Assembly (NCBI GenBank): GCA_947259115.1 | Contig: CAMYKS010000010.1 | Coordinates: 41,236 to 105,235, forward strand | Direction: 5' to 3' | DNA: 64,000 nucleotides | Source: an uncultured Desulfobulbaceae bacterium | GTDB taxonomy: Bacteria > Desulfobacterota > Desulfobulbia > Desulfobulbales > BM004 | Translations under genes and position numbers: made by a program | Shown: piece by piece, positions 1-64,000 of the stretch | Position numbering within the stretch: position 1 is the stretch's first letter | Layout of the letters: every line of letters starts with the position of its first letter | The notes under the pieces: generated by a model | What the model was told of the DNA's origin: nothing | Seen by the model: only the letters and a program-made list of their open reading frames with translations | Databases searched by the model: none

Positions 1-69
1 CCGCCGCTGCTGCGGTTCCTGGGGTGCGCAACCGCTTATGACAAGGGAAAAGCAAAAAAATACCAGCAT
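1..69 (-). CDS. lipoprotein, N-terminal 23 codons only (gene runs off the left edge)
   Basis: The minus-strand ATG at 69..67 opens MLVFFCFSLVISGCAPQEPQQRR, a hydrophobic signal followed by a lipobox (ISG|C). It is absent from the ORF track because the window truncates it. It lies on the same strand as the PPIase-like gene, 134 nt downstream of it. Confidence 0.35.
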   Translation of the reverse strand, partial: MLVFFCFSLVISGCAPQEPQQRR

Positions 70-203
70 TCCCCAAAATAGTGTATTTCCTCTTTTCACT
101 CCAACCTCATCCATAATGATTTAATAAAACTAGAACTAATAATGATACTTTACGATGTTTTCTTCAGATCATTTTTTGTTACCTTATAATGGTTTTCAGT
201 ACT

Positions 204-1820
204 TCAGTTTGTATATTCTGCCTGCAATTTTTTCCAGGCCTTACGGTTTGCTGTTATGTCTGACTCAGCAAGGAGCATTTCAAGATATTCCTGCCGGGCA
301 CGCGAAAACTTCTCATTCTTAAGCTTCATGGAAATTTTATCCTTTACCTTTGCAAGGGGCATAGGTTCCTTGACCTTTCTGTCAACCAGCTTTGCCAAAG
401 AAACGTTATTAAACATTGCAAAGGGTTGACTCACCTCGTCTATATCAAGTTCATTTACCGCTTTGACAACTTCCGGGGACATCTGACTGGCCGGGATATT
501 CATGACAGGAATCGGGTTCAGGTTATATTTTTTACCCGCCCGGGTAAAATCCTGTCCTTGCTTCACTTCCAGCAATACATCGTTGATCGGTTTCTCTTCT
601 CCTTCCAGGAGGATTACACTCAGTGTTTCCGGCGGCCTGAACTCATCAGGATTCTCCTGGTAATACACATTAATCTCTTCGTCTGTTACCGATACCTGCG
701 ATGCGATAAGTCGTCCCTCCAATTCCTTGATCAATCTATTTTCCTGGTAAAATTCATAGGTCCATTTAAATGGGGGCTTCTCTTCATATTTCCTGTCACG
801 GGCCTCCCAGGTCAGAAGGTACTCAGCAATCATACCGTTCAAAAACCCCCTGGCCATTTTTTCCTTTTCTTCTTCGGTCCAGACCTTGTTCTTTCTGACG
901 CTGTATTCCTTACGGACATCTTTTACCACCATCCAGAAGGGCATGTTTTCCCTGTTTGTAGTAACCACAGGCCTGCCCAAAAGTTCTTTGCCCGGATCTT
1001 TATCAACCATGGCCATCAATTCCTCATCAACCCGGACATCATATTTTTTCCACAGGTCCTCGATCAGTTCAGCAGTCAGTTCAGCTTCCTTCTCCTTCCA
1101 CATCATTTCGCGAATTTGATTTTGTTTCATGTCAAATTCGTTTTCAGCAGGCTTGTTTTTTTCTTCCAGGCGTAAAATGATAAAATAATTCCCACCCTGT
1201 TGCGGTGTTGATACCTGGCCCACGGAAAATTGTTCCAGTCCATTGCGCAGTTCCTGATTATCACGGAAATTAAGAGGACGGAACCTGCCTTCTCTCAAAA
1301 AAGGGGCCCCTTCTGACCCGGCTTTTTTCTTGAGATCATCGAAGGTATATTCTTTATCTGCAATACCTCTGAAGGAATTTTCTGCTTTTTCCTCAGTGTC
1401 GAAATAGAGCAATGACATCCGGTATATGGGAGTATAATCGGCCTGGTAGCGCTCCTTCATCTCCTTTTCACTGAGTTCTAACCGGGAATCAACTGCATCG
1501 TTTTTCAACAGGATCCGGGTTCGCACCTTATAAAAAACATCAATCTTTCGCTGATAATTTGGTTCCTGGTCAAGCTCCATACTCCTGGCTTCCTGGGCCA
1601 GGAGTTTCCATTCGACAAACTGCTCTATGTCATCGGGGAAACGACTCCCTGCATCGCTCCAATTTTCCCACCAGCGCTTAAAATCATCCGGATTGTATGA
1701 AACACCGTTTATATTGACGAGATTGCCGGCATCCTTCCACGGCCATGCAGCAAAGGAAACGGCGGTGCAGAAAAGATTCACAAGAAAGGTGAGGATTATA
1801 ATATGTACTATTCTATACAT
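204..1820 (-). CDS. periplasmic SurA/PpiD-like chaperone with degenerate parvulin (PpiC-type) domains
   Basis: 538-aa ORF with an N-terminal signal or anchor (IIILTFLVNLFCTAVSFAAW). It has a helical SurA_N-like region and two parvulin-like segments (..VGQVSTPQQGGNYFIILRLEE.. and ..DEVSQPFAMFNNVSLAKLVD..). It overlaps the upstream gene by 13 nt, suggesting translational coupling. Confidence 0.6.
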   Translation of the reverse strand: MYRIVHIIILTFLVNLFCTAVSFAAWPWKDAGNLVNINGVSYNPDDFKRWWENWSDAGSRFPDDIEQFVEWKLLAQEARSMELDQEPNYQRKIDVFYKVRTRILLKNDAVDSRLELSEKEMKERYQADYTPIYRMSLLYFDTEEKAENSFRGIADKEYTFDDLKKKAGSEGAPFLREGRFRPLNFRDNQELRNGLEQFSVGQVSTPQQGGNYFIILRLEEKNKPAENEFDMKQNQIREMMWKEKEAELTAELIEDLWKKYDVRVDEELMAMVDKDPGKELLGRPVVTTNRENMPFWMVVKDVRKEYSVRKNKVWTEEEKEKMARGFLNGMIAEYLLTWEARDRKYEEKPPFKWTYEFYQENRLIKELEGRLIASQVSVTDEEINVYYQENPDEFRPPETLSVILLEGEEKPINDVLLEVKQGQDFTRAGKKYNLNPIPVMNIPASQMSPEVVKAVNELDIDEVSQPFAMFNNVSLAKLVDRKVKEPMPLAKVKDKISMKLKNEKFSRARQEYLEMLLAESDITANRKAWKKLQAEYTN

Positions 1821-2425
1821 TGTGCTATGAATCCTTCAGAGGCCCAGCGTTCAAGGATTTCCTGAGACACCAGGCTGATTAAGTTTGTTGATGTGTTGAC
1901 GACCCCAAAATGCATGACTTTGCGGTATTCGTCGCCTTTTCTTCGATGGTATGTCGTCCATATTGTTCTGCCGGAAGCTGCTTCAACCAACCGTACTTCA
2001 AGGGTCAGGAAAGGCACTTCCCTATCGCTGCCGAATTCAAGGGACTTCCCCATGTCCAGGATGTTACCTGCAATCAGGTATTGCACATTGAGATAGTTGC
2101 CAAGTATCTGCAGTTCTTCAATATTCGGCTTCCTGGCAAAGGGGATCATTCTTATCTGCCTGTAGGCATGGCGGATATCCCCTTCCTGGACGAGTTCAAA
2201 ACTGTCCAGTTCAGCGAGTTCTGCCTGAAAAATCCTATAGACAACAACAGCATCTTCAGTTGATTCTATTTCATTGGAAAAAGGCAATACTGCCAGACGG
2301 CAGACATTGGAGTCCGGCAGGCTTGTTAGTCTATGAAACTTCAAAGATTTACCGGAACAGGCGGTCAGCAACAGTAAGGAACTGAAAATAAGCAGTCCCA
2401 GTGTTGTTTTTCTTCCAAAAATCAT
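1808..2425 (-). CDS. lipoprotein with CsgG/LpoB-like alpha/beta domain (paralog 1 of 3)
   Basis: Signal peptide plus lipobox LLTAC. It carries the motif set LAVLPFSNE .. YLIAGNILDMG .. LTLEVRLVEAASGRTIWT, which is shared with the 4266..4856 product and the N-terminal domain of the 2538..4256 product. Confidence 0.55.
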   Translation of the reverse strand: MIFGRKTTLGLLIFSSLLLLTACSGKSLKFHRLTSLPDSNVCRLAVLPFSNEIESTEDAVVVYRIFQAELAELDSFELVQEGDIRHAYRQIRMIPFARKPNIEELQILGNYLNVQYLIAGNILDMGKSLEFGSDREVPFLTLEVRLVEAASGRTIWTTYHRRKGDEYRKVMHFGVVNTSTNLISLVSQEILERWASEGFIAQCIE

Positions 2426-2537
2426 TGGCTCCGTATCTCATATTGCGTCAAAGGGTACAGGTACGCATGGAAAGAATTCATGAATTAGTATAAGTATCAA
2501 GTACGAGTCGGACAAGCAGCGATGGACTATTTGTTGC

Positions 2538-4256
2538 CTATTTTTCAGATAACCAGGCCCAAGAATCATCATCTTCATTCGGAGCGTCAGAAGTTTCCTC
2601 TTCCTGGGTCCCAGTTTTACGCAGGGCCAGCAGATACAGGTCATCAATATCCACCTGGGTCTTGTTGCCTAAAACATCCCGCAGAACAACCCGCCCTTCA
2701 ATTTTACTGTTGTCCTCTGCATCCCACTCAAAAGGGATGGTAAAATGGGCGGGCAACTCATTACCATCCGCAGATTTCAGCAATTCTCCGGTTTCGTTCC
2801 AAACCTCCAGCATCCAGTACTGTAAAGGTATTTCCTTATCCTGGCTGTCCACGATAATCTGCAGGGCATTGCTGGCTTTCTCAACCTCCAGGGTCAAATC
2901 AGGTGGATGTGGTCTATAGGCTACTTCCTCGAGGGTCTCCACCTCGTTGCCGGCCCTGTCCCAACCCTTTAATCGCAAGCGGTAAATTCCTTCCTGCACT
3001 GGAAAACCGTTAAAACCCTGGCCGCGCCAATGAAGTTTTCTCGGCAGGCTCCCTTTTCCCTCGTCACCCATGACAACCTTGCCGGTTTCATCCTCAACCC
3101 GTATCTGCCAGTGGGAAAAAGGTTCGCGATTCTTTACTGTCGGCAGAATAAAGATTTTATCCCTGAAGGTAATCAAACCCTTCAGTTTACGTCCTTTTAT
3201 CAGCAGATTAATGTCGGGCGGCGTACTGTCAACTGTATAATTCCCGACAAATGCGAGCTGCTGATCACCGGCCGGCCAACGCAGGATAAGGCTTACAGGA
3301 TACACATCATCCTCTATGGCCCCTGCCCATACCCCTTCAAAAAACTGAGGCTTAAGATCGGTGGCAGCCAGGTTTAGGGACTCGTGGCCGACTTCACGGA
3401 AAATTCCTTTCTCAATTTCCGAGCCTGTCCAGGAGGCTTCATAAAAAAGACCGTCTGTCGACTGCTGCGCCAGATGGACACGGTTACCGACCTTGATGAA
3501 TATCTGGGGGCTGTCGTATTGCTCTTCGTCAGTATCAAGCTGCACAATGCATTTTACCTGCTCACCAGGCCTCACATAACGGGGGGTCAAATTCATTTTC
3601 TTAATCTGCAATGTCGGGGGACGCTCCCCGGCCTCGGAATCGAATATGAGCGCCTGATTTACTCTCTCATCCATATCAGCAGGCCATTCGGATAACACCT
3701 TTTTTACAAGAATGGGCCAGAGCTCATCCAGGGTTGCCGGTTCGTTCAGGCCCAACATATGCTGCATATCAGCAAGGCTCAAGCCCCCGGTGTTTGTCCA
3801 TATTGTTTTACCGTCTCTGGTACGCACAAGGCTAAGGGACAGGCCGAAGGTCGGTGAATTCTTGGCATCACGCTGGCTGATTGTGCCGAAGAGAACCAGG
3901 TCCACACCCAGTTTTTTCTGCAGCAGAAGTAAACGGTCGGTATCCAGATAACTGAGCCAGCGCACCCGTTCAGAAGCCATGAAGGAAATGATGTCATCCT
4001 CCAAGGCAATACTGAGACCTCTGGCGGCCATTTCCTCGTATAAATAGCGGGTAATTTCAAAGTTGGTGCTGTTGATTCCCCTACTCAGGTCCTCAACGGG
4101 AAAAACTGCAATGGATTCCTGCCGCGCAGAGGCAATATCCACCGGGGTAATAATCAAAAATGCGGCCAGCATCAGGATTGCAGCACTGCCCGAAATTGCG
4201 GCCAAAAACCTGTGATAAAAGAATTTCTTATGCGGATAATTCAATGTGTACTTCAT
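2538..4256 (-). CDS. membrane-anchored CsgG/LpoB-like domain protein with C-terminal Ig-like/FlgD-Ig-like beta-sandwich repeats (paralog 2 of 3)
   Basis: 572 aa with an N-terminal TM helix (AILMLAAFLIITPV). The N-terminal domain carries IAVFPVEDL .. LVLFGTISQ .. LSLSLVRTRDGKTIWT. The C-terminal two thirds is beta-rich, with a FlgD-Ig-like segment (LHWRGQGFNGFPVQEGIYRLRLKGWDRAGN) and an acidic tail. Confidence 0.5.
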   Translation of the reverse strand: MKYTLNYPHKKFFYHRFLAAISGSAAILMLAAFLIITPVDIASARQESIAVFPVEDLSRGINSTNFEITRYLYEEMAARGLSIALEDDIISFMASERVRWLSYLDTDRLLLLQKKLGVDLVLFGTISQRDAKNSPTFGLSLSLVRTRDGKTIWTNTGGLSLADMQHMLGLNEPATLDELWPILVKKVLSEWPADMDERVNQALIFDSEAGERPPTLQIKKMNLTPRYVRPGEQVKCIVQLDTDEEQYDSPQIFIKVGNRVHLAQQSTDGLFYEASWTGSEIEKGIFREVGHESLNLAATDLKPQFFEGVWAGAIEDDVYPVSLILRWPAGDQQLAFVGNYTVDSTPPDINLLIKGRKLKGLITFRDKIFILPTVKNREPFSHWQIRVEDETGKVVMGDEGKGSLPRKLHWRGQGFNGFPVQEGIYRLRLKGWDRAGNEVETLEEVAYRPHPPDLTLEVEKASNALQIIVDSQDKEIPLQYWMLEVWNETGELLKSADGNELPAHFTIPFEWDAEDNSKIEGRVVLRDVLGNKTQVDIDDLYLLALRKTGTQEEETSDAPNEDDDSWAWLSEK

Positions 4257-4265
4257 GGAAACGTA

Positions 4266-4856
4266 TTAAAAATAACCGGCTGGAGCTGTCTTCAACAAAG
4301 TCCTGACCAGTTTAAGGGTTACCTGGTAGGAGTCATCGGCTTTGAGGCCTAACAATCTCCTGCCAAATGATTCGCCGCTTAAGTTCCCGGAAGCCTGCCA
4401 CAGGATCAGGCCAGAATTGACCTCTAATAACCTGAGAGTCAGGGCCATTTCCGGATAATCGGAGCTTCCTATCCTGCCGGTCCCGGCAAGGTCAATGGTC
4501 CCGAGGATGACTGCCTGGGTATCCAGGCGCTGACCTATCCTTTTCAGGGTCAAGGGGTCAATTGGAGCTCCTCTTTCAACACCCTCCTCATAAAGTACGT
4601 TGTCAACCAGCACCTTTTCCACGGTGTCGAACAATCCCAGTTCCAGAACCTGAGTAATGGTGACATCCCGGGCCCGTTCAGCGGCAAAAGTATCCGAACT
4701 GTTATTCTCAAAGGGAATGACCGCTATGCGTTGAATAAAACCGAAATCCACCTCTTCCCGCACAAACGATTTTGTTACCGCTCTGCCGCCGCAGCCGGTG
4801 AGCAAAAGAACCCAAAATAGTAAGCACCCATAGAATACCAATTTTCGCATGATCAT
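4266..4856 (-). CDS. lipoprotein with CsgG/LpoB-like alpha/beta domain (paralog 3 of 3)
   Basis: Signal peptide plus lipobox LLTGC. Motifs IAVIPFENN .. AVILGTIDLAG .. LTLRLLEVNSGLILWQ. Its stop lies 9 nt before the start of the next gene. Confidence 0.55.
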   Translation of the reverse strand: MIMRKLVFYGCLLFWVLLLTGCGGRAVTKSFVREEVDFGFIQRIAVIPFENNSSDTFAAERARDVTITQVLELGLFDTVEKVLVDNVLYEEGVERGAPIDPLTLKRIGQRLDTQAVILGTIDLAGTGRIGSSDYPEMALTLRLLEVNSGLILWQASGNLSGESFGRRLLGLKADDSYQVTLKLVRTLLKTAPAGYF

Positions 4857-4998
4857 TCCCCTTATAACGTTTTATGCAATTATAATTCCTGTTTTGCAAA
4901 TAACAATGAAATAACTCATTATTTTTTTTAAAGTTATGTATTTAGGCCCAAAAAACATCAACTGTCCCCACTTGCAACAAAACTTCACGCCTGACCCA

Positions 4999-7062
4999 TT
5001 AATCGGGTTTTGTATAATGATAGTTCAAGCGTGCCTGAAAGCTCCACTGGTCATCTTCCTCTTCAGTGATCCCGTAATTACCGGACAAATTAAAGTTGAA
5101 CACGGGATTGATCAACCAACTCCATATGCCGGTGAAAAAGTGATCCGTATCATCCTGATGGAGTAAATTGTATGACAGTGTGACCCTGTTCTTCCTGTTG
5201 GGCGCAATTCCCAGTTCAACCCTGTAAGCGGTTGATGTATCAGATTCGTCACCCCAGTCAACAATCAATGTATTATTGACATACATTATTTCGGACAAGC
5301 GCCAGTTCAGGGTTGCATCATTCCTATGGGCATCGGTGTTGTCATCGAGATCCCTTGAAAATCTCTGATCCAGAGTGAATATCAGGGAGGGTCGCAACCG
5401 GGCGGTTAGTTGCAGCCTTTCTGAAAAGGTATCAGTCCGGAAGCCTTCACGTGCATCGGTATAATTCAGGTCGAGTGAGCTGTCGAGGTCATCATAGAGC
5501 TGGGCTGTGGCATTAAAGCTATAGTTATTGTAGCGCTCATACAGATCACTGTCCTCATAATTTTCATTTCGTGTAGCACCCAGGCTTACATCCAGGGTAT
5601 CAAGGGGTGAACTGCTTAAGGACAGGCCGTATCTCCGGTACTTCTTCTCCGGGCGCTCATCGGGCATGTCCCTGTTTTCACTTGCATTTATCCTGGCGGC
5701 AAAATACCTCCCCGGCGACCAGGTCAGCGCACCGTTATTATCTATGCGCTCCCGGTCATCTGCAGCGGAGTTTTCCTGCCTGTCATAGGAGAAGTTATAG
5801 TTGAAGCGCAGGTTCTGCATGAGCTGATAGGCAAGGTTGAAGCGGCTCTGGTATGTCTCCCTGATTATATCATCATCAATACCTGACCCTCCCTCTTCAC
5901 CAAATATCTTACGGAACAACTCCATGGCAACAATCTCGGTAACCTGCGTGGGCAGCAGGCTGCCTGTGTCTGCCACAAGTTTCAGCCAACGCTCATCCAG
6001 GCTGTCCACCTCAAATTCAAAGCGCTGCTCCAGGTCATCGTAAACAAAGGGCAGCGAGGCTTCCTCCAGTACCCAGTCGATGCCATTGTCACTGCTGTAG
6101 AGATCCCAGGAAAAATTGGAGGCAAATTCATCAATCTCATTCTGGGCAGTCAGATAAATGACATCAACCTGCTGAAAATCGCTGTTGACGCCAAGGTTCA
6201 TGGGTTCATTTGCCGGTTTTATTTCCAGAATGACCGGCGGGTCTTCATCAGTCAGGAGAAAGGAGGCATCGTTGGTCAGGGCCCCTGTCAGCGGATCAGT
6301 GGTCTCTTCATAGGATGCCTGGGAAACTATGGCCGGCAGCAGGGCGAAACCACCTTCTCCGGTCCGGCCGGAAAAAGAATTTTTATTGTGCAGGTAGTTC
6401 AGGGTAAGGCCGAGGCGCAGCCGCTTGCTGAAGAGACTCTGGGCCGCTCTCAGGCCGGCACGCTGGGTGAGGTTTTCGCTTTCAATGTCGTTTTTCTCGA
6501 TGGCATTGTCCCGATTCCAGTCGAAACTGTAGTAAAGGCTCATCCAGTTCCAGTAGGCCCAGCCCACGCGTCCGTCGGCAAAATCTATACGGCTTGTGGT
6601 TTCCGAATCTATTTTGGCGCCCCTCTGTCCGTAAGACATGGACATGGTCGGTAAAGACCGGTTTATCCAGGAACTCCCCAGGCGGCTGGACCAGAACCAG
6701 TTCTCACGATCATCGTTTTTGGAATCCGTCCTGTAACTGTAATTACCGTAGAGGCTGAAGCTGTATATATCGTTGAAATTATTCAGGGTAAGGGCTGGAG
6801 AGATGATATCACTGTCGTAGTCTTCTTCAATACGCTTGGAGTAGCGCAGGCTGCCGTCCATAGTTATATTATCCGTCAGGTCTGTCCTGCCGCTGTAGCT
6901 GGCATTATAATTCTGGCGGAAATCGCTATCCTGGTCCTTGCTGTCAGCGTAGGACCACTGGCCGTTAAGGCTCAATGCGCCTGCTGCCGCACCATGCACC
7001 CCACACTGGCTGCACAGAAGTACTGCACAGAAAAGCCTCAGAAGTTTTGCAAGGACTCTCAT
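4999..7062 (-). CDS. predicted outer-membrane beta-barrel protein with a central soluble (jelly-roll/discoidin-like) insert
   Basis: The ORF runs to 7152, but Met at 7062 starts a plausible signal peptide (MRVLAKLLRLFCAVLLCSQCGVHGAAAGA). The composition is rich in N/D/S/Y, with many alternating amphipathic strands (YSFSLYGNYSYR, LRLGLTLNYLH, RFNYNFSYD, RVTLSYNLLH). A middle segment of ~130 aa (..FSWDLYSSDNGIDWVLEEA..ERWLKLVADTG..) is not barrel-like. Confidence 0.55.
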   Translation of the reverse strand: MRVLAKLLRLFCAVLLCSQCGVHGAAAGALSLNGQWSYADSKDQDSDFRQNYNASYSGRTDLTDNITMDGSLRYSKRIEEDYDSDIISPALTLNNFNDIYSFSLYGNYSYRTDSKNDDRENWFWSSRLGSSWINRSLPTMSMSYGQRGAKIDSETTSRIDFADGRVGWAYWNWMSLYYSFDWNRDNAIEKNDIESENLTQRAGLRAAQSLFSKRLRLGLTLNYLHNKNSFSGRTGEGGFALLPAIVSQASYEETTDPLTGALTNDASFLLTDEDPPVILEIKPANEPMNLGVNSDFQQVDVIYLTAQNEIDEFASNFSWDLYSSDNGIDWVLEEASLPFVYDDLEQRFEFEVDSLDERWLKLVADTGSLLPTQVTEIVAMELFRKIFGEEGGSGIDDDIIRETYQSRFNLAYQLMQNLRFNYNFSYDRQENSAADDRERIDNNGALTWSPGRYFAARINASENRDMPDERPEKKYRRYGLSLSSSPLDTLDVSLGATRNENYEDSDLYERYNNYSFNATAQLYDDLDSSLDLNYTDAREGFRTDTFSERLQLTARLRPSLIFTLDQRFSRDLDDNTDAHRNDATLNWRLSEIMYVNNTLIVDWGDESDTSTAYRVELGIAPNRKNRVTLSYNLLHQDDTDHFFTGIWSWLINPVFNFNLSGNYGITEEEDDQWSFQARLNYHYTKPD

Positions 7063-7234
7063 GGTGTTGTTCGCGGATGTTCCTCTTTGAATTCCCTCAT
7101 CACCCCTTGCAGCAATGCTGCTCCACCAACCGGATACTCCGTAGCACAGCACGGAAAAAGTGCACTGTAAAAAATGTTTGCCGGGTCATGCGCTCAGTAT
7201 ATTTACTGCTGCTGCAGAGACCGGTCAGCCTGCA

Positions 7235-7279
7235 TAAAAATCTGGCCCCTCGATGAACTTTTCTTGATCACGAGGGGCC
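7235..7279 (-). terminator. intrinsic terminator downstream of the OmcS-like gene
   Basis: The minus strand reads GGCCCCTCGTGA-loop-TCATCGAGGGGCC followed by AGATTTTTAT. The stem has 9+3 bp with one bulged T and is followed by a T-run, 57 nt after the stop codon. Confidence 0.7.
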
Positions 7280-7335
7280 AGGTTAAGACCACATCAGGCC
7301 TTATGCATGGTTATGCAGCGTAACACTGCAAAAAT

Positions 7336-8409
7336 TTACTTTGTTGTGTGGCACACAAAGCATCCATCCGTACCGCCAGTGCCTGCATCCATGAGGCCAT
7401 AGGACCAGCGCAGCATATCGGCATAGGGCGATCCATGGGCCCGGTGGCACGAGGTACAGACAACGATGTCGTCGCCTGCAGCCACCGCAGAGAAGCTGAG
7501 GGAGCCTGCGCCTGTTGTATTGGTGCCGACCGGGGACTGCACCTCATAGGTGACATAGGCTGCATACTCAGTGCCTGTGGCAGCACTCAACTGGAAATCG
7601 GTGGGATGGCGTCTCCAGGGTGAAGCACTACCGGCACCCAGATCCGTTGCAGGAACGTAGGTGCCGTGGAAATCACCGTGGCATAGGTTGCAATGCGCCT
7701 GGAAGGTATCTGAGGAACCTGTTGCCGGAGTTGCATCACCATAGTAAGCGTTATGGTCGTCGGAAGCATAGGTGAACTCCCAGTCCCCATTCTCACCGCC
7801 CTGGATATAAGAGGCCCCACCACCACTCAGAAAACGGTAACTGGCGCCCCTGCTGGAACCATCGGCCCAGCCGTCGGTATCCGTTGAATAGGTGCTGCCA
7901 GCATTGTAATGATGCGCACCGCCGATATGACAGCTCTCGCATTCAATTAAGTTGCCGCTAAAATTCGTGCCAACTGTGTTTCCCGGGGGTTCGCTCAGGG
8001 TTGCGTCGGGACTGGCTACACCAACAACGTTGTGCCCCTTGTTATCCTCAGCATCACCGGAGGTAGCAACCCAATAGAAATTTCCACCGGCTAGCGTAAT
8101 ACCAGTGTTACCTGTCTCGTCATAGGCTGGGTCTGTAGTGTGCAGAACAATGGGCGCGCTCCACTGGGCACTGACCGCGCCGTCTCCCGCATCACCGGTG
8201 TGGCAGGCCACACAACCGGCTACCCGCAGCAGGTAATTCTGCGCCTGAGTGGTGCCCACTGTCATGTGTGTACCATCCTGGCTGTTGTGCATGGCGTGAC
8301 ATTTGTTGCACAACCCCACCATGACTGCATCCGCCGTGCCCTGGGCCAGCAGAAATACCCCGGTGGCCATAGCACTGCAGAGTAAAGTCCTTGTTAGCAA
8401 TTTTTTCAT
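7336..8409 (-). CDS. omcS: OmcS-family hexaheme c-type cytochrome (candidate nanowire subunit)
   Basis: 357 aa with a Sec signal (..AQGTADA|V) and six CxxCH motifs at C34, C66, C157, C240, C318 and C350. Colinear blocks match my recollection of G. sulfurreducens OmcS: CNKCHAMHNS, GGNFYWV, NKGHNVVG, YRFLSGG, CNLCHGDFH, RRHP, CTSCHRAHGSPYADMLRW and C-terminal CFVCHTTK. A strong SD (AGGAGG) precedes the ATG. Confidence 0.85.
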   Translation of the reverse strand: MKKLLTRTLLCSAMATGVFLLAQGTADAVMVGLCNKCHAMHNSQDGTHMTVGTTQAQNYLLRVAGCVACHTGDAGDGAVSAQWSAPIVLHTTDPAYDETGNTGITLAGGNFYWVATSGDAEDNKGHNVVGVASPDATLSEPPGNTVGTNFSGNLIECESCHIGGAHHYNAGSTYSTDTDGWADGSSRGASYRFLSGGGASYIQGGENGDWEFTYASDDHNAYYGDATPATGSSDTFQAHCNLCHGDFHGTYVPATDLGAGSASPWRRHPTDFQLSAATGTEYAAYVTYEVQSPVGTNTTGAGSLSFSAVAAGDDIVVCTSCHRAHGSPYADMLRWSYGLMDAGTGGTDGCFVCHTTK

Positions 8410-8601
8410 TCCACCCTCCTACTCAAAATTCGTTGTCTCTTGTGAAGCGGTGAGGACTGATCCCCTCCCAGCTTCGCCGCTCTTCCTAAAATTAGTTAGT
8501 ATCTACCGTAAATAACCACCTGATGCAACTGGAAATAATTTTCTTTCTTGTTTAATTTTCATTTTGTGTTTAGTGGCATATATAAAGTCATTCTATCTAT
8601 A

Positions 8602-8617
8602 TGCAATTATTGCGCCA
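8602..8617 (-). promoter_or_regulatory. candidate sigma54 (RpoN) -24/-12 promoter for the OmcS-like gene
   Basis: The minus strand reads TGGCGCAATAATTGCA against the consensus TGGCAC-N5-TTGCW. The GG-N10-GC spacing is exact. It lies ~190 nt upstream of the ATG at 8409. Confidence 0.5.
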
Positions 8618-8733
8618 CAAGCAACGAAAAATACGTAACAAAAAGTTCCTAGTCATATAGCATCCAGTCAGCCCTTGTACAATCAACGGTTCATCCCTTG
8701 CAAAATTTTATTGCAAAATTCCATGGAAACCTC

Positions 8734-8758
8734 GCCCATGACAAAGATTGTCATGGGC
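8734..8758. promoter_or_regulatory. perfect 11-bp inverted repeat, candidate enhancer-binding (UAS) site or terminator hairpin
   Basis: GCCCATGACAA-aga-TTGTCATGGGC. It lies ~120-150 bp upstream of the sigma54-like element and 85 nt downstream of the NHL gene stop. No T-run follows on either strand. Confidence 0.3.
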
Positions 8759-8842
8759 TGCACATTGAGCCGCCCCCCAAATTGACAAAAAATGTCACAT
8801 ATTGCCGCAAAATGTCACACATGGAGTGTGCACCATACTCTT

Positions 8843-10885
8843 TCATGGGACATCCATTACCTGCACCCTGTGGTTGAACATATCGGCCACAATAACGTTG
8901 CCGCGCCGGTCCACTGCAATATGGGACGGAAACTGAAACCAGCCTTCAGACAATCCCTGCCCCCCGAACTCAAGCAGATATCTGCCGTCCTTATAGGTAT
9001 AGGCATTGATGGCATGCCGCATGTAATCTACGACGTAGATGACCTCCCGGTGGACATCAACAGCAATGCTCCTCGGGTTGCTGAGCTTGCCGGTGGACCC
9101 TCCCAGTTCACCAAAGGCAAAGAGGAAATTCTCATCCCTGTCGAGCACGAAAACGCGGCCGGCAATATTGGCGAGGATGTATATCCTGCCCTTGGTATCC
9201 ACCACAACATCCTCCACCTTGAGTGCGCCGGGGTGGCTGGGATCATTGCCCATCTCTTCACTCACGCCGCCTACCTTCAAGGGTACGAGCCAGCGCTTGA
9301 AATTTCCTTCCAGGTCAAGCACCAGCACACCTTTTGCGCCATTGCCGGATATATAGAGCGTATCATTGCCAGGACCGAGGGCCATGTTCTGCGGCACAAA
9401 ATTACCAGCAATACCGGGAATTTCAGCAAAGAAAATATCACGCACTTTAAAAAATGCAGCGTTGAGCACCCTGATCATCGGCGCTATCCTGGTTCCTGCA
9501 TCATCACTGGTTTCTCCCTGGGCCACATAAATATTCCCCTGCTTATCAACTGTCATTCCCATGGGATTACTGATTCCCCTACCCGGGCCAAGTGCGGCCA
9601 CGGGAAAATAGTCCTGCCCGTAAATTGTCACCCTGGTATTTACCTGGCCGCCGGAACTGAGCATATATATCTCATCCATGAACGGGTCATAGTGGACCTC
9701 TCTGGGGAAAGAAATTCTTCGGTCATAGATGTCCCGGAAAAAAACCTTGACCACCCGCACAGGAGACAGGCCGCTTGGCTGACCCCGCTTGGCGAATTTC
9801 TCACCCTGGTCAAAAATATCGGCTCCAGGGGTGTCCGTGCCTTCGTCCGCATCCTTTAGGTCCAGCAGGGTGGCAGTTTCCTGCCGGGGCACAACAGCGG
9901 CAGTGGTAACTGCTGCATCGTCTGCCTTGTTCGGCTGGGCTGCATCTCCCATGGACGCTCCACCGGCCTGGCCCCCTTCTGCAACGGTCTCAAAGGACCC
10001 GTCCAGTTCACCGCTGCTTTCCTCAAGCTGTTCGTCCGCAAGAGCATCCGGGGCTACCAAGGCAACAGGAGCCGGAACCAATTCCGCCGCAGATTGATAC
10101 TGTCTGGATATGCGCTCTGCCTTGATGTATGCCTGCAAAATGTTGGCGCCATCAAGGGGCTCCCCAACCGTTCCAAGGAATGCATCCGCGTCTGCCAGGC
10201 TCTCAAATCTGCCGATTCTGACAGTATGGTACCCCTGTACCTTCTCTATGCGCAGATGATCACGCTGCGTTTCCCGTAATGCTTTTACCAGAAACTGGTA
10301 TTTTTTCTCAGCAGCATCTTCAATGCTGTAGCTGCCCACCTGGATTGTATAGTACTCCTGCTGCTCATTGAAACCGGTTGCAAAATTTGTTGTTGGTGCA
10401 AGGGTTTCAGCCGCTGTTTCTTTTTCAGGAGAAACCGGCAGAATATCATTTACCGATTTTTTCGGGACTGATGCGGTATCCTGGCTAAGAGGCAGAGAAG
10501 CCTCTTCGTGCAAAACAGGTTCATATAATAAGGATATTCGCTCGGGCTTGTTATGGGCTTGCAGAATAAGGGCCCCGGCAAGGGGTTCACCGGCTGCCCC
10601 AACTATCCGATCTGCTTCGCTCCATGAACCAAACCTGCCAAGCCTTACTGTATAGTAGCCACCCACCTTTTCAACACGCAGGTAATCCCGCTGATCAGGC
10701 GCAAGACTCTCAGCCAGGGAATGGAATAACCTTGTTGCAGGCGGTTCCTGGCTGTAGCTTCCGGCTTGGATTGTATGGAACTGCGAAAGATCTGCGGCTC
10801 CGGCAGATGAATGGAACAGGAAAGGTGTCAGAAAAAAGAGGAGGAGGTAAATTGAAAAATGATATGAAATTATTCTAAATTTCAT
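8843..10885 (-). CDS. secreted SPOR-SPOR-NHL-repeat beta-propeller protein
   Basis: The ORF runs to 10936. Met at 10885 has a GAGGTG SD and starts a signal peptide (MKFRIISYHFSIYLLLFFLTPFLFHSSAGA). There are two SPOR-like repeats (FHTIQAGSYS..YYTVRLGRFGSWSEADRIV and YYTIQVGSYS..YHTVRIGRFESLADADAFL), then an Ala/Glu-rich linker, then NHL repeats (..LSNPRSIAVDVHREVIYVVD.., ..PSHIAVDRRGNVIVADMFNHRVQVMD). It contains no CxxCH. Confidence 0.75.
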   Translation of the reverse strand: MKFRIISYHFSIYLLLFFLTPFLFHSSAGAADLSQFHTIQAGSYSQEPPATRLFHSLAESLAPDQRDYLRVEKVGGYYTVRLGRFGSWSEADRIVGAAGEPLAGALILQAHNKPERISLLYEPVLHEEASLPLSQDTASVPKKSVNDILPVSPEKETAAETLAPTTNFATGFNEQQEYYTIQVGSYSIEDAAEKKYQFLVKALRETQRDHLRIEKVQGYHTVRIGRFESLADADAFLGTVGEPLDGANILQAYIKAERISRQYQSAAELVPAPVALVAPDALADEQLEESSGELDGSFETVAEGGQAGGASMGDAAQPNKADDAAVTTAAVVPRQETATLLDLKDADEGTDTPGADIFDQGEKFAKRGQPSGLSPVRVVKVFFRDIYDRRISFPREVHYDPFMDEIYMLSSGGQVNTRVTIYGQDYFPVAALGPGRGISNPMGMTVDKQGNIYVAQGETSDDAGTRIAPMIRVLNAAFFKVRDIFFAEIPGIAGNFVPQNMALGPGNDTLYISGNGAKGVLVLDLEGNFKRWLVPLKVGGVSEEMGNDPSHPGALKVEDVVVDTKGRIYILANIAGRVFVLDRDENFLFAFGELGGSTGKLSNPRSIAVDVHREVIYVVDYMRHAINAYTYKDGRYLLEFGGQGLSEGWFQFPSHIAVDRRGNVIVADMFNHRVQVMDVP

Positions 10886-10986
10886 TGACACCTCAAGCGA
10901 AATAACAGGTGAGCAGCTGTATTGCAAACTGCCCACCTGGGATATATGAAAAGATTAACTCAACATGACATGCTGCGATAAAGCAC

Positions 10987-11002
10987 TGCAATAATCAAGC
11001 CA
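10987..11002 (-). promoter_or_regulatory. candidate sigma54 -24/-12 promoter for the SPOR-NHL gene
   Basis: The minus strand reads TGGCTTGATTATTGCA, with correct GG-N10-GC spacing. It lies ~100 nt upstream of the ATG at 10885, in the gap after the dodecaheme gene. Confidence 0.4.
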
Positions 11003-11080
11003 TTGCCACTGCCCAAGTACAAAAACAAGATCTGACCTGTCAGTATACCCTCACCCCCAGTCCGTAACAAGGCTTAAATG

Positions 11081-11941
11081 CTATTTCTGAATATCATGGG
11101 CAATGCCATGGCATGCAGCACATTCCGCATATTTCTTATGAATAGAAGGATTATGCGGCTCGCCGTGGCATTCCTGGCAGGCGGGAATCCTGCCGTGTGA
11201 TGCATGACACTCGGCACAGGTCAAAGCTGAGTGCTTTGTCACACGTGCCTGTAATAACTGGTAAGCCTCATCGTGACAACCAGCACAGACTTCCTTGCTC
11301 TGGGTAATGGGATAGGAGATGCGAAGCGGCGTATGTACCGGGTGGCAGGCCAGACAATCAGGCGTTGCAAGTTGTGCCATGGGGCTGTGATTCTCATGGC
11401 ATTCAGCACATTGGGGAATACGGCCGTGTTTTTCCGAATGACAGGAGGAGCACTCCTGCTCTGTATGCATGCTCACCTCTGCCATAAGGCTTGCTGCAAC
11501 CTCGGTATGGCACAGTTTACAGCGCCCTTCAAGAGATCCGGGATCAGGAATGGAAACCAATGGCTTGTGGGGGTTGGCGTGGCATTCCAAGCACTGCATC
11601 ACCGGTTCCGCAGACCCGTGGGGTGCATCATGGCAGCTGGAACATTTGGGCATAATCGCCCCGTAATTATTGCGCAGTGGGTTATAGGCATGAAAGACCT
11701 CGTGGCATTCGGTACAGGCTACTGTCTGGTGCCTGGCGCCATTATCGCGCAGCCAATTGTAGTGTGTCGTATGGCAGCGGGCGCAATCCTCCAATGTCAG
11801 AGGCTGCACCGCTATAGTGTAAATACTGCCCTCAACCGTTTCAGCAGCAGCAGATTGGCAAAAGAAAAATGCTGCAAAAAGAATAAATGCCGGTGTGGTC
11901 ATTTTTACCAAACTACAATTGATTGTTTTTTTTCTTGCCAT
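11081..11941 (-). CDS. dodecaheme c-type cytochrome (GSU1996-like polymer of c7-type triheme modules)
   Basis: 286 aa with a signal peptide and 12 CxxCH motifs (CARCH, CTECH, CSSCH, CLECH, CKLCH, CSSCH, CAECH, CLACH, CAGCH, CAECH, CQECH, CAACH). There is an internal repeat, ..HGRIPxCxECH.. An SD (AGAGGTG) precedes the ATG. Confidence 0.9.
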   Translation of the reverse strand: MARKKTINCSLVKMTTPAFILFAAFFFCQSAAAETVEGSIYTIAVQPLTLEDCARCHTTHYNWLRDNGARHQTVACTECHEVFHAYNPLRNNYGAIMPKCSSCHDAPHGSAEPVMQCLECHANPHKPLVSIPDPGSLEGRCKLCHTEVAASLMAEVSMHTEQECSSCHSEKHGRIPQCAECHENHSPMAQLATPDCLACHPVHTPLRISYPITQSKEVCAGCHDEAYQLLQARVTKHSALTCAECHASHGRIPACQECHGEPHNPSIHKKYAECAACHGIAHDIQK

Positions 11942-11986
11942 GCCGCACCTCTTGTTTTTTCAGATATTTAACGGTAAAAATTTCAT

Positions 11987-12028
11987 AAAAAAAAATGGCA
12001 GGAGAGCCGATGATGCAGCTCCCCTGCC
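11987..12028 (-). terminator. intrinsic terminator between the two dodecaheme genes
   Basis: The minus strand reads GGCAGGGGAGC-loop-GCTCTCCTGCC (10/11 bp stem) followed by A and T9. It lies 14 nt after the upstream stop codon. Confidence 0.65.
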
Positions 12029-12041
12029 ATTGCGCAATGTC

Positions 12042-12839
12042 TTATTTAACCAGGAAATGCGCGTCCAGATGACAGTCTAGACAGTTGGGCATTTTCTGAT
12101 GCATAAATGACGAGTGGGGTTCGCCGTGGCAGGTCTGACACTGGGGCACATTGGGATGCTGCCCCCGGTGGCAGAAGGCACAGGTAAATGTCTGGTGCTT
12201 GGTCACGGTTTTTTCCAGCTGCTCGCCGACTTCCTCATGACATGGCACACAGAAAGCCCTCTGGGTGGTCATCGCATAATTAATTTGCAGCGGATGATGT
12301 GCAGGGTGACAGCCGAGGCAGTCACTGGTCAGTTGGCCTTCCGCGTGGGGCTCATGACAGTTGGAGCAATCGGGGATCTTGCCATGCACCTCGTGGCAGA
12401 AGGTACATGACTGCTCTGCATGGGCACTGGCGAAATTGGCAAAATCCTGCCCCGGGCCTTCATGGCAGGTGAGACACGGCTCTTTAATATCATCGGCAAG
12501 GTTCAGGGCCAGGGGTTCATGGGGATTCGAATGACAGGAGAGGCAGTTTTCCAGTTCAAAATGCGACCTCCCTTCATGGCACATGGAGCATTGCGGAATA
12601 ACTTCTTCCCCCCAGGGCGGATGCTCCTGGTGACAGTCCAGACAAGTAACAGCGGTCTGATGCTTGCCGCCGTTGCTGGCTATTGAGGCCGGCGCATCCT
12701 GGTGACACTTGACGCAGTCCGCTAAATCCAGAGAGGTCAGTTCTGCTTTTGCCTCACTGGGGAAAACAGCCAACATGGCAGCTGCAACGACAACTGCGCA
12801 GAGAAAACCAAATAAAGAATATCCTTTTTTTTCCATCAT
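12042..12839 (-). CDS. dodecaheme c-type cytochrome, tandem paralog
   Basis: 265 aa with a signal peptide (..VFPSEAKA) and 12 CxxCH motifs (CVKCH, CLDCH, CSMCH, CLSCH, CLTCH, CTFCH, CSNCH, CLGCH, CVPCH, CAFCH, CQTCH, CLDCH). Its module spacing matches that of the 11081..11941 product. Confidence 0.9.
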   Translation of the reverse strand: MMEKKGYSLFGFLCAVVVAAAMLAVFPSEAKAELTSLDLADCVKCHQDAPASIASNGGKHQTAVTCLDCHQEHPPWGEEVIPQCSMCHEGRSHFELENCLSCHSNPHEPLALNLADDIKEPCLTCHEGPGQDFANFASAHAEQSCTFCHEVHGKIPDCSNCHEPHAEGQLTSDCLGCHPAHHPLQINYAMTTQRAFCVPCHEEVGEQLEKTVTKHQTFTCAFCHRGQHPNVPQCQTCHGEPHSSFMHQKMPNCLDCHLDAHFLVK

Positions 12840-13185
12840 TTTAACACCCCTTTATCCTCCGGAAATATTAACTTGTCATACGAATATCTTTTCATAAAAA
12901 ATAATGAATGGAGTTTCATTATCAGACTATGTCTGCCTTTGTCAAGTGTTAAAAAATGTTCACTATTCTTCCGAAGCAGCTTCATCCTCCCAGCCTGACC
13001 TTTTTCCTGCGCACTCATCGGGGTGACACTGAAATAATTCTGTTCAGAGAGCCATCAGCCCATACGACTTTCCTTTGACTTAACATGCCCCGCCTCCTAT
13101 TATAGTGAAATTACATGGACAGTATTCATAGCTGAATAGTAGTATCCATACTATAGGGCATCTTTATTGTTAAAGCCACCATCGC

Positions 13186-15387
13186 ATGAAGATCACTGGA
13201 AAAATATTTACCACCAAGACCTGGGCATTTCTGCTTCTGCTTTTTGCCGTCTCTTTAGTATATTCCAACACAATCCATGCCCCTTTTACCTTTGATGATG
13301 CCCAGATTGTCGATAATTATTTCATCCAGATCACAGATATTACCCCGGAAAATTTACAGCAGATTGCCACCCTGAGTCCAAACAAGCGACGCCTGCTGCC
13401 GAATATTTCCTTTGCTCTTAACTATTACTTTGCCGGCTACAACGTTATTGGCTTTCATCTGGTCAATATCCTCCTCCATATTGGCGTAGGATTTTCCTTT
13501 TATCTCCTGGCCCGAAAAACCCTGGGGCTGCTGCCTGCATCCCTGATCACCGGGCGCAAAGCTGAGATTGCGCTGGCGGCAGCACTGATTTGGGCCCTCC
13601 ATCCCCTGCAGACTAACGGTGTTACCTACATTGTCCAACGCATGACCTCCATGGCAAGCCTTTTTTTTCTGCTCTCATTGCTGTCTTATATCAAGGGCCG
13701 AACTGTCAAAAATGGTATGAGAAAGATATTCTTTTTCCTGTCTGCTTTTGTCCTGGGCACCATGGCTCTGCTGAGCAAGGAAAACAGCGGCATGCTGCCC
13801 GTGATGATCGTCGGTTATGAGTTCTTTTTTTTAAGGCCAGCGGATGCAAACAGAAAAGAGCGGCTGAAAATCCTTGCGGCTGCAGGAGTCCTGTTCATTA
13901 TTTTTGCCATTATATGCTGGACCTTTTTGGGCAGCGACCCACTTAATGCCATTGTACAAGGTTACGGTCGCAGAGATTTCACCCTTTACCAGAGACTTTT
14001 GACCCAAAGCAGGATCGTAACCCACTACCTGTCCCTACTGCTCCTGCCGCTTCCTGCAAAACTCAACCTGGCCTACGACTTCCGGCTCTCCACCGGGCTT
14101 CTGACACCGATCCAGACATTTCCTGCTATAATTTTTGTTACCGCGCTGGCAACTCTCATTTTCCCGTTATACAGACGTGACAGGCTGACAGCTTTTGCTT
14201 TTTTCTGGTTTCTGGGAAATCTTTTTGTGGAATCAACGGTCATTCCCCTGGAACTTATTTTTGAACACCGTATGTATATGCCCTCCATGTTTCCTATCCT
14301 GGCAGGCACTTTCTGGTGTTACAGGATTTCAGGAACAAAAAACTGCAGGATTCTGCTGCTTGTCACATTATCTTTCCTGGCATTATTCACCTGGCAGCGC
14401 AATACTGTCTGGCAGAGCGAAATCAGCATCTGGACCGATATTGTCCAGAAATCGCCTGCATTGCCGAGGGCGTATGTCAATCTGGCAAAGGCATACGGAG
14501 AAAAAGGCGAGCATGAGAGGGCTGAAACCTTACTGCTCCAGGCCAGCAACATTGCTCCTGAAGACGTTCACACATTACTCAGCATGGGAGCTGCGCTGGA
14601 AAATTTGAATCGGCATGCGGAAGCACTGGACTTTTATAGGAGGGCTCTTCAGCAGCAGGGAATCGATGAGGCAAAGGCTCACAGGAACCTTTCCGGGCTT
14701 TACCTGAGGATGAATACATTCGATAAGGCCCTTATCCATGCGCGTGAAGCCAACAGGCTTAACCCTTATAATTATGAAGCCTTTATCCTGCTGGCTGCAG
14801 CCTATTTCAAATCCGGCAACCTGCTCCAGGCAGAGCGCACCTTAAAGCAGGCCCTTGGCCTTTTTCCTGCAAAGGGGGATATTTACGTACAGCTGGGAGT
14901 CATCCATGAACACCAGAACAGGCTTGCTGAAGCTGTCAATATGCTGAAAATGGGGCTCGCCTCCAGAGAGGTTGACCGGGCCAGGGCATACAATACCCTA
15001 GGCATTGTCCACTGGCGGCAGCGTAATTATTCCCTGTCAGTCACGGCAGCTCAAAAGGCCATTGAGATCAATCCGCAGCTTGTTGATGCATACCTGACCC
15101 TTGGTATCACGTATGAAGACATGGGTCACCGGGACTTAGCTCTGCAGCAGTTCACCCGGGGGTGGCAGCAGGGCCTGGATGTTGTTGGGATATTTAATGG
15201 CTGGGCCATGAATTTTCTTAATTCGAACCAGGCTGACAAAGCAGAATTTTATTTGCTGGAAGCCATCAAGCTTGAACCGGGCAGGCCGGAAAGCCACGAC
15301 AATCTTGCCTCTGTTTACCAGGTAAAGGGCATGAGCGCACAGGCGCACAAGGAAAGGGAGATTGCAAGGTCCCTGCGAAACCGTTAG
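13186..15387 (+). CDS. TMTC/PMT-like GT-C membrane protein with C-terminal TPR array (putative protein O-glycosyltransferase)
   Basis: 733 aa with a multi-pass N-terminal half. It carries an acidic first-loop motif (APFTFDDAQIV) and a DUF1736-like motif (LHPLQTNGVTYIVQRMTSM). The C-terminal half consists of TPR repeats. Confidence 0.6.
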   Translation: MKITGKIFTTKTWAFLLLLFAVSLVYSNTIHAPFTFDDAQIVDNYFIQITDITPENLQQIATLSPNKRRLLPNISFALNYYFAGYNVIGFHLVNILLHIGVGFSFYLLARKTLGLLPASLITGRKAEIALAAALIWALHPLQTNGVTYIVQRMTSMASLFFLLSLLSYIKGRTVKNGMRKIFFFLSAFVLGTMALLSKENSGMLPVMIVGYEFFFLRPADANRKERLKILAAAGVLFIIFAIICWTFLGSDPLNAIVQGYGRRDFTLYQRLLTQSRIVTHYLSLLLLPLPAKLNLAYDFRLSTGLLTPIQTFPAIIFVTALATLIFPLYRRDRLTAFAFFWFLGNLFVESTVIPLELIFEHRMYMPSMFPILAGTFWCYRISGTKNCRILLLVTLSFLALFTWQRNTVWQSEISIWTDIVQKSPALPRAYVNLAKAYGEKGEHERAETLLLQASNIAPEDVHTLLSMGAALENLNRHAEALDFYRRALQQQGIDEAKAHRNLSGLYLRMNTFDKALIHAREANRLNPYNYEAFILLAAAYFKSGNLLQAERTLKQALGLFPAKGDIYVQLGVIHEHQNRLAEAVNMLKMGLASREVDRARAYNTLGIVHWRQRNYSLSVTAAQKAIEINPQLVDAYLTLGITYEDMGHRDLALQQFTRGWQQGLDVVGIFNGWAMNFLNSNQADKAEFYLLEAIKLEPGRPESHDNLASVYQVKGMSAQAHKEREIARSLRNR

Positions 15388-15510
15388 GCTGTGCTGTTAT
15401 GATGTTAATCAAAACTTGACACCCATGCTCCTGTACTATACTTTCAGCAATCGTTTTCTTTACTTTTTATCCCTGTTTCTCAACCGGAACCCCTTTCCCG
15501 TACCTGTTTA

Positions 15511-17370
15511 TTGCACAAAAACAACAATATGCCCTCCAGATCAAGGATCATAGCGTTTCATCTGCTTTCTTTCACCCTGCTTGCAGCTGCAATAGCACTT
15601 CTCTATAGCAATACTTACAGGGTGCCGTTTTTTTTCGACGATAAGCCCAATATAGTCCTGAATCCGTTTTTAAGAATTGATGATATATCCTGGGAGAGCC
15701 TCAAGAAAGCTGCCGTAATGAGCCCCAATAGAAACAGGTGGCTGCCCAACATATCCTTTGCCCTGAACCATTATTTTGACGCATATGATGTCTGGGGATA
15801 CCACCTGATCAACACCCTCATCCACATTGCAACGGCTTTCACCCTGTACCTCCTGGGGCGGCTCACCCTGACTCTGCCTTCCATGGCTGGACGCTACAAA
15901 CACGCTGCAGAAATTGCCTTTACGGCAGCACTGGTCTGGGCAGTTCACCCCCTGCAAACCAATGGGGTAACCTACATCGTCCAGCGCATGACTTCAATGG
16001 GTGCTCTCTTCTATCTTCTGGCACTGTACTGTTACGTCAAAGCCAGGCTCCTGCACGCAAGCGGAGCTAAACTTTTTTTCTTCGGCCTGACCGTGCTGCT
16101 GACCGTCATGGCCCTTTTGAGCAAGGAAAACAGCGGCATGCTGCCAATGATAATTATCGCTTATGAACTGCTATTATTACGTCAGCCGGACACCGGTCTT
16201 TTCAGGCAGAAGAAAGTGGTTCTGGCGACCTTTGGGGCTTTTCTTCTTTTCATTTTTTTCTGCTGGTATTTTCTCGGCAGTAATCCCTTTACCAGCATCC
16301 TCGGCGGTTATGAACACAGAGAGTTCACCCTAGGCCAACGCCTGCTTTCCCAGGCCAGGATCGTTATACACTATCTTTCACTCATGGTTCTGCCGGTGCC
16401 GGACAGGCTCAACCTCATGTACGAGTATCGGGTGTCCACCGGCCTGCTGGCCCCCCCCCAGACACTTCTGGCACTCGGCGTTCTGGCCGGACTTGCTTTT
16501 CTGGTCTTCCGGATGTGCAAGCGGGACAGTCTCTTTGCCTTTGGCATTTCCTGGCTACTGATCAATCTGATCGTGGAATCTTCATTTATTCCATTGGAGC
16601 TCATTTTTGAACACCGCATGTATCTGCCCTCCATGTTTCTCATTCTTGCCATGGTTGCCTGGTGCTATAAACTGGCAGCGCCCAGGCCTGTCCTGGCCAG
16701 GGTGTCCATACTGCTGGTAGTTGCCCTGCTTTCGTCCGCCACCTGGCAGAGAAACATCGTATGGGATAATAGGATCAGCTTCTGGTCAGATGTTACAAGT
16801 AAATCCCCTGATTCCATGCGAGGCTGGGCAAATCTTGGGAATGCATACAGCGAGGCCCGGAAATATAAAACCGCAGAGCAATATCTGCTCAAAGCCATTG
16901 CCTTGGAAAAATACGATCAAAGTGGAAATTTCGGCAGGGCTGCCAAGAGAAATTACGCTGCCAATATCCATGACAATCTTGCCTTGGTGTATCGGGAACT
17001 CGGCCAATATCAAAAGGCATTAGATCACGCCAATACCTCCCTCGCCCTCAATCCTTCACGCCCGGAACCCCTTGTAACCATTGGCATAGTCTATGCCAAA
17101 ACCGATCAGCATGCAAAGGCATACGAGTATTTCATGCTGGCATGGTCAAAAGGCATTGAAAGTGTAGACCTGTACAATAACTGGGCGGTGAGTTCTTTCA
17201 ATATTGGGCAGGTGGACGAAGCAATCGATCTGCTTTATAAAGCCCTGAAAATTAATCCAGACCATCCTGAAAGTCATTATAACCTGGGTATTGCTTACAG
17301 CAGTAAAGGCATGCTTGAGGAGGCACAGCGGGAGATGCTGCGTGCCATGCAGCTTAGGCAGAAACAATAA
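15511..17370 (+). CDS. TMTC/PMT-like GT-C membrane protein with C-terminal TPR array, tandem paralog
   Basis: 619 aa with the same motifs as its neighbour (VPFFFDDKPNIV, VHPLQTNGVTYIVQRMTSM, FEHRMYLPSMF). The track start at 15511 is TTG; an ATG at 15529 is an alternative start. Confidence 0.6.
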   Translation: MHKNNNMPSRSRIIAFHLLSFTLLAAAIALLYSNTYRVPFFFDDKPNIVLNPFLRIDDISWESLKKAAVMSPNRNRWLPNISFALNHYFDAYDVWGYHLINTLIHIATAFTLYLLGRLTLTLPSMAGRYKHAAEIAFTAALVWAVHPLQTNGVTYIVQRMTSMGALFYLLALYCYVKARLLHASGAKLFFFGLTVLLTVMALLSKENSGMLPMIIIAYELLLLRQPDTGLFRQKKVVLATFGAFLLFIFFCWYFLGSNPFTSILGGYEHREFTLGQRLLSQARIVIHYLSLMVLPVPDRLNLMYEYRVSTGLLAPPQTLLALGVLAGLAFLVFRMCKRDSLFAFGISWLLINLIVESSFIPLELIFEHRMYLPSMFLILAMVAWCYKLAAPRPVLARVSILLVVALLSSATWQRNIVWDNRISFWSDVTSKSPDSMRGWANLGNAYSEARKYKTAEQYLLKAIALEKYDQSGNFGRAAKRNYAANIHDNLALVYRELGQYQKALDHANTSLALNPSRPEPLVTIGIVYAKTDQHAKAYEYFMLAWSKGIESVDLYNNWAVSSFNIGQVDEAIDLLYKALKINPDHPESHYNLGIAYSSKGMLEEAQREMLRAMQLRQKQ

Positions 17371-17397
17371 GCCTTTCGGCCTGAACTGCGCATGGTA

Positions 17398-19503
17398 TTA
17401 GCGGTATGCTGTTTTCTTTTGGAGCACCTCTATAAAATCGACCATTATTTCCCCTGACTCAATGACAACCGGGTCTTTTGTGTCCACTTTAGAATTGTGG
17501 GGAACCCTGGGCTCTTCCTCTTTCAAATCAGAAATTTTTTGCAGGGGCGGCTCGCCCTTGCTTAAGCGAAGAGAGTTTTCCAACTCCAGGCGCCATGCAT
17601 CCGCCTCTTCACGCTCTTTCTTTCTTGTCTCCTCCGAGAGAGAAATATTCTTTTTATTCTTCATGCTTTCATTGCGCCGGCGTCTGTCCAGGACATACTG
17701 ATAGTCCTGGCTCATCCTGTTCCTGGTAGTATGCTGATTCTCAAGCATTGGCACGATATCCTCCATTTTATAATATATCTGATAGGGAATGGAGTTTATT
17801 TTATCCCAGGAAAGCGCCTCAGACAGGGAGCTTTCTCCGATGTCGTCAAAGCTGTAGAGGCTCGGGTAGTAGAGATCAGGCACCACACCCTTATGCTGCG
17901 TGCTTTTGCCTGAAATACGATAATATTTTGCCGTGGTCGCCTTCAGTTGTCCCTTTGAGAGGGGCAGCAGGGACTGAACCGTGCCCTTGCCGAATGTCTG
18001 CTCACCAAGAACAATACCCCGGTTGTAATCCTGAATGGCCCCGGCAAAAATCTCTGAAGCTGAAGCGCTCATGCGATTCACTATTACCAGGAGCGGGCCG
18101 GCATAAACTATTTGAGGATCATGATCCCTGATAATATCAATGCGTCCGTTTGCATTCCTGACCTGAACCGTGGGGCCTAAACCAATAAAAAGTCCCGAGA
18201 GGCTGTTTGCCTCCTGCAGAGAGCCGCCACCGTTATCCCGCAGATCTATAATTATGCCCTCAACCCCTTCCTGCTTTAATTCCAACAGCAAACGTTGAAC
18301 ATCCTTGGTTGTGCTTTTATAATTCGGATTGCCAGCATGCATACCCTTGAAATCAGCATAAAATGTCGGGATATCAATAATCCCTATTTTGTGGGTCTTG
18401 GCATTGCGCTTCACTTCAATGACCTGTTTCTGGGCCGCCTGTTCCTCCAGCTTTACCTTGTCGCGCACAATGCTGATAGTTTTGGTCTGGTGATCGTCCT
18501 CGGCATCCACCGGAATAATCTCAAGCCGCACCAGGCTGCCCTTTGGACCGCGGATATTGTTGACCACCTCATCAAGCCGCCAGCCCACAATATCAAGCAT
18601 TTCTCCGGCACTGCCCTGGGCAACGCCCACAATACGGTCGGCAGCCTTAAGCAGTTTTGAGCGTTCTGCCGGACCCCCGGGTATCAAGCGCACAACCTTG
18701 GTGTATTCATCCTCACTTTGCAGGACAGCACCTATGCCTTCAAGGGACAGGCTCATGTTAATATTGAAATTTTCAGTGCGGTGTGGTGAAAAATACTGGG
18801 TATGGGGGTCTGTGGAAAGGGCCAGAGCGTTTATATAAAACTCAAATGCATCATCGCTGCTGTTCTGCTGTATACGTTTGAGCTGATTCCGATAGCGCTT
18901 CAGCAGTATTTCCTGTATTTCATCGAGACTTTTGTCTGCCAGTTTCAGACTGATCACATTGCCTTTTAAACGCTTGCGCCACAATTCCTCCATGGAGACC
19001 TCAGTCTCGGGCCAGGGAATGTCTTTGCGGTCAACCCGCAATGTTTCCTCGACATCAAATTTCATATCTCCAAGCCCCTGCTCGAGCCTGTCAATCAGAA
19101 AGGTAAGCCGTTCCACCACCCGCTGCTGATATTTGTTGAAAATCTCATAAGCGGGTTCCAGGTCGCCCTTATTCAGGGCATCATCGAGCTTGAAGCGATA
19201 TTTAATTTCAAATTCCTTTATGTCATTGCCATAGAAATAACTGTGGCTCGGGTCCAGTTCGTCAAGGTAGCGATACAGGATTGTCGAAGACATCTGGTCG
19301 TTAATATCAATTTTCAGATAATGCCGGTGTTTCAAATGCTCGACAATGGCATCGTTTATCTTTTTATGCTCCTTTGAGGGGGTCAGAACTGAATTTGCCG
19401 GTTCCGCCGTCTTGGACATTGCCTGACCGGAGACCGCAACCGGCAGACTCCAAATTAAACAGCAGGTGATCGCAAGAAGTGTTACATTATTAAATATTTT
19501 CAT
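17398..19503 (-). CDS. prc: carboxy-terminal processing (tail-specific) protease, S41 family
   Basis: 701 aa with a signal peptide, a PDZ region (LSLEGIGAVLQ) and the S41 catalytic region (NRMSASASEIFAGAIQDYNRGIVLGEQTFGKGTVQ). Confidence 0.85.
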   Translation of the reverse strand: MKIFNNVTLLAITCCLIWSLPVAVSGQAMSKTAEPANSVLTPSKEHKKINDAIVEHLKHRHYLKIDINDQMSSTILYRYLDELDPSHSYFYGNDIKEFEIKYRFKLDDALNKGDLEPAYEIFNKYQQRVVERLTFLIDRLEQGLGDMKFDVEETLRVDRKDIPWPETEVSMEELWRKRLKGNVISLKLADKSLDEIQEILLKRYRNQLKRIQQNSSDDAFEFYINALALSTDPHTQYFSPHRTENFNINMSLSLEGIGAVLQSEDEYTKVVRLIPGGPAERSKLLKAADRIVGVAQGSAGEMLDIVGWRLDEVVNNIRGPKGSLVRLEIIPVDAEDDHQTKTISIVRDKVKLEEQAAQKQVIEVKRNAKTHKIGIIDIPTFYADFKGMHAGNPNYKSTTKDVQRLLLELKQEGVEGIIIDLRDNGGGSLQEANSLSGLFIGLGPTVQVRNANGRIDIIRDHDPQIVYAGPLLVIVNRMSASASEIFAGAIQDYNRGIVLGEQTFGKGTVQSLLPLSKGQLKATTAKYYRISGKSTQHKGVVPDLYYPSLYSFDDIGESSLSEALSWDKINSIPYQIYYKMEDIVPMLENQHTTRNRMSQDYQYVLDRRRRNESMKNKKNISLSEETRKKEREEADAWRLELENSLRLSKGEPPLQKISDLKEEEPRVPHNSKVDTKDPVVIESGEIMVDFIEVLQKKTAYR

Positions 19504-20106
19504 AAAGCCACAATCCGGATTGGTTAATTAAAAGTAACAGCGATCTGCTTTCAGCATAGTCTCTCTGATGACCAAACCGCTTCATTTATTTAGTATCAGG
19601 GTAATTTTGAGTGCATGAGCATACTGCTGCATACAGCCATTTTTTATAGAATAATCACTGCAATTTTTACAGCAATCTTTCTTTTTACTCCAAATAAGAA
19701 AAAGAGTCAAAAAATCACTTATGCATCCACTTTTTTTTTGCCATTAGCCATGTTCCTTTTTTGGGCTTGCAGCTTCTATACTTCCTGGCGTATATAAGTT
19801 ACACCATGGTCAACTGCAATCAATAAAATAAATGGGTTCTTAATGATTCTCAGGTTATTCTATTTTTTTATCATGGTTACAAAACAATAAATACTGGACC
19901 GGAGTCTCCCTTTGGTCGTTTATGCCCTGAAAGGGTGTTTATGCCCTGTATTTAAGGGTGCTTACCTCCCACCTCCGCGAGGATGACAAACCCTACATCA
20001 CTGTCACTCCCGCACAGGTGGATGCCAATCGTCAGCTGCTGGGTAAGCTGACAATCCAGAATATTTAAACCTGAAAATAGTTTATAGCCACGTAAAGTAT
20101 TAAACT

Positions 20107-23100
20107 ATGAGCAAAAACACCTGTCCGTTTACCAGGCCAAATACTTTTGACCTTGTCCGCAGCCCCCTTGCAGGTTTCAACCTCATTGATGCAAGTGCAG
20201 GCACAGGCAAGACCTATACCATCTGCGCCCTGGTGCTGCGACTTCTTCTTGAAAAGGACCTGAGCATTGACCAGATACTGGTTGTCACGTATACGGAAGC
20301 AGCCACAGAGGACCTGCGCGACCGCATAAGACAAAAACTGCGCCAGGCCCTGCAGACTCTCAACACCCCCCCCAGTGATGATGAATTCCTGCACGAATAT
20401 TTAGCCAACATCAAAGATTACACCAGGGCAGCACTGCTTCTTACCGATGCGTTGCGAGGTTTCGACGAGGCTGCCATTTTTACCATACACGGTTTCTGCC
20501 AGCGGATGCTCCTGGAAAACAGCTTTGAAAGCAACACCCTTTTTGACACAGAACTCGTTACAGATGACTCCTATCTCATTAAGGAGATTATTGAAGACTA
20601 CTGGCGCCGTATTTTTTCTCAGAGCTCCGGTCTTTTCAACCAATACGCAGCCGATAAACTTTCCCCTGAGGCGCTGCATGCCTTTCTTGTCCCCTTCATA
20701 CCCCACCCCTTTTTGCAATTTATTCCAGCAGTTGAATGTATTGCAGGCGGCAGCCAACTTTCCGACATTGAAAATGAATATAGTGCAGCATACAAAAATG
20801 TATGCTGCGCCTGGACCGGGTCTCGCGATGAAGTTCTTGACGATCTCCTCCATTCAGCGGCGCTTAAACGCAATATTTACAAAAAGGCAGGCATGCCCGG
20901 CCTAATAAGTGCGATGGATGATATGGCCGCTGCCAACCATCCTTCCCCGCATCTTTTTGAAAACTTTATTCGATTCACTGCAGGCAGGATAACTGCCTCC
21001 ACAAAGACAAAAGAAACTCCGAATATTCTCCCTTTTTACCAATGCTGCGAAACTCTTATACAGGTCAGGAACAACCTTATCGTCCAATATGACCGGTGTC
21101 TGCTTGCTCTTAAAAAAAGCTTGCTCGATTCCTTCAGACATGAATTAAACCTGCGCAAGGCAAGGGATAATGTTTTTTCATTTGACGACCTGCTGCGCAG
21201 ACTCCATGAAGCTTTTTCCGGCCCGGAAGGTTCTTCATTTAAACGTGCGGTAGCCCGAAAATATCCTGCCGCCCTCATCGACGAATTCCAGGATACCGAC
21301 CCTCTGCAGTTTGAGATATTTAAAGCAATTCACAATGAACACTCCCTGCTTTTTCTCATAGGTGATCCCAAGCAGGCTATTTACAGCTTTCGCGGTGCGG
21401 ATATTTTCACCTATATGGATGCCGCTGCCGGCTCGCCTCTTGCCCATCATACCCTGGGGGTCAACCATCGTTCCACCCCGGCACTTATAAAAGCGGTCAA
21501 TGCTTTTTTCTGCAGGGCCCGAAACCCTTTTGTTTATAAGGCAATTTCTTTCCAGCCTGCGTCTGCTGCGCGGAAACAGGAGCGTGAATACCTCACCATT
21601 GACGGGCAGCAGAAAGAACCTTTCATTCTCTGGCTTCTTGATCGACAACCCGCATCAGGAGACAACGGCCTCTCAACGGGAAAAATTAATGCAAAAATAC
21701 CAAAATCCACAGCGCGCGGGCTCATCATATCACTGGTTACAAACGAAGTTTGCAGGTTGCTCAATCTTGCTGCAGAAAACAGGATACACATTAACGGCAA
21801 AAAGCTTTTACCCGGGGATATTGCCATCCTGGTCCGTAAAAATGTTGAAGCCAGGAAAATGCAGCAGGCTTTGACTGAATTTCAGGTCCCAAGTGTATTG
21901 CACAGCGGCGATGACTTATTTACCACAGAGGAAGCACATGAGATGTCGCTGCTGTTGGCTGCAATTGCAACACCAAATAATATTCGCAGAGTAAAAACAG
22001 GACTCCTTACCCGTTTTATCGGCTTGCAGGCAAACACTATAAACCTGCTTGGGGCAGATAGCCCTGAAAATGAAATAGTGATCAATTCATGGCTGGTAAA
22101 ATTCAGGTCATATCATGAATTATGGAACCGTTATGGTTTTATCCGGATGTTTTGGACCATTATGTGGGAAAACCAGGTACGTCAACGGCTGCTGGCTTCT
22201 GAAAACGGCGAACGCAGCCTGACCAACATTCTGCACCTGGCGGAAATCCTCCACCAGGAGTCTGTCAGCCAGGGCCTTAACTTGACAGCCCTTATGGGAT
22301 ATCTGCATGGACGTCTGGCAGGCGGCCAGACAAAAAACCTTGAACATCAGCTGCGCCTTGAAAGTGACGAAGACCGGGTAAAGATTGTAACAATCCATAA
22401 GGCAAAGGGACTTGAGTATCCTGTGCTTTTCTGCCCATTTGCCTGGGAAGGCACGAGGCTGCAAGCCAGAAAAGGGTGCCTTTTCCACCAGCAGAAGGAT
22501 GGCTGCAAAACAGAGCTTTTCTTTGACTCAGGTTCACCTGAACTGGATTCACATCTGCAGATAGCACTGCATGAGGAGATGGCGGAAAATCTCCGTTTGC
22601 TCTATGTGGCGCTCACCAGGGCTGTACATCGCTGCTATTTCGCCTGGGGCCCGATCAATGGTGCCGAAACTTCTGCACCTGCCTATCTCCTCCATCAAGG
22701 CTCCTCCGATACAGATGATCTTTCAAATCGAGATAAGTCACAAAATAACCTTATGCAAAAAACTGCCCACAGGTTTCTTGGTTTATCAGACCATGAAATC
22801 CATGCTGATCTTCAAAAATTGGCAGCTGCAGCAGAAGGGACAATCAAAATATCTAAAGGCGAAAACATGCCCGGGACCTATCCGCAGCGCCAAAAAGATA
22901 AAGCCGCTCCTCTCAGGCATTTGGAATTTACCGGTGCAATATCCCACGCCTGGAAAATAAGCAGCTTTTCCTCCCTGATTGCCGACAGAGCAGCGGTTAT
23001 GCCTTTCAAGCAGGGATTTGAAGATGAAGTATCGGACCGGGATGCAGGCACTGTTCTTCGCATAATGCCGGAAAAAGAAACATATCTGGGAGAAAACAAA

Positions 23101-23868
23101 TTTGATATCTTTTCCTTTCCCCATGGTGCACGGACGGGAACACTGTTGCATGAAATCCTGGAAAAGGCTGATTTTGGCACGGCTCCGCCCGTCTCTGAAC
23201 ATCTCATCTACGAAAAACTGCAGTATTTTAACTATGAAACTACCTGGTATCCGGTCATCGAGCAAATGCTGGACAACCTCTGCAATGTACAACTGCATAA
23301 GGGTATACCTGACCTGAAGCTGCACAACATACCCATTGCAAACTGTCTGCATGAACTGGAATTCTACTTTCCCTTATCCAGGTTAACCCCTGATGATCTT
23401 AGGCGCATTTTCAGTTCCGAAGGAATGCCTGGCTCTGCTGTTGAAGTCCCAGCGTTAATGGACCGGCAGCTTGACAGACTTACCTTTGCCCCTGCCAGGG
23501 GCTTTATGAGAGGATTTATAGATCTTGTCTTCGAGTTTCAGGGGAAGTTCTATCTTGTGGATTGGAAATCAAATTACCTTGGGTCAAACATTGAAGACTA
23601 CGGCCGGGATGCATTACAGCAATCAATCATTTCAGGATTATACTTTCTGCAGTACCATATTTACTCCCTGGCCCTGCACCTCTACCTGGAAAAACGTTTG
23701 CCTGATTACCGGTATGAGCACTGTTTCGGAGGGGTGTTTTATGTGTTTTTAAGAGGTGTTAAACAAAATCTTGGTCCGGATTACGGTATTTACCATGACC
23801 TTCCGGCTTTCTCAATAATTGAGAGGTTAAAGGCAAAATTAATCACAGGAAAACTATCTGAAACTTAA
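20107..23868 (+). CDS. recB: exodeoxyribonuclease V beta subunit (RecB)
   Basis: 1253 aa with the SF1 helicase Walker A (ASAGTGKTYT), a UvrD-like core, and the C-terminal PD-(D/E)xK nuclease motif (GFIDLVFEFQGKFYLVDWKSNYLG). Confidence 0.9.
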   Translation: MSKNTCPFTRPNTFDLVRSPLAGFNLIDASAGTGKTYTICALVLRLLLEKDLSIDQILVVTYTEAATEDLRDRIRQKLRQALQTLNTPPSDDEFLHEYLANIKDYTRAALLLTDALRGFDEAAIFTIHGFCQRMLLENSFESNTLFDTELVTDDSYLIKEIIEDYWRRIFSQSSGLFNQYAADKLSPEALHAFLVPFIPHPFLQFIPAVECIAGGSQLSDIENEYSAAYKNVCCAWTGSRDEVLDDLLHSAALKRNIYKKAGMPGLISAMDDMAAANHPSPHLFENFIRFTAGRITASTKTKETPNILPFYQCCETLIQVRNNLIVQYDRCLLALKKSLLDSFRHELNLRKARDNVFSFDDLLRRLHEAFSGPEGSSFKRAVARKYPAALIDEFQDTDPLQFEIFKAIHNEHSLLFLIGDPKQAIYSFRGADIFTYMDAAAGSPLAHHTLGVNHRSTPALIKAVNAFFCRARNPFVYKAISFQPASAARKQEREYLTIDGQQKEPFILWLLDRQPASGDNGLSTGKINAKIPKSTARGLIISLVTNEVCRLLNLAAENRIHINGKKLLPGDIAILVRKNVEARKMQQALTEFQVPSVLHSGDDLFTTEEAHEMSLLLAAIATPNNIRRVKTGLLTRFIGLQANTINLLGADSPENEIVINSWLVKFRSYHELWNRYGFIRMFWTIMWENQVRQRLLASENGERSLTNILHLAEILHQESVSQGLNLTALMGYLHGRLAGGQTKNLEHQLRLESDEDRVKIVTIHKAKGLEYPVLFCPFAWEGTRLQARKGCLFHQQKDGCKTELFFDSGSPELDSHLQIALHEEMAENLRLLYVALTRAVHRCYFAWGPINGAETSAPAYLLHQGSSDTDDLSNRDKSQNNLMQKTAHRFLGLSDHEIHADLQKLAAAAEGTIKISKGENMPGTYPQRQKDKAAPLRHLEFTGAISHAWKISSFSSLIADRAAVMPFKQGFEDEVSDRDAGTVLRIMPEKETYLGENKFDIFSFPHGARTGTLLHEILEKADFGTAPPVSEHLIYEKLQYFNYETTWYPVIEQMLDNLCNVQLHKGIPDLKLHNIPIANCLHELEFYFPLSRLTPDDLRRIFSSEGMPGSAVEVPALMDRQLDRLTFAPARGFMRGFIDLVFEFQGKFYLVDWKSNYLGSNIEDYGRDALQQSIISGLYFLQYHIYSLALHLYLEKRLPDYRYEHCFGGVFYVFLRGVKQNLGPDYGIYHDLPAFSIIERLKAKLITGKLSET

Positions 23869-23880
23869 AATATTGCAGGT

Positions 23881-25785
23881 ATGATACTTGTGCGTCCTAC
23901 ACTTCATGAACCCATGAATATTCTTTCCGACTCAACATTATTTTCACCCCTTGACAGACACTTTGCCATGTTGATCGGCAGACTGGCAAAAAAACACTAC
24001 CCTGAAGCAGCACTGGCTGCCGCTCTGGCCAGCCGTACGACTCGGGAAGGCAATATCTGCCTCGACCTGGAAGAATATGCCGGCAAACCACTGCATCCGG
24101 ACTCTCCGAGAACAGGCATCAATGCATTTATCTGCCCCTCCCCGCATGACTGGACAGTACAGCTTATGCAGAGCGGGGTTGTCAGTCAAGATGAAGGAAA
24201 TACTCCTCTTGTGCTTGATGGAAAGGGCAGGCTCTACCTGAGGCGCTACTGGGAATATGAAAACACTGTTACCCGGTTTATATTACAGCGGGCAGATTCG
24301 GTTTATGCAAACCTCAATTACGCAAAACTTGACGAAGATCTGAAAAAACTGTTCCCGCCATTTCCTGCCGCCGGGATAGACTGGCAGCAGATTGCTGCCA
24401 TCGCTGCTGTCATCCGGTCTTTCTGTGTCATCAGCGGTGGCCCTGGAACAGGAAAAACCTCAACCGTGGCCAGGATTCTTGCACTTTTAAGCGGTCAGCA
24501 TAACAACACCAGGCAACTGCGCATTCTGCTGGGAGCCCCCACGGGCAAGGCTGCTTCCCGGCTGCAGCAGTCAATAGATGAAACCGGCTTACTGCAAACC
24601 AGTGCAGAACATCTGCAGGCAACAACCCTGCACCGGATGCTCGGCCATGTCCCTAATTCACCGTATTTCAGGCATAATGCAGAAAATCCCCTTACTGCTG
24701 ATATCATTGTCATAGATGAAGCTTCCATGGTTGACCTGCCGCTGCTGGCAAAGCTCATGGGGGCAGTCCCGACTGCAGCACGGCTTATTCTTCTGGGCGA
24801 CAGGCATCAGTTGGCCTCGGTGCAGCCGGGATCGGTACTTGGTGACATTTGCCATGCACTGAGCATGGCAACTTTTTCAACAGAATTCTGCCGCTTCATA
24901 TCAGAATATACCGACTATTCCATTGCACCTGCACCTCAGCCATGGACACAAACTGCGCCATTCTCCCTGCAGGACTCCTTTGTAGAACTTAAGCAGAGCT
25001 ACAGGTTTGACCCTGGCAGTGAAATTGCCAGGCTCGGCACGGCCGTTAAAGAGGGGGATGGAGCCGGAGCTCTTGACCTTCTACTTGGAGCACAGGATGG
25101 TTCGTTAACCTGGTCTGACGTTCCTGCTTCTGCTGAAATCGGGAAAAAACTGCAGGATTGTCCGGATATTGCCCACTTTACCGCACTGCAACAAATACAG
25201 GGACCAGATTCCTGTTTCACCCATTTAGAGAGTTTCCGTATACTCTGCGCCCTGCGCAGCGGACCTTTCGGCATGGAAAGAGTAAATATGCTTTTGGAGC
25301 AGTTTATCGCGCAACAGATGCAGGATGATTCTCGTAACCATCCTGCCGAACAGTCTGCAGGAATAAAAACTGATCTGCCATTCCGCCCGGTGATGGTGAC
25401 TCGGAACGATTACAACCTGCAGTTGTACAATGGTGATGTCGGCATAATCATGCCGGACCCGAAAAAGCAGCGCTCATTACGTGTTTTTTTCAGGGGAGAA
25501 GCAGGACTATTGCGTAATATTGCTCCAACCCTGCTCCCGGGCCATGAAACAGTTTTTGCCATGACGGTGCACAAGAGCCAGGGGTCTGAGTTTAACAGGG
25601 TACTCCTCATCCTGCCGGACCGTGACTCTCCCCTCCTGACCAGGGAACTGCTCTACACGGCCATTACAAGAGCCAGAGAAAAGGTTGAGATATGGGGCAG
25701 AAAGGAGATATTCGTTGCTGCAGTAAAACGCCAAATCAACAGAACATCAGGACTGCCGGAAGCTCTCTGGGGTGGAGGCAAATAA
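23881..25785 (+). CDS. recD: exodeoxyribonuclease V alpha subunit (RecD)
   Basis: 634 aa with Walker A (ISGGPGTGKTST), IVIDEASMV, and TVHKSQGSEF near the C-terminus. It starts 12 nt after the recB stop. Confidence 0.9.
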   Translation: MILVRPTLHEPMNILSDSTLFSPLDRHFAMLIGRLAKKHYPEAALAAALASRTTREGNICLDLEEYAGKPLHPDSPRTGINAFICPSPHDWTVQLMQSGVVSQDEGNTPLVLDGKGRLYLRRYWEYENTVTRFILQRADSVYANLNYAKLDEDLKKLFPPFPAAGIDWQQIAAIAAVIRSFCVISGGPGTGKTSTVARILALLSGQHNNTRQLRILLGAPTGKAASRLQQSIDETGLLQTSAEHLQATTLHRMLGHVPNSPYFRHNAENPLTADIIVIDEASMVDLPLLAKLMGAVPTAARLILLGDRHQLASVQPGSVLGDICHALSMATFSTEFCRFISEYTDYSIAPAPQPWTQTAPFSLQDSFVELKQSYRFDPGSEIARLGTAVKEGDGAGALDLLLGAQDGSLTWSDVPASAEIGKKLQDCPDIAHFTALQQIQGPDSCFTHLESFRILCALRSGPFGMERVNMLLEQFIAQQMQDDSRNHPAEQSAGIKTDLPFRPVMVTRNDYNLQLYNGDVGIIMPDPKKQRSLRVFFRGEAGLLRNIAPTLLPGHETVFAMTVHKSQGSEFNRVLLILPDRDSPLLTRELLYTAITRAREKVEIWGRKEIFVAAVKRQINRTSGLPEALWGGGK

Positions 25786-26282
25786 ATATACCCGGCGCGT
25801 TTTGGTTTCCACGCAGCCCCTTACGCAGGTCTTTTTGCCCTGAGAGGAGGGTAGCTCCTGACAGCATAAATCAAACCCACTCTTTGCCCCGCAGCAGGAA
25901 AGCACAGACTCCGGGAAAGTACCCTTTCAGGGCACTCTTTTTAATTGTCGCGAAACCCACCATTAGTGGTGGATCCGGATATGTTCAACCGACCCAGCAA
26001 TAAATTAAACGGGATAATTAAAAAACGAACCGCAGAATGTCGAAGGAGTTAAACAAGTTCAGCAACTGCATTTGCTTCTTTTCTCCAGAAGTTACTTGAA
26101 CCTTAGAGAAGATAACTCATGAAGTTATATAGTTTTTCAAACCAGGAAGTGGTTCGCCCATCTTCTGATGCCTCCCGCACTGCGGGAGGAGATTCACTAC
26201 ACCCTTAAATACAGGGTATCCCCCCCTCGGAGTCTCCCTTCGGTCGCTTACCTGAGGGGTATAAACTCCGAGATTACGCCTG

Positions 26283-26858
26283 CTAAGCGTATTCACCTGC
26301 AGTAATTTCCTGCACAGGCCGCTTAGGCACGTGGTGCACCTCGTCGGTATCGCGCCAGTACTTTATATCCCTGCCTGATTCCTGTTCATCTAGAGAGACT
26401 GTTTCGGCAGGCTTCCCTAATGCTATTACCAGAAGAATCTGTAAATGATCATCCAACCCAAGCACGTCACGCAACCCCGGCGAAATCGAAGCGATGCGAC
26501 AGCCGCCAATCCCTTTTTCACAGGCGCCAAGCAAAAGATTCTGGGTTGCAATGCCAAGATCGCAGTCAGCCTCATTACTCAGACGGGTATCAAGTAAACA
26601 GATAATATAGGCCGCAGGCCGCTCCCCTTCCTTTGGTCCGGACCATTCCCGTAAATAGCCGGCCCAGCCAAGATGGTGAAATATTTTTGCCTTGAGGCCA
26701 GGTCCATTAACCAGCAAATATTTTAACGGCTGCATGTTTCTGGCAGAGCCTCCCAAGCGTGCCAGATCAACGAGATACCTCAGGGTCTCCATGTCTATTG
26801 GTTCACCCTCTTTAAAACGCCTGAAGCTCCTTGTTTTACAGACCAGATCATAAAGCAT
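26283..26858 (-). CDS. nitroreductase family protein
   Basis: 191 aa. The N-terminal RSFRRF..ETLRYLVDLARLGGSARNMQPLKY pattern is typical of the FMN nitroreductase fold. Confidence 0.65.
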   Translation of the reverse strand: MLYDLVCKTRSFRRFKEGEPIDMETLRYLVDLARLGGSARNMQPLKYLLVNGPGLKAKIFHHLGWAGYLREWSGPKEGERPAAYIICLLDTRLSNEADCDLGIATQNLLLGACEKGIGGCRIASISPGLRDVLGLDDHLQILLVIALGKPAETVSLDEQESGRDIKYWRDTDEVHHVPKRPVQEITAGEYA

Positions 26859-27059
26859 TATCTATTCCTCCTTGATATTTCCCGGCAAGCTTCTGCCAAT
26901 ATTTTTTTCCAAATTTTTTTTCTTCTCTTGTAAAATTTCCTAATATGTTGTTTTAATTAGTATTGATACCTTTTTTTACATATGGGGTATTTGTCTATTA
27001 TACAAAATTCTCTCTCAAAAAACCTGTATGGCATGCAATAATAATTAAGTGAAATTCTA

Positions 27060-27851
27060 ATGGGTGATGTAATACAATTTTTACGCTGGCAGGATATCGT
27101 TGATATCCTACTGGTATCGTTCATCATCTACCGCACCATTCTTCTCATCCGGGGAACACGTGCTGTACAGATGCTGTTCGGCATCGCTGTCCTCATCGTT
27201 ATTTACTTCGGGGCCAGGGAGTTGGAACTTCTTACCCTCTACTGGCTGCTCCGCACCCTGTTAAGCTCCATCTTTCTCATCACCATCATCGTCTTCCAGG
27301 CGGACATCAGGCGGGCCCTCACCCAGGTCGGCAAAACACCGTTCTCAAAAACCTATGATGATGCGCTGCAAAACACCATTCAGGTAGTTGTCTCCAGTGC
27401 ACGCTACCTCTCCAGGCGAAGAATCGGCGGCCTCATCGTCATAGAAAGGGAAACCGGTTTGCGGGACTATATTGAATCGGGTCACAAGGTGGACGCCAAG
27501 CTTTCTACAGAATTACTGGTGAGCCTTTTTCTCCCATCCTCGCCGCTGCATGACGGTGGTGTCATAATTCATAACAACCGCATTCAGAATGCAGGCTGCC
27601 TCCTGCCTTTAACCAAAAATCCATATATCAACAAACGCTATGGCACCAGGCACCGGGCCGCCATCGGACTTTCCGAGGAAACAGATGCTGTTATCGTAGT
27701 TATTTCAGAAGAAACCCAGGAAATTTCCATGGTCCAGCATGGCTCCATAACCACGGTTTCCGATGAAACTGTATTATTAAATAAACTCGAAGAAATTTTT
27801 ATTCCCAAGGACTATCAGCCTCACTTATGGAAAAACTGGTTCGCCAAATAA
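27060..27851 (+). CDS. cdaA: diadenylate cyclase CdaA (c-di-AMP synthase)
   Basis: 263 aa with three N-terminal TM helices followed by DAC-domain motifs (LHDGGVII, GTRHRAAIGLSEETDAVIVVISEE). Confidence 0.9.
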   Translation: MGDVIQFLRWQDIVDILLVSFIIYRTILLIRGTRAVQMLFGIAVLIVIYFGARELELLTLYWLLRTLLSSIFLITIIVFQADIRRALTQVGKTPFSKTYDDALQNTIQVVVSSARYLSRRRIGGLIVIERETGLRDYIESGHKVDAKLSTELLVSLFLPSSPLHDGGVIIHNNRIQNAGCLLPLTKNPYINKRYGTRHRAAIGLSEETDAVIVVISEETQEISMVQHGSITTVSDETVLLNKLEEIFIPKDYQPHLWKNWFAK

Positions 27852-28816
27852 TTGCTAATATCTCCTCCTTTCCGAGGCCGAAAAACTGGGTACTGAAGCT
27901 GCTCTCCCTACTTTTTGCCCTGTTTCTCTGGTATTTCGTGGTAGGCGAGGACAAGGTGGATATGAATGTCACCCTGCCCGTGGAAATTGTCAACCTGCCC
28001 CGCGACCTTATTATTTCCAACCAGTTCAAAAAACAGCTGGAGATAACAGTAAGCGGTCAACGCAGCCTCATTCGCGGCATGACCTCACAGCATATCAGCA
28101 AGACAATCGATCTTTCAAGGGCTGCACCCGGTGCTGTGGTTATCCAGAATAACCCGGATTCCATTTCCCTCCCACGCGGATTAAGCATACTGCGTGTGCA
28201 GCCGCCGACCCTCACCCTGTTGCTTGATCGGCTGATTCAAAAAGAGCTGTCCATCAAGCCCGTCCTTGTCGGTAATGTTCATAAGAATTACAGCCTGGAA
28301 TCAGTGACAGTAGAGCCCTCGACTCTGGAAATAAGCGGGCCGAAATCCATCCTGGCTCAGGAGGAAAATTTAAGTACCAGCCCCATAGATATTAACGACC
28401 TGGACAAATCAACCGTCAAACAAGTTCCATTGGCGCTAAAACCAGAGATAGCAGACCTTATCGGCGAACCTGTGGTTGCAGTCCGCTTTACTGTTGCTGA
28501 ATTGAAAAAGGAAATGGAATTTTCAACCATTCCCATTGAACTTGACATTGCTGCAGGTAAAGAAAAAGAGGTAATATACCAGCTGCTGCCGCCAACGATC
28601 AATTTAACAGTTGAAATTCCTCAGGCATTGTCCCAGGCGACAAATAATATCAGGAGTCTTTTTCATGCCGGAATAACTCCTGAAACGCTAAATGGTGGCA
28701 GCACAAAACATACGGTGATAGTGGAGGGCCCGCCGCAGGCGAAGATCCTTGCAATAAAACCTGAAACGGTAACCCTGAAAATAAGAGAAACCCGAAAGCT
28801 TAAGATCAAGCGATGA
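27827..28816 (+). CDS. cdaR: CdaA regulatory protein CdaR (YbbR-domain protein)
   Basis: 329 aa with an N-terminal TM helix and repeated YbbR-like beta domains. It overlaps cdaA by 25 nt and glmM by 4 nt, the conserved cdaA-cdaR-glmM order. Confidence 0.75.
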
Positions 28817-30177
28817 GAAAACTTTTTGGAACAGACGGGGTGAGGGGGGTTGCCAACACCTACCCCATGACGACAGATATCGCCATGCAGATCGGCAGGG
28901 CAATCGCCTTTCTGGTGAAAAAGCAGAAGCCGGACAGGGAGCATAATCCAAGGATAGTTATCGGCAAGGACACCCGGCTCTCAGGCTATATGATAGAAAA
29001 TGCCCTGGCCTCGGGTATCTGCTCAATGGGTGTCAATGTTCTTCTGGTCGGTCCTCTGCCGACTCCCGGTATTGCCTTTATAACAACCGGCATGCGTGCC
29101 GATGCGGGTGTCGTTATTTCAGCCTCCCACAACCCCTTCCAGGATAACGGCATCAAGATATTTTCCAAGCATGGATTTAAACTGCCGGATGAAGAGGAAG
29201 CCATTATTGAGGATCTCATATTTTCAAAAAAAATGGACTCTCTGCGTCCCGTGGCCGAAGAGGTCGGCAAGGCTACCCGTATTGATGATGCCCGTGGCCG
29301 TTATATAGTTTTCCTGAAAAACACCTTTCCGAAACGCTACACCCTGGACGGTATCCATATTGTGCTTGACTGTGCCCATGGCGCCACCTACGGCGTGGCT
29401 CCCCATGTCTTTGAGGAACTGGGCGCTAAAGTGACCAGCATCGGGGTGAAGCCGGACGGCAAGAATATCAATCATGAGTGTGGAGCACTTCATCCGGGAG
29501 TTATGGCGAAAGTGGTTCAGGAGGAAGGCGCCGACCTCGGCATTGCCCTGGATGGTGATGGCGATCGGCTTATCGTGGCTGACGAAAAGGGCACAATTGT
29601 AGATGGCGACCAGATAATGGCTATTTGCGCAGCAGAGATGATTGAGCGCCGGAAACTTGCTCAGAACACCCTGGTGGCAACTGTTATGAGCAATCTCGGC
29701 TTGGAAGTTGCCATGCAGCGCATGGGAGGAAAACTCATCCGAACCCAGGTCGGTGATCGTTATGTTGTAGAAGAGATGCTGCGTAATGCCTACAATTTCG
29801 GGGGCGAACAGTCAGGACATCTCATTTTTCTCAAGCATAACACCACAGGCGACGGCATACTTGGCGCCCTGCAACTCCTTGTTACCATGAAGAAAAAAGA
29901 ACGGCCCCTCTCCGAGCTCACGCAGATCATGGAGCCCTTTCCCCAGGTGCTGCAAAATGTCCGAACTAAACAAAAAGTTGCCGTAGATACTATTCCGGGA
30001 TTTGCAGATAAAATAACCGTTATGGAAAAAAGCCTGGGAACCACGGGGCGCATTCTGGTGCGTCCATCTGGTACTGAGCCGGTCATCAGGGTCATGGTGG
30101 AAGGCGAAGATGCGAGACTCATTGAAACCATGGCCTGCGAACTTTGTGACTTTATAAGTAAACAGGCGGGCTGCTGA
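28813..30177 (+). CDS. glmM: phosphoglucosamine mutase
   Basis: 454 aa with [12 protein letters not shown] at the N-terminus and the active-site loop [14 protein letters not shown]. Confidence 0.95.
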
Positions 30178-30261
30178 CCCGAATAAGGGGTATGAACGCT
30201 CGCTGACCGTGTTCACAGGTTGCAGTTGCTTTCCTTCCACACCCTTTTAAATTTTATTCGT

Positions 30262-31896
30262 TCACGGTTCCGGGTCCAGTTTATCAATGAGCATGATCTG
30301 GTATTTCGCATCCACTGATTCAGGATCTACTGCTAAAATCTGTTTATACGTACTCCTGGCTCCCTCATATTCCTTCTGCTGCACTTGCAGTTTTCCCAGC
30401 CTGTCCAGCGCCCTCAAATAATGCGGATTAATTTTCAGGGCCTGCTCATATGAATGAAGGGCCTTCTGGGCTTCATCCTTCATTTCATGGGCTATACCCT
30501 CATCGGTATAGGAATGGCTGAAATCAAAAGGCTCTATAACCTTACTATTGGCAAGGCCAAGAACACATCCCACTATGATGAGGCTCACTGCAAGTTTGCG
30601 CCACCGGGCCGTGCGAAACTGATCCTGCAGCATGGAAAGCCCATAGCCTGCCGACAGGCAGAAGAGCGGCAAAGCAACCATCCTGTAACGGGAAAAAACA
30701 TAAAAAATGATGACAGAAACGATATAGGCAATCTGGATAAAAAAGAGAAACACCGGTGCACTTCGTCTCTCTTGCAGCATGCCAAGAAGTCCCAGCAGAA
30801 AAAAGGGGGCCAGCAGGCCGAAACTGATTGGTAACACCTGCAGGACCTTTGAATAGCGCTTATGGAAGTAAAGGTTGTGATTATCGGGAATTTCATAATC
30901 GTTCAAAAAGAGCAGCAGTTTCTTAGCGCTAAGCTTAAGGTCTTCCATTGGATTATTTTGTATAAAATCGATACTCTGCAGTAGCCAGTAACGGGACACT
31001 TGCGAAGGGCTCAGCGTTCCACCGCTGCGCTTCTCCGCCTCATTTTTAAAATCTTCCTGCTCATGCATGGGGTCAGGGCGCACAAAGTCCAGTTTAACAT
31101 AGGTGCCGTTGGCATCAGGATTATGGCCGACATAAAAATTCTGACCAGCCTGGGCGGTGGTCAGAATTAATTCCTTGCCCAGCATATAATTATGCGCAAC
31201 AGCCGGCCCCAGAGCCGCTAGAACCCCGATAAAAAAAAGGGCGGCCATACCTGAACGAATTTTTATCTGCGCATTTTTCTGCACCAGGATCGTGATGAAA
31301 ACCACGGGCAGGAGGAGAAGAAAATTTGCCCTGGTGAGACAGGCAAGACCGAGAAAGAACCCGGAAAAAAACTGGCTCATGCTGATTTCTTTTAAATCCT
31401 TCTCAAGAAACAGATATATTGCCATGGTAAATAGAAAGGCCGACAGGGTCACCTTGAGCAGCAACCCGTCAAAATATATTGCCGGTCCATACAGGGCATA
31501 TAGTAATCCCGCAAAAATGGCGGCAGTCCTGTTGAAAATTCTCGTACCCAGCAGAACAAGCAGCAGGGAAGTACAGGCCCCGAGAAAGGCCTGGGCTAAA
31601 TATACCCAGAACAACTCCCGCCCCATGATCTTGTAAAAAAGTGCCAGAAAGTAAGGGTAAAGAGGGTCCTGGTAGAAAATGTCTTTGCCACGCCAGCCAT
31701 GCTCGACAATCTGGCGGGCCCAGCGGTCATAGGCCCCGAGATCTCCCGGCAGCACATCAAAAAAAGGACTGTTCTTATAAATTGATGCTATATGGATAAG
31801 GCGGAGCCCAAGAGCCAGGATAAAAATTGCAAGCGCCCAAAAAAGTATTTTTTTTTCTGTGACTTTCTGCATGGAAGCTGCTTTCATGGCTAACAT
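30262..31896 (-). CDS. GT39/ArnT-like membrane glycosyltransferase with C-terminal TPR
   Basis: 544 aa with a multi-pass membrane N-terminus (FYQDPLYPYFLALFY) and C-terminal TPR repeats (ALHSYEQALKINPHYLRAL..). Confidence 0.6.
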   Translation of the reverse strand: MLAMKAASMQKVTEKKILFWALAIFILALGLRLIHIASIYKNSPFFDVLPGDLGAYDRWARQIVEHGWRGKDIFYQDPLYPYFLALFYKIMGRELFWVYLAQAFLGACTSLLLVLLGTRIFNRTAAIFAGLLYALYGPAIYFDGLLLKVTLSAFLFTMAIYLFLEKDLKEISMSQFFSGFFLGLACLTRANFLLLLPVVFITILVQKNAQIKIRSGMAALFFIGVLAALGPAVAHNYMLGKELILTTAQAGQNFYVGHNPDANGTYVKLDFVRPDPMHEQEDFKNEAEKRSGGTLSPSQVSRYWLLQSIDFIQNNPMEDLKLSAKKLLLFLNDYEIPDNHNLYFHKRYSKVLQVLPISFGLLAPFFLLGLLGMLQERRSAPVFLFFIQIAYIVSVIIFYVFSRYRMVALPLFCLSAGYGLSMLQDQFRTARWRKLAVSLIIVGCVLGLANSKVIEPFDFSHSYTDEGIAHEMKDEAQKALHSYEQALKINPHYLRALDRLGKLQVQQKEYEGARSTYKQILAVDPESVDAKYQIMLIDKLDPEP

Positions 31897-31955
31897 CGGG
31901 TATCCAAGCGTCGCCCTATGCCCTGGAACCGGAGTGAGGAAATGATAATCCTCAC

Positions 31956-33137
31956 CTACTTGACAGCTGCCATGGCCTTACGAAAAGCTTCTGCCGATCG
32001 TTCTATTACGGCATCATCAACGCAAAAAGCCAGCCTGAAGTATCCGGGTGTCCCGAAGCCCCTGCCGGGCACGGCAAGAATCTTTTCTTCCTGCAGTTTG
32101 CCCACAAACTCAGCATCATCGGCTATGGGGGATTTTGGAAAAATATAGAAGGCTCCCTTGGGCGGCATGAATTCGTAACCCGCGTCAGCAAGGATTTTGC
32201 AGAATTTTTCCCGCCGCCTTGTATAAATGGTGTTATCAACGGACGCTCCCTGCAACTCAGCCACAACCCGCTGCATCAGAGCCGGGGCGTTGACAAAACC
32301 GAGAATACGGTTAGCAAGGGTCAACGCCTCGATCAGAGAAGCCTTTTCCGCAATTTCAGGATGCAGTGCTATGTAGCCGATTCTTTCACCCGGCAGTGAC
32401 AGATCCTTTGAATAGGAGGACACCACTATGCTGTTGCGGTAGGGCTGCATGATGCTCGGTACATCATTGTCATCAAACACTATCTTTCTGTAGGGCTCAT
32501 CAGCGATGAGAAAGATGGTACTGGAAAACTTCTGCGCTGCCTTGGTGAGAATATTGCCCAGTTCTGCCAGGGACTCTTTCGAGTAGATCTGTCCGGTCGG
32601 GTTATTTGGACTGTTAATGATAATTGCCTTTGTTTTTTCGTTAACAGCTGCCTCAATAATTCCAAGATCCAGATCAAAATTGTCGTCCGTGGCCACAACC
32701 TTGCTGATTCCCCCATGGTTGTCGACATAGAATTTATACTCCACAAAAAACGGTGCCAGGATAATTACCTCATCTCCCGGATCAAGCAAAGCTTTCAGGG
32801 TAACGTTAAGTCCGCCGGCAGCCCCGCAGGTCATCAGCATTTCATTGGCGGTAAGGTCCACTCCCTGCTCGCTCGAGATACGAGCAGCCACAGCCTGCCG
32901 CACAAAGGGATACCCTCCGTTAGGCATGTAGGCATGCGAGCCGGGAATATCTTTTTCCGCCAACTGCACCAGAGTTTTCTTAAACTCCGGAGGGGGCGGC
33001 AGATCCGGGTTCCCGAGACTGAAGTCAAAGACATTTTCAGCTCCAAATTCCCCCTTCAGCCTGGCGCCCTCTTCAAACATCTTGCGTATCCAGGATGCAC
33101 TCCTGGCAAACTCATTCATTTTTTTTGAAATGGCCAT
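31956..33137 (-). CDS. class I/II pyridoxal-phosphate aminotransferase (AspC/AlaA-like)
   Basis: 393 aa with INSPNNPTG and the PLP-lysine motif SSYSKDLSLPGERIGY. Confidence 0.8.
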   Translation of the reverse strand: MAISKKMNEFARSASWIRKMFEEGARLKGEFGAENVFDFSLGNPDLPPPPEFKKTLVQLAEKDIPGSHAYMPNGGYPFVRQAVAARISSEQGVDLTANEMLMTCGAAGGLNVTLKALLDPGDEVIILAPFFVEYKFYVDNHGGISKVVATDDNFDLDLGIIEAAVNEKTKAIIINSPNNPTGQIYSKESLAELGNILTKAAQKFSSTIFLIADEPYRKIVFDDNDVPSIMQPYRNSIVVSSYSKDLSLPGERIGYIALHPEIAEKASLIEALTLANRILGFVNAPALMQRVVAELQGASVDNTIYTRRREKFCKILADAGYEFMPPKGAFYIFPKSPIADDAEFVGKLQEEKILAVPGRGFGTPGYFRLAFCVDDAVIERSAEAFRKAMAAVK

Positions 33138-33300
33138 TTTTTCCTCCAGTAATTTCTAACATATTACAACTTCAGTGTTGACCTTTTAAAATTTCCTGTC
33201 GCAGAAAAACTTTTTCCAGCTACATTCTTCAGATCCAAAAATCTTTAAAGCAAAAAAGAAACTGTTTACCAGTTCCCTGCATCTTTATAAAACTTTTCTG

Positions 33301-34125
33301 TCATTGTCCCAATTTTCTTTCGAGAAAATCATAGGCATTATTGATCTCCTTCATTTTTTCTTCAGCTACTTTTTTAAATTCCTCGCCAAGGTGGCTGACC
33401 TTGTCAGGGTGATACTGCATGCTCAGCTTCCGGTAGGCCGCCTTTACCTCAGCAAAGCCGGCTCCAGGTGCAAGCCCGAGAATTGCATAATATTTCTCCT
33501 CTGCTACTTCCCCGGCCGGCGCACCAGCCTTGAATCCGGCTTTATATTTTGCTGCAATGGAACGATGGTCATAGGCGGAAATTTCTAAATAGCTGCCGAT
33601 CCTTTCGGCCATCTGCAACTCTTCCGGTGATACCACTTCATTGGTATAGAACACCTGGTATATGAGTTCCAGCAGTATCAGCCGTGGTTCATAGACGAAT
33701 CTCTGTTTAAAATCCTGCAGCAGTGAATCAAGGCTGTCTGTTGATACCAGAGCCTCCTTGATTAGCTCCTTTACCCAGAAAAGCTGGTTTTGATTATAGC
33801 GCAGGTTGTATTGGAAAAAATGGCGAATTGCTTTGACTTCATCCCGGGTAACCTTGCCGTCAACCTTGGCTATCTTGACCAGGATATTAACCAGCAGAAA
33901 CACAAAGGTGTTATGGGTTTCTGTTTGTGATTTCTCATAGGCGCTGATCTGGCGCTTGACATAATAGGTAAAGGCCAAAAAGGCCCCGATGGAGCCGACA
34001 AATAAAAAAAGAATAATAAAGGCCAGAAGCCCGAGACCTTTGACCCCGCCTATGAGAAAGATCAGCAGCAGCAGAGGCAGAAAGCAGCCCCCGCAACCCG
34101 GTTGTTCGTGTCGTTTATATTCCAT
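33301..34125 (-). CDS. DjlA-like co-chaperone (TM + TerB-like domain + C-terminal J domain)
   Basis: 274 aa with N-terminal TM helices, a central TerB-like region, and a C-terminal J domain carrying HPD (YYAILGL..AYRKLSMQYHPDKV). Confidence 0.7.
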   Translation of the reverse strand: MEYKRHEQPGCGGCFLPLLLLIFLIGGVKGLGLLAFIILFLFVGSIGAFLAFTYYVKRQISAYEKSQTETHNTFVFLLVNILVKIAKVDGKVTRDEVKAIRHFFQYNLRYNQNQLFWVKELIKEALVSTDSLDSLLQDFKQRFVYEPRLILLELIYQVFYTNEVVSPEELQMAERIGSYLEISAYDHRSIAAKYKAGFKAGAPAGEVAEEKYYAILGLAPGAGFAEVKAAYRKLSMQYHPDKVSHLGEEFKKVAEEKMKEINNAYDFLERKLGQ

Positions 34126-34176
34126 ACGCTATCAAAAGCCCTTTATGCAAAAAACATTTCACTCATATATATATTT

Positions 34177-35295
34177 TTACTGCCTGGAATCACTAAAAAA
34201 AAGTGCCTCGATAAATTCCTTGGGATCAAAATCACGCAGATCATCCAGCTTCTCGCCAATACCTATAAACCTGATGGGGATATTAAAATCATGGGAAATA
34301 TTTACCACAATGCCTCCCTTGGCCGTACCATCAAGCTTTGTCAAGGTCAGGCCGGTGAGGCCGACAGCCTCATTAAAGAGCTTGGCCTGGGAAATACTGT
34401 TCTGGCCGGTGGTGGCATCCAGGATGAGCATTATTTCATGGGGTGCACCCTCTATTTTTTTGTTAATCACCCGCTTGATCTTTTTCAGTTCTTCCATCAG
34501 GTTCACTTTTGTATGGAGCCTACCGGCCGTATCAACAATTATGACATCAAAATCCTTGGTTGCAGCATAATCCAGGGCATCATAGATAACCGAGGAAGGA
34601 TCAGCGCCCTGCTGTTTTGCAACCACATCCGCCCCTACCCGTTCCGCCCATACCTTTAACTGGTCAATGGCGGCTGCCCGAAAAGTATCGGCTGCAACGA
34701 GCAGAACACGCTGGCCGGCACGGGCAAACTTGTTGGCAATCTTACCTATGGTCGTCGTTTTACCAACACCGTTGACACCGATCACCATGATTACAAAGGG
34801 GCCAGTTGCAGGAAGTTTCATCTCTGCATCGCCATAACCCTCAAAGAAGGTAAGAATTCTCTCTTTCAGGGCAAGCTTTAACGCCTGGGGATCTTCGAGT
34901 TCTTTGCGTGTCACCCTGCCGCGAATTTCATCAAGAAGGTCCAGAGTTGTATTAACGCCGAGGTCGGCTGTAATTAATATCTCCTCGAGTTCATCAAGAA
35001 GTTCAGCATCAATTTCTTTCCTGCCAAGGAACAGTTCATCAACCCTGCTCACCAGGGAAGTCCGTGTCTTGGCCAGCTTCTCCTGCAGGCGCCTGAACAG
35101 CCCTTTCCGACTCTCGTGCTTCTGGGCAAGCTCTTCTGAAGCAGCACCCATTAAGTCTCTGGTTTCCCTGGCACCATGAGAAGCAATTTCCGCAGCACCA
35201 CCTTCTCCAGCCTCTTTTTCCTGCCGCGATATCTCTGCAGCATCGGGCACTGCATCTTCATTGATTTTTTTCTTCTTTTTAAACCATCCTAACAT
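34177..35295 (-). CDS. ftsY: signal recognition particle receptor FtsY
   Basis: 372 aa with an acidic N-terminus and SRP GTPase motifs (GVNGVGKTTTIGK, DTAGRLH, TKLDGTAKGG). Confidence 0.95.
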   Translation of the reverse strand: MLGWFKKKKKINEDAVPDAAEISRQEKEAGEGGAAEIASHGARETRDLMGAASEELAQKHESRKGLFRRLQEKLAKTRTSLVSRVDELFLGRKEIDAELLDELEEILITADLGVNTTLDLLDEIRGRVTRKELEDPQALKLALKERILTFFEGYGDAEMKLPATGPFVIMVIGVNGVGKTTTIGKIANKFARAGQRVLLVAADTFRAAAIDQLKVWAERVGADVVAKQQGADPSSVIYDALDYAATKDFDVIIVDTAGRLHTKVNLMEELKKIKRVINKKIEGAPHEIMLILDATTGQNSISQAKLFNEAVGLTGLTLTKLDGTAKGGIVVNISHDFNIPIRFIGIGEKLDDLRDFDPKEFIEALFFSDSRQ

Positions 35296-35410
35296 CGGTT
35301 ACTCCATCTAATAGTGTGTCCATAAACGTATCAATCCCGGGCAATGTTGACTGCCAACAGAACGTCCGACGACTGCCATGTCCCTTTTTTGCGGGACCGA
35401 CAATTTCCCA

Positions 35411-37147
35411 TCACCGATGCAGGGACTCTGCCAGCCAGGCAAGTCCTGCCAGCAGGAAAAAAACCGATTCCAGGCAGAATTCAAGTTTAGGCCCCTGAGT
35501 TATTTTGCCTTTAGTGTACAGCCGGATTAACACGATAATATACAGTATGCCCGGCAGCAGCCAGAATCCCGCCTCCGACATGAGACCTAAAAACGGCATG
35601 AGCAGCAGCAGAACAATCAGCGCTCCCAAAATAATATGCAGAAAAAAGAGCGTCTTCTGCTCACCGATACAAACGGGCAGCGTTTCCTTGCCGACAATTC
35701 TGTCTCCCTGCACCTCGAAAACATCGAAAAGCGCATTTCTTACAAAAACAAGGAGCAGAATAAAAAACAGAACCACCAAAGTCATCATATCCGGGGTATG
35801 GGAGTCGCTCCAGGCTGGGATAAGGGCAGTAATAAAAGCCCAGGCCACAGCCACCAGGAAGGTCTTGGAGCCGGGAATCTCCTTCAGGCCCCGCACCCTG
35901 ATATTCGGAATCAGGGATTTGGGAATGACCTGCACGCTGTAAAGAATACCGAAAATACTCATGCCCGTCAGAAGCAGAAAAGGCTTTAATCCGTGTTCAA
36001 ACACCAGTGTCAGGGCTAAGGCCAGGGACAGGGCCGAAATGATCAGGAGCGGCCAGCGGTATTTCTCATAAAACAGTGCCCGCAACGGATCATTGAATTT
36101 TTGCTGTTTTCTGTCGGTAAAACGATTGAGATTGTGCATGGCAAACAGATACAAAAAACTGATCAGAAAATGGCTTACCCCTGGGCCATTGTTCTGCAGA
36201 ATCTCTGCCGTATAGGTGAGCGCTCCACCTGCAAGACTCACGTAGATATTGGTCGCCAGAAGAAGCCAGAGCAGTTTGCTGCCGGACTTCTTAAGCGTGC
36301 CCTCATCCTTGCCGGGCATAGCCTCCAGTATCGCGACAACCCTGCTTATCATCCAGGTAGGAGTTGAAGCTCCGGCAGTAACACCTACAAATTCATGTTT
36401 TGCCAATGCATCAAGGTCCAGTTCACCTTCGGTTTCAACCTGATAAACAGGACAGCCCTTACCCTCAGCTATCTCAGCCAGCCTTTTCGTATTGGCACTA
36501 TTCTTGCCCCCCACCACAACCATGGCATCTACATCATTACAAAGGCTGCGCACCTCTTCCTGGCGTTTATGGGTGGCATCGCAAATGGTATTAAAAACCT
36601 TGCCGCCTGGAAAACGCTCCAGAATCGAACTGCTCAATTCTTCAAAGCTGGTTGCATCCTGGGTTGTCTGGCTGACGATTATGTAGGGCACATTAAGCTG
36701 CAAGTTCTGTACATCTTCCCGGTTGCTGACAACCTTACCCAAACTCCCGGTAAAACCCATCAGACCTTCAACTTCCGCATGATTACGGTCACCAATAATA
36801 ACGGTTGCATACCCATGCTTGAGATACTTTTTGATAACAACCTGGACCTTGACGACATGGGGACAGGTTGCATCCTTAACGGTGGCACCTGTCATCTGGA
36901 GCTTTTCCTTATGAACAGGGGGAACACCATGGGCTCGTATAATAACCGTGCCGGATTCCTTTTCAGGGATATCCCGGAGTATCTTGACGCCCCGCTCCTC
37001 TAAAAGATTGAGAACCTGGGGATTATGGATCAAAGGGCCATAGGTTGATACTCCCGTACCCTCTTTCTGGATAACCTCCAGGGTAGTTTCCACCGCCCTC
37101 CTGACCCCCATGCAGAAACCGGCACTTTTTGCTAAAATAACTTTCAT
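35411..37147 (-). CDS. ispH: fusion: 4-hydroxy-3-methylbut-2-enyl diphosphate reductase (IspH) + UbiA-like polytopic prenyltransferase domain
   Basis: 578 aa. Residues 1 to ~285 form a complete IspH (MKVILAKSAGFCMGV.., DATCPHV, NTICDATHKRQ, GVTAGASTP). Residues from ~290 to the end form ~8 TM helices with Asp-rich UbiA-type motifs (NRFTDRKQQKFND and FDVFEVQGDRIVGKETLPV). Confidence 0.7.
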   Translation of the reverse strand: MKVILAKSAGFCMGVRRAVETTLEVIQKEGTGVSTYGPLIHNPQVLNLLEERGVKILRDIPEKESGTVIIRAHGVPPVHKEKLQMTGATVKDATCPHVVKVQVVIKKYLKHGYATVIIGDRNHAEVEGLMGFTGSLGKVVSNREDVQNLQLNVPYIIVSQTTQDATSFEELSSSILERFPGGKVFNTICDATHKRQEEVRSLCNDVDAMVVVGGKNSANTKRLAEIAEGKGCPVYQVETEGELDLDALAKHEFVGVTAGASTPTWMISRVVAILEAMPGKDEGTLKKSGSKLLWLLLATNIYVSLAGGALTYTAEILQNNGPGVSHFLISFLYLFAMHNLNRFTDRKQQKFNDPLRALFYEKYRWPLLIISALSLALALTLVFEHGLKPFLLLTGMSIFGILYSVQVIPKSLIPNIRVRGLKEIPGSKTFLVAVAWAFITALIPAWSDSHTPDMMTLVVLFFILLLVFVRNALFDVFEVQGDRIVGKETLPVCIGEQKTLFFLHIILGALIVLLLLMPFLGLMSEAGFWLLPGILYIIVLIRLYTKGKITQGPKLEFCLESVFFLLAGLAWLAESLHR

Positions 37148-37420
37148 TTTTTTTAATCTAGACGATTGCTGCCACTAAACAACTTTATTTTAAAAAGCTG
37201 CTGCTTATAACCAGAGACTTTTATTGGACATTTTTTGAGCCCGCTTTGGAAATTTTTCCTCACGGATTAAGACTATTCATAAAAAAACTGCATACTAATA
37301 CAATAGGTGAAGAATTAAAACTACCGTAATGTTGCATGATGTATTATCAGTTATAGATATAGAACTTTATAATTTCAGGAACAGCTTGCTCCAGATAAAT
37401 CTCCACAGGGAGGTTGCGCC

Positions 37421-37675
37421 ATGATTGACAAAAAAGAACTTTGTGACAAAATCCAGGAAATATACCCGGAGATCGGGGAATGTGGCATTGACCTTGCGGT
37501 TGATTATGACAAGCGTCAGAATGCCTGGGTTGTGGACCTGAAAAAAAACAACCATGAATTAAAGCACTTCCTCGAAAAACCAGATGCCGACGCCTGTATG
37601 GATGGCAAACAATGTGTTGGCCTGGGACTTGAAATTGCCCAGTTGGCGAAAAACATCAAGGGTGAGCAGTTTTAA
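37421..37675 (+). CDS. small conserved-looking hypothetical protein
   Basis: 84 aa with a good SD (GGGAGG) 8 nt upstream. It shows no low complexity, and I recognise no family for it. Confidence 0.5.
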   Translation: MIDKKELCDKIQEIYPEIGECGIDLAVDYDKRQNAWVVDLKKNNHELKHFLEKPDADACMDGKQCVGLGLEIAQLAKNIKGEQF

Positions 37676-37720
37676 ATTTTTGTATTTTTCTGCAAATCCT
37701 GAAAAGATATAACAAAAACC

Positions 37721-38653
37721 ATGCCTGAACTCCGTCCATTAACTCTGGCTGACAGAAGCCTGGTTTCAGGATTTTTGAGCACTTATGCACCTGTAATCTC
37801 AGAGCACACCTTTACAAATCTTTTTATCTGGCAGCCTTCCAGGCCGATCCTCTTTACTGAGGTGGCCGACTCCCTTGTTTTTTTAGTTAAAGCAGCCCGG
37901 GAGAAAGATAAATACATCCTCTTCGGTCCCCCAGTCGGTACAATAACCATTCCGGATGTGTTCGCGGTTTTGGGAGACAATGTTATAGGGGCTGTCCGCG
38001 TTCCTGATGCGGATGTTGCAGGTCTTCCTGCTCCAGCCTTTACAGTAACCCCGGACCGTGATAATGCCGATTATGTCTACCGGGTAAGGGACCTGGCTGA
38101 ACTTGCCGGACGGCGCTATACAAAAAAACGCAACCATATCAACAAGTGCCTCAGCAGTCATGTTTGTGAGTATGTTCCCATTTCCGCCGAACTCATTGCA
38201 GCTTGTGAAACCATGCAGGAAAACTGGTGTAAAAGCAGGGATTGCGGCCGTAATCCCGGTTTATGCAATGAAGCCAATGCCATTGCAGAAACCTTTGCCC
38301 ATTATAATGAATTCGGTCTTCTTGGCGGAGCAATCAGGGTCGACGGCACCATCCAGGCCTATGCCATCGCAGAAACATTGCGTCCCGACACAGCTGTCTG
38401 GCATTTTGAAAAGGCCATGGCCCATATACAGGGACTCGGCCAGCTTATAAATCAATGGTTCTCTAAATATGGGCTTTCAGATTTTACCTATGTCAACCGT
38501 GAACAGGATCTCGGCATCCCGGGCATGCGTCAGGCGAAAGAGAGCTACTACCCGCAGCATATGGTAGATAAAAACTGTATTTCCCTGTCTAGTAACAAAA
38601 CCATCACTGCCAAGAGTATCAAGGCTGAGGGCTGCGCTGCACACGAACATTGA
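37721..38653 (+). CDS. DUF2156 (MprF C-terminal-like, GNAT-fold) protein
   Basis: 310 aa. The N-terminal pattern LRPLTLADRSLVSGFLSTYAPVISEHTFTNLFIWQ is typical of DUF2156. Confidence 0.6.
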   Translation: MPELRPLTLADRSLVSGFLSTYAPVISEHTFTNLFIWQPSRPILFTEVADSLVFLVKAAREKDKYILFGPPVGTITIPDVFAVLGDNVIGAVRVPDADVAGLPAPAFTVTPDRDNADYVYRVRDLAELAGRRYTKKRNHINKCLSSHVCEYVPISAELIAACETMQENWCKSRDCGRNPGLCNEANAIAETFAHYNEFGLLGGAIRVDGTIQAYAIAETLRPDTAVWHFEKAMAHIQGLGQLINQWFSKYGLSDFTYVNREQDLGIPGMRQAKESYYPQHMVDKNCISLSSNKTITAKSIKAEGCAAHEH

Positions 38654-38842
38654 GCCTTAAGATGTCCAGCTGTCTTCGTAATCTTTTAAGAATCACTCAC
38701 GAAGTCACGAAATATAAAGAGCAGTGATAGCAGGTCGACAATTAAAACATACTGTATGTATTGATTAGTTTTTGGAAGGGGCGGGAAACCAAACACTCGT
38801 TGCAGCTATACGTGAATGTCTTTTACTGCAAAACTAACCGGA

Positions 38843-40114
38843 TTAATTACCATATTTTTTTATTATGGCAGCTTTCAGTTGACTCGGTGCGGCAACAGTC
38901 AAATCAAAAGGACATTCCAACTGACTTCGGAGTACATCTATTGTTTGTGTCATCTCCGGACGTGATGTAGCCAAAACCAGGTGACCTTTATCAATCGCAA
39001 GAGGCAGAATCATTAATTCAAGAACAAGATTTCGAGGTAGGTGGGATTTTGCATCCTCAGATGGGTCAATATTCTTTAAATCAATATAAGGTTTTCTGAA
39101 CTTTTCAGCCAAGGCACTGTATAACTTATCCTCACTGACACTACCCGATTCAATCAGCATATCGCCAATTTTTTTCTTTCGTAACTGCGCCTGAATATCA
39201 TGTGCCTTTTCAACCTGTTTTCTGGTCACAAGGCCTGATTTAACCAGGATATCTCCAGCAAAAATTCTTTTATTACCAGTAGAACTCTTCCAGGCTTTGA
39301 GTAGTACCTGTTCAATCTTCTTGGGATGCAGATTGGCTAGTTTGGCAACAATAGGGCCAATTTTAAGATTTCTAATATTTTTCTGTTTTACAAGTGTTTC
39401 ATCCAGGACCAGTTTCGTAATCAATTCCGATTCAAGTAAAATTTCCCCGATGCGATCAGTCCTATAACGCAATTTGATACTCTTATTTAGAAAGAAATAA
39501 TACTGAAACCGGCTGGCCTCAGTGTATGAATGACAAAATACTCCAGCTTCAAAGTCTTGATCGATAGGCACCTCCACTCTTATTGATTTGCCGTCAATTG
39601 TCTCCAGTACCTCGTAGACAATTTCATGGCCCATGTCAGCCAATTGTTCGGGTCTGCTTATCAAGCCGAGATAGTCCAGTTCATTGACTTCATATTTCGT
39701 TTGAGGGCAATTCGGTGTAGAAAGGAGAGAAACTGTACTATCGAAGGGAGAAAAAGGTTCTGCAAGAGTTGCTTCAAATTCTTTTCCTCCCAGTCCAATC
39801 AGGACAGGCTCGGAAAACAGCTCCGGACTTTTTTCCGGCGTCTCCATGAGTACATCATAAAGATTGTCAATAGTATCAAGTTGATTATTGGCTGCCGAGT
39901 TCTCGAAAAGTTCATCATATAAACTCTCATCAACATTTCCATCACTGGACATGCCGGCGGTCAGGTCGCCCGGACTCTCATCAATTTGCCTGTCACCGGG
40001 TGCACCCGCAAGTAGATCCTCATTGACACTTTCTTGATCCGAGGACGTCGTAGTCAGGTCTTCAAGATCTTCCAAAAGGTTATCCTGCCCATTATCTGGA
40101 ATATCAGATTTCAT
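38843..40114 (-). CDS. stand-alone T2SSE_N/MshEN-domain protein (candidate c-di-GMP receptor) with acidic disordered N-terminus
   Basis: 423 aa. It has tandem MshEN-like motifs (RIGEILLESELITKLVLDETLVKQ; FAGDILVKSGLVTRKQVEKAHDIQ; KIGDMLIESGSVSEDKLYSALAEKF) followed by the GspE_N-like fold ending ..LVLATSRPEMTQTIDVLRSQLECPFDLTVAAPSQLKAAI. There is no ATPase domain. Confidence 0.6.
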   Translation of the reverse strand: MKSDIPDNGQDNLLEDLEDLTTTSSDQESVNEDLLAGAPGDRQIDESPGDLTAGMSSDGNVDESLYDELFENSAANNQLDTIDNLYDVLMETPEKSPELFSEPVLIGLGGKEFEATLAEPFSPFDSTVSLLSTPNCPQTKYEVNELDYLGLISRPEQLADMGHEIVYEVLETIDGKSIRVEVPIDQDFEAGVFCHSYTEASRFQYYFFLNKSIKLRYRTDRIGEILLESELITKLVLDETLVKQKNIRNLKIGPIVAKLANLHPKKIEQVLLKAWKSSTGNKRIFAGDILVKSGLVTRKQVEKAHDIQAQLRKKKIGDMLIESGSVSEDKLYSALAEKFRKPYIDLKNIDPSEDAKSHLPRNLVLELMILPLAIDKGHLVLATSRPEMTQTIDVLRSQLECPFDLTVAAPSQLKAAIIKKYGN

Positions 40115-40315
40115 AGAAAATTAGTTCATGCAAATTTTTATGTACTGGTGAACACAGTGACCAGAGCCTTTCTCGTTTCATCTACCCCTGAAGCAAAAGA
40201 ATACAACTACCCAAAAATTGCTTACAAAATAATTAAATGCAAGAAACGAACCAGTTGTCCAGAAAAGAGAAAATGGAGCCTAAATCTATTTATTTTTAGT
40301 TAATTAGTCCGAATT

Positions 40316-40503
40316 TTTCACGGGTCGAGACGCCGGATAGACAAAGTGTAAGTCGTTTGTGCAGATAAGTGACCGAAAAGGGAGACTTCGATACCTTAGT
40401 ATGCGAAACGCCTAACACTGCAGGCTATACGGATGTATCGGCTTGCCCGAAGGGTGAACAGTTTTGAAAAAAATCTATTCAGTCACTTGGTACAAAACTG
40501 TTC
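40316..40503 (+). repeat. copy A of an unclassified ~160-190 nt intergenic repeat (possible structured RNA or MITE remnant)
   Basis: It is near-identical to 50366..50523 in the same orientation, apart from a ~28-nt internal insertion (40360..40394). It contains an 11-bp perfect inverted repeat, GAACAGTTTTG (40456..40466) / CAAAACTGTTC (40493..40503). Confidence 0.7.
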
Positions 40504-40525
40504 ATGAAATATTCGGGCTAATGTT

Positions 40526-42904
40526 TTACTGATTCTGCTCTTTTTCCAGGGCGATGTCCAGTGCCTCCTGGATGCCCTGAACCAGGTGGAACTTGATCCC
40601 CTCTTTCACATTGTCAGGGAGCTCAATAACATCCTTTTCATTGAGATGCGGCAGGATAATATGGGTTATACCGGCCCGGGCGGCGGCGATCACCTTTTCC
40701 TTAATGCCGCCCACGGGCAACACGTCTCCACGCAGGGTAATCTCACCGGTCATGGCAAGATCCTTGCGCACCGCTCTATCGGTAAAAAGTGAAGCAAGTG
40801 AAATCACCATGGCCACCCCTGCCGAGGGCCCGTCCTTGGGGATGGCCCCCTCCGGCACATGGATGTGGGTATCTGTTTCAGCAAAAACAGAGTCGGCAAT
40901 GGCAAACTGTGAGGCCTTGGTTCTTAGATAGGTCATAGCCGCATGGGCCGATTCCTTCATTACATCGCCTAATTTGCCTGTGAGGGCCAGCCCCCCCTTG
41001 CCCGGCATTTTAGCCGACTCGATGAACAGAATATCACCGCCCACCGGAGTCCAGGCAAGCCCGGTCGCCAGACCCGGCCCCCAGGTTCTGGCCAGCATTT
41101 CCGGAAAAAAGCGGATGGGCCCGAGATACTTCTGCAGATCCTTGGTGTCAATTACTGCTGTGCCGGTTTCACCTGAGACAATGTCCTTTGCCACAACCCG
41201 ACAGATTGCAGCCAGCTTCCGTTCAATGTTGCGGACACCCGCCTCCCTTGTGTAGGAGCGGATGACATTACGGATGGCATCATCTGTCAGCTCCAGGTCA
41301 TCTCCGGACAAGCCATGGGCTTCAAGCTGTTTCTCCACCAGATGTTCCTTGGCAATCATCAATTTTTCATCTTCAGTATAGCCCGGCAGTTCAACGACCT
41401 CCATCCTGTCGCGCAGGGGACCGGGAATGGTGTCAAGGATGTTAGCCGTGGTGATGAACATTATCTTTGAGAGATCAAAGGGAATTTCCAGGTAATGGTC
41501 GGCAAAGGAGAAATTCTGCTCAGGGTCGAGAACTTCAAGCAGGGCTGAAGATGGATCCCCCCTGAAATCCATGCCCAGCTTGTCAATTTCATCCAGCATA
41601 AAAAGAGGATTATTGGAGCCAGCCTTGCGCAGGCTCTGGATGATGCGTCCGGGCAGGGCGCCTATGTATGTTCTTCTATGTCCCCTTATCTCAGCCTCAT
41701 CCCGCACGCCACCCAGCGAGATACGTACAAATTTTCTGCCAAGAGAGCGGGCAATGGACTGCCCCAGGGAGGTTTTACCGACCCCCGGTGGCCCCACAAA
41801 ACACAGGATGGGCCCATGCATATCATGCTTGAGTTTTCGTACGGCAAGAAACTCAATTATGCGTTTTTTTATTTTTTCCAATCCATAATGATCTTTATCA
41901 AGAACGCGCTGGGCCTCCTCAATATCCAATGCATCTGTGGTGGATGTCTCCCACGGCAGATCCAGGATCCATTCCAGATAGGTCCTGGAAACGGTGTGCT
42001 CAGGTGAAGAGGGAGGGATCTTTGCAAGCCTGTCAAGTTCCTTTTCCGCAGCCTTACGGGGGTCCTCGCCTAATTTGGCCTCAGCAACCCGTTGCCTGAG
42101 TTCATTGATATCCGCATGCTCGTCTTCTTCGCCAAGCTCCTTGCGTATTGCCTTTAACTGCTGGCGCAGGAAGAATTCGCGCTGCTTATCGTCCATATCA
42201 TCCTTGACAGCCTTCTGGATCTGATTGCTCATCTCTACTGTTTCAAGACGTTTGGCAAGTTCTTCCGCCACCTTGCGCAGCATTTCCTTGAGTTCATCGA
42301 TTTCCAGGATTGCCTGTTCTTCATCCAGGGAGAGGTTCAACTGGGAGGTTATCAGATAGGCGATGTGAAAGGGATCTGTAATGGCCGCAACAGTCATATA
42401 CAGTTCCGGAGGCAGCTGGGAAAGCGTGACCAGTTTTTTAAACTGGGTCCGCAGGTTGAGGATATGGGCTTCAACCTCTTTATCCTCAACCACCTTCATT
42501 TCTATAACTTCGACCTTAGCTTTCAAATATGGTTCCCGGGCGGTATACTCCTGTATCCTGATCTTCTTGACTGCACTCATAACAACCTGGTAAAGGCCTT
42601 CCGGGGACTTGATAAGCTTGTGAACGTAGCACACAACCCCAATTGCAAAGAGATGCTCGGAAAGTTCTTTAGTGGGGTCCTTTTCAGCACCCTTTTTATG
42701 GGAAACTACGGCTAAAAGCCTGTCATGCAGCAGGGCGTCGTCAATCAGCTGCCGGGAATGTTCATTGGAAATCTGCAGGGGAAATCCCATACCCGGGAAA
42801 AACACAAAATCATTCAGGGGCAGAACAGGCAATTCCTCAGGTATGGGCAGATCAGCAGGGTTTACATTGGCCTCTTTATCAGGTAATGCTTTATCTTCAG
42901 TCAT
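40526..42904 (-). CDS. lon: ATP-dependent Lon protease
   Basis: 792 aa with a LON N-domain, AAA+ Walker A (GPPGVGKTS) and the protease motif DGPSAG. Confidence 0.95.
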   Translation of the reverse strand: MTEDKALPDKEANVNPADLPIPEELPVLPLNDFVFFPGMGFPLQISNEHSRQLIDDALLHDRLLAVVSHKKGAEKDPTKELSEHLFAIGVVCYVHKLIKSPEGLYQVVMSAVKKIRIQEYTAREPYLKAKVEVIEMKVVEDKEVEAHILNLRTQFKKLVTLSQLPPELYMTVAAITDPFHIAYLITSQLNLSLDEEQAILEIDELKEMLRKVAEELAKRLETVEMSNQIQKAVKDDMDDKQREFFLRQQLKAIRKELGEEDEHADINELRQRVAEAKLGEDPRKAAEKELDRLAKIPPSSPEHTVSRTYLEWILDLPWETSTTDALDIEEAQRVLDKDHYGLEKIKKRIIEFLAVRKLKHDMHGPILCFVGPPGVGKTSLGQSIARSLGRKFVRISLGGVRDEAEIRGHRRTYIGALPGRIIQSLRKAGSNNPLFMLDEIDKLGMDFRGDPSSALLEVLDPEQNFSFADHYLEIPFDLSKIMFITTANILDTIPGPLRDRMEVVELPGYTEDEKLMIAKEHLVEKQLEAHGLSGDDLELTDDAIRNVIRSYTREAGVRNIERKLAAICRVVAKDIVSGETGTAVIDTKDLQKYLGPIRFFPEMLARTWGPGLATGLAWTPVGGDILFIESAKMPGKGGLALTGKLGDVMKESAHAAMTYLRTKASQFAIADSVFAETDTHIHVPEGAIPKDGPSAGVAMVISLASLFTDRAVRKDLAMTGEITLRGDVLPVGGIKEKVIAAARAGITHIILPHLNEKDVIELPDNVKEGIKFHLVQGIQEALDIALEKEQNQ

Positions 42905-42930
42905 AAAATATCATCCATTATTTTTGATAG

Positions 42931-43359
42931 TTAAGGAGCAGAGCAGCTTTTTGATTCCTTGGGCAGCCTGATTTCCAGGATACCGTTCTGGCAACTGAAG
43001 GCAGGTTCGGCAAATTTAACAATGACCGGAAAGGAAATCGTTCTTTTAAAATAGCCCATTTCAATTTCCAGCTGGTGGATGCAGCAGACATTACCGCGCT
43101 TGGGCAGGTTTCTTCTGCCCTCCACGGTAATACGCCTACTTTCAGCCGTGATGGCGAGCTTGTTCATATCAATTCCCGCAGTGTCCATGAGAACGATTAT
43201 ATCATCGGTTGTTTCATACACATCAACCGCAGGCTGCCAGCCGTCGTTTGAGGTCATGGGAATCATCCGTGACAGGGAGGTACTTCTCAACATCCTGCCC
43301 ATCTGCCTTTCCAGTTCCTTGAACTCTTCAAGAATTCTTCTGTCAAAATCATCCATCAT
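42931..43359 (-). CDS. Hsp20/alpha-crystallin small heat-shock protein
   Basis: It carries an ACD pattern (WQPAVDVYETTDDIIVLMDTAGI..GILEIRLPK). I chose the start at 43359 (MMDDFDRR) because AGGTGA lies 4 nt upstream; the ORF extends to 43389. It lies 26 nt upstream of lon. Confidence 0.8.
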   Translation of the reverse strand: MMDDFDRRILEEFKELERQMGRMLRSTSLSRMIPMTSNDGWQPAVDVYETTDDIIVLMDTAGIDMNKLAITAESRRITVEGRRNLPKRGNVCCIHQLEIEMGYFKRTISFPVIVKFAEPAFSCQNGILEIRLPKESKSCSAP

Positions 43360-43634
43360 TTTCACCTGCTCTATAAAAAATCTGCACACAGGATTACAGG
43401 GCTTATTCCCGAAATCCCCTCATAAAAAAAATTTTCCAGTTCTCAGAATGGCATAATTATTTATGCAGCTTACCTAATATGAAGAAAACAAATCAAGTAT
43501 AAAGCTCATATTCCTTATGCTAAACTGTTGCAGGATTCAAAAGTATTTCTTATTCGCTTTTAAAACATTAAGCATTACAGTATAAAGATAAACCTTATTG
43601 CAAACCAGTTTTATATTTTTGGAGGCACATCACC

Positions 43635-44528
43635 ATGTCAGATGCATGCAAAACATGTCCAAGCAAAAGCGGGGAACAGAAAGGAACCTGCTCCACCGTG
43701 AAGACTGCCAAAGCGGTGCAGGACATTGCCATAACTTCAGCCTTAACTAAAATTAAATATAAAATTCTTGTCATGAGCGGCAAGGGCGGGGTGGGCAAGA
43801 GTACAGTGGCAACAAACCTGGCCCTGGGGCTGGCTAACAGGGGATTTCAAGTCGGCTTGATGGATGTTGACCTGCACGGCCCTGATATCTGCCGTATGCT
43901 CAATCTCACCGATAGGCTGCACAGAACCAAAGAGGAAAAAACCTCCCTGGTGCCGCCCATGCATTACAATGACAAGCTAAAAATCATGTCCCTTGAATAC
44001 ATGATGGACAACCGCGATGAGGCCATCATCTGGCGGGGACCGCTCAAGATCCAGGCGATCAGGCAGTTTATCGCTGAAATTGACTGGGGGCAGCTGGACT
44101 ACCTGGTTATTGATGCTCCTCCCGGCACAGGGGACGAACCGCTTTCCGTGGCCCAGACCATTAAGGATGTCCAGGCCCTGGTTGTTACAACACCCCAGGA
44201 GGTTGCCCTGGCTGATGTCCGCAAGTCCATCAATTTCTGCAAACAGGTGAATATCAAGATTCTCGGACTCGTTGAAAACATGAGCGGCTTTATCTGTCCT
44301 CACTGCGACAAGCAGGTTGATATCTTTGGTACCGGCGGCGGCAAGAAGACGGCTCTTGAGTTCAACCTGCCCTTCCTGGGCAATATACCCATGGACCCGA
44401 AGGTGGTTGTCGGCGGAGACAGCGGCAGGCCGTATCTTTCCTCCGGGGCCGGTTCTCTAGCAACCAAGGCCTTTGACGGGGTTATAGATAAAGTTGTTAA
44501 AGAACTGCCCGCGAAAAAAGAATCGTAA
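43635..44528 (+). CDS. Mrp/NBP35 (ApbC) Fe-S cluster carrier ATPase
   Basis: 297 aa with a deviant Walker A (MSGKGGVGKST), a CPHC motif and an N-terminal CxxC. Confidence 0.85.
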   Translation: MSDACKTCPSKSGEQKGTCSTVKTAKAVQDIAITSALTKIKYKILVMSGKGGVGKSTVATNLALGLANRGFQVGLMDVDLHGPDICRMLNLTDRLHRTKEEKTSLVPPMHYNDKLKIMSLEYMMDNRDEAIIWRGPLKIQAIRQFIAEIDWGQLDYLVIDAPPGTGDEPLSVAQTIKDVQALVVTTPQEVALADVRKSINFCKQVNIKILGLVENMSGFICPHCDKQVDIFGTGGGKKTALEFNLPFLGNIPMDPKVVVGGDSGRPYLSSGAGSLATKAFDGVIDKVVKELPAKKES

Positions 44529-44549
44529 GATCATACATCAGGAGATAAT

Positions 44550-45188
44550 ATGCGCATTAAACAGATGACGGTTGGGATGATGGGGGTCTGCTGCTATGTG
44601 GTGGCCTGTGATGCAACTAAAGAGGCTGTGATCATTGACCCCGGCGGCAATGAGGATGATATCCTTGCAGCCTGCCAAGAGGGAAATTTAAAAGTAAAAT
44701 ATATCGTCAACACCCATGGCCACCCCGATCATGTCTGTGGCAATAAACGCCTTAAAGATGCCACCGGCGCCGAAATTGTCATGCATGCTGCTGATGCTGA
44801 TTTTTTCGGCCAGGATCGGGTGGAACAGTTTTTCTCCCAGCTCGGTCTTCCCCCGTCGCCTCCTCCTGACAAACGTGTGGTAGACGGCGACAAGCTGGTC
44901 TTTGGCTCTGAATCCCTCACAGTCATCCATACTCCGGGCCATACGCCTGGAGGCATCTGTCTCTATTCCAATCCAAACCTGTTTTCAGGCGACACCCTGT
45001 TTGCGGGGGGCGTCGGTCGCACGGATTTTCCCGGCGGCTCCACCCAGGAACTGCTGAATTCCATAAAAGAACAGCTCCTGACCCTGCCCCCTGATACGGT
45101 TGTCTGGCCGGGGCACGGCTATGGCGGAGAACACTCCACCATTGCCCAGGAAAAAGCGTCCAACCCTTTTCTTACCGGAGGCTGGTAA
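44550..45188 (+). CDS. MBL-fold metallo-hydrolase (glyoxalase II-like)
   Basis: 212 aa with THGHPDH, TPGHTPG and GDTLFAGGVGRTD. Confidence 0.8.
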   Translation: MRIKQMTVGMMGVCCYVVACDATKEAVIIDPGGNEDDILAACQEGNLKVKYIVNTHGHPDHVCGNKRLKDATGAEIVMHAADADFFGQDRVEQFFSQLGLPPSPPPDKRVVDGDKLVFGSESLTVIHTPGHTPGGICLYSNPNLFSGDTLFAGGVGRTDFPGGSTQELLNSIKEQLLTLPPDTVVWPGHGYGGEHSTIAQEKASNPFLTGGW

Positions 45189-45191
45189 CTG

Positions 45192-47114
45192 GTGCGTGAA
45201 ATCATCCTGGGCACAGCCGGGCATGTGGATCATGGTAAGACCAGCCTTATCCGGGCCTTGACCGGAATCGACACAGACCGCCTCAAGGAGGAAAAGGAAC
45301 GCGGCATCACCATTGAACTTGGCTTTGCCTATCTTGATCTGCCCTGCGGCCACCGCCTGGGTATTGTTGATGTTCCGGGCCATGAGAAGTTTGTCAAAAA
45401 CATGGTGGCGGGAGCATCGGGTTTGGACCTGGTCGCCTTCATCGTTGCTGCCGACGAAGGCATCATGCCCCAGACCAGGGAACATTTCGAGATCTGCCGC
45501 TTGCTTGGCATACAGCGGGGCCTTATTATAGTCACCAAAAAAGACATGGTGGAAACGGACTGGCTTGAGCTGGTGACCGATGACATCAGGACGTTTTTTG
45601 CAGATTCATTCCTGCAGGATGCCCCTCTGCTTACGGTATCCTCCACCACAGGCGAGGGAATTGAAGAGGTCAGGAATACCCTTGATACACTTGTGGCTGC
45701 ATCTGATTTTTCTGAAGCCCATGGCCCTTTCCGCCTGCCGGTGGACAGGGTTTTTTCCATGAAGGGTTTTGGTACTGTGATAACCGGTACAGCCATATCA
45801 GGCCGTATAAAAACCGGGGATGAGCTCATGTTCTACCCCAGCCGCAAAACCGGCAAAATCAGGGGTATCCAGGTGCACTCCAAAGATACGCAAGAGGTTG
45901 AAGCAGGCCACAGAACAGCCGTTAATATCCAGGGCTTGGAAAAAGATGCCATCAACAGGGGAGAAATGGCTGCTTCGGTCAATTGTCTGCAGCCGTCATA
46001 CCTGCTTGATGCACACTTTTTCTACCTGGAATCCGCTAAAAAACCCTATAAAAACAGGGCCAGGGTAAGGGTTCACATCGGCACGGCGGAGATAATGGGA
46101 CGTATCGTCCTGCTCCATGATGAAGAACTGGAACCCGGAGCTGAAACCGATGTGCAGATCCTGCTTGAAGAGCAGGCCGGCTGCTGGCCCGGTGACAAAT
46201 ACGTGGTGCGCAGCTATTCCCCTATCCATACCATAGGCGGCGGCACGGTCTTAAACGGCTCCCCCAGAAAAAGAAAACGGTTCCGGGAAGAAAATAAAGA
46301 CATATTCAGGATCTACAAGGAAGACAATCAACAGAATCTTGCCCTGCTCCATATCAGGGAAAGCGGCTACAACGGCCTCACCTTTGACAGGCTTGCCGTC
46401 AAGATGGGTGTTTTCGGCAACCGTCTCAAAAAGATTCTGCAGCAACCGCTTTCATCCAGAAAAATCATCCTCATTGAGCAGGAAAAACAACGCATGGTAT
46501 TCACTGAGGTCTATGAAAAACTGGGAGCAAAGCTCCGAACGGTTCTTACTACCTATCACCAGGAAAACCCTCTCAAGTCAGGACTGCCCAAAGAGGATCT
46601 CCGCTCGAGGCTCTACAGGGGCCTCGACCAGCGCCTTTTTCAGTTTTTGTTAAACGACCTGCAAAAGAAGGGAGAAATCGGCAAGGACCAGGCATTGATT
46701 TGTCTGTCTGGACACACGGTATCCCTGAAGGAAGATGAAAAAAACCTGCGCCGGGAACTTGAAGCCTTTTACAGACAGGCGGACCTGACGCCGCCGACCA
46801 TGAAAGAAATCATGGTAAAATTCAGTAAATATCCCCAGGATCTTATAAAAGAAGTTATGGTAATTATGGTTAGGGAGGATGCCCTGACCAAAGTCACTGA
46901 AGATCTTTATTTTCATAAGCCGTCCATGGAAAACCTCAAAAAAAAGCTGGTTGCTCTCCTTATTAAAGAGAATGAGATTGATACACCTGCTTTTAAGGAT
47001 CTGACAGGCCTTTCAAGAAAGTTCAGCATCCCGCTTCTTGAATACTTCGACAAAACAAAGGTTACCATCCGGGTTGGAGATAAGCGCATTCTCAGGGAGA
47101 AACACAATCAGTAA
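45192..47114 (+). CDS. selB: selenocysteine-specific elongation factor SelB
   Basis: 640 aa. It has a GTG start, [43 protein letters not shown], and C-terminal winged-helix repeats. Confidence 0.9.
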
Positions 47115-48780
47115 GCTTGTTGGCAATACCAATGGCCTGAAAACGGCCCAGCTCAAACGCCTTGAACGTTTAGGCAAGAAACGCATAGCGCCCGACCTCA
47201 TAGTCAGCCATGAGATGGCAAGGACCATGGCCGAAATTTCAAGCGATACAGGCCGCCAGGTTGGTGTCCTTATTGACCGGTCGGGCCAGGTCGACATGGT
47301 CATTGTCGGTGATGCCAAACAGATTGTCATCCCTGCCCTCTCAAGCATCAGGTCTTCAGGCGGCCGCCTTAAGGGATTACGCTGTATTCACACCCATTTA
47401 GCCGGTGAAAACCTGACCGAAGATGACCTGGCCGACCTCCTATTCTTGCGCCTCGACCTCATGGGAATAATCAAGATCAGGCCAGACGGTGAGCCTGAAA
47501 AACTCTACGCTGCACACCTTGTCCCATCTCCCCAGGCAGAAAAGAACTGGACCTTTCTTGACCCCATCATTCCCGGCCGGCAACCATTTGACTGTGACGA
47601 ACTCATCGCTGCCCTGGAGGGAGAATTTACCAAACTGCAGCCCATCCGGGCTGTTGATAAGGGAAAAGACCGGGCCATACTCATTAGTGTTATTACCCCT
47701 GCCCGCTTTCAAGGTCGCGGTACTGCCCAGGAATCCATGGACGAACTCGTCGAACTGGCACGCTCGGACGATGTCGTAGTGCTCGACAAAGTTATCCAGC
47801 AACGCAAAAAAATTAATCCCAAATTTATCCTCGGCAAGGGTAAATTGGGAGAGATCATGCTTGCCGCCCTGCGCCAAAACGCCAACCTTCTGCTCTTCAA
47901 CCAGGAACTGAATCCATCCCAGATCCGCTCAATTACCGATCACACGGAGTTGCGGGTTATTGACCGTACCCAGCTCATCCTGGATATTTTTGCCCGCCGG
48001 GCCTTAAGCCGTGAGGGCAGGCTGCAGATTGAAATGGCCCAGCTCAAATATATGCTGCCACGCCTGACAATGAGAGATGACGCCCTATCCCGCCTGACCG
48101 GGGGAATCGGCGGCCGCGGCCCGGGTGAGACCCGGCTGGAAATAGACCGCAGGCGCATCAATGACCGGCTGGCGCTGCTGGCCAAGAAATTAAAGAAAGT
48201 AAGCCGGGAACGTTATCAAAGACGTTCCCGACGCCGCAAAAAAGGCATACCGGTGATATCACTTGTGGGCTATACCAATGCAGGCAAATCAACTCTGCTG
48301 AATACACTGACGGAAAGCAAAATAAGCGCTGAGAACAAACTCTTTGCCACCCTGGACCCGACAAGCCGGCGTCTCCGCTTTCCAAAGGATATAGAGGTGA
48401 TAATCACCGACACCGTGGGCTTTATCCGCAACCTGCCCGATGAATTGCTCCAGGCCTTTAAGGCCACCTTTGAAGAACTTTATGAAGCGGACATGCTGGT
48501 GCACGTAATTGATGTAAGCAACCCGCGGTTTGCCGACCAGGTTGCTGTTGTGGACAAACAGTTGCGGGACCTGGAGCTTGATAAAATTCCCTGTCTCAAG
48601 GTATTGAATAAGGCCGATCTGGTGGCGCAGGAATTTGTGGAAATACAATGCAGAGAATACGGGGCTGTGGCCTTAAGCGCCCTTGATGCTGATACTTTCG
48701 GGCCCTTCTTTGATGGAGCCCAAAAAATTATCGGCAGCCTTGAAAACCTGGAGAATTTCAAGAATCACCTTTCCGTGTAA
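47038..48780 (+). CDS. hflX: GTPase HflX (start uncertain)
   Basis: It has an HflX N-domain and G-domain (GYTNAGKSTLLN, DTVGFI, NKAD). The track ATG at 47038 overlaps selB by 77 nt. The next ATG is at 47215 (MARTMAEI), so the N-terminal boundary is unresolved. Confidence 0.85.
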   Translation: MNTSTKQRLPSGLEISAFSGRNTISKLVGNTNGLKTAQLKRLERLGKKRIAPDLIVSHEMARTMAEISSDTGRQVGVLIDRSGQVDMVIVGDAKQIVIPALSSIRSSGGRLKGLRCIHTHLAGENLTEDDLADLLFLRLDLMGIIKIRPDGEPEKLYAAHLVPSPQAEKNWTFLDPIIPGRQPFDCDELIAALEGEFTKLQPIRAVDKGKDRAILISVITPARFQGRGTAQESMDELVELARSDDVVVLDKVIQQRKKINPKFILGKGKLGEIMLAALRQNANLLLFNQELNPSQIRSITDHTELRVIDRTQLILDIFARRALSREGRLQIEMAQLKYMLPRLTMRDDALSRLTGGIGGRGPGETRLEIDRRRINDRLALLAKKLKKVSRERYQRRSRRRKKGIPVISLVGYTNAGKSTLLNTLTESKISAENKLFATLDPTSRRLRFPKDIEVIITDTVGFIRNLPDELLQAFKATFEELYEADMLVHVIDVSNPRFADQVAVVDKQLRDLELDKIPCLKVLNKADLVAQEFVEIQCREYGAVALSALDADTFGPFFDGAQKIIGSLENLENFKNHLSV

Positions 48781-49058
48781 TTCCAGCGTAATCGTATCAA
48801 AAAAGTCTATACCAGCAGTCTCATTTTTGCTGATTCGGTAGTTGGTAGACAAAAATAATCAGCTCATCTCGATTTTTATCACCAGCATAAAAACTGCTAA
48901 GCAAAACAAAAAGAATTCATCATAATTCAAAACCCCTTTCATCATTCAATATTTCTCGGAGTCTCGCAAACTCACTTACCTGTTCGTCATTGTCCTCTAT
49001 CGAAACATCGGGTGATTGACACGACATTCTTTTCCCCCAGTCCCCCCTGTCCGCTGCT

Positions 49059-49120
49059 GACTATTATGAATAAAACTTCAGAATAGTCTTGACTTTTTTG
49101 AAGTTTTATTCATAATAGTC
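49059..49120 (+). promoter_or_regulatory. perfect 22-bp palindrome enclosing a sigma70-like promoter (TTGACT-N16-CATAAT) for a leaderless mRNA
   Basis: The arms are GACTATTATGAATAAAACTTCA (49059..49080) and TGAAGTTTTATTCATAATAGTC (49099..49120). The -35 element TTGACT is at 49089..49094 and the -10 element CATAAT at 49111..49116. The ATG at 49123 has no SD upstream. Confidence 0.5.
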
Positions 49121-49122
49121 GC

Positions 49123-50250
49123 ATGAAACGCTACTTGGAAGAATTGATCTGTAAAGACCTGGAAGAAAAAATCGTCCTTGTTTCCGGGCCTCGACAAGTC
49201 GGAAAAACAACCTTGTCAAAGCAGTTGACATCCTCGCATGTATATCTGAATTACGACGCAACTTCCGACCGGCGTATCATTCATGCCCAGGAATGGGACC
49301 GGGATGTTGAACTGGTGATCTTTGATGAACTCCATAAAATGAAAAAATGGAAATCATGGATCAAAGGGATTTATGATACCGAGGGCGTATCCCCGTCAAT
49401 GCTTGTCACGGGTTCAGCCAGGCTGGATACTTATAGAAAAGGAGGAGAATCTCTGGCCGGTCGCTTTTTCTCTTATCGTCTGCATCCGTTAACGGTTAAA
49501 GAGATATGTGCCTCCCTTGGTGAAAAATCCGGGACGGCATTGGATAAGATTATTAAACTTGGAGGATTTCCTGAACCCTATTTGAAAGACAGTGAATCGT
49601 TTGCAAAACGGTTCAGGAGAATTCACACTGACACTATTATCAGGGAAGATCTTCTGGACCTGGAAAGAGTGCGGGATGTCAAATCCATCGAAATCCTCAT
49701 TGACCTGTTGCGAATCCGGGTTGGATCAACTACCTCCTATACGGCACTTGCCAATGATCTTCAGGTATCGATTCACACTGTTAAACATTGGCTGCAGATT
49801 TTGGAAAATTTATATATCATTTTTCCGGTCAGACCATTTCACAGGAATATAGCCCGCAGCCTTTTAAAAGAGTCAAAATATTACATGTATGATACCGGGG
49901 CAGTTGCAGGTGACCTGGGCGCAAAGCTGGAAAATGCAGTTGCTTGCGCGCTGCTCCGAGATCTCCACTTTATAGAAGATACAACCGGCAGCAGAGTGGC
50001 ACTTCATTTTCTTAGAGACAAAGATAAACATGAAGTTGATTTCCTGCCTGTTGTCGACAACAGACCCATCTGCATGATTGAAGTGAAAGTGAGTGATGAA
50101 AATTTTTCACCCTCATTGTTCCGGTTTCATAGAAAACTTGAAAATGCTAAACCTTACCAGATCGTTTATAGGCTAAAACGCAAAAAGTCTAAGAATGGGG
50201 TGCGAATGCTGTCCGCACATGAATTCTTAAGGGATTTGCACCTGAATTGA
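49123..50250 (+). CDS. AAA+ ATPase with C-terminal DUF4143-like domain
   Basis: 375 aa with Walker A (GPRQVGKTTL) and Walker B (LVIFDELHK). This architecture is typical of the widespread AAA_14/DUF4143 orphan ATPases. Confidence 0.7.
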   Translation: MKRYLEELICKDLEEKIVLVSGPRQVGKTTLSKQLTSSHVYLNYDATSDRRIIHAQEWDRDVELVIFDELHKMKKWKSWIKGIYDTEGVSPSMLVTGSARLDTYRKGGESLAGRFFSYRLHPLTVKEICASLGEKSGTALDKIIKLGGFPEPYLKDSESFAKRFRRIHTDTIIREDLLDLERVRDVKSIEILIDLLRIRVGSTTSYTALANDLQVSIHTVKHWLQILENLYIIFPVRPFHRNIARSLLKESKYYMYDTGAVAGDLGAKLENAVACALLRDLHFIEDTTGSRVALHFLRDKDKHEVDFLPVVDNRPICMIEVKVSDENFSPSLFRFHRKLENAKPYQIVYRLKRKKSKNGVRMLSAHEFLRDLHLN

Positions 50251-50365
50251 AAACCGTTCAATTTAGATTTAAATTGACTCGTTACCTTCCAAGTCTTTTT
50301 TCTTCCCAATTCAGCAAGCGTTTACTGTCCCCCAAAAAAGCAGATAACTATCACTAACCCGCAAT

Positions 50366-50523
50366 TTCCACGAGTCGAGACGCCGGATAGACAAAGTGCA
50401 AGTCGTTTGAGCTATACTTTAGTATGCGAAACGCCTAACACTGCAGGCTATACGGATGTATCGGCTTGCCCGAAGGGTGGACAGTTTTGAAAAAATCTAT
50501 TCAGTCACTTGGTACAAACTGTA
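50366..50523 (+). repeat. copy B of the unclassified intergenic repeat
   Basis: It aligns with 40316..40503 (CGAGTCGAGACGCCGGATAGACAAAGTGCAAGTCGTTTG .. TAGTATGCGAAACGCCTAACACTGCAGGCTATACGGATGTATCGGCTTGCCCGAAGGGTGGACAGTTTTGAAAAAATCTATTCAGTCACTTGGTACAAACTGT). Confidence 0.7.
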
Positions 50524-50595
50524 ACCGGTTAAATATACTGGAATTAAATAAGAGGCTATCAGAAGTGGAGGATGCCTTAATGGCTAATGTGTTGA

Positions 50596-50886
50596 GAGCC
50601 GGACAAGATAAAGGCATCCCCTTCAGATGATGTGTGGGACGCTGTTGTCGGTGTCAGGGGCCAGTTTAATCTGAGCAAGCGCTGGTTCATACCGTACGTC
50701 CTGGATGTGGGCACCGGTGATTCGGATTACACCTGGCAGGCTTTGGCCGGGGTCGGCTACGAGTTCAACAAATTCAAACTGCTGGCCGTGTACCGTTATA
50801 TGCACTGGGAGTTTGACGACAGTTTTAAGTTACTTGAGGATTTGACAGTAAAAGGTCCTGCGGTGGGCGCAATATTTACTTTTTGA
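50596..50886 (+). pseudogene. 3' remnant of an outer-membrane beta-barrel protein gene
   Basis: The open frame begins right after a stop at 50593 and encodes only the last ~95 aa of an OMP-like protein, with alternating strands and a terminal ..GPAVGAIFTF. There is no signal peptide and no N-terminal barrel. A terminator follows. Confidence 0.5.
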
Positions 50887-50964
50887 TAAAAAAGTTTATT
50901 GGTGAAAAATATTTTCACCGAAATCGGAAGGTCATGACTCGTTTTAATGGCAATCCAGTTAAAA

Positions 50965-50990
50965 AGCCGCCCTTATGGACGGCTTTTTTA
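50965..50990 (+). terminator. intrinsic terminator after the OMP remnant
   Basis: AGCCGCCC-ttat-GGACGGCT followed by TTTTTTATT. Confidence 0.6.
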
Positions 50991-51590
50991 TTAAACATGT
51001 TCATTGATTATCACTTAAAATAATATGTGCACCACATTAGTGTGCCACTTCCCCATCATTTCCCAACCACAATCAGTGCAGGTGTCAATTGGGAAAACCG
51101 ACTATTTTTGCCGCCATTAGCCCTTACAAACTCTTCAGCATTATTCTTGATCTTGAAAGGAATCGCCTCCTTTCCCATGGGCCCGTTAACCTGTGAACCA
51201 ATTACATAGTACAAGGCAAATTGTCTCACTTTCTGTTGAGTATGTTGCTATGAGCTCCGTATCCCTGAACAAATAAAGCCAGAGTTTAAACTCAATTTCC
51301 TTATCAGGCTTTATATCTCCTATGCTAAGACTGTAAAGCTAAGATGTCCCTCAGATATGTAAACCTCTGAGAGGAACTTTGGAAGCTGCTATGATGGTAA
51401 AATATTTTGACTACTGTTTTATCCCGTTAAGCATTTCCTTATAAATTCATCCTACTTCACCCTTAATAAACTCATTACTATATATCTTGATTCTTTTTTG
51501 AGAATGGTTACTATTTATCTCATCATGCCACAATGTGGCACATAGTTAATGAGTTTTTATTTTCAGAACAAATAATACAGGAGGCTTAAA

Positions 51591-52550
51591 ATGAAACACT
51601 TATTCAGGGGTATTGGGATGGCATCAGCCATTTTACTAGTAACTTTAATTGCAGCATCTGCAGTATATGCAACCAGTGCGATTCAGCCGCTTGTTACTAC
51701 CCAATGGGTGGCTGACAACATGGAGTCAATCAAGATTATTGACGTAAGCAAGAAGGGGTATGCCAAGGGCCACATCCCTGGAGCAGTGCAAGTAAAATGG
51801 GGCAGCGAAGTTTTTGCACCGGAAACGGATCATATGGTACTTGGGCTGGCTGAGATTGAGCGGATTATGGGCAAGATGGGTATTACACCGAATGACCACA
51901 TCGTCCTGTATGACGGTGATGGGAAACCGCACCATGTGATGAGGGTGTACTGGACCCTGAAATATTGGCATTTCCCCAAGGTAAGTGTCATGGACGGTGG
52001 AGTTGCCCTTTGGCAGAAAGAAAAGCGACCGGTAATAACTGAGGTGAAAAAGGCAAACCGGACCGACGTGGAAGTTAAATATCCACCCAACACCAAGGTT
52101 CGGGCAATGTATTCCCCTGACATAATCCATGCCCTGGCAACCGGCAAAGCGGTCATTGTCGATAGTCGGCCGGAAAATTTCTTTAACGGGGAAAAATACA
52201 GCCTCAATAAATGGGTGCGTTCGGGCCATATCACCGGTGCAGTGAATGTGCCAACGCTCAACAGTCTTAACGAAGATAAGACTTTCAAGTCCGTAGCTGC
52301 ACTGAAAGCGATGTATGAAAAAGCTGGCGTTACTGCGGATAAAAATATCATCACTTACTGCGATACAGGTGTGTTAGCAACCCATAGCTGGTTTGTAATG
52401 TCTGAATTACTCGGCTACAAAAACGTTAAAGTTTATGACGGCTCAATGCGCGAATATGCCAATTTCTTTGATACTCCCATGGAACCGGGAATTGTAGGTG
52501 GTCAATTTCCTAAAACCCCAATCCAAGAACTACAAGAAAAAGTTAAATAA
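51591..52550 (+). CDS. periplasmic tandem-rhodanese sulfurtransferase (thiosulfate/3-mercaptopyruvate sulfurtransferase family)
   Basis: 319 aa with a signal peptide (..AASAVYA), two rhodanese domains and the active-site loop YCDTGVLATHSWF. An SD (AGGAGG) precedes the ATG. Confidence 0.8.
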   Translation: MKHLFRGIGMASAILLVTLIAASAVYATSAIQPLVTTQWVADNMESIKIIDVSKKGYAKGHIPGAVQVKWGSEVFAPETDHMVLGLAEIERIMGKMGITPNDHIVLYDGDGKPHHVMRVYWTLKYWHFPKVSVMDGGVALWQKEKRPVITEVKKANRTDVEVKYPPNTKVRAMYSPDIIHALATGKAVIVDSRPENFFNGEKYSLNKWVRSGHITGAVNVPTLNSLNEDKTFKSVAALKAMYEKAGVTADKNIITYCDTGVLATHSWFVMSELLGYKNVKVYDGSMREYANFFDTPMEPGIVGGQFPKTPIQELQEKVK

Positions 52551-52573
52551 TCTTTCTCTAATTACTTTGAGAA

Positions 52574-52605
52574 GGCAGGGTCAGATGTGGCCCTGCCTTT
52601 TTTTA
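52574..52605 (+). terminator. intrinsic terminator after the rhodanese gene
   Basis: GGCAGGGTC-agatgtg-GCCCTGCC followed by TTTTTTTAT. Confidence 0.7.
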
Positions 52606-52855
52606 TTCTTGAACTTTCACTATCTGCTAAACAGAAAAAATTGTGAACTGTTCTTAAAGGGTCAAGGATGTCCAGTGGAAATCTTGACTTGATACATTCA
52701 TATTGCCTGGCAGTCAGTGATGATTCTTATGTGTGACTTTTGCTCCGAAATGTGCAGAATCATAAAAAATCAGCTTACATCGGTAAAACAGCCACCTGGA
52801 TTATGCCAATACGTTGAGCTAAACTGTGGAATTAGTGAAGTTCGACGGTTCTAAT

Positions 52856-53218
52856 TCAAGACAGGATTATCAGAAGCCAGATCACTCCTGCATTGACCAG
52901 GGAAAGAAAGACTGCCGCAGAACCCATGTCTTTGGCGCGCCCGGATAAGGGATGCTCATCTTCGCTGATCCTGTCAACCGCAGCCTCTATGGCACTGTTT
53001 AACAACTCAACAATAAGGATAAGTAAGAGGCATCCCAGGAGCAGGGATTTCTCCAAGCCTGTCTTGCCGAAATAAAAGGCACAAGGCGTCAAAATGATGC
53101 ACAGTAATAATTCCTGGCGGAAGGCGGCTTCGTGCACATAGGTTGCCTTCAGGCCCGACATTGACCAGCCGAATGCCCGGTACAACCTTCCTAACCCCTT
53201 GCCGCTTCTTGTTCCCAT
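52856..53218 (-). CDS. dgkA: diacylglycerol kinase
   Basis: 120 aa, closely colinear with E. coli DgkA (..EAAFRQE.., NSAIEAAVDRISEDEHPLSGRAKDMGSAAV). Confidence 0.9.
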   Translation of the reverse strand: MGTRSGKGLGRLYRAFGWSMSGLKATYVHEAAFRQELLLCIILTPCAFYFGKTGLEKSLLLGCLLLILIVELLNSAIEAAVDRISEDEHPLSGRAKDMGSAAVFLSLVNAGVIWLLIILS

Positions 53219-53289
53219 GAGCCTTTTCGTGCCATTGCAATTTGTTGTGCGAGTACAAAGGTGGTGCCTGAAAAGCTAGAGCTTATCTT

Positions 53290-53481
53290 TCATTCTTCTT
53301 TCCAGGCAATGCAGTCCTCTGGACAGAGCATGATTGCCTCGTCAATGTCTTTTTCAGGGTATGCATCAAGCTCCACCACTTCAATATAGCCGGCATCATT
53401 GTGCTGGAATACTTCCGGACAGAGCTCGACACAGCCCATACAGAGCGTACATGCTCCAATATCAATATCTGGTTTTTTCAT
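53290..53481 (-). CDS. small single-cluster ferredoxin
   Basis: 63 aa with CTLCMGCVELCP and a distal CPEDC. Confidence 0.8.
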   Translation of the reverse strand: MKKPDIDIGACTLCMGCVELCPEVFQHNDAGYIEVVELDAYPEKDIDEAIMLCPEDCIAWKEE

Positions 53482-53496
53482 TTCACTTTCTTAAAA

Positions 53497-53667
53497 TCAA
53501 TCATAAATTATGGTGGTATAGCGCGCGAGAATCTCCTCTGTTTCAGAATCAAGCTGGTCAGCAACCTCATGAATCTGATACTCTGCGCCGCAGTCTTTAC
53601 ACTGCATGCGTACTTTTCTGCACATCCGCAAAATCTCCAGCCTGCCTTTGCATTTCTTGCATTTCAT
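53497..53667 (-). CDS. 56-aa dual-CxxC zinc-ribbon protein (below the ORF-track cutoff)
   Basis: My own minus-strand translation is MKCKKCKGRLEILRMCRKVRMQCKDCGAEYQIHEVADQLDSETEEILARYTTIIYD. GGAGAA lies 9 nt upstream of the ATG. The ORF sits between pyrE and the ferredoxin on the same strand. Confidence 0.5.
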   Translation of the reverse strand: MKCKKCKGRLEILRMCRKVRMQCKDCGAEYQIHEVADQLDSETEEILARYTTIIYD

Positions 53668-53706
53668 TCGGCGTTCTTCTCCAAAATTGTTGCCGCTTGC
53701 CCCAGC

Positions 53707-54276
53707 CTATGGCGCCAGCAACTCTTCCCTGCTGTAGAGTGAAAGAAGCCTGTAGCCCTGGGCAGCCAGGGCTTCGGCGCCTCCTTCCTGGCGGTCAACG
53801 ATGGTGGCAACCATACCGATTCCAAACCCCTGGGATTTTACGCGCTCAATTACCTGCAGCAGTGTACCTCCGGTTGTAACCACATCCTCAAGCAAGGCCA
53901 CCCGCGCCCCTGCCGCAATATTTTCTCGGCCTTCGATATAGTTTTCCGTACCATGGGATTTCGGCTCTTTTCTGACGATAAAGGCAGGCAGTGCTTGGCC
54001 CTCAAGGTAACTCACAACTGAAACCGCCGTAACAAGCGGGTCAGCCCCCAGGGTCATGCCGCCCACAGCATCGATTTTCTCGTCACTGTTACAAATCAAA
54101 TGGTAGAGAAGCCTGCCGCAGAGATACGCGCCCTCTGCATCGAGGGTTGTCTGTTTGCCGTCTATGTAAAAATCAGACTCTTTGCCTGAGGAAAGTTTAA
54201 TCTTGCCCTTTCGGTATGACTTTTCAAGGAGGAGTTCCTTGAGCCGCTGTCGCATCTGGGTCAGGTCTTGTGACAT
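53707..54276 (-). CDS. pyrE: orotate phosphoribosyltransferase
   Basis: 189 aa with the PRPP-binding motif VALLEDVVTTGGT and an N-terminal SSGKESDFYID. Confidence 0.9.
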   Translation of the reverse strand: MSQDLTQMRQRLKELLLEKSYRKGKIKLSSGKESDFYIDGKQTTLDAEGAYLCGRLLYHLICNSDEKIDAVGGMTLGADPLVTAVSVVSYLEGQALPAFIVRKEPKSHGTENYIEGRENIAAGARVALLEDVVTTGGTLLQVIERVKSQGFGIGMVATIVDRQEGGAEALAAQGYRLLSLYSREELLAP

Positions 54277-54662
54277 AATTATTTCCCTTTGTTGCAGGAA
54301 CGTGACAGCCTCTTTTTCTCGAACAGAAGCAAATGCTTTGCCGGTTCCAGAGGTAAATAATTCCTGTTAGTCAATGATTTTTTCTCCTTGAAATGGTAGA
54401 TAATTACAACCTTTTTGGCAGGGAGAAAAGAAAAAACTCGTATTAAGCTTATTTGTCATGTAGATTTGTATAAAAATTTTATGCAGTTAACCCCCTTAAT
54501 AAAAAAATATTACTTTTAAAATATGCGCAGATAGCTCCAAAACAACAGGTATCTGTGCCTGGGCCTGACAGCATCTGTGAAGTCCTTGTTTCGGAATGGT
54601 TTACAGGTATTATGTAGTAAGCCTTAAAATAATTTTGATCATCTTAAAATATTAGGAAAAAT

Positions 54663-56513
54663 ATGTGCGGCATAGTTGGGTATATCGGCAGTAGAAAAGT
54701 TGTCCCAATCCTTCTGGAAGGATTAAAACGTCTTGAATACAGGGGATATGATTCGGCTGGCGTAGTCTATCTGCAGGACAGCAAATTGATAAAGCACCGG
54801 GCCCAGGGCAAGCTTGGAAACCTGGAAAAAATTGTTGAAGAGGTGTTGGGTGTTGAAAGTCATGTTGGCCTGGGACATACCCGCTGGGCCACCCATGGGG
54901 CGCCAACCACTGCAAACGCCCATCCCCATGGTGACTGTAAAGATGACCTGGTAATCGTGCATAACGGCATCATAGAAAACTACCAGTCATTAAGAACGGA
55001 ACTCACAAAAAAGGGGCACATTTTCCGCTCAGAGACCGATACCGAGGTCCTGGCTCATCTTATTGAGGAGCATCTTGGCAAGGACCTGGTTAAGGCTGTG
55101 AGAAAGGCGCTGAAAAAAGTCAAAGGCTCTTACGCAGTGGGTGTACTTTGGAGAGGCCAACCGGATATCATAGTCGCTGCCAGAAATCACAGTCCCCTTG
55201 TACTTGGTATCAACAACAGCGAGGGCACCCTTTTGGCTTCAGACGTTCCCGCACTTCTACCTTATACCAGAGAGGTTGTTTTTCTTGAGGATAAAGAAAT
55301 TGCTGTTCTCTCTGCAGACAGTTGGGAGGTAAGAAATCTCGATAGCGGCCGCAAAATAAATAAGCAGGTGCAAACAATTACCTGGAATGCAGGTATGGCT
55401 GAAAAAACCGGCTTCAAGCATTTCATGCTCAAGGAAATATACGAGCAGCCCCAGGCTTTGATCAACACGTTACGCGGCAGGATTGATCCCCAAAGCGGCC
55501 GCGTAGAATTGCCGGAAATTACATTGACTGACAAAGAAATCAAGGGCCTTGAGCGCATCACTCTTGTTGCCTGCGGCACATCATGGCATGCAGCCCTGGT
55601 GGCCAAGTATTGGTTTGAGGAGTGGGTCGGCATACCGGTCGAGGTTGATATTGCTTCCGAGTTCCGCTACCGCAAGCTTCTCTTAAACAAAAAAGTCCTC
55701 ACCCTGTCTATTTCACAATCTGGTGAAACGGCGGACACCCTGGCAGGGATACGACTGGCTGCTCAACTCGGCTCAAAGGTTGTCACCATTTGTAACGTTG
55801 TGGGAAGTACCATGACCAGGGAGGCTGATGCCACACTCTATACCCATGCCGGCCCTGAGATCGGGGTAGCCTCAACCAAGGCTTTCACGAGCCAGCTGGC
55901 GGCACTGTTCCTGTTCGGGTCGTACCTGGCCCAGGTGAGAAAAACCCTGCCGTCAAATATGATAAAGAAGCTGGGCCATGCCATTATCGATCTTCCCGAC
56001 CTTCTGGAAGAAAACCTTCCCGAGCTGCAAAAAAAGATCAAAGATGTGGCGGAACGTTTTTATGACAGCCGCAATTTTCTCTTTGTCGGCAGGGGCCTGA
56101 ACTATCCCATTGCCCTGGAAGGCGCCCTGAAACTGAAGGAGATATCCTATATCCATGCCGAAGGTTATGCAGCCGGTGAACTGAAACACGGTCCCATTGC
56201 ACTCATTGATAAAGATATGCCCATCCTCGGCCTTGTTCCCAAGGATAAAGTCTACGAAAAAAGCATCTCCAATATTGAAGAGATCAAGGCTCGCCAGGGA
56301 CAGCTCATTCTGATCGGCTCCAAAGGCGACAGGCAATTGAAAAAAATTACCGATCATGTGTTGTATATGCCTAAAACCCCTACCATGATACCGGAACTGA
56401 ACCCCATTCTTTTTACCATTCCTGCCCAGCTTCTGGCCTATGAAATTGCCACCCTTCGCGGTTGTGATGTAGACCAGCCCCGGAACCTTGCCAAAAGCGT
56501 AACTGTCGAATAA
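54663..56513 (+). CDS. glmS: glutamine--fructose-6-phosphate aminotransferase
   Basis: 616 aa with MCGIVGYIG (Ntn Cys), SIS domains and a C-terminal ..LAKSVTVE. Confidence 0.97.
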   Translation: MCGIVGYIGSRKVVPILLEGLKRLEYRGYDSAGVVYLQDSKLIKHRAQGKLGNLEKIVEEVLGVESHVGLGHTRWATHGAPTTANAHPHGDCKDDLVIVHNGIIENYQSLRTELTKKGHIFRSETDTEVLAHLIEEHLGKDLVKAVRKALKKVKGSYAVGVLWRGQPDIIVAARNHSPLVLGINNSEGTLLASDVPALLPYTREVVFLEDKEIAVLSADSWEVRNLDSGRKINKQVQTITWNAGMAEKTGFKHFMLKEIYEQPQALINTLRGRIDPQSGRVELPEITLTDKEIKGLERITLVACGTSWHAALVAKYWFEEWVGIPVEVDIASEFRYRKLLLNKKVLTLSISQSGETADTLAGIRLAAQLGSKVVTICNVVGSTMTREADATLYTHAGPEIGVASTKAFTSQLAALFLFGSYLAQVRKTLPSNMIKKLGHAIIDLPDLLEENLPELQKKIKDVAERFYDSRNFLFVGRGLNYPIALEGALKLKEISYIHAEGYAAGELKHGPIALIDKDMPILGLVPKDKVYEKSISNIEEIKARQGQLILIGSKGDRQLKKITDHVLYMPKTPTMIPELNPILFTIPAQLLAYEIATLRGCDVDQPRNLAKSVTVE

Positions 56514-56522
56514 TAAAGAGAA

Positions 56523-56562
56523 GGATTCAAGGGGTCAAGGGATCAAGGGGTCGAGGGTAAAA
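56523..56562 (+). repeat. degenerate octamer tandem repeat (GGGGTCAA)x5, G-quadruplex-type motif
   Basis: GGATTCAA GGGGTCAA GGGATCAA GGGGTCGA GGGTAAAA, starting 10 nt after the glmS stop. Confidence 0.8.
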
Positions 56563-56863
56563 AACAAAAAAGAAAAAAACTCTTGGAGAGTTAAAGATTT
56601 ATCAGCATACAAAACTGCCGATTAAGAGAAATTGAAAATTTGATAATGAAAATTGAAGATTTTAAAAAGATAAATAAAAGCTCAGGGCTCAAGGCACAAG
56701 GGATTTACTTTTTTGCCCTGTGCCTTAAGCCGGATAATTTATTAATCTAATAATCCAAAAGCTGACTGCTGAACGCTGATAGCTAAAATAAACTTCAGCT
56801 CACTTGTAACTCGTAAATTGAAACTCTAGCTCACTTTAGGCACTTCAAACTTCAGAGACAATT

Positions 56864-58189
56864 ATGACTCCAGAATTGACTAAACTAAAAGACAAGATTG
56901 TGCAGAAAGAATATCTGTTGGGGATTATCGGCTTAGGGTATGTCGGCCTGCCTTTAAGTCTTACCTTTTTACGTAAGGATATTTCAGTCCTCGGCTTTGA
57001 CCTTGATGCAAAAAAAATTGACATGCTGCATGCCGGGGTCAGTTATATCAAGCATATTCCTTCCAATGAACTGACCAATTTTGTTCAGCAGCAGAAATTT
57101 TCTGCCACAGATGATTTCTCCCGACTCGATGAACCGGATGTGCTTTTAATCTGTGTTCCGACCCCATTGACCCGGAACAGGGAGCCGGATATGCAGTATA
57201 TTGAAAATACGGCCCATGCCATAGCCAAGGTCCTGCGACCCGGCCAGATGGTGATCCTCGAGTCAACCACCTATCCTGGGACCACTGTTGAACTATTGTT
57301 GCCAATCCTTGAAAATTCAGGCCTTGCGGCAGGTAAAGATTTTGCCCTCGCCTATTCACCGGAACGTGAGGACCCAGGCAATCCCAAGTTCAGTACGGCG
57401 GAGATCCCTAAAGTCGTTGGTGGAATCAATGCCGCATCAACCACTCTTGCAGCAGATTTTTATAAAACAGGTTTGCACTCGGTCGTAGATGTTTCCTCCA
57501 CCCAGACCGCGGAAATGTCCAAGCTCCTGGAAAACATCTTCCGCAGCGTCAATATAGCCCTGGTAAATGAATTGAAAATCCTCTGCCATCGCATGGGTAT
57601 TGATGTTTGGGAAGTGATCAGGGCTTCCAGCACAAAACCGTTCGGCTTTATGCCCTTTTATCCCGGCCCGGGGCTTGGCGGTCACTGTATACCCATTGAC
57701 CCATTCTACCTGACATCAAAGGCCCGGGAGTTCGATTTTCCCACCAAGTTCATTGAACTGGCGGGCGAAGTCAACACCGCCATGCCCTACTACGTAGTGC
57801 AGAGAATAATGGAAGCCCTGAACAACAGGAAAAAATCTATCAATGGCTCCCGGATTCTTCTGCTTGGCATGGCCTATAAAAAAGATGTTGATGACACGAG
57901 GGAGTCGCCGTCATACAAACTCATAGAACTTCTGCAGGAAAAAGGCGCTGAAGTGCTTTATAATGACCCGCATATTTCAGCGTTACAACCGATACGTAAA
58001 TACTCCTTCAGTCTCAAAAGTACTGATCTTACTGAAGAAACATTAGCATCCATGGACTGTATCCTGCTTGCAACCAATCATTCTGCCTATGACTACCAGT
58101 TCATCCTCAACCATGCCGACCTGATAGTTGACACCCGCAATGCTTTTAACGGGTTAGAGGGTGCTGCCGCTAAGGTAGTGCAGGCATAA
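56864..58189 (+). CDS. nucleotide-sugar dehydrogenase (UDP-N-acetyl-D-glucosamine/mannosamine 6-dehydrogenase family)
   Basis: 441 aa with an N-terminal Rossmann motif (IIGLGYVGLPLSL) and the catalytic region GGHCIPIDP. Confidence 0.8.
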   Translation: MTPELTKLKDKIVQKEYLLGIIGLGYVGLPLSLTFLRKDISVLGFDLDAKKIDMLHAGVSYIKHIPSNELTNFVQQQKFSATDDFSRLDEPDVLLICVPTPLTRNREPDMQYIENTAHAIAKVLRPGQMVILESTTYPGTTVELLLPILENSGLAAGKDFALAYSPEREDPGNPKFSTAEIPKVVGGINAASTTLAADFYKTGLHSVVDVSSTQTAEMSKLLENIFRSVNIALVNELKILCHRMGIDVWEVIRASSTKPFGFMPFYPGPGLGGHCIPIDPFYLTSKAREFDFPTKFIELAGEVNTAMPYYVVQRIMEALNNRKKSINGSRILLLGMAYKKDVDDTRESPSYKLIELLQEKGAEVLYNDPHISALQPIRKYSFSLKSTDLTEETLASMDCILLATNHSAYDYQFILNHADLIVDTRNAFNGLEGAAAKVVQA

Positions 58190-58230
58190 ACCGAATTATC
58201 CGGATTAAAGTAACCTGTAAAATATTTCAT

Positions 58231-59403
58231 ATGATCTCTCTGGGAATAGAAGAACTTATCCTGTCTCCGCCAAAATGGCTTGCTAAAGAGAGGCTTGGAC
58301 TCCTCTGCAACCAGGCTTCAACGGACAGCAAGCTCAAGCACAGCCGCGACTTGCTCCAGAAAATCATGCCGGACCGGCTGACCTGCCTTTTTTCACCCCA
58401 GCATGGTTTCTTTGCAGAAAAACAGGATAATATGATTGAGTCGAATCATGGACCTGATCCGAGCAGCGGCCTGCCGGTATACAGCCTTTACAGCAGGGCA
58501 AGACGGCCGACCAGGGAGATGTTCGATCTAATCGATGTGCTTGTCATCGACTTATTTGACGTGGGCACCAGGGTTTATACATTTCTCTACACCATGGCCT
58601 ATTGCCTTCAAGCTGCCGCAGAGTTTAACAAAAAGGTGCTTGTGCTTGACCGGCCAAATCCAGTTGGCGGGGAGTTGGTGGAAGGCAACATCATACAGCA
58701 GGACTGTTATTCCTTTGTCGGGCTCTATCCCATCCCCATGCGTCATGGTCTGACATTCGGCGAACTCGCCCTTCTGCTCAACAGCCACTTCAGCATTGGG
58801 GCTGACCTGGAAATACTCCCAATGCGCGGCTGGCAGCGCAACATGGTATACAGCGACACCGGGCTGCCCTGGGTGTTCCCCTCGCCGAACATGCCCTCCC
58901 CGGCTGCAGCCCTTGTTTACCCGGGGCAGGTGATCTGGGAAGGCACCAATATTTCAGAGGGCCGTGGTACCTGCCTGCCCTTTGAGCTTTTTGGTGCGCC
59001 TTTTTTTGAGCCTGATGAAATTCTGCACCAGGCTCAAAAAAATGCTCATATGCCGGGCTGCTTCCTGCGCCCCCTCATATTCGAACCCACATCCAACAAG
59101 TGGGCCGGGCAAACCTGTAAAGGGTTCCAGGTCCACATTACTGATCCGGCTGTTTTCCGGCCGTACCGCACCTCTTTGAGTCTGCTGCAGGCTGTCATGC
59201 GCCTGTACCCTGAAGCCTTTCAGTACAAGAAACCACCCTATGAATACGAGTATGAACGTCTGCCCATGGATCTGATCTTAGGTGACAAAAAAGTGCGCCG
59301 GGCCCTTGAAAATGGACAGAGCATCATGGAGCTGGAAAAATCATGGCAGGCTGACCTGGATGATTTTGGAAAATTGCGCCAGGAAGTGCTTCTTTACAAC
59401 TGA
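58231..59403 (+). CDS. DUF1343 / NamZ-like exo-beta-N-acetylmuramidase family protein
   Basis: 390 aa with the characteristic RLGLLCNQAS.., DLFDVGTRVYTF and VLDRPNP patterns. Confidence 0.65.
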   Translation: MISLGIEELILSPPKWLAKERLGLLCNQASTDSKLKHSRDLLQKIMPDRLTCLFSPQHGFFAEKQDNMIESNHGPDPSSGLPVYSLYSRARRPTREMFDLIDVLVIDLFDVGTRVYTFLYTMAYCLQAAAEFNKKVLVLDRPNPVGGELVEGNIIQQDCYSFVGLYPIPMRHGLTFGELALLLNSHFSIGADLEILPMRGWQRNMVYSDTGLPWVFPSPNMPSPAAALVYPGQVIWEGTNISEGRGTCLPFELFGAPFFEPDEILHQAQKNAHMPGCFLRPLIFEPTSNKWAGQTCKGFQVHITDPAVFRPYRTSLSLLQAVMRLYPEAFQYKKPPYEYEYERLPMDLILGDKKVRRALENGQSIMELEKSWQADLDDFGKLRQEVLLYN

Positions 59404-59485
59404 TCCCTTGAATTGCTCCACATAACAAGGTATTTTCTATCCTATACGCTGACAATTTATTAACTTCTTTTTCAAACATGTAGCG

Positions 59486-60544
59486 ATGGTTGCAAAAACA
59501 AAGACCCTTGCCGAGCTTTCCACAATGGTGGGTGGGGAACTCACCGGTGATCCCGATACAACAATAAACGGTTTAGCTGATCTGGCCCTGGCCGGCGAAG
59601 GTGATATATCCTTCCTGGTCAAGGAAACGGGGCTTGACAGACTGCAAAGCAGCAAGGCATCCGCCTTTATCGTTCCACAATCCCTTACGTATGATGACAA
59701 GCCCCTGATCAGGGTTGCAAATCCTTATCTGGCTGCTGCCCGCATCCAGAATTTTTTCCAGTATAAGCCGTTTCAGGCTAAAGGCATCAGCCCCATGGCC
59801 CATATCGGCAACAATTGTCATATTCCGACAGAAATATCAATCAGCCCCTTTGTTCATATCGGCGACCGGGTTACCTTGGGCAAGAGGGTGACGCTGCATC
59901 CCGGTGTTGTTATAGGCGATGATACTGTTATTGGCGACGATTGTCTGCTCTATGCCAATGTGACCGTATACCATGCCTGCATCATCGGCTCAGGGGTCAT
60001 CATCCACAGCGGTACGGTTATCGGCAGCGACGGCTACGGTTTTGCCACCGATGCTCAGGGCAACCATGTAAAATGGCCCCATATCGGCACGGTGCAGATT
60101 GACGATGATGTGGAGATTGGCGCCAACGTCACGGTTGACCGGGGAACCTTTGCCATGACCCATATCATGCGAGGCACCAAGGTGGATAATCTGGTGCAGA
60201 TCGGGCACAATGTGAAGATTGGTGAAAATTCACTTGTTGTTGCTCAGGTTGCCATTGGCGGCAGTGCTTCCCTGGGCAATAATGTTGTTTTAGGGGGACA
60301 GGTTGCCATCAAAGGTCATATAAACCTTGGCGACGGAGTCATGGTGGCTGCCAAATCCGGAGTGCATTCCAACCTGCCGAAGGGGGCCATTGTCTCCGGC
60401 ATACCGGCCATCCCTCACAAGGACTGGTTAAAAGCCAGCATCATCTTTACAAAACTGCCGAAACTCTACAGCGAACTGCGCGACTTGAAGAAAAAGATTG
60501 CAACCATGGATGAGAAACTTTTTCCGGCTAATGAACAGGAATAG
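59486..60544 (+). CDS. lpxD: UDP-3-O-acylglucosamine N-acyltransferase
   Basis: 352 aa with left-handed beta-helix hexapeptide repeats and an LpxD N-domain. It sits upstream of fabZ-lpxA. Confidence 0.9.
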
Positions 60545-60579
60545 AGTTGTTAAAGAGAGAACAGGGAAGGAGAGAAAGA

Positions 60580-61026
60580 ATGGGAACTGATATTTCAACC
60601 TTGGATATAAAAGAAATTGTCCGGCTTCTGCCGCACCGTTATCCTTTTTTGCTGGTGGATAGGATTCTTGAGGGCGAGAAAGGAAAAAGCATGGTCGGTC
60701 TGAAAAATGTCTCCATGAATGAACCTTTCTTCCAGGGACATTTTCCTTCCGACCCCATTATGCCGGGGGTCCTCATCCTGGAGGGCATGGCCCAGGTTGG
60801 CGGCATCCTTGCCTTTTATTCACTGCCTGAAATGATTGGTGAAAAATTAATTTACTTTGCAGGCATTGACAAGGTCAGGTTCCGCCGCCCGGTTGTTCCC
60901 GGGGACCAACTCATTTTTGAAATGACCGTTATCAAGCACAAGGGAAAAATCTGGAAGATGAAAGGAAAAGCCATGGTGGACAACGAACTTGCTGCTGAAG
61001 CTGAATTTATGGCGGCATTTGTGTAA
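60580..61026 (+). CDS. fabZ: 3-hydroxyacyl-ACP dehydratase
   Basis: It carries [13 protein letters not shown] and [18 protein letters not shown] preferred the ATG at 60580, which has a GGAAGGAG SD, over the TTG at 60547. Confidence 0.93.
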
Positions 61027-61043
61027 ATGATTTTTCTCTACCC

Positions 61044-61208
61044 TATGAGTCTATCGGAGAATTATATTCGTAACGAAAAAATGAGGAATTGAGATAAAAT
61101 TTTCGGAAACTTGATGCGAATAGCAGCGCTATTTAGAGAAAATTCACGAAGATTTGAACCGATTCTCTCGCTTTTGCAGTAGATTGGGAATTCTCCGACA
61201 GGCTCATA
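61044..61208. repeat. 165-bp element bounded by 20-bp imperfect inverted repeats, between fabZ and lpxA
   Basis: TATGAGTCTATCGGAGAATT (61044..61063) pairs with AATTCTCCGACAGGCTCATA (61189..61208), with 18/20 positions complementary. Confidence 0.5.
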
Positions 61209-61225
61209 CACACACGTGATAAAAA

Positions 61226-62026
61226 ATGAATATACATCCTACAGCAATAGTTGATCCTGCGGCAGAACTGGACAGCTCAGTTATTCTCGGCCCCTATACT
61301 ATTATCGAAAAAGGGGTAAGGATCGGGCAGGATACCACTATCAAGCCGCATTCGGTTGTAAGCGGCCCCACAAGCATCGGCTCGGGAAATGTTATCGGAC
61401 CCTTTGCCACGGTTGGCGCCCCGCCCCAGGATTTGAAATACAAGGGAGAGGACACCGAACTAAATATCGGCGATAATAATCAGATCCGGGAGTACGTCTC
61501 CATCCATCGCGGCACTGTTACGGATAGGGGTGTCACAACCATAGGTTCCGATAATCTCCTCATGGGCTATGTACATATTGCCCATGACTGTATTGTCGGC
61601 AATTCTGCCATCCTGGCCAATGCAGTCACCCTGGCAGGACATGTTGAGATCGAGGACCATGCCATTATCGGGGGCCTTGTGGCCGTGCACCAATTTTCAA
61701 GAATTGGCGCCTATTCATATATCGGTGGCCTTTCCGGCATCAGCAAGGATGTCCCGCCTTTTGTCATAGTAAGCGGCATCCGTAAGCAGATGAGGGTCTC
61801 GGGCATCAACAAGGTCGGGCTGCGGCGCCACGGCTTTGATAAGGATACTCTTAAAAAACTTGACAAGGCCTATAGAATCATTTTCATGACCCCGGACTTA
61901 CTGCTGCAGGATGCCCTGCAGCAGGCAGCTGATGAAATTAGCGACTGCGAACCGGTGAACCAACTGATTAATTTCTTCCGCAACAGCAAACAGGGTGTGA
62001 TCAGGACGCTGGAATCCAGTGATTGA
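61226..62026 (+). CDS. lpxA: acyl-ACP--UDP-N-acetylglucosamine O-acyltransferase
   Basis: 266 aa with MNIHPTAIVDP and hexapeptide repeats, in the canonical position after fabZ. Confidence 0.93.
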   Translation: MNIHPTAIVDPAAELDSSVILGPYTIIEKGVRIGQDTTIKPHSVVSGPTSIGSGNVIGPFATVGAPPQDLKYKGEDTELNIGDNNQIREYVSIHRGTVTDRGVTTIGSDNLLMGYVHIAHDCIVGNSAILANAVTLAGHVEIEDHAIIGGLVAVHQFSRIGAYSYIGGLSGISKDVPPFVIVSGIRKQMRVSGINKVGLRRHGFDKDTLKKLDKAYRIIFMTPDLLLQDALQQAADEISDCEPVNQLINFFRNSKQGVIRTLESSD

Positions 62027-62082
62027 CAGCCTGGTGCCAGCCGACAAATCTCCTTCTGCACTATAAAAACAGCAGCCAGCCT

Positions 62083-62928
62083 ATGACTACCAATGCGACT
62101 GATAAAATCGGGATAATTGCCGGAGGCGGGCAGTTCCCCCTCCTGTTTGCCAAGGCTGTCCACAAACAGGGTCTTAAGGTTTATGCTGCAGCGCACCAGG
62201 GTGAAACAGACGAAACCCTGGCCGGCCATGTGGATGGGTTTCAATGGGTAAGACTTGGCCAACTTGGTAAGATCATAAATTTTTTCAAGGATGAAGGAGT
62301 AAGAAAATCCGTTTTTATCGGCTCCATAAACAAAACAAATATATATCGTGATGTCAGGCCTGATCTCAAGGGACTCGGACTCTGGAACAAAATAGATATC
62401 AGGCAGGACGACGCCATCCTGCGGGCAGTTGCCGACCGCCTGCAAAAGGACGGCATTGAGGTGGTTGCATCAACCGGCTATGTGCCTGAACTGCTTTTTC
62501 CCAAAGGAGTACTGACAAAAAAAAAGCCTTCAAAAGACCAGAAAAAAGATATTGCTTTCGGTTGGGAGGTTGCGCGCTCCATGGGAAGACTTGATATCGG
62601 GCAATGCGTGGTGGTGCGCAACGGCACAGTACTGGCAGTGGAAGCCATTGAAGGTACTGATGCTGCCATTCGCAGAGGCGGAAGTCTCGGCAAAGAGAAA
62701 GCCGTGATTGTTAAACTGCGAAAACCCAACCAGGACCTGCGTTTTGATCTGCCGGCGGTTGGAAAACAAACAATCACCTCCATGCTGGAGGTCAAGGCCT
62801 CAGTGCTTGCCGTTGAAACAGGATTTGCGCTGTTCTTTGACAGGGATGCCGTCATTGAGGCAGCCAATGCTGCAGGAATCGTTGTCGTGGGTGTTACAGA
62901 AGCCACTTCAGGTGAGCTGTTTTATTAA
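62083..62928 (+). CDS. lpxI: UDP-2,3-diacylglucosamine diphosphatase LpxI (DUF1009)
   Basis: It carries KIGIIAGGGQFPLLFAKAV and ..VVVRNGTVLAVEAIEGTDAAIRRGG.. I preferred the ATG at 62083; a TTG at 62023 overlapping the lpxA stop is also possible. Confidence 0.75.
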   Translation: MTTNATDKIGIIAGGGQFPLLFAKAVHKQGLKVYAAAHQGETDETLAGHVDGFQWVRLGQLGKIINFFKDEGVRKSVFIGSINKTNIYRDVRPDLKGLGLWNKIDIRQDDAILRAVADRLQKDGIEVVASTGYVPELLFPKGVLTKKKPSKDQKKDIAFGWEVARSMGRLDIGQCVVVRNGTVLAVEAIEGTDAAIRRGGSLGKEKAVIVKLRKPNQDLRFDLPAVGKQTITSMLEVKASVLAVETGFALFFDRDAVIEAANAAGIVVVGVTEATSGELFY

Positions 62929-63028
62929 TTACAAAGAACTGCATTCTCTTTCATACAATCCGCTTAAGCATGCAACGAGCTTTTTGAAACCTTAAAAAAA
63001 ACATGTAGCCCAGCGTGAACAATAAATC

Positions 63029-63931
63029 ATGAAAGCCATGATCCTGGCAGCCGGCTTGGGTACCAGGTTACTTCCCTATACTCTAAAGCGGCCCAAGCCT
63101 CTTTTCCCCATTCTCAACACGCCTCTACTGCACCTGACCATTGGCCGGATCAGGCAGGCAGGCGGGGCGGAAATTGTTGTTAATGCCCATCATCTCAGGC
63201 ATGAAATAAAAAAGGCCCTGCAGCATGAAGCAAACATTATCCTGCAGCAGGAGAAAAAAATTCTTGGCACCGGTGGGGGCCTGCGCATGGCCCTGCCCCA
63301 TTTCAGCAATGAACCGGTTCTTGTTGTAAATGGTGATATTTATCATTCAATCGACTACAGAGAGGTCTACCGCTTCCATATAGAATCTGAAGCAGACGTA
63401 ACCCTTGTGCTGCATGATTATCCACGCTTCAACGATGTTCTGGTGGATGAGACCTTTCATATCAGAGACTTCAACAGAACAAGCTGCAGCAGCCGGGAAA
63501 GAATACTTGCTTTTACAGGGATCCATGTAATAAATCCCGAGGTGCTGCAAGGTATTTCGCAGGATACAACCTATTGCATCATCGACTGCTACCGAAAGCT
63601 CTTGCAGCAGGGAGGCTCAATCAGGGCTTATCTTGCAACTGATCTTTTCTGGACAGACATGGGCACACCAAAAGACTATTTGCAACTGCATGCAGATTTA
63701 TTGGGTCAGAAGGTGCCCCTTTACGATGAACTTGGCGAGGCTGCTGCCGGGGCTCCCTTTGTTGGATCTCAAAACGCCTCTATCAACAGGGATGTAAAAC
63801 TACTGGACTGGGTTTGCCTGGGAAATGGAACAAAAATAGGCGCCGCTTCAACGCTGCAGAGGGTAGTCACCTGGGATGGTACGGTTATCCCTGCCGGCTC
63901 CTTTATTAAAGATGCAATAGTCACACCTTGA
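63029..63931 (+). CDS. sugar-phosphate nucleotidyltransferase (MurU/GlmU-N-like)
   Basis: 300 aa. The N-terminal MKAMILAAGLGTRLLPYTLKRPKPLFPI is the NTP_transferase signature. Confidence 0.7.
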   Translation: MKAMILAAGLGTRLLPYTLKRPKPLFPILNTPLLHLTIGRIRQAGGAEIVVNAHHLRHEIKKALQHEANIILQQEKKILGTGGGLRMALPHFSNEPVLVVNGDIYHSIDYREVYRFHIESEADVTLVLHDYPRFNDVLVDETFHIRDFNRTSCSSRERILAFTGIHVINPEVLQGISQDTTYCIIDCYRKLLQQGGSIRAYLATDLFWTDMGTPKDYLQLHADLLGQKVPLYDELGEAAAGAPFVGSQNASINRDVKLLDWVCLGNGTKIGAASTLQRVVTWDGTVIPAGSFIKDAIVTP

Positions 63932-63946
63932 AGGTATTTAAATACA

Positions 63947-63996
63947 GGGGCCAAGGGGCCAAGGGGCCAAGGGGCCAAGGGGCCAAGGGGCCAAGG
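63947..63996 (+). repeat. perfect octamer tandem repeat (GGGGCCAA)x6 plus a partial unit, canonical G-quadruplex motif
   Basis: There are six GGGG tracts separated by CCAA, starting 16 nt after the stop codon. The window ends 4 nt later. Confidence 0.9.
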
Positions 63997-64000
63997 AAAA

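Follow-up and report, generated by a model that had tools for sequence, protein, structure and literature searches.

The question raised by this locus is whether the run of cytochrome and envelope-protein genes at one end of the window, the 64-kb stretch of DNA analysed here, encodes a system for building an extracellular cytochrome filament, and whether such a system would be new in kind. The nine minus-strand genes, the 30 CxxCH sites and the protein classes named in the initial annotation are all recovered by ORF prediction, motif counts and domain searches. The nine ORFs lie in a row from 12839 down to 204, all nine products bear a signal peptide or a lipobox, and the CxxCH motifs (12 + 12 + 6) are confined to 7336-12839, with none in the remaining six proteins. 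Read along the minus strand, the genes are:

12042-12839, minus strand: periplasmic dodecaheme cytochrome A (265 aa; 12 CxxCH)
11081-11941, minus strand: periplasmic dodecaheme cytochrome B (286 aa; 12 CxxCH)
8843-10936, minus strand: SPOR-SPOR-linker-NHL beta-propeller protein (697 aa; two Pfam SPOR matches plus NHL)
7336-8409, minus strand: hexaheme c-type cytochrome of the OmcS family (357 aa; six CxxCH)
4999-7152, minus strand: OscE-like outer-membrane beta-barrel (717 aa; family hhalign)
4266-4856, minus strand: OscF-like lipoprotein (196 aa; BLASTP, hhalign)
2538-4256, minus strand: OscG-like protein (572 aa; tblastn, hhalign)
1808-2425, minus strand: third LpoB-like lipoprotein (205 aa; tblastn, hhalign)
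204-1820, minus strand: OscH-like periplasmic parvulin chaperone of the PpiD/SurA type (538 aa; Pfam Rotamase_2)
1-114, minus strand: 5' portion of the tenth gene in the operon, a lipoprotein (signal peptide and lipobox)

Sequence comparisons identify the hexaheme protein as a remote but clear homologue of OmcS; it is the presumed filament subunit. As the initial annotation had expected, its best solved relative is OmcS, by a wide margin: a profile search of the PDB matched 6EF8 (E 8.4e-24), and hhalign aligned the two families at 99.9 % (E 2e-34, 315 columns). In BLASTP it scores higher against OmcT (E 4e-16) and OmcS (E 1e-12) than against OscC/GSU2501. With the single sequence, phmmer failed to retrieve OmcS, and a fold search with the poor AF2 model (pLDDT 52) gave no match. 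Identity to OmcS is only about 25 %, the C-terminal end is shorter, about 40 residues of OmcS are missing between hemes 5 and 6, and the closest sequence in the databases searched is at most 65 % identical. Two motifs that align to OmcS, CH-x-MHNSQ and, at heme 5, C-x-SCHRAHGS, do not vary across 42 family members. The conserved histidine is His41 in the window protein, and its equivalent, His16 of OmcS, is reportedly the bridging ligand (Wang et al. 2019). Heme 3 is bound by a CX5CH motif in most members; 7 of the 42, namely the window protein with its nearest relatives, have a canonical CXXCH instead. In OmcS filaments one axial histidine of heme 5 is supplied by the neighbouring subunit (bioRxiv 10.1101/492645).

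The signals around these genes include the following:

12918-12945, minus strand: sigma-70-like promoter TTGACA-16-GATAAT, 11/12 matches, upstream of the first gene
11994-12031, minus strand: terminator-like hairpin with a 16-bp stem and T-run, 3' of the first dodecaheme gene
8602-8617, minus strand: sigma-54-type promoter candidate TGGCGC-N5-TTGCA, 193 nt 5' of the hexaheme ATG
7242-7281, minus strand: terminator-like GC-rich hairpin, then AUUUUUAU, 55 nt past the hexaheme stop

The cluster ends on the right at the sigma-70-like promoter, and the divergent TPR-membrane genes beyond it (13186-17370) are not conserved neighbours in related loci. The subunit gene appears to be transcribed strongly and separately, a prediction made because it combines the sigma-54-like promoter, a strong Shine-Dalgarno sequence (AGGAGG, 7 nt 5' of the ATG) and the hairpin past its stop. 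The sigma-54-type candidate is the sole match of the strict motif in the window, and 9 of 102 homologous genes have this motif in their upstream region, where 0.003 per 450 nt would be expected. The RNA fold of 7150-7340 reaches -68.2 kcal/mol (z = -4.98), and the hairpin may serve as an attenuator, holding the subunit transcript at a higher level than that of the machinery.

The genes that follow the subunit find their counterparts among the Geobacter Osc proteins. The barrel, whose probable start is M31 at 7062 (about 687 aa), aligns as a family with OscE at 100 % (E 2e-52, 618 columns). Its AF2 model is confident (pLDDT 81.7) and predicts a large barrel of 11 + 17 long strands (about 28), split by a beta-sandwich insert at approximately 276-414. 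The initial annotation had treated this insert as unexplained; it is in fact conserved in OscE and forms the most conserved part of that family, all the invariant residues (S354, W360, K391, V393) falling inside it. It resembles the F5/8 type C domain, with weak F5_F8_type_C matches in 3-4 of 16 family members. In a Foldseek search the barrel model matched nothing more specific than large barrels in general (TM-scores up to 0.38).

A domain of about 150 aa is common to the 196-aa, 572-aa and 205-aa proteins (family-profile hhalign 99.9 %, 99.4 % and 99.1 %), and the first and last carry lipoboxes (LLTGC and LLTAC), whereas the 572-aa protein begins with a signal or anchor sequence lacking Cys. 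Thus the earlier description of a shared domain with two lipoboxes stands, and its CsgG/LpoB label holds only in part: in the 196-aa protein the LpoB, GNA1162 and CsgG matches are all weak, LpoB alone just passing its cut-off (22.7 vs 22.3 bits) and CsgG falling below (14 vs 20.8). This lipoprotein is, on BLASTP (34 % identity over 177 aa, E 1e-23) and hhalign (100 %, E 2e-42), the OscF counterpart, with a predicted LpoB/GNA1162-like fold. The other two are, by their alignments, the two LpoB-like domains of OscG encoded as separate genes: tblastn places OscG residues 30-163 at 4145-3744 in the 572-aa gene and residues 207-338 at 2335-1928 in the 205-aa gene. The LpoB-like N-domain of the former (about 46-194) aligns with OscG 38-186 at 98.7 %, and the 205-aa protein aligns with the OscG C-domain at 97.8 % and with OscF at 99.0 %. 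Accordingly, the triple set, also once held unexplained, amounts to OscF plus a divided OscG. The C-terminal 370 aa or so of the 572-aa protein consist of Ig-like beta-sandwich domains (weak FlgD_ig match), for which hhalign found no counterpart in Geobacter OscG. A homologue of the 205-aa protein lies between those of the 572-aa protein and the PPIase in 47 of 85 loci. The PPIase itself (Rotamase_2, E 1.5e-20) matches Geobacter OscH by BLASTP (E 2e-13) and family hhalign (99.6 %, 469 columns), and its gene always closes the collinear block in related loci.

The 697-aa protein, whose real start is probably M18 at 10885, combines two SPOR stretches (E 6e-15) with an NHL propeller (E 1e-10). Its hhalign scores (GSU2505-like 99.7 %, OscK 97.7 %, OscD 6.8 %) identify it as a propeller of the GSU2505/OscK type and led us to reject OscD. 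The absence of hemes, too, had seemed unexplained; the Geobacter NHL proteins of this type likewise lack CxxCH. The SPOR part, absent from all 32 related propellers in the examined loci, is a true variant, yet an uncommon but recurrent one: the same fusion occurs in at least nine other protein clusters outside those loci. Dodecaheme B consists of repeated c7/c3-like modules (Pfam Cytochrome_C7 and c3_2). Its homologues (40-58 % identity) occur in loci L035, L063, L013, L027, L026 and L084, adjoining OmcS-like genes in L035, L013, L027 and L026, and those of dodecaheme A (42-52 %; L027, L013, L026, L017) pair with the B type and a propeller in L013, L027 and L026.

At the other end, a tenth lipoprotein gene continues the series as had been suspected, though we take its start at 114, the previously favoured 69 being an alternative Met. 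It crosses the left window edge, so that only 38 residues are visible; these include a lipobox (...VISGC) and then APQEPQQRR. The position downstream of the PPIase gene is occupied in 43 of 46 related loci by a gene for a lipoprotein that is some 650 aa long, has 26 CxxCH and shows a matching N-terminal pattern, and the tenth gene is probably such an OscI-like 26-heme cytochrome. Among readable ORFs of relatives, the gene next in line after the OscI-like one encodes a cytochrome of 11-16 heme sites (16, like OscJ, in two full-length examples); in L007 and the Geobacter locus L008 an OscK-like NHL protein comes after that. The locus can therefore not be called complete or self-contained, as the initial annotation had it: the operon passes the left edge, and tblastn and hhalign found no counterpart of OscB, OscC or OscD in the window.

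Homology and gene order agree and bear out the core reading: outside Geobacter, an OmcS-type cytochrome gene is accompanied here by an osc-like set of chaperone, channel and propeller genes. The expected synteny with OmcS homologues is present: of the 33 fully flanked loci, which derive from Desulfobulbia, Thermodesulfobacteriota, Nitrospirota and Desulfuromonadales, 26-28 carry the five-gene block in collinear order with an OmcS-like gene no more than 10 kb away. The OscE, OscF, OscG and OscH homologues are ordered as in L008, and the Osc proteins of the window have their best relatives in Thiovibrio and Desulfurivibrio MAGs.

We consider it likely that the region is a divergent osc-type cluster whose products assemble an OmcS-family hexaheme cytochrome into an extracellular polymer. 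The 357-aa apocytochrome, given its signal peptide, would be exported by Sec, and six c-type hemes would then be attached in the periplasm, where the OscH-like chaperone might fold or hold it, as Geobacter genetics suggests. It could cross the outer membrane via a complex of the OscE-like barrel with the OscF-like 196-aa, OscG-like 572-aa and 205-aa proteins. Head-to-tail polymerisation outside the cell would follow, the histidine of CH-x-MHNS completing heme 5 of the neighbour, as the alignment with OmcS suggests. The propeller may be an accessory periplasmic factor tethered to peptidoglycan by its SPOR domains, and both dodecaheme cytochromes, together with the 26-heme lipoprotein, may form periplasmic heme wires that pass electrons to the filament. 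For G. sulfurreducens, roles of OscH, OscEFG and OscD in the folding, secretion and morphology of OmcS nanowires have been proposed (Shen et al. 2025, Cell Chem Biol 32:239, doi 10.1016/j.chembiol.2024.12.013), according to the summaries in PMC13194489 and bioRxiv 10.1101/2025.11.06.686851.

The same genes might encode not a secretion machine but a porin-cytochrome conduit, in which the OscI-like lipoprotein or a dodecaheme cytochrome would lie inside the barrel much as MtrA does in MtrB. The LpoB-like proteins and PPIase would then assemble the complex, and the hexaheme protein would be an outer-face partner with no need of a long polymer. The regular presence of the 26-heme lipoprotein after the PPIase and of two heme-wire cytochromes in the same operon fits such a conduit, as does a barrel at least as large as MtrB; however, that barrel is homologous to OscE and not to MtrB or Pcc porins, and MtrB, although among its Foldseek matches (6r2q_B, TM-score 0.32-0.34), is a generic match no better than TonB-dependent receptors. 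Moreover, we know of no Mtr or Pcc conduit with LpoB-like lipoproteins or a PpiD-like chaperone. The secretion route of OmcS and the channel role of OscEFG are still described as speculative (PMC12307469), and Geobacter and ANME-partner SRB always co-express filaments with a porin-cytochrome conduit (PMC10553843); against this, Geobacter osc mutants are described as altered in OmcS nanowire production (Shen et al. 2025, as above), and conduit and secretion roles can coexist. We regard a conduit in place of secretion as unlikely.

It is also conceivable that the hexaheme protein is an OmcS paralogue, comparable to OmcT or GSU2501, that does not polymerise: it would act as a monomer at the surface or in the periplasm, and the osc-like genes would serve its maturation only. 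Wire formation is known for OmcS alone, its paralogues have the same motifs, and GSU2501 accompanies the eight-gene block in all Geobacter genomes that have it, which omcS does not always do (bioRxiv 10.1101/2025.11.06.686851); the low identity and shorter C-terminal end of the window protein point the same way. Yet the inter-subunit histidine and heme-5 motif are invariant family-wide, OmcT and OmcS are better matches to the protein than OscC/GSU2501, and its strong ribosome-binding site, own promoter and post-gene hairpin suit an abundant structural subunit. Furthermore, PMC12545173 describes a sister-clade OmcS-like cytochrome with CX2-5CH motifs, DA_402 of Desulfurivibrio alkaliphilus, as predicted by AlphaFold to polymerise and as induced more than 100-fold on iron oxide, a solid Fe(III) phase. 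A monomeric role thus seems quite unlikely to us. That nine unrelated genes became adjacent by chance is highly improbable: the Pfam matches of the barrel and LpoB-like proteins are individually weak, but each counterpart is recovered at 97.8-100 % by profile comparison, and the repetition of the same order across dozens of unrelated genomes, spanning different phyla and Geobacter, refutes it.

If the cluster is compared with known systems, the window protein shares its broad family with the Desulfobulbia sister-clade cytochromes (DA_402, PMC12545173) and with OmcS-like genes of ANME-partner SRB (PMC10553843), and it differs from DA_402 and most members in its CXXCH at heme 3; the accessible text of neither source describes companion genes. 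OmcE and OmcZ are likewise extracellular multiheme cytochrome polymers, and OmcE shares the inter-subunit His ligation of OmcS, but their sequences are unrelated to the window protein (OmcE 7TFS marginal in the PDB profile search, E 0.034). Their accessory genes also differ from those of the window, as with the OzpA protease for OmcZ. The MtrCAB, Pcc and OetABI conduits resemble it in joining a large outer-membrane barrel to periplasmic and lipoprotein multiheme cytochromes, whereas they lack sequence homology, and the window adds the chaperone and LpoB-like proteins. As in the curli system (CsgG/CsgE/CsgF) and with LpoB/GNA1162 lipoproteins, small outer-membrane lipoproteins with an LpoB/GNA1162/CsgG-related domain stand beside a secreted fibre subunit; besides the sub-threshold CsgG match, the window differs in its separate barrel, because of which the lipoproteins need not themselves form a pore.

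The closest likeness is to the omcS-osc locus of G. sulfurreducens (GSU2505-GSU2493; Shen et al. 2025), with which the window shares the order OmcS-OscE-OscF-OscG-OscH, the OscE barrel insert, a lipoprotein gene after OscH in the position of the 26-heme OscI, and a GSU2505-type propeller gene directly upstream of the cytochrome gene. In contrast to Geobacter, it has a single hexaheme gene without omcT or oscC, lacks OscB (spermine-synthase-like) and OscD (a propeller with one CxxCH), splits the OscG domains into two genes of which the first gained the Ig-like extension, carries SPOR domains on its propeller and is led by two dodecaheme cytochromes, with protein identities of only 21-35 %. The cluster is thus a real, divergent member of the published Geobacter osc system and not novel in kind, and the osc machinery is common among sulfur- and metal-cycling bacteria.

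All nine minus-strand genes of the cluster were found exactly as the initial annotation had set them out, and each of their products carries a signal peptide or a lipobox.

The cluster in the window, in gene order
12042-12839, minus: first dodecaheme cytochrome, 12 CxxCH
11081-11941, minus: second dodecaheme cytochrome, 12 CxxCH
8843-10936, minus: 697-aa SPOR-SPOR-NHL propeller protein
7336-8409, minus: 357-aa hexaheme cytochrome, 6 CxxCH
4999-7152, minus: outer-membrane barrel
minus, next in order: 196-aa LpoB-like lipoprotein
2538-4256, minus: 572-aa protein with an N-terminal LpoB-like domain
1808-2425, minus: 205-aa LpoB-like lipoprotein
204-1820, minus: 538-aa peptidyl-prolyl isomerase (PPIase)
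from 114, minus: tenth ORF with a lipobox, running past the left window edge

The heme motifs add up to the 30 CxxCH sites in about 5.5 kb that had been counted before; the remaining six proteins of the nine-gene set have none, and there is no other multiheme ORF within the 64-kb window. Pfam likewise recovered the proposed combination of two SPOR stretches and NHL repeats in one protein, and the proposed parvulin chaperone as a PpiC-type Rotamase_2 domain (E 1.5e-20), while an NCBIfam search of the products gave nothing specific beyond Pfam. The description of the locus as complete has to be given up, because the tenth ORF is cut and the left boundary lies outside the window.

A single-sequence phmmer search of the PDB with the hexaheme protein did not find OmcS, and a profile search was therefore needed. 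From more than 1,800 database relatives we built a family profile of 42, which in hmmsearch against the PDB recovered OmcS (6EF8/6NEF, E 8.4e-24, positions 33-336 against 8-348, across heme motifs 1-5), with NrfB and other nitrite-reductase-type cytochromes as runners-up at E 2e-4 or weaker. Alignment of this profile by hhalign to a profile of 27 Geobacter-type OmcS sequences gave 99.9 % over 315 columns (E 2e-34), and pairwise BLASTP to Geobacter proteins gave OmcT (4e-16), OmcS (1e-12) and OscC (1e-7). The retrieval of OmcS that had been suggested as a check is thus obtained at the level of family profiles, and by sequence the hexaheme protein is an OmcS-family cytochrome.

Its CxxCH motifs lie at residues 34, 66, 157, 240, 318 and 350; the first five align to OmcS motifs 1-5 and the sixth forms the extreme C-terminus in both proteins, the stretch between hemes 5 and 6 being shorter in the hexaheme protein than in OmcS. 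Motif 3 (residues 157-161) is a canonical CXXCH in the window protein and its nearest relatives, and a CX5CH (CAGTxGCH) in 31 of the 42 family members. Two signatures do not vary within the family and can be aligned with OmcS: CH-x-MHNSQ, which follows heme 1, and C-x-SCHRAHGS, at heme 5. H41, in CNKCHAMHNSQ, is present in every one of the 42 homologues; the OmcS counterpart of this stretch is CEGCHTMHNS, where we take the His of the CH-x-MHNS motif to be His16, which ligates heme 5 in the following subunit. Heme 5 of OmcS receives one of its axial His ligands from the adjacent subunit (bioRxiv 10.1101/492645). The alignment suggests that the hexaheme protein would polymerise via this conserved His. 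An AF2 model of the hexaheme protein (42 homologues, without hemes) reached a pLDDT of 52 and had no meaningful Foldseek match in the PDB; as the fold depends on heme, a poor model is expected and is neutral on OmcS-likeness.

For comparison, the omcS-companion (osc) locus of Geobacter sulfurreducens was obtained both via OmcS and via OscE, and heme counts were made on its sequences. Gene names follow PMC13194489, in which oscC is GSU2501, oscI is GSU2495 and oscJ is GSU2494.

The Geobacter locus, in gene order
1: GSU2505-like NHL protein, 315 aa
2: OmcS and OmcT
3: OscB, 1017 aa, spermine-synthase-like
4: OscC, OmcS-like
5: OscD, 482 aa, beta-propeller, one CxxCH
6: OscE, 725 aa
7: OscF, 199 aa, LpoB-like
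8: OscG, 392 aa
9: OscH, 571 aa, Rotamase_2
10: OscI, 660 aa, 26 hemes, lipoprotein
11: OscJ, 16 hemes
12: OscK, NHL

Counterparts of the window proteins in Geobacter
Barrel: OscE; hhalign 100 %, E 2e-52, 618 columns
196-aa lipoprotein: OscF; hhalign 100 %; BLASTP 34 % identity, E 1e-23
572-aa protein, N-domain: OscG residues 38-186; hhalign 98.7 %
205-aa lipoprotein: OscG residues 206-364; hhalign 97.8 % (99.0 % to OscF)
PPIase: OscH; hhalign 99.6 %, 469 columns

In tblastn over the 64-kb window OscB and OscD had no match, and the sole hit of OscC was the single hexaheme gene, there being no second OmcS-like gene; OscB and OscC are also missing from three related loci examined gene by gene. 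Outside Geobacter the cluster can do without OscB, OscC and OscD.

The same block recurs across genomes. Among the neighborhoods of four hexaheme homologues it is present in Desulfolithobacter, Thiovibrio and a Desulfuromonadales MAG; on a Nitrospirae contig (ERZ1742235) a lone OmcS-like gene has rpoBC and the gene for a HigB-like toxin as neighbors, and osc genes are absent from the surrounding 10 kb, so that some members of the family are not clustered with the osc machinery. A scan of species-representative genomes with the hexaheme alignment gave 486 relatives, the best at 42 % identity, and 80 loci were returned, from Desulfobulbia, Thermodesulfobacteriota, Nitrospirota, Desulfuromonadales and others. 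Wherever present, the genes for the barrel, the 196-, 572- and 205-type proteins and the PPIase are strictly collinear; among the loci with full 10-kb flanks an OscF/G/H-like core occurs in 28 of 33 and all five genes in 26 of 33, which answers the proposed synteny check in the affirmative for this block. In 43 of 46 related loci the gene that follows the one for the PPIase encodes a lipobox protein with 26 CxxCH, and the 38 visible residues of the window's tenth ORF have the N-terminal pattern of these OscI-like proteins. A further multiheme cytochrome comes next in relatives, and both examples read at full length have 16 CxxCH. The conserved core comprises the OscE barrel, insert included, along with three LpoB-like modules, the PPIase and the 26-heme lipoprotein.

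The three small-domain proteins had been described as CsgG/LpoB-like. The 196-aa and 205-aa proteins do share one domain, which the 572-aa protein has in its N-terminal 200 residues (hhalign 99.1-99.9 % between family profiles built from related loci). Membership in CsgG did not hold up: of the weak Pfam matches of the 196-aa protein to LpoB, GNA1162 and CsgG, LpoB is just above its cut-off (22.7 against 22.3 bits) and CsgG (PF03783) below it (14 against 20.8 bits, E 0.031), so that we dropped 'CsgG-like' for the safer label 'LpoB-like'. Nor is the triple set in need of a separate explanation, as had been thought, since it corresponds to OscF plus the two OscG domains (hhalign 100 %, 98.7 % and 97.8 %). 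In Geobacter OscG these two domains are fused (12772-13950 of the osc locus L008), whereas the window has two genes (2538-4256 and 1808-2425), and the C-terminal ~370 aa of the 572-aa protein, which are Ig-like, are without a Geobacter counterpart. In Desulfobulbia-type clusters the separate LpoB-like gene corresponds to the C-terminal domain of OscG, and five Nitrospirota loci are arranged in a third way, having two genes of the 196-type and none of the 205-type.

The propeller aligns by hhalign with the GSU2505-like protein (99.7 %) and OscK (97.7 %), and an identity with OscD was ruled out by an hhalign value of 6.8 % and the lack of CxxCH. An NHL propeller adjoins the hexaheme gene in many loci, and the GSU2505-type propeller travels with the subunit gene. 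Its SPOR anchoring had been singled out as unexplained. This is borne out to the extent that none of 32 related propellers in the fetched loci has the extension; elsewhere it recurs, as a search of 1.84 billion representatives recovered a full-length 700-aa homologue (44 % identical) together with no fewer than eight further clusters in which this propeller is fused to 1-4 SPOR domains, at least nine clusters altogether. In the closest relative of the cluster (locus L089, JGI metagenome 3300041075; hexaheme gene 56 % identical) the NHL propeller upstream of the hexaheme gene (1-2841) carries tandem repeats of ~100 aa that span 600 aa or more (…YDL.D..D.V…FFYD.D..G.DGT…WDTSG..PG.YY.YG.ADD…) in place of SPOR, and the N-terminal elaboration of these propellers is therefore variable.

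The dodecaheme proteins, at ~19-20 aa per heme, have a signal peptide and no lipobox, and against the PDB gave marginal c7 matches only, with no closer family. Such pairs recur beside OmcS-like genes at 40-58 % identity, in three loci with the propeller and in one without it.

The 433-bp AT-rich region upstream of the hexaheme gene holds, at 8602-8617 on the minus strand and 193 nt upstream of the ATG, a sigma-54-type motif, TGGCGCAATAATTGCA, the sole TGGCRC-N5-TTGCW match in 64 kb. The strict motif occurs within 450 nt upstream of 9 out of 102 homologous genes, an enrichment of ~29-fold over the ~0.003 expected per 450 nt. An AGGAGG Shine-Dalgarno element lies 7 nt before the ATG. Sigma-54 activators adjoin the cluster in Geobacter and in Thiovibrio. 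Just 3' of the hexaheme stop, at 7242-7281 (minus), a 14-bp GC-rich hairpin is followed by AUUUUUAU (region z-score -4.98) and may be an attenuator placed between the gene for the subunit and those for the machinery. A near-consensus sigma-70-like promoter (12918-12945, minus) marks the right boundary of the cluster, and a terminator with a 16-bp stem (11994-12031, minus) follows the first dodecaheme gene, which, lying between the two, may be expressed on its own.

Beside the cluster are two paralogues (13186-15387 and 15511-17370, plus), both of which combine a multi-pass membrane domain with TPR repeats, and a PMT_2+TPR protein is encoded further on, at 30262-31896 (minus). As a like architecture lies upstream of omcS in Geobacter (locus L001, 2287-3921), we considered these genes as possible glycosylation partners and rejected them as members of the cluster, for they are not conserved neighbors across 85 loci. 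The rest of the window is chromosomal housekeeping, including lpxD/A/I, glmS, lon, ftsY and selB, so that the cluster belongs to the chromosome of a diderm rather than to a mobile element. The SelB selenocysteine elongation factor (45192-47114, plus) and lpxD/A/I (59486-62928) fit a diderm, selenoprotein-using, Desulfobacterota-like chromosome. One 578-aa ORF (35411-37147, minus) unites IspH/LytB (E 1.5e-89) and UbiA prenyltransferase domains in an unusual fusion. No rRNA, tRNA or other Rfam family was found in the window at threshold.

Homology, synteny and export signals of the cluster are direct observations. By analogy with the Geobacter work, as summarised in PMC13194489 and bioRxiv 10.1101/2025.11.06.686851, the PPIase would fold the cytochrome, the barrel and LpoB-like proteins would export it, and the propeller would modulate assembly; their composition suggests that the dodecaheme proteins and the 26-heme lipoprotein may be periplasmic electron feeders. 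The main alternative makes the barrel part of a porin-cytochrome conduit, a role that may coexist with secretion. MtrB is indeed among the structures retrieved with the barrel model (AF2, pLDDT 81.7; 11 and 17 long strands on either side of a beta-sandwich insert at about 276-414), but Foldseek found generic large barrels alone, TonB-dependent receptors included, at TM-scores <=0.38, and the score to MtrB (6r2q_B, 0.32-0.34) is no better than those to the receptors. As the barrel also has no match to the MtrB/Pcc porin sequence families of Pfam and NCBIfam, we regard the conduit as improbable. The insert, which had been listed as an oddity, is where the residues that are invariant throughout the OscE family lie and is thus a family hallmark, not a peculiarity of the window; a few OscE family members have weak F5/8 type C domain matches in Pfam.

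Returning to export, we raise, as a speculative and rather doubtful extension, that the Desulfobulbia/Thermodesulfobacteriota form of the cluster is a peptidoglycan-anchored, envelope-spanning assembly platform made of a barrel pore, an LpoB-like ring and a SPOR-tethered propeller. The ~28-strand OscE barrel would then be an unrecognised class of outer-membrane pore, passing the folded, heme-loaded cytochrome or holding the filament base; the discoidin-like insert, its most conserved part, would by topology lie in an extracellular loop or act as a plug; a ring of the three LpoB-like modules would gate the pore; and in the window's lineage the platform would be held in place on the cell wall by the NHL propeller with its SPOR tether. 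If so, the split OscG and the SPOR fusion are natural 'domain dissections' of independently acting parts. For the question of how a folded, heme-loaded cytochrome passes the outer membrane and polymerises, in Geobacter as well, the comparison offers concrete targets for mutagenesis and structural work.

In the original publication the osc cluster is called 'widespread and ancient' (Shen et al. 2025, as cited in PMC13194489, PMC12307469 and bioRxiv 10.1101/2025.11.06.686851). OmcS-like cytochromes of Desulfobulbia and Thermodesulfobacteria are already described in PMC10553843, and one, in D. alkaliphilus, is linked to the respiration of iron oxide in PMC12545173, with a prediction that it forms polymers. 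The window is therefore a newly seen, highly divergent representative of a known system, its proteins being 21-35 % identical to those of the Geobacter locus and no more than about 50 % to those of any species representative. Some architectural variation is seen: OscG is split and extended, the propeller is tethered by SPOR, and there is a dodecaheme pair. The comparison supports the annotation of OmcS-like loci in sulfur-cycling Desulfobulbia, and what such a very divergent copy provides is no new kind of system, but a means of reading the conserved core of the machinery against that of Geobacter.

Follow-up and report, generated by a model that had tools for sequence, protein, structure and literature searches.

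To our knowledge, little has been learnt outside Geobacter about what makes bacteria produce cytochrome nanowires, and even in Geobacter it is poorly understood. The locus described here raises this question for a single gene, i.e., how the transcription of a putative filament subunit is controlled from the noncoding DNA in front of it. In the window (the whole 64-kb stretch of DNA that was analysed), a gap of 433 bp (8410-8842, read on the minus strand) separates a SPOR/NHL-repeat gene from a gene for a multihaem cytochrome. We consider it likely, from the sequence comparisons below, that this gap is a sigma-54 control region with an activator encoded outside the window. The features are collected in Table 1.

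Table 1. Features in and around the gap (window coordinates; a dot in the strand column marks elements without orientation)
Feature	Position	Strand	Remarks
Intrinsic terminator, stem CTGGCCCCTCG/CGAGGGGCCAG, then ATTTTTAT	7234..7284	-	55-94 nt past the stop codon
OmcS-family six-haem c-type cytochrome gene, 357 aa	7336..8409	-	Controlled gene
Start codon ATG of the cytochrome gene	8409	-	
Predicted 5' leader, ~180 nt	8410..8591	-	Deduced from the promoter position
Shine-Dalgarno sequence AGGAGGGTGG	8411..8420	-	Conserved in 7/9 loci
Conserved leader element: purine-rich block GGAAGAGCGGCGAAG, then stem-loop	8438..8492	-	
Weak sigma-70-like TTGCAT-N17-TAGATA	8500..8528	-	Possible secondary promoter
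Sigma-54 element TGGCGCAATAATTGCA (TGGCGC-N5-TTGCA)	8602..8617	-	GG 8616-8615, GC 8604-8603; kept in 8 related loci
Tandem TTGCAAAATT repeat, copies starting at 8698 and 8711	8698..8723	.	Between enhancer and promoter
Putative enhancer site 1, core TGACAAAGATTGTCA at 8739-8753	8734..8758	.	Centre 131 bp upstream of the -24 GG; nearest the promoter
Putative enhancer site 2, TGACAAAAAATGTCA	8783..8797	.	Centre 175 bp upstream of the GG, 44 bp from site 1
Putative enhancer site 3, TGCCGCAAAATGTCA, degenerate	8803..8817	.	One good half-site, two core mismatches
Upstream SPOR/NHL-repeat gene	8843..10936	-	Stop codon is the boundary of the regulatory region

The cytochrome gene and its relatives

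The protein encoded downstream of the gap carries six CXXCH motifs. Its single sequence gave no OmcS match when compared with the PDB, and a family profile was needed. More than 1,800 relatives were found, and the profile, built from 34 of them, matches OmcS (PDB 6EF8) along residues 8-348, nearly the full length, with an E value of 2.1e-24. In the family alignment, none of the six motif histidines varies, 11 of the 12 cysteines are likewise invariant, and the remaining one (C240) is nearly so. The invariant motif CxxCHxMHNS includes a histidine aligned with His16 of OmcS, which we take to be a ligand between subunits. The first-pass annotation had called this a nanowire subunit gene; the profile match places the protein in the OmcS family, by homology only, and on the strength of that homology it can reasonably be read as a nanowire subunit. 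Around it are genes for a PPIase, lipoproteins, an outer-membrane barrel, c7-type cytochromes, TPR proteins and the NHL-repeat protein. This neighbourhood resembles the osc (omcS companion) operon of Geobacter sulfurreducens, the genes of which are presumably of the same PPIase, lipoprotein, barrel and NHL-repeat types, with the NHL-repeat gene adjoining omcS. The osc operon codes for proteins of folding (OscH), secretion (OscE, F, G) and morphology (OscD) (PMC13194489), and omcS itself (GSU2504) belongs to the same protein family as the cytochrome of the window.

We fetched 169 loci encoding relatives of the cytochrome. The upstream DNA of the window was compared with that of eight of them, i.e., L161 (65% protein identity to the window cytochrome), L162 (56%), L164 (50%), L163, L167 and L169 (48% each), L168 (47%) and L140 (36%). 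In seven of these eight, the gene upstream of the gap has a 3' end like that of the NHL gene of the window, and L163 has a different context. An NHL-repeat annotation for the upstream gene is on record only for L167; the upstream gene of L140 has a similar end, as do the upstream ORFs of L161, L162, L164, L168 and L169, with no family assigned to them. Two other relatives, L165 and L166 (45%), have a cytochrome gene that overlaps the NHL gene, with no promoter region of its own. Among the nine loci, the gap DNA is unalignable apart from a promoter block and a palindrome.

The -24/-12 element and the upstream palindromes

A match to TGGCAC-N5-TTGCW with GG-N10-GC spacing had been reported by the first-pass annotation. 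It is present at 8617..8602 as TGGCGCAATAATTGCA, with the spacing exact and one mismatch, a G for A at position 5 of the -24 block (TGGCGC); the -24 blocks of the related loci, too, deviate from the consensus TGGCAC, in their case at positions 5 and 6. By itself, the match is not significant, since four matches with one mismatch or fewer were found in the 64-kb window where 3.49 are expected. The remaining three sit within long ORFs, and this one is the sole intergenic and correctly oriented match in the window. It is the conservation of the elements in the related loci that raises the observation above chance level. GG-N10-GC is found at the equivalent place, with a variable spacer, in all nine loci that have an intergenic gap (the window plus eight), where matches with up to two mismatches are expected at a rate of about 0.02 per 350-nt region. 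The consensus for the nine is tT.TGGC.ca..a.TTGCATa.t, with TGGC-N7-TTGCAT as its core. Conservation upstream of orthologs, on which the first-pass annotation had made its promoter depend, is seen in all eight related loci. Transcription is predicted to start near 8591, about 12 nt past the GC, and we infer that the cytochrome promoter depends on RpoN.

Farther upstream, a perfect 11-bp inverted repeat and a pair of direct repeats had been described as separate elements. The inverted repeat is there, with 11-nt arms at 8734-8744 and 8748-8758 and 3 nt between them, and the core of site 1 lies within it. The two copies of AAAATGTCACA are also present (8789-8799 and 8809-8819, 20 bp apart), but they are part of the palindrome motif and not direct repeats in their own right. 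Because TGACA-N5-TGTCA recurs across the nine loci, inverted repeat and "direct repeats" are, judged by sequence, copies or halves of one motif. These putative activator sites occur in one to three copies in every one of the loci, 16 in total, and their consensus is TGACAaaattTGTCA. Measured from the -24 GG, all 16 centres are 117-208 bp upstream; an activator-binding enhancer is looked for at about 80-200 bp, and this placement favours the earlier proposal that the palindrome is the upstream activator sequence (UAS). For most neighbouring palindromes, the distance is 20-23 or 44 bp (29 bp in L164). In the window, site 3 is 20 bp from site 2, with its centre 195 bp upstream of the GG, and the spacings of 20 and 44 bp amount to about two and four helical turns. 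A 6-N5-6 dyad is the geometry of classical NtrC-type sites, and the spacing puts at least two dyad sites on the same face of the helix, the arrangement looked for in a UAS of the NtrC family.

Of the 12 copies of the exact palindrome TGACANNNNNTGTCA in the fetched loci (1.36 Mb), 11 are found in front of these cytochrome genes. A search beyond the gap, as proposed earlier, was run within the 64-kb window, and both of the exact copies found are in the gap. When the nine upstream regions were screened for shared k-mers, the only 6-mers common to at least eight of them were TGACAA, TTGTCA, GTGACA and TTGCAT. The comparison supports the palindromes as a putative enhancer (UAS) of a sigma-54 activator and, with the -24/-12 element, a conserved sigma-54 promoter with its enhancer before an OmcS-family gene.

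We extended the scan to the family as a whole, using 177 nonredundant upstream regions of 350 nt. With one mismatch or fewer, there were 10 sigma-54 matches on the sense strand, one on the antisense strand and 0.49 in shuffled sequences; with up to two mismatches, the figures were 24, 6 and 3.98. A gene for an enhancer-binding protein is located directly upstream in the relatives L006, L011 and L154 and, more weakly, in L036, L040 and L131. Other members of the family carry different enhancers, such as the tandem CTGTGTGAAATCACACAG in L076. The sense-strand enrichment, the upstream activator genes and the differing enhancers together indicate that sigma-54 control is recurrent in this cytochrome family, with lineage-specific activators. 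We considered the adjacent activators of these other members as regulators of the window gene and rejected them, because their enhancers differ and the assignment is thus not transferable. The first-pass annotation had placed the enhancer-binding protein outside the window, and indeed neither an enhancer-binding protein nor an rpoN gene was found in the 64 kb by motif regular expressions, while tblastn of the window with four such proteins gave a best E value of 0.5. We assume that rpoN and the cognate activator are present elsewhere in the genome. In the literature on PilR, Desulfovibrio response regulators and sigma-54 regulomes, we found no regulator of TGACA-N5-TGTCA.

The leader and the limits of the transcript

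Counted from the predicted start, the leader has the length of ~180 nt that had been proposed, and the strong AGGAGG ribosome-binding site that went with it is found as AGGAGGGTGG (8420..8411). The predicted leaders are 180-240 nt long in seven loci, whereas L163 and L140 have shorter ones of 72-90 nt. Seven loci share, at a distance of 77-84 nt from the ATG, the purine-rich block GGAAGAGAGGTGAAG, followed on its 3' side by a stem-loop with a GAAGC/GCTTCA base, an A-rich stretch and then the ribosome site. In the window, GAAGC (8475-8471) pairs with GCTTC (8448-8444), and the interior of the stem-loop varies among loci. All 47 pair cells of the stem in the seven sequences are standard pairs; one-sided changes (G-U type) are seen in four pairs and a two-sided change in one, and the G-U type changes fit the sense-strand RNA only. 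The pair counts are compatible with a stem and not significant (86/500 shuffles, seven sequences), and the folding z-scores are unremarkable. A covariance model of the element scores 50 bits in the window and matches only its seven seeds (the window and six related loci) in 1.36 Mb, so that it adds no sequences for a covariation test. Rfam families, including GEMM-I, gave no match with E values up to 1 in positions 7000-13500. Possibly, the hairpin stabilises the mRNA or binds a regulator.

At the other end of the gene, the GC-rich terminator stem is also found, as GGCCCCTC/GAGGGGCC, 54-111 nt past the stop codon in six related loci. A T run follows it in four of the six, and L162 and L168 have T-rich tails only. 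Given this conserved terminator directly after the cytochrome gene, the unit is probably monocistronic and made up of the promoter, the leader of ~180 nt, the coding sequence and the terminator. As in pilus systems, the subunit would thus be expressed as a unit of its own, tightly bounded and distinct from the assembly genes.

Competing readings and known systems

The palindromes might instead act mainly as RNA hairpins, terminating or stabilising the 3' end of the NHL transcript, in which case the promoter may still be of the sigma-54 type. We regard this reading as possible, if rather doubtful. The first-pass annotation had already mentioned a terminator of the NHL gene as the alternative, and the extensions of the palindrome arms speak for a hairpin. 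In five of the nine loci, one site lies inside a much longer perfect palindrome, the outer arms of which are locus specific in sequence (GCCCA... in the window, GTTT... in L161, 13-nt arms in L169). The palindrome of L162 has 16-nt arms beginning 4 nt past the stop codon (dG -18.5), that of L167 has 16-nt arms (dG -21.4) followed by GTTTTGG, and the hairpin of L169 passes a terminator scan. Since the outer arms differ among loci and yet pair, they have undergone compensatory change, and, as one palindrome per locus is often extended far beyond the length required for protein binding, a role as a hairpin, besides or in place of binding, is indicated. However, the core TGACA-N5-TGTCA is kept in sequence, and not just in pairing, down to 36% protein identity, 11 of the 16 sites have no extended arms, and the palindromes form phased arrays of two or three. 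The copy in the window (stem dG -13.6) lacks a T run, and the terminator scan found no terminator-like site in 8300-8950; the terminator that this lineage has after the cytochrome gene, GC rich and with a T run, is unlike the palindrome. The enhancer and hairpin roles may coexist.

Quite unlikely, in our view, is a start at the sigma-70-like TTGCAT-N17-TAGATA, with the palindromes as operators of an ordinary repressor or activator. The sequence, which had been put forward as an alternative promoter, is indeed found at 8528..8500, and a TTGCAy-N17-TAnAnA pattern recurs in five of the nine loci (the window, L161, L162, L167 and L169), 119-170 nt before the ATG; on account of this recurrence, it is possibly a weak second promoter. 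But the match to TTGACA/TATAAT is weak (6/12), the -10 hexamer ending in A and not T, and it failed the consensus scan, which requires at least 9/12 matches and a -10 hexamer with A as its second and T as its sixth base, and which returned no sigma-70-type site in the gap region. In L164, L168, L163 and L140, all of which retain GG-N10-GC, the pattern is missing, and its distance to the sigma-54 element varies from 23 to ~100 nt where it does occur. The operator role is weakened further because the palindromes are more than 210 bp upstream of the sigma-70-like site, too far for classical activation or repression. That the motifs are functionless chance matches in an AT-rich spacer is very improbable. 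Short repeats are common in AT-rich DNA, and the count of sigma-54 matches in the window is what chance would give, but both motifs keep their position and order in nine loci with unalignable flanks, and the shared 6-mers and the strand asymmetry of the family-wide scan (10 sense versus 1 antisense) contradict chance.

If the gap is, as we prefer, a sigma-54 control region, sigma-54 RNA polymerase would form a closed complex on TGGCGC-N5-TTGCA, and dimers of an NtrC-type activator would occupy two or three of the upstream palindromes, the centres of which are 131, 175 and 195 bp away from the GG. The activator would then oligomerise, the DNA would loop, and ATP would be spent on opening the promoter. 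The transcript, starting at ~8591, would have a leader of ~180 nt with the stem-loop and the strong ribosome-binding site, encode the cytochrome subunit alone and end at the GC-rich terminator (7284..7234). The filament subunit would in this way be switched on apart from the neighbouring assembly genes, like pilin genes. As promoter and palindromes are kept in relatives, the subunit probably has a signal-dependent on/off switch of its own.

The closest analogue is pilA under PilS-PilR in Pseudomonas aeruginosa, G. sulfurreducens and Myxococcus, where the gene for the major subunit of a filament outside the cell is transcribed from a sigma-54 promoter of its own, with several sites for the activator upstream, and is regulated separately from the assembly genes. 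TGTC repeats are likewise contained in PilR sites. Compared with pilA, the subunit here is a six-haem cytochrome, the enhancer is a 15-bp dyad (TGACA-N5-TGTCA), and no kinase/regulator pair is found nearby. At glnAp2 of enteric bacteria, two or more NtrC dyads (6-N5-6) are located 100-150 bp upstream of the -24/-12 element and act by DNA looping; the site there is TGCACC-N5-GGTGCA, and the target in the window is unrelated to nitrogen control. Electron-transfer cytochrome genes under dedicated sigma-54 activators are likewise known, i.e., cbcBA under BccR in G. sulfurreducens (bioRxiv 10.1101/2021.04.15.440034) and ohc under DVU3142 in Desulfovibrio vulgaris (PMC4641369). However, in both the activator adjoins its target, and neither target is a filament subunit, the products being inner-membrane or periplasmic complexes. 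In G. sulfurreducens, omcS is listed among the genes with GEMM-I riboswitch elements (PMC10599522), and the main text of a study of the RpoN regulon does not mention GSU2504 (PMC2725144). In contrast to Geobacter omcS, the window gene has no Rfam riboswitch and, instead, a predicted sigma-54 promoter with an enhancer. In the part of the literature that we covered, no paper tied an OmcS-family gene to a sigma-54 promoter. The 15-bp enhancer motif offers a handle for finding the activator, which could in turn lead to the signal for nanowire production in uncultivated sulfur- or metal-cycling bacteria, apparently Desulfobulbales to judge by the organisms named for the best-matching proteins.

A layered control module specific to OmcS-type genes, in which the palindrome doubles as the 3' hairpin of the NHL gene and the leader is a regulatory RNA, seems unlikely to us. 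In such a module, the enhancer hairpin, as terminator of the upstream assembly gene, would couple read-through and activation, and the leader GGAAGAGNGGNGAAG with the GAAGC/GCTTC hairpin would take the role that cyclic-dinucleotide riboswitches have before Geobacter omcS.

Between enhancer and promoter, a canonical IHF site (WATCAANNNNTTR) is absent in eight of the nine loci, the window among them. The tandem TTGCAAAATT repeat, reported by the first-pass annotation, is present in this interval at 8698 and 8711 but is not conserved, being absent from the eight related loci; the tract is possibly an intrinsic DNA bend.

Leader, start codon and terminator of the cytochrome gene

The predicted 5' leader of the OmcS-family six-haem cytochrome gene carries an element that is conserved in the window and six related loci, where its distance from the ATG is constant; it was found in this subclade only. 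The element begins with a purine-rich GGAAGAGAGGTGAAG block, after which comes a stem-loop in which the GAAGC/GCTTCA base is conserved and the interior is variable. No match to this element was found in Rfam. In the deposited protein (P0001, 344 aa), the start codon is placed 13 codons 3' of the ATG at 8409 (8371-8409, minus strand). The longer form of 357 aa is the probable product, judging by the conserved AGGAGGGTGG ribosome site and by the related loci. At the other end of the gene, 55-94 nt past the stop codon, there is an intrinsic terminator with a GGCCCCTC/GAGGGGCC stem and, after it, a run of T. Six related loci keep the stem sequence, and in four of these six the run of T is present too. 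A consensus terminator scan did not pick up this terminator in the window because its loop is 18 nt long.

Elements listed by window or locus-internal coordinates
Feature	Locus	Position	Strand
Leader element	window	8438-8492	-
Leader element	L161	1613-1676	
Leader element	L162	3131-3188	
Leader element	L164	1165-1217	
Leader element	L167	4100-4156	
Leader element	L168	689-746	
Leader element	L169	1308-1363	
Intrinsic terminator	window	7234-7284	-
TTGCAy-N17-TAnAnA	window	8500-8528	-
Extended palindrome around TGACA-N5-TGTCA	window	8734-8758	
Extended palindrome around TGACA-N5-TGTCA	L161	1313-1335	
Extended palindrome around TGACA-N5-TGTCA	L162	2842-2874	
Extended palindrome around TGACA-N5-TGTCA	L167	3787-3819	
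Extended palindrome around TGACA-N5-TGTCA	L169	990-1018	
Enhancer-binding protein gene 5' of OmcS-family gene	L006	about 4600-6000	
Enhancer-binding protein gene 5' of OmcS-family gene	L011	about 4500-6000	
Enhancer-binding protein gene 5' of OmcS-family gene	L154	about 1300-2775	
TGGCATATTTCTTGCA and tandem CTGTGTGAAATCACACAG palindromes	L076	about 5739-5780 and 5852-5867	

Extended palindromes and a sigma-70-like pattern

In the window and in L161, L162, L167 and L169, one TGACA-N5-TGTCA site per locus, the putative enhancer, is enclosed by a much longer perfect palindrome, whose arms measure 10-16 nt. In its outer arms, the sequence varies from locus to locus, a compensatory pattern suggesting that selection acts not only on the putative binding site but also on a hairpin, which may be the 3' end of the NHL gene transcript. 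These five loci also have the sigma-70-like pattern TTGCAy-N17-TAnAnA, 119-170 nt 5' of the ATG, which may serve as a weak secondary promoter or as an additional binding site.

Gene order and promoters at other OmcS-family loci

The gene order at 204-17370 (PPIase, lipoproteins, outer-membrane barrel, OmcS-like cytochrome, NHL/SPOR protein, two c7-type multihaem cytochromes and two TPR proteins) is similar to that of the osc (omcS companion) cluster of Geobacter. At L165/L166 (9148-11077), a relative with 45% identity, the end of the NHL gene and the cytochrome gene overlap, which leaves no intergenic promoter region; the separate sigma-54 unit is therefore lineage-specific. Several distant relatives (L006, L011 and L154, and with a weaker case L036, L040 and L131) have a gene for an enhancer-binding protein, recognised by its GAFTGA and GESGTGK motifs, directly 5' of the OmcS-family gene, and each OmcS-family gene so placed has its own sigma-54-like promoter. 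At L076, TGGCATATTTCTTGCA lies 148 nt 5' of the ATG of another OmcS-family gene, with two tandem CTGTGTGAAATCACACAG palindromes ca. 100 bp further 5'; this putative enhancer is different from TGACA-N5-TGTCA, and presumably so is the activator. Many genomes (e.g., L017, L035, L045, L076 and L077) have two to four OmcS-family paralogues in tandem.

Follow-up and report, generated by a model that had tools for sequence, protein, structure and literature searches.

A periplasmic NHL propeller protein with two predicted peptidoglycan-binding SPOR domains in a multihaem cytochrome cluster of an uncultured Desulfobulbaceae bacterium

The assembly, anchoring and periplasmic wiring of cytochrome filaments and giant multihaem conduits is an open question, and a 2025 review describes the secretion mechanism and membrane anchoring of OmcS nanowires as 'still speculative' (PMC12307469). 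One gene of the window, by which we mean the whole 64,000-nucleotide stretch of DNA analysed here, bears on this question as it lies among multihaem cytochrome genes and encodes a protein in which a beta-propeller is joined to two SPOR domains. A first-pass annotation made from the sequence had suggested a position at the cell wall for the propeller, where it may guide or cap the filament on its way across the periplasm. Here we look at what the protein is, what accompanies it in other genomes and what it may do.

The reading frame opens at an ATG (10885) preceded by the Shine-Dalgarno sequence GAGGTG and homologues begin at the same MK... position. The architecture originally proposed, a signal peptide followed by two SPOR domains, a linker and an NHL propeller, was confirmed using Pfam, AlphaFold2 and reading of the sequence, with the long linker being acidic and disordered and the propeller six-bladed. 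The protein had also been described as lacking Cys-x-x-Cys-His, and a motif count on the translation returned zero CXXCH. The signal peptide looks cleavable (AGA/A) and inspection of its sequence found no lipobox Cys, while homologues carry classical AXA signal peptides immediately ahead of the first SPOR domain with sites AHA/, LRA/ and AVA/. We read the product as a soluble, periplasmic protein, apparently without a membrane anchor. In the AlphaFold2 model of the whole protein residues 127-171 and 270-356 are disordered. The long linker is present as annotated but measures 107 rather than approximately 120 residues, and is rich in Ala, Asp, Gly and Glu (A19 D12 G12 E10, with 7 Pro and a net charge of -16) rather than in Ala, Glu and Pro. 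Its motif ELDGSFETVAEG is common to the closest relatives and is also found in P0019-P0021. The nearest full-length homologues are from Desulfobulbia and the best match in a scan of species-representative genomes is 34% identical.

Pfam recognised SPOR (PF05036) in two stretches of the 680-residue protein, with a score of 55.8 bits where 21 is the cutoff (E 5.9e-15). The N-terminal repeats that had been called SPOR by eye score as SPOR, though the units are closer to 90 residues, including an extra C-terminal strand, than to the 75 or so first given. The two repeats (34-122 and 173-267) are identical to one another at 47 of 88 positions, and AlphaFold2 models both as beta-alpha-beta-beta-alpha-beta with pLDDT above 90, domain 1 being at 89-95. 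Modelled separately the second domain reached a pLDDT of 94.5, and its top Foldseek matches in the PDB were the SPOR domains of CwlC (1x60, TM 0.69) and RlpA (6i05/6i09), the E-values being modest (1.6e-3) and the domain small. As a single-sequence search of the SPOR region against PDB sequences gave no match, SPOR membership rests on the Pfam profile together with the fold. In SPOR domains contact with glycan is made by a conserved Gln in beta1 and a conserved basic patch, and the ligand is denuded glycan (Alcorlo 2019, PMC6895207). These features are present here, with Q40 and Q182 in TIQxGSYS and the Arg and Lys residues in LR[VI]EKV...TVR[LI]GRF, and across 72 distinct SPOR repeats of the family conservation stands at 83% for the beta1 Gln and at 98-100% for R212, R223 and R258. 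From the domain family and the retained contact residues we infer that both SPOR domains would bind peptidoglycan.

The multiple NHL repeats noted in the first-pass annotation likewise hold up, with Pfam recognising NHL (PF01436) at E 1.2e-10 and AlphaFold2 predicting six four-stranded blades across residues 375-680 (25 strands, 6x4+1, pLDDT ~96). Sequence matches to the solved NHL propellers of TRIM71, Thin and Brat reach E 2e-36, and the model superposes on the NHL propellers of TRIM, Thin and PknD with a TM of approximately 0.8 in Foldseek.

The neighbouring genes and the features of the protein are given in Table 1. Using a profile built from 35 homologues of the hexahaem neighbour we found OmcS (6EF8) in the PDB at E 3.5e-27 over approximately 300 residues; a single-sequence search of the PDB did not find OmcS, only the 35-member profile did. 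His41 of the neighbour (CHxMH) aligns with residue 16 of the OmcS chain, and at least 90% of the 35 homologues have kept it. In OmcS His16 is what we take to be the inter-subunit haem ligand. With its six haem motifs, this homology and the aligned His, the neighbour is on sequence grounds a member of the OmcS family that may polymerise, which supports this part of the earlier reading. The orthologue of the 196-aa lipoprotein in another locus (L084) also gives a faint CsgG match. None of the nine cluster proteins reached the cutoff of an NCBIfam model. Rfam returned no family for the whole window, and hence no riboswitch ahead of the genes for the cytochromes. A sigma-54 consensus scan of the whole window found 42 matches against 44 expected, which is not above chance; two of the matches are intergenic and serve as leads only.

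Table 1 Features of the SPOR-NHL protein and of the surrounding gene cluster, in window coordinates
Feature	Position	Strand	Details	Basis
Promoter-like site	12945-12918		Upstream of the 265-aa 12-haem cytochrome gene	
12-haem cytochrome, 265 aa	12042..12839	-	First cluster gene	Pfam, CXXCH count
Terminator-like hairpin	12031-11994		Listed with the 265-aa 12-haem cytochrome gene	
12-haem periplasmic-type cytochrome, 286 aa	11081..11941	-		12 CXXCH; Pfam cytochrome c7/c3
Whole gene, SPOR-SPOR-linker-NHL propeller protein, 680 aa	8843..10885	-	Stop codon 8843-8845	ORF and translation, Pfam
Sec-type signal peptide	10796..10885	-	Residues 1-30 (MKFR + hydrophobic core + SAGA/A)	Read from sequence
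SPOR domain 1	10520..10786	-	Residues 34-122; beta1 Gln40; basic R70, K73, R81, R84	Pfam PF05036, AlphaFold2
Disordered inter-SPOR linker	10370..10519	-	Residues 123-172	AlphaFold2 pLDDT ~30, composition
SPOR domain 2	10085..10369	-	Residues 173-267; beta1 Gln182; R212, K215, R223, R226	Pfam, AlphaFold2, Foldseek
Acidic disordered linker	9764..10084	-	Residues 268-374; holds motif ELDGSFETVAEG	AlphaFold2 pLDDT <50 for 270-356, composition
Six-bladed NHL beta-propeller	8846..9763	-	Residues 375-680; family motif YVVDYMRH (617-624)	Pfam NHL/SBBP, PDB, AlphaFold2, Foldseek
OmcS-family hexahaem cytochrome, 357 aa	7336..8409	-	6 CXXCH	Haem count, family profile against PDB
Putative outer-membrane beta-barrel, 717 aa	4999..7152	-		OMP_b-brl/BBP2 weak, below Pfam cutoffs
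LpoB/GNA1162-like lipoprotein, 196 aa	4266..4856	-		Pfam LpoB E 1e-4
572-aa protein with Ig-like (FlgD_ig-type) region	2538..4256	-		Weak Pfam match
Lipoprotein, 205 aa	1808..2425	-	Paralogue of the 196-aa lipoprotein	Lipobox LLTAC; phmmer cross-matches
Parvulin-type PPIase (Rotamase_2), 538 aa	204..1820	-		Pfam E 1.5e-20

The family motifs YV[VIA]DYMRH and ..V[ASV]D[YMF]FN retrieved 174 relatives with 28-46% best-segment identity, and 963 proteins matched the propeller domain alone at E<=1e-10. Members include Desulfuromonadales C00003107 (L018), a SEEP-SRB2 MAG, Thermodesulfatator and Desulfurivibrio. We surveyed 82 propeller loci from Thermodesulfobacteriota, Nitrospirota and Aquificota genomes and found at least one other cluster component in 71 of them, with an OmcS-like gene no more than 2 kb from the propeller in 32 and a 12-haem cytochrome in 19. 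The gene for the putative barrel, of approximately 690 aa, is conserved in 38 loci, that for the 572-aa type of protein with an Ig-like region in 42 and that for the PPIase in 34, while the 12-haem cytochrome pair adjoins the propeller gene in many loci and the cluster order of the window recurs in L001, L002, L004, L007, L014, L019 and L084. Loci of the SEEP-SRB2 type and of Desulfobacterales retain the propeller gene along with those for the barrel, the lipoproteins and the PPIase and have no OmcS-like gene detected within the flanks examined, its place being taken in Desulfobacterales by a haem-free lipoprotein of approximately 470 aa. The propeller is thus not OmcS-specific. Judged from sequence and gene neighbourhood, it is a distinct family and a conserved companion of OmcS-type cytochrome clusters.

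Most family members consist of a bare signal peptide and propeller, with approximately 190 of the 219 examined having no recognisable wall-binding module, and wall anchoring is consequently not obligatory for the family. N-terminal SPOR domains, in one to four copies, occur in approximately 25 distinct clusters at 50% identity, and in the closest relatives of the window protein (P0021-P0024 and P0028, 52-60% identity) the acidic linker is present and SPOR is absent. In other members the module is C-terminal and is either SPOR (P0107, P0112, P0122 and P0125, of which P0112 heads an equivalent operon in L084), an OmpA-like domain (in L064 only, E 7e-21) or SH3_3, also called SH3b (L032, L043, L073, L082, P0246 and P0257). 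SH3_3 is commonly, although not always, wall-targeting. When the propeller domain was placed in a neighbour-joining tree, these fusions came to lie in different regions of it. A Pfam search of ten more members with C-terminal extensions of 150-580 aa revealed no further modules, and local probes, of limited sensitivity, found no separate wall-binding genes near non-fused propellers. Because relatives appear to have acquired different wall-binding modules independently, the pattern suggests that the propeller probably acts at the cell wall, and the SPOR, OmpA-like and SH3b fusions within the same family lend support to the position at the wall first proposed for it.

A propeller companion as such is already known (Skennerton 2017; Deng 2018). 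Among the core genes of a large operon for multihaem cytochromes, described from SEEP-SRB1, Desulfuromonadales, Ca. Desulfofervidus and Desulfurivibrio, is one for a six-bladed propeller whose product was predicted to lie in the periplasm, 'not attached to either membrane' (Skennerton 2017, mBio, PMC5539420). Desulfuromonadales C00003107, which contributes a contig (L018) to the family retrieved here, is one of the genomes of that study. The cluster described here is of the same operon type, with a propeller of the same predicted location, a PPIase and smaller cytochromes around them. That operon also has 26- and 16-haem cytochromes; the window stops short of where such genes would lie. The propeller proteins of that operon were described as a signal peptide and a propeller, to which two SPOR domains and a long acidic linker are added in the window protein. 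NHL propellers have also been described in electron-transfer clusters of Desulfovibrio ferrophilus (DFE_0451 and DFE_0463; Deng 2018, PMC9769857) and Ca. Tenderia (UetH/UetI; bioRxiv 10.1101/2022.05.06.490989). Their genes lie among those for multihaem cytochromes of the outer membrane and periplasm and are expressed together with them, in the Uet case also with that for a PPIase, and the proteins were proposed to be interaction scaffolds; no wall-binding module has been reported for them, and they are likened to the window family by description.

The one propeller phenotype met in the literature searched is that of OscD (GSU2500), a beta-propeller-like protein of the omcS-companion (osc) cluster of G. 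sulfurreducens with a reported effect on the morphology of OmcS nanowires (Shen et al. 2025, Cell Chem Biol, cited in PMC13194489). This agrees with the first-pass annotation, in which a propeller protein was said to control filament morphology. The osc cluster likewise sets its propeller beside OmcS-family cytochromes, a channel-like set of barrel and lipoproteins (OscEFG) and a PPIase (OscH). The passage on OscD in PMC13194489 mentions no SPOR module, and OscD is a putative orthologue of the window propeller; a query with a Geobacteraceae family member gave no match named G. sulfurreducens among the 120 matches listed. The novelty of the window protein is the wall tether and not the propeller companion. 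Its SPOR-NHL combination had been put forward as functionally undescribed, in agreement with the literature searched, where no text contained both 'SPOR domain' and 'NHL repeat'. Wall modules are a feature of other trans-envelope machines, including the OmpA-like domains of MotB and TagL, the AMIN domain of PilQ and the LysM domains of TsaP and FimV. The logic would be the same in that a wall-binding domain on an accessory subunit fixes or positions the apparatus. The machines and domains are different, and the likeness is meant for the way of working and not for descent.

Our preferred reading, to which we give about even chances, is that the protein is a peptidoglycan-anchored accessory scaffold of an osc-type machine for multihaem-cytochrome export and electron conduction. 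Following Sec export and cleavage of the signal peptide the two SPOR domains would bind glycan strands of the peptidoglycan sacculus, and the 107-residue acidic disordered linker would be long enough for the NHL propeller to meet the outer-membrane barrel/lipoprotein complex on its periplasmic side. There the propeller may act as a protein-binding platform for a cytochrome, which could be the OmcS-like polymer at its base or one of the periplasmic 12-haem cytochromes, and the conduit would be fixed laterally and mechanically to the cell wall. We infer all of these steps, including peptidoglycan binding, the partner and the anchoring role; the domain architecture, family membership, conserved synteny and recurrent fusion to cell-wall-binding modules are direct observations.

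Denuded glycans are concentrated at septa in model organisms, and a general role of anchoring anywhere in the wall may therefore be too simple. SPOR could instead deliver the propeller, along with a cytochrome machine still being assembled, to sites of division and to new poles, by analogy with the AMIN domain of PilQ. The specificity of SPOR for denuded glycan of the kind made by division amidases (PMC6895207) favours such targeting, as do the conservation of the Gln and basic patch in the family repeats and the one to four SPOR copies, which suggest tuning of avidity. Other lineages however use OmpA-like or SH3b modules that are not septum-specific, the common denominator being the wall and not the septum, and we regard septal or polar targeting as rather unlikely. 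We put at a similarly low level the proposal of a guide or cap, in which the propeller would attach to the subunit of the OmcS-like filament or to the end of that filament and control polymerisation or morphology as it crosses the wall. The adjoining OmcS-family gene, the proximity of such genes in 32 of the 82 loci and the reported effect of OscD on nanowires speak for it; against it, the SEEP-SRB2-type and Desulfobacterales clusters do without a detected OmcS-like gene in the flanks examined, the propeller adjoins the 12-haem pair instead in many loci, and orthology with OscD is putative.

The protein could also be an enzyme, a lactonase-, arylesterase- or PAL-like propeller acting on peptidoglycan, glycan or cytochrome modification and delivered to the wall by SPOR, a domain frequently found attached to wall hydrolases (RlpA and CwlC, for example). 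The propeller does match the SGL (gluconolactonase-like), Arylesterase and DUF5128 families weakly, but in the window protein all fall below the Pfam gathering cutoffs and we rejected an enzyme as the main explanation on this basis. Moreover the invariant residues D620, R623, H624, D668 and N671 fall within the repeated structural NHL motif (D..NHR) with no evident active-site constellation, and the best structural matches are protein- or RNA-binding NHL domains and the PknD sensor, making catalysis very improbable. We find it scarcely credible that this is an ordinary cell-division or cell-wall SPOR protein lying among cytochrome genes by chance. SPOR is typical of the divisome, one homologue (P0004) is named 'cell division protein FtsN' in its JGI record, and the window protein shares the SPOR Pfam profile, predicted fold, beta1 Gln and basic patch with FtsN, DamX, DedD, RlpA and CwlC. 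In those divisome proteins and wall hydrolases, however, a single SPOR stands at the C-terminus and follows a membrane or lipid anchor, whereas here the layout of FtsN, DamX and DedD is reversed, with two N-terminal SPOR domains in tandem (one to four in relatives) behind an apparently cleavable signal peptide, no evident membrane anchor, no cytoplasmic tail and the propeller of a cytochrome machine as cargo. The propeller family is tied to the cytochrome cluster in 71 of 82 loci, and Pfam on the window proteins found no division genes near the SPOR-NHL gene, its neighbours being cytochrome-machine genes. We accordingly did not assign it to the FtsN/DamX/DedD type.

The peptidoglycan-anchored scaffold that we prefer has a more far-reaching form which we consider improbable, slightly more so than septal targeting. 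A nanowire or conduit machine would have a dedicated peptidoglycan-docking subunit, and the choice of SPOR, with its preference for glycan stripped by amidases, would place it either at division septa or new poles or where the wall is locally stripped to admit a cytochrome polymer of approximately 4 nm, with the propeller as a periplasmic base-plate joining filament, periplasmic cytochromes and sacculus. If this docking were true, appendages for long-range electron transfer would follow a structural principle that had so far gone unrecognised. The repeated fusion of one propeller family to wall modules in unrelated lineages is a testable clue to action at the peptidoglycan layer, and the natural SPOR-fused and SPOR-less members are ready constructs for comparing SPOR-deleted with SPOR-grafted forms. 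Some names under which homologues are recorded, such as 'cell division protein FtsN' or 'DNA-binding beta-propeller fold protein YncE', are probably misleading.

The SPOR-propeller gene starts with an ATG at 10885, a position common to the homologues, and is preceded by the Shine-Dalgarno sequence GAGGTG. As the first-pass annotation had proposed, its product combines two SPOR repeats with an NHL propeller and contains no CXXCH motif: Pfam recognises SPOR (PF05036) in two stretches (E 5.9e-15; 55.8 bits, cutoff 21) and NHL (PF01436) at E 1.2e-10, and the C-terminal 300 residues match the solved NHL propellers of Thin, TRIM71, TRIM2/3 and Brat (best E 2e-36). The fold models agree. The propeller of an AlphaFold2 model, built from an alignment of 86 sequences, can be overlaid on NHL domains and on that of the PknD sensor with a TM of ~0.8. 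For the second SPOR domain, modelled separately (pLDDT 94.5), the closest PDB structures are the SPOR domains of CwlC and RlpA, including the RlpA glycan complex. The two SPOR domains are identical at 47 of 88 positions. The expected linker is also present, although it has 107 residues rather than ~120 and is rich in Ala, Asp, Gly and Glu rather than Ala, Glu and Pro, with a net charge of -16. In sequence and modelled fold the protein thus conforms in every respect to both domain families, and binding is predicted. A conserved motif in the otherwise disordered linker, ELDxSFETVxEG, occurs elsewhere only in the closest relatives (proteins P0019-P0021, some without SPOR) and is a candidate short linear motif for docking.

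Features of the cytochrome/propeller cluster, the SPOR-propeller model and the surrounding window
Feature	Position	Strand	Remark
Cluster of nine genes	12839 down to 204	-	
Two 12-haem cytochromes	upstream end of cluster	-	
SPOR-propeller	8843-10885	-	680 codons
Hexahaem cytochrome	7336-8409	-	357 aa
Putative outer-membrane barrel		-	717 aa
LpoB/GNA1162-like lipoprotein	4266-4856	-	196 aa
Protein with Ig-like region	2538-4256	-	572 aa
Lipoprotein	1808-2425	-	205 aa
Parvulin-type PPIase		-	538 aa
N-terminal helix	residues 3-25		AlphaFold2
Two beta-alpha-beta-beta-alpha-beta domains	residues 34-122 and 173-267		AlphaFold2, pLDDT >90
Two disordered stretches	residues 127-171 and 270-356		AlphaFold2
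Six-bladed propeller, 25 strands	residues 375-680		AlphaFold2, pLDDT ~96
Linker motif ELDxSFETVxEG	9950-9985		residues ~301-312
Intergenic region upstream of OmcS-like gene	8410-8842	-	433 bp
Sigma-54-like -24/-12 element	8617-8602		TGGCGCAATAATTGCA
Weaker -24/-12-like site	11002-10987		
13-bp hairpin	10906-10939	-	
TPR membrane protein	13186-15387	+	
TPR membrane protein	15511-17370	+	
TPR membrane protein	30262-31896	-	
Prc-type (S41) protease	17398-19503	-	
IspH/LytB-UbiA fusion	35411-37147	-	

The only highly conserved SPOR side chain that touches denuded glycan is the beta1 glutamine, which is aided by a basic patch (Alcorlo et al. 2019, PMC6895207). Both repeats carry TIQxGSYS (Q40, Q182) and LR[VI]EKV..Y.TVR[LI]GRF, and in a set of 72 different repeats taken from relatives 83% keep the Gln and three Arg positions are retained in 98-100%; the domains look functional. 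The N-terminus consists of MKFR, a hydrophobic core and SAGA followed by A. Since there is no lipobox and the homologues have textbook AXA signal peptides directly ahead of the first SPOR, we infer that the protein is cleaved and soluble in the periplasm with the wall as its sole anchor.

With the whole protein as query, a word-indexed search returned only ~8 full-length relatives, and the propeller alone retrieved 963 proteins at E<=1e-10. In addition, scanning species-representative genomes with the motifs YV[VIA]DYMRH and ..V[ASV]D[YMF]FN gave 174 relatives at 80 loci in Thermodesulfobacteriota, Nitrospirota and Aquificota, including a SEEP-SRB2 MAG, Thermodesulfatator, Desulfurivibrio alkaliphilus and Desulfuromonadales. 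When the cluster proteins were mapped by phmmer onto all propeller loci (ORFs called mechanically, some starts over-extended) the window gene set was found to recur, in many cases with 26- and 16-haem cytochromes after it. At least one other cluster component is present at 71 of 82 loci, with an OmcS-like gene within 2 kb of the propeller at 32 and a 12-haem cytochrome within 2 kb at 19. At six loci (L016, L032, L036, L038, L040, L043) a ~470-aa haem-free lipoprotein (…SCxFEP…GQVFFYLSCPKK…) lies between the propeller and barrel genes of these Desulfobacterales (SEEP-SRB1-like) clusters, where the window has its OmcS-like cytochrome.

The operon 'core' described by Skennerton et al. (2017, PMC5539420) comprises a six-bladed propeller, a PPIase and cytochromes with 16 and 26 haems; all of its products are periplasmic and 'not physically attached to either membrane'. 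The propeller loci, among them a contig (L018) from a genome those authors had studied, and the window cluster itself appear to be of this operon type, and by sequence the window protein belongs to the cluster-associated propeller family. NHL propellers are noted in the D. ferrophilus clusters and the Uet cluster too, so the propeller companion is already known; what is new is the predicted wall tether on it and the recurrence of that tether, and no paper combining 'SPOR domain' with 'NHL repeat' was found in the literature searched. Gene content also corresponds to the osc (omcS-companion) cluster of G. sulfurreducens, where folding is attributed to the PPIase OscH, secretion to OscEFG and an effect on morphology to OscD (Shen et al. 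2025, summarised in PMC13194489). Apart from this reported OscD phenotype, we found no demonstrated function for propeller companions in the literature searched.

The hexahaem cytochrome found nothing in a single-sequence search of the PDB; a 35-homologue profile matches OmcS (6EF8) over ~300 residues (E 3.5e-27), which makes it an OmcS-family protein at the profile level only. The histidine of its CHxMH motif (His41 of the precursor), kept in at least 90% of these homologues, falls opposite residue 16 of the OmcS chain, the inter-subunit haem ligand. Many genomes (e.g. loci L008, L066, L067) carry 2-4 tandem paralogues of this type with 5-7 CXXCH motifs. No NCBIfam model covers any cluster protein. 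The two small lipoproteins and the N-terminal part of the 572-aa protein match one another by phmmer and resemble LpoB/GNA1162, and an orthologue in L084 has a faint CsgG match, for which reasons paralogous LpoB/CsgG-like lipoproteins and the ~700-aa barrel may together form the channel-like portion of the cluster.

In most of the family a signal peptide and a ~300-aa propeller make up the whole protein, and a minority bear extra modules. One to four N-terminal SPOR copies occur in the window protein and at P0002-4, P0006-8, P0048, L001-4, L006, L007, L012-14 and L019, and an exhaustive HMMER search across 1.84 billion representatives brought in a further ~25 distinct clusters (50% identity) with this arrangement. 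SPOR is C-terminal in P0107, P0112 (E 8e-6 in Pfam; first gene of a compact same-type operon in L084), P0122 and P0125. A C-terminal OmpA-like domain (E 7e-21) is found at a single Nitrospiraceae locus (L064), and one or two C-terminal SH3_3 domains, a family that is not always wall-binding, occur in Desulfobacterales (L032, L043, L073, L082, P0246, P0257). Others have an NTF2-like Cds6_C domain or unrecognised extensions. The opposite termini and different domain families are sufficient by themselves to show that the SPOR, OmpA-like and SH3_3 fusions arose as independent events, and the fusion types fall in different clades of a simple neighbour-joining tree of the propeller domain, drawn without support values. 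As the closest relatives (52-60% identity) keep the acidic linker and lack SPOR, the module is readily gained and lost. In L022 (9869-13054) and L029 (8271-11345), from MAGs labelled Desulfobacterales and Desulfurivibrionaceae, the propeller precedes a ~700-aa C-terminal extension without a Pfam match, and unexplained extensions of 150-200 aa are seen in several further members.

The repeated joining of this propeller family to wall-binding domains points, as domain-fusion evidence, to propeller action at the peptidoglycan layer. This supports the wall half of the earlier suggestion, that a propeller at the wall guides or caps the OmcS filament; such a role is possible, but the filament half is weakened by SEEP-SRB2-type loci (L010, L021, L026), where the propeller is kept but no OmcS-like gene is near, and by Desulfobacterales loci where the haem-free lipoprotein takes its place. 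In the mechanism proposed here, the glycan strands of the sacculus would hold the SPOR pair and pin the protein, the flexible acidic linker would give the propeller reach to the barrel/lipoprotein complex, and there, by analogy with its best structural matches as a protein-interaction platform, it would hold a cytochrome component, coupling the conduit to the sacculus. We consider the chances of this mechanism evenly balanced.

Targeting of the protein by its SPOR modules to the septum or pole is an attractive variant because SPOR reads denuded glycan, but nothing in the OmpA-like and SH3b fusions calls for it. That the propeller is an enzyme is suggested only by family matches that all fall below the Pfam threshold. 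Architecture and genomic context contradict a plain divisome protein of FtsN type.

The intergenic region upstream of the OmcS-like gene contains a sigma-54-like element, direct repeats (TGTGACATTTT twice), a palindrome (CATGACAATCTTTGTCATG) and repeated TTTTGCAA; a weaker site lies upstream of the SPOR-propeller gene. Across the whole window the sigma-54 consensus is not enriched above chance. Between the orthologues of the two genes, L001 has a gene for a sigma-54 activator. The stable hairpin 20 nt upstream of the SPOR-propeller start codon, within a 96-nt leader of MFE -29.5 kcal/mol (z -2.8), could terminate or attenuate transcription past the 12-haem gene, or serve as an element of the 5' UTR.

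Elsewhere in the window are three paralogous polytopic membrane proteins with C-terminal TPR arrays, one matching PMT_2 (GT-C glycosyltransferase family). As GT39-type glycosyltransferases and TPR proteins are reported to adjoin OmcE nanowire clusters (bioRxiv 10.1101/2025.10.22.684050), cytochrome or envelope glycosylation is a possibility here. A periplasmic tail-specific protease gene lies ~4.5 kb past the upstream end of the cytochrome cluster, beyond two of the TPR genes. Unrelated to the SPOR-propeller, one ORF has the unusual architecture of IspH/LytB (E 1.5e-89) fused to a UbiA-family prenyltransferase domain.

Follow-up and report, generated by a model that had tools for sequence, protein, structure and literature searches.

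On the minus strand of the window, i.e. the whole 64-kb stretch of DNA that has been analysed, a single gene (35411..37147) joins an IspH sequence to a membrane domain of the UbiA superfamily. The question that this locus raises is twofold: whether the joining of the two halves is real and new, and what a UbiA-like half does in a protein that begins as the last enzyme of the MEP pathway. The first part is answered by comparison: the fusion has been known since 2015, it is standard in sulfate-reducing Desulfobacterota, and the window copy is a typical member. The question that remains is biochemical, i.e. the role of the UbiA-like half, and as a discovery the locus matters little; the answer would explain why a whole bacterial lineage keeps its last MEP enzyme membrane-bound, and it might reveal a prenylated metabolite of sulfate reducers.

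The fused gene

The gene is complete: the ORF listing and the translation give an ATG start, 578 codons with no internal stop, and a TGA stop at 35411-35413. The preliminary description of this DNA, in which a single uninterrupted ORF of 578 aa had been reported with its strand unstated, is correct on this point; the strings that were quoted in it are all found in the translation, i.e. GFCMGV (C12), DATCPHV (C95), NTICDAT (C189), NRFTDRKQQKFND (residues 341-353) and FDVFEVQGDRIVGKETLPV (residues 474-492), and the domain junction lies where it had been placed, near position 36290. A Pfam search assigns LYTB to residues 3-274 (E=1.5e-89) and UbiA to residues 324-546 (49.4 bits, gathering cutoff 34.2), both far beyond chance. 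The proposed joining of IspH to a UbiA-superfamily membrane domain is fully supported by profiles, structure and comparative evidence alike.

Between the two halves lies a short stretch, residues 278-300 (PGKDEGTLKKSGSKLLWLLLATN; 36248..36316, minus strand), which forms a basic linker and a pre-membrane helix; it has four lysine or arginine residues, a number that fits a cytoplasmic location. In the AlphaFold model of the whole protein (pLDDT 93.7, pTM 0.89), a helix runs from residue 284 on with a pLDDT of ~89-95, and the linker has no disordered segment.

Both halves are located in one ORF at all 80 of the 80 related loci that we have fetched from species-representative genomes; the same two Pfam domains are shared by more than 120 homologues, which are 76-88% identical to the window protein, and when clusters are formed at 50% identity, 84 of the best 150 are in-frame fusions, most of the others being visibly truncated fusions. 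An artefact, in which an error of sequencing or assembly would have joined two neighbouring genes, is an explanation of negligible probability, for which we have found no supporting evidence and which these comparative data refute: the single-ORF layout shared by 80 independent genome loci excludes a frameshift or an assembly artefact, the clusters beyond the 84 fused ones are mostly truncated fusions, a confident, unbroken helix spans the junction in the AlphaFold model, and the fusion is already in print (Rao et al. 2015, PMC4746011).

The published family and its spread

The family has been described by Rao, O'Dowd, Li, Wang and Oldfield (2015, Chem Sci 6:6813; PMC4746011) as “IspH-UbiA Rosetta stone proteins” in sulfate reducers: 47 sequences were counted, the UbiA part was assigned to CDD PT_UbiA_5, “two DXXXD repeats” were described, Desulfobacula toluolica and Desulfobacterium autotrophicum were among the members named, and the expression of an IspH-UbiA protein was attempted and failed. 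The novelty that was implied in the preliminary description, where IspH fusions were mentioned only with ribosomal protein S1, is therefore mistaken. The published hybrids show no difference in kind from the window protein: the layout is identical (N-terminal IspH and a UbiA-like C-terminus of ~9 TM helices, in ~575-580 aa), the hosts belong to the same group (Desulfobacterales, Desulfobulbales and other Desulfobacterota), and both show the same conservation of the Asp-rich loops and of the three cysteines, but the first of the “two DXXXD repeats” is in fact degenerate. The identical architecture and the host order would place the window protein in this family, for which we have found no functional follow-up in the searchable literature.

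Members of the family now occur in at least 583 species genomes, and at 50% identity they form 1,383 protein clusters, numbers which, together with the fused layout at 80 of 80 loci, argue that the fusion is old and maintained by selection. The window protein belongs to an uncultured Desulfobulbales-like lineage; its closest database relatives are 84-88% identical to it, and the named relatives are all MAGs of Desulfobulbales, Desulfobacterales, Desulfosarcina, Desulfocapsa or Desulfurivibrionaceae. In the annotation of hundreds of genomes, the fusion is labelled IspH.

The IspH-RPS1 fusions of Clostridia and Fusobacteria (NF000907/PRK00087), which have been characterised in the same paper as the IspH-UbiA hybrids (PMC4746011), have the N-terminal IspH in common with the window protein, and both kinds of fusion occur in anaerobes; their C-terminal partner, however, consists of 4-6 soluble S1 RNA-binding repeats, while that of the window protein is a membrane domain. 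Against the IspH-RPS1 model, the window protein scores 313 bits over model positions 1-281, and its whole-protein score is far under the cutoff of 624.

The IspH half

The IspH (HMBPP reductase) domain, predicted to be cytoplasmic, comprises residues 1-277 (36317..37147, minus strand). It matches PF02401 over model positions 1-266 of 267 (300.3 bits vs a cutoff of 24.5, E=1.5e-89) and TIGR00216 at 278 bits (cutoff 187.85); the Foldseek search aligns it with 3DNF_B (TM 0.88, rmsd 2.6 Å, 40% identity) and 3KE8 (TM 0.82), and the predicted structure has the trefoil three-domain α/β fold of IspH.

The three ligands of the [4Fe-4S] cluster are encoded on the minus strand at 37112..37114 (Cys12), 36863..36865 (Cys95) and 36581..36583 (Cys189); the first is kept in 63 of the 63 members in which the N-terminus is present, and the second and the third are kept in 71 of 71. 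Across 71 diverse fusions, H41, H73, C95, H123, E125, C189, S217, N219 and S261 are invariant; the same three histidines, E125, S217, N219 and S261, together with T161, are kept in 68-71 of the 71 sequences. We take the latter set to correspond to the substrate-binding and catalytic residues H41, H74, H124, E126, T167, S225, N227 and S269 of the E. coli enzyme, and the three cysteines to correspond to its cluster ligands C12, C96 and C197, as they also do in the Foldseek superposition on 3KE8. The complete HMBPP reductase with three cluster cysteines that had been read from the sequence is thus found, with all the catalytic residues present too. The invariance of these residues among 71 fusions whose IspH halves share a mean pairwise identity of ~46% (vs ~31% for the membrane halves) argues for a working IspH half.

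The fold and topology of the membrane half

The C-terminal half (residues ~301-578; 35414..36247, minus strand) is a UbiA-superfamily membrane domain of nine TM helices with N-in topology, as is seen from PF01040, the family profile, the Foldseek search and the distribution of the positively charged residues. PF01040 is matched at 49.4 bits by the full protein and at 52 bits by the C-terminal half alone, against a gathering cutoff of 34.2; in the AlphaFold model, nine long helices are located between residues 301 and 577, so the membrane domain of the preliminary description stands, while its count of ~8 helices is replaced by nine.

The Foldseek search retrieves ApUbiA (4OD4, TM 0.73) and AfUbiA (4TQ3, TM 0.68) for this half. 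The solved UbiA structures, i.e. ApUbiA (4OD4/4OD5), AfUbiA (4TQ3-6), M. jannaschii DGGGPS (6M31) and UBIAD1 (8DJK), have the 9-helix fold in common with the window protein (TM 0.55-0.73), as well as the second Asp-rich motif in loop HL6-7; the window protein differs from them in its low identity (12-18%), in its incomplete first motif and in the enzyme that is fused to its N-terminus. Searched against the PDB sequences, the family profile reaches 6M31, the M. jannaschii DGGGP synthase (E=1.4e-6), and also AfUbiA; a single-sequence phmmer search with the C-terminal domain gives nothing at E≤10.

No NCBIfam equivalog model for a specific UbiA subfamily comes near its cutoff among MenA, DGGGPS, BchG, HPT and PRK13591: the scores are 48.9 for NF010117 (PRK13591; cutoff 238), 29.6 for DGGGPS NF009521 (cutoff 296), 22.9 for BchG TIGR01476 (cutoff 212), 15.9 for MenA NF004751 (cutoff 264) and 10.6 for HPT (cutoff 226), and the UbiA(4HB) and haem O synthase models are not listed for the window protein at E≤1. 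The nearest sequence models are generic prenyltransferase and DGGGPS-like ones.

The positive-inside count is 17 lysine and arginine residues in the cytoplasmic loops versus none in the outer loops, which places the UbiA-like loops and IspH together on one side of the membrane; both the IspH active site and the UbiA-like active-site loops are accordingly predicted to face the cytoplasm.

Asp-rich motifs and conserved loops

The conservation of the membrane half has been compared in 82 members of the family. The second Asp-rich motif (residues 470-491, R-N-A-L-F-D-V-F-E-V-Q-G-D-R-I-V-G-K-E-T-L-P; 35675..35740, minus strand), located in the cytoplasmic loop HL6-7, has the form D475-x-x-E478-x-x-x-D482: D482 and G486 are each kept in 81 of the 82 members and R470 in 79, position 475 is acidic in 71 and position 478 in 68, and the whole triad is acidic in 58. 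In the family profile, the region of this motif aligns with both Asp motifs of the M. jannaschii DGGGP synthase.

The first motif (residues 341-353, N-R-F-T-D-R-K-Q-Q-K-F-N-D; 36089..36127, minus strand), located in loop HL2-3, is atypical. In the window protein, N341 and D345 are present, glutamine takes the place of the third Asp (349), and residue 353 is acidic; among the 82 members, N341 occurs in 73, position 345 is acidic in 61 and non-acidic in 21, position 349 is variable, with the third Asp missing in 64, 62 have D or E at 353, and in five members positions 345, 349 and 353 are all non-acidic. The acid at 353 might stand in for the missing third Asp. The first Asp-rich motif is essential in the characterised UbiA enzymes, according to the structural work on ApUbiA and AfUbiA.

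A further conserved loop, L-K-E-I-P-G-S427-K428 (HL4-5; 35864..35887, minus strand), is also cytoplasmic: S427 is kept in 80 of the 82 members and K428 in 75, with arginine in the remaining seven, and K428 is likely to be a diphosphate-binding lysine. The near-invariant residues of the membrane half (N341, Y403, S427, K428, R470, D482, G486 and E488) are polar residues or glycine at cytoplasmic loops and helix ends; in a half that evolves faster than the IspH half, such residues fit a ligand-binding site better than a plain anchor.

As judged from the alignment, the fused family has an eroded first motif and a nearly invariant second one, a combination that makes canonical prenyltransferase activity plausible, not assured. 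Of the two UbiA-type motifs in the preliminary description, the second is upheld, with D482 kept by 81 of the 82 members, and the first is degenerate, lacking the third Asp at 349; with it, the assumption of an active prenyltransferase has become less secure. Any functional proposal has to allow for the decay of this motif, which is one of two catalytic Asp motifs.

Free-standing relatives

Short bacterial matches to the C-terminal domain have been considered as free-standing versions, and most of them have been rejected: they begin with the C-terminal sequence of IspH, i.e. they are truncated fusions. The nearest free-standing relatives are archaeal (Methanomicrobia) UbiA-family proteins, uncharacterised, with NF010117/PRK13591 “prenyltransferase” as their nearest NCBIfam model; their hosts are Methanohalophilus, Methanosarcinaceae, Methanoperedens, Methanomicrobiales and Methanocellales. 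These archaeal sisters match the membrane half over its full length (hhalign probability 100%, E=7e-53, 282 columns), and they share with the fused family the loop YRRLKEIPxxK and the motif FDxRDIxGDxxxGxxTIP. Unlike the window protein, they lack an IspH domain; their first motif (N-x-x-x-D-E-x-E-D; D72, E75, D76) is of the canonical type and does not vary among them, whereas that of the fused family is eroded.

The Methanomicrobia that host these sisters use the mevalonate pathway. In the neighbourhoods of the archaeal genes, we have found only a FilR1-type regulator, which is uninformative. A role of the archaeal sisters in methanophenazine prenylation has been considered and finds no support: Methanomicrobiales and Methanocellales have the family too, and only generic “UbiA” genes are listed in the literature.

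Gene context

The ±10 kb flanks of the 80 related loci have been clustered, and the conserved neighbours have been annotated. In the window, the downstream neighbour is ftsY (34177..35295, minus strand; SRP54 domains), which follows the fusion gene in 32 loci and is conserved in the clade of the window. The 115-bp spacer between the two genes has no terminator-like site, and the two genes are possibly co-transcribed; the counts from a promoter and terminator scan are at chance level. The conserved neighbours are all housekeeping genes. Those of this first clade are ftsY, dnaJ/terB and an aminotransferase, and those of a second clade are parA, parB, NYN_YacP, DUF3842, Smr and a convergent plsY; plsY, a lipid enzyme, has been rejected as a functional clue, being convergent and limited to one clade.

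Among the conserved neighbours of the 80 loci, there is no quinone, haem or lipid gene that would indicate an acceptor, and no isoprenoid, quinone or haem-modification gene occurs among the 30 further ORFs that have been annotated in the window. No other ispH is located within ±10 kb of the related loci or in the window, which, together with the housekeeping context, fits a core gene; the fusion would be the main IspH of the cell. The window also contains multihaem cytochromes and SelB, which are compatible with a sulfate-reducing Desulfobacterota host, not diagnostic of one.

The role of the UbiA-like half

The question of function has been narrowed by these comparisons: both active sites are predicted to be cytoplasmic, no operon partner hints at the acceptor, and the sister family is archaeal and uncharacterised. 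With modest confidence, we lean towards a protein in which a working IspH is held at the membrane and the C-terminal half still transfers prenyl groups. Residues 1-277 would act in the cytoplasm as a [4Fe-4S] HMBPP reductase and produce IPP and DMAPP; the basic linker would tie this domain to the 9-helix UbiA domain, whose three active-site loops are predicted to be cytoplasmic, and would thereby keep IspH at the membrane's inner face; the C-terminal half would most likely still bind a (prenyl) diphosphate and transfer the prenyl group to a membrane acceptor, with D475, E478, D482, R470, K428, Y403 and N341 as the candidate residues for the transfer. Both halves would thus be active, the supply of C5 precursors would be placed beside a membrane prenylation step, and this co-localisation may be the selective advantage of the fusion.

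Several observations weigh against prenyl transfer at the membrane: the first motif is eroded while the archaeal sister family keeps its D, E and D invariant, no UbiA subfamily model comes near its cutoff, and the conserved neighbours give no hint of an acceptor. Moreover, the known UbiA enzymes mostly take long-chain prenyl diphosphates from separate synthases, so the benefit of directly channelling the C5 products of IspH is not obvious. The idea of tethering and supply has already been proposed by Rao et al. (2015, PMC4746011), who have also raised a role in sensing or localisation.

There is a less probable reading, to which we still give real weight: the C-terminal half may have lost catalysis and may serve as an anchor or pseudo-enzyme, which tethers IspH to the membrane or senses a lipid or diphosphate ligand; such a tether could bring IspH near membrane-associated electron donors or isoprenoid-lipid enzymes. 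The erosion of the first motif, compared with the invariant D-E-x-E-D of the archaeal sisters, is consistent with it, as are the faster evolution of the C-terminal half (31% vs 46% mean pairwise identity), the lack of an assigned subfamily and of partner genes in our searches, and the sensor or localisation role raised in PMC4746011. However, the full 9-helix UbiA fold, kept in at least 583 species, is more than a simple anchor needs, and D482, G486, R470, K428, S427, Y403 and E488 are near-invariant in the active-site loops; 58 of the 82 members have an all-acidic triad in the second motif, and 81 keep D482.

Prenyl transfer by the canonical route is also set aside in a proposal on the origin of the membrane half, which we consider rather unlikely: the C-terminal half would derive from the UbiA family of methanogen/ANME archaea, or would recently have shared ancestry with it, would have lost the first motif after the fusion, and would carry out a non-canonical reaction of an undescribed kind, which could be a single-motif C5 transfer, with DMAPP or HMBPP from IspH, or a ligand-gated control of IspH. 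If this were true, it would mean a lineage-specific prenylated lipid or cofactor in Desulfobacterota, or would add a new point of control to the MEP pathway.

Considered apart from any archaeal origin, non-canonical chemistry by an active membrane half with the UbiA fold seems to us improbable: for example, the donor could be a non-prenyl diphosphate, or DMAPP or HMBPP straight from IspH, or the reaction could be of a single-motif cyclase type. Rv3806c-type phosphoribosyltransferases are an example of the UbiA fold with a non-prenyl diphosphate donor. One Asp motif is kept and the other is lost, as such chemistry might allow; a fusion to an enzyme that releases a C5 diphosphate would be most sensible if the donor were a C5 diphosphate, and the Foldseek search also retrieves 4TQ4 (AfUbiA with DMAPP) and the membrane phosphoribosyltransferase 8J8J. 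The similarity to 8J8J is weak, however (E=0.019, TM 0.56), and the nearest sequence matches are to generic prenyltransferase and DGGGPS-like models.

The fusion gene and its two domains

The gene that encodes the IspH–UbiA fusion is located at 35411..37147 (−): the ORF listing and the translation give an ATG-initiated frame of 578 codons with zero internal stops, which bears out the uninterrupted frame described before, and the peptide strings quoted in the preliminary description are all found at the places it had assigned to them, their window coordinates having been checked by back-translation. On the minus strand, the codons of C12, C95 and C189 are located at 37112-37114, 36863-36865 and 36581-36583, respectively, while motif 1 (residues 341-353, loop HL2-3) is encoded at 36089-36127 and motif 2 (residues 470-491, loop HL6-7) at 35675-35740.

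The interpretation of the protein as an IspH joined to a UbiA-superfamily domain has proved correct in comparisons with Pfam, NCBIfam and the PDB. In Pfam, LYTB (PF02401) covers residues 3-274 (E=1.5e-89) and UbiA (PF01040) covers residues 324-546, the latter scoring above its gathering score of 34.2 bits both in the whole protein (49.4 bits) and in the C-half alone (52 bits). The IspH equivalog TIGR00216 of NCBIfam is passed (278 bits vs a cutoff of 187.85), and none of the models for specific UbiA subfamilies scores close to its cutoff: the highest score is that of the generic “prenyltransferase” NF010117/PRK13591 (48.9 vs 238), and the DGGGPS, BchG/ChlG, MenA and HPT models all fall far under theirs. 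The AlphaFold2 model of the fusion protein, built from a 77-sequence alignment (A3), is of high confidence (mean pLDDT 93.7, pTM 0.89, no segment below 50); according to Foldseek, its N-half matches IspH from A. aeolicus (3DNF, TM 0.88, 40% identity) and E. coli (3KE8, TM 0.82), while its C-half matches the UbiA fold of ApUbiA (4OD4, TM 0.73) and AfUbiA (4TQ3, 0.68), followed by DGGGP synthase (6M31) and UBIAD1 (8DJK). Nine long helices are located within residues 301-577 of the model, rather than the approximately eight transmembrane helices estimated earlier.

Distribution and published precedent

A large-database search has retrieved over 120 clusters that are 76-88% identical to the fusion protein, all of them 563-578 aa long, with both Pfam domains, originating from Desulfobulbales or Desulfobacterales MAGs and annotated simply as IspH. 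With the C-domain alone, an exhaustive HMMER search (E≤1e-3) has yielded 1,383 clusters at 50% identity; a near-complete IspH domain is present in 84 of the best 150 of these, and most of the others among the best 150 are truncated fusions, since their N-termini start with IspH C-terminal sequence. When GTDB species were scanned, each represented by a single genome, at least 583 genomes proved to carry a relative. An assembly artefact is excluded: the UbiA-like domain and IspH share one ORF in 80 of the 80 fetched loci, and no separate ispH is located within ±10 kb at any of them. One fused ispH-ubiA (L014, JAIWHJ010000085.1, 4745-6490; C-domain 54% identical) comes from a MAG labelled “Promethearchaeota archaeon”; because the contig has only 6.8 kb and 0.47x coverage, mis-binning of a contig from Desulfobulbales, rather than an archaeal MEP-pathway gene, is very probable.

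The fusion is already known, because the window protein is a typical member of a family described in 2015, when 47 IspH-UbiA hybrids, primarily from Desulfobacterales, were reported to carry a UbiA-like domain (CDD PT_UbiA_5, function unknown) joined to the IspH C-terminus (Rao et al. 2015, PMC4746011). The earlier statement that the known IspH fusions are only with ribosomal protein S1 is therefore incomplete, and the accompanying idea of membrane tethering or product channelling repeats a speculation from the same study, namely that IspH is brought to the membrane by the UbiA domain, which in turn gains from locally high IPP and DMAPP (PMC4746011). Besides the hybrid, the organisms that bear it possess a distinct MenA/UbiA; a Phyre2 model of the hybrid puts IspH on the cytoplasmic side, and expression of the full-length hybrid from three species failed (PMC4746011). 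Our literature searches for functional follow-up to Rao et al. (2015) gave citations only. To this we add, modestly, an eroded motif 1 and an archaeal sister family, both introduced below, and future biochemistry should allow for both.

Conservation, topology and the role of the membrane half

The mean pairwise identity of the IspH half is 46% among 71 diverse fusions, with residues C95, C189, H41, H73, H123, E125, S217, N219 and S261 invariant and C12 kept in every fusion whose N-terminus is present; at the level of sequence, this pattern is to be expected from an HMBPP reductase that works. The mean identity of the membrane half is only 31%, and its near-invariant residues (N341, G400, Y403, S427, K428, W436, R470, D482, G486, E488 and G495) sit in cytoplasmic loops and at helix ends. 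The positive-inside rule is cleanly obeyed, with 17 K+R in the predicted cytoplasmic loops vs 0 in the outer loops; therefore, IspH, the N-terminus of the membrane domain and loops HL2-3, HL4-5 and HL6-7 are all predicted on the cytoplasmic side.

Motif 2 is strongly kept among the 82 members compared (consensus D-I-x-D-I-Q-G-D-R-I-V-G-[KR]-E-T-[IL]-P), D482 being present in 81 and the triad being fully acidic in 58. Motif 1 is degenerate: N341 occurs in 73/82 and an acid at position 345 in only 61/82, position 349 (the canonical third Asp) is variable, and in 5/82 none of the positions 345, 349 and 353 is acidic; the window protein has the majority pattern (N341, D345, D353). With a profile made from a handful of genuinely free-standing relatives (A4), some 80 proteins were found that are 295-310 aa long and have UbiA as their sole domain; they bear no more specific name than “UbiA family prenyltransferase” and come almost all from Methanohalophilus, Methanosarcinaceae, Methanoperedens, Methanomicrobiales, Methanocellales and Methanoculleus. 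In a profile-profile comparison, the fused C-domain family (A2) matches this archaeal family (A5) over 282 columns (probability 100%, E=7e-53). Since the archaeal sister keeps a canonical and invariant motif 1 (N-R-K-T-D72-E-x-E75-D76), the erosion is specific to the IspH-fused lineage.

We lean towards a putative bifunctional enzyme anchored in the membrane: a working, cytoplasmic IspH would be held there by a UbiA-fold domain, which would still bind its diphosphate substrate via motif 2 together with conserved basic residues and would prenylate an acceptor, the co-localised supply and use being the presumed selective advantage. The main alternative, that the membrane half is a non-catalytic anchor or a ligand sensor, is supported by the decay of motif 1, but the residues of the active-site loops are strictly conserved across hundreds of species, and we regard it as less likely. 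Non-canonical chemistry, in which the diphosphate donor would be C5 or non-prenyl or a single motif would suffice, appears improbable.

No function has been assigned to the archaeal sister proteins in the searched literature, and no isoprenoid partner gene is located beside their genes; in two genera, Methanohalophilus and Methanoculleus, a FilR1-type regulator (HVO_A0261_N + FilR1_middle) precedes the sister UbiA gene, a conserved pairing seen at the archaeal loci L081 (4563-5378) and L084 (4994-5854).

Genomic context

The context says that the fusion gene is a core housekeeping gene, because its neighbours are housekeeping genes and neither an isoprenoid, quinone or haem-modifying enzyme nor a second ispH is encoded in the 64-kb window; it gives no clue to the acceptor substrate. 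Downstream, after 115 bp, the gene is followed by ftsY, a DnaJ/TerB protein and an aminotransferase, an order shared by some 30 Desulfobulbales-like loci. On the upstream side, two genes diverge from the fusion gene: an ORF of 84 aa that lacks a Pfam match (37421-37675, +) and, after it, a free-standing LPG_synthase_C (DUF2156) gene (37721-38653, +), which corresponds to the C-terminal domain of lysyl-phosphatidylglycerol synthase and lacks the membrane flippase part; this DUF2156 gene is common to about 16 related loci (cluster 27). In Desulfobacterales (loci L034-L080), the fusion gene is located directly downstream (0.3-3 kb) of the chromosome-partition locus parA-parB-NYN_YacP-DUF3842 and faces a convergent plsY, with strikingly conserved synteny (25-36 loci).

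Downstream of the fusion gene, at a distance of 3.5 kb, is a membrane glycosyltransferase gene (PMT_2 + TPR; 30262-31896, −); the sugar donors of this family are polyprenyl-phosphate-linked, and no other enzyme that depends on isoprenoid lipids was seen nearby. The glycosyltransferase gene does not recur as a conserved neighbour. An Mrp/NUBPL-type Fe-S cluster carrier ATPase (43635-44528, +) is encoded 6.5 kb upstream, in the neighbourhood of the Fe-S enzyme IspH; single-linkage clustering has put it together with the ParA proteins from the other clade, and the count for “cluster 3” consequently mixes two different P-loop ATPases.

Other genes of the window

Two large ORFs of 572 aa (2538-4256, −) and 717 aa (4999-7152, −), neither with a Pfam match at E≤1e-6, adjoin clustered genes for multihaem cytochromes (7336-8409, 11081-11941 and 12042-12839, all −) and an NHL/SPOR protein (8843-10936, −); the region may be an electron-transfer locus, extracellular or periplasmic, of an uncharacterised kind. 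The presence of the selenocysteine elongation factor SelB (45192-47114, +) implies that the organism makes selenoproteins. The HflX-type GTPase ORF that overlaps it is listed from its first TTG (47038-48780, +); its true start is probably later, because of the 77-bp overlap with SelB and the approximately 230 residues that precede its first Pfam domain.
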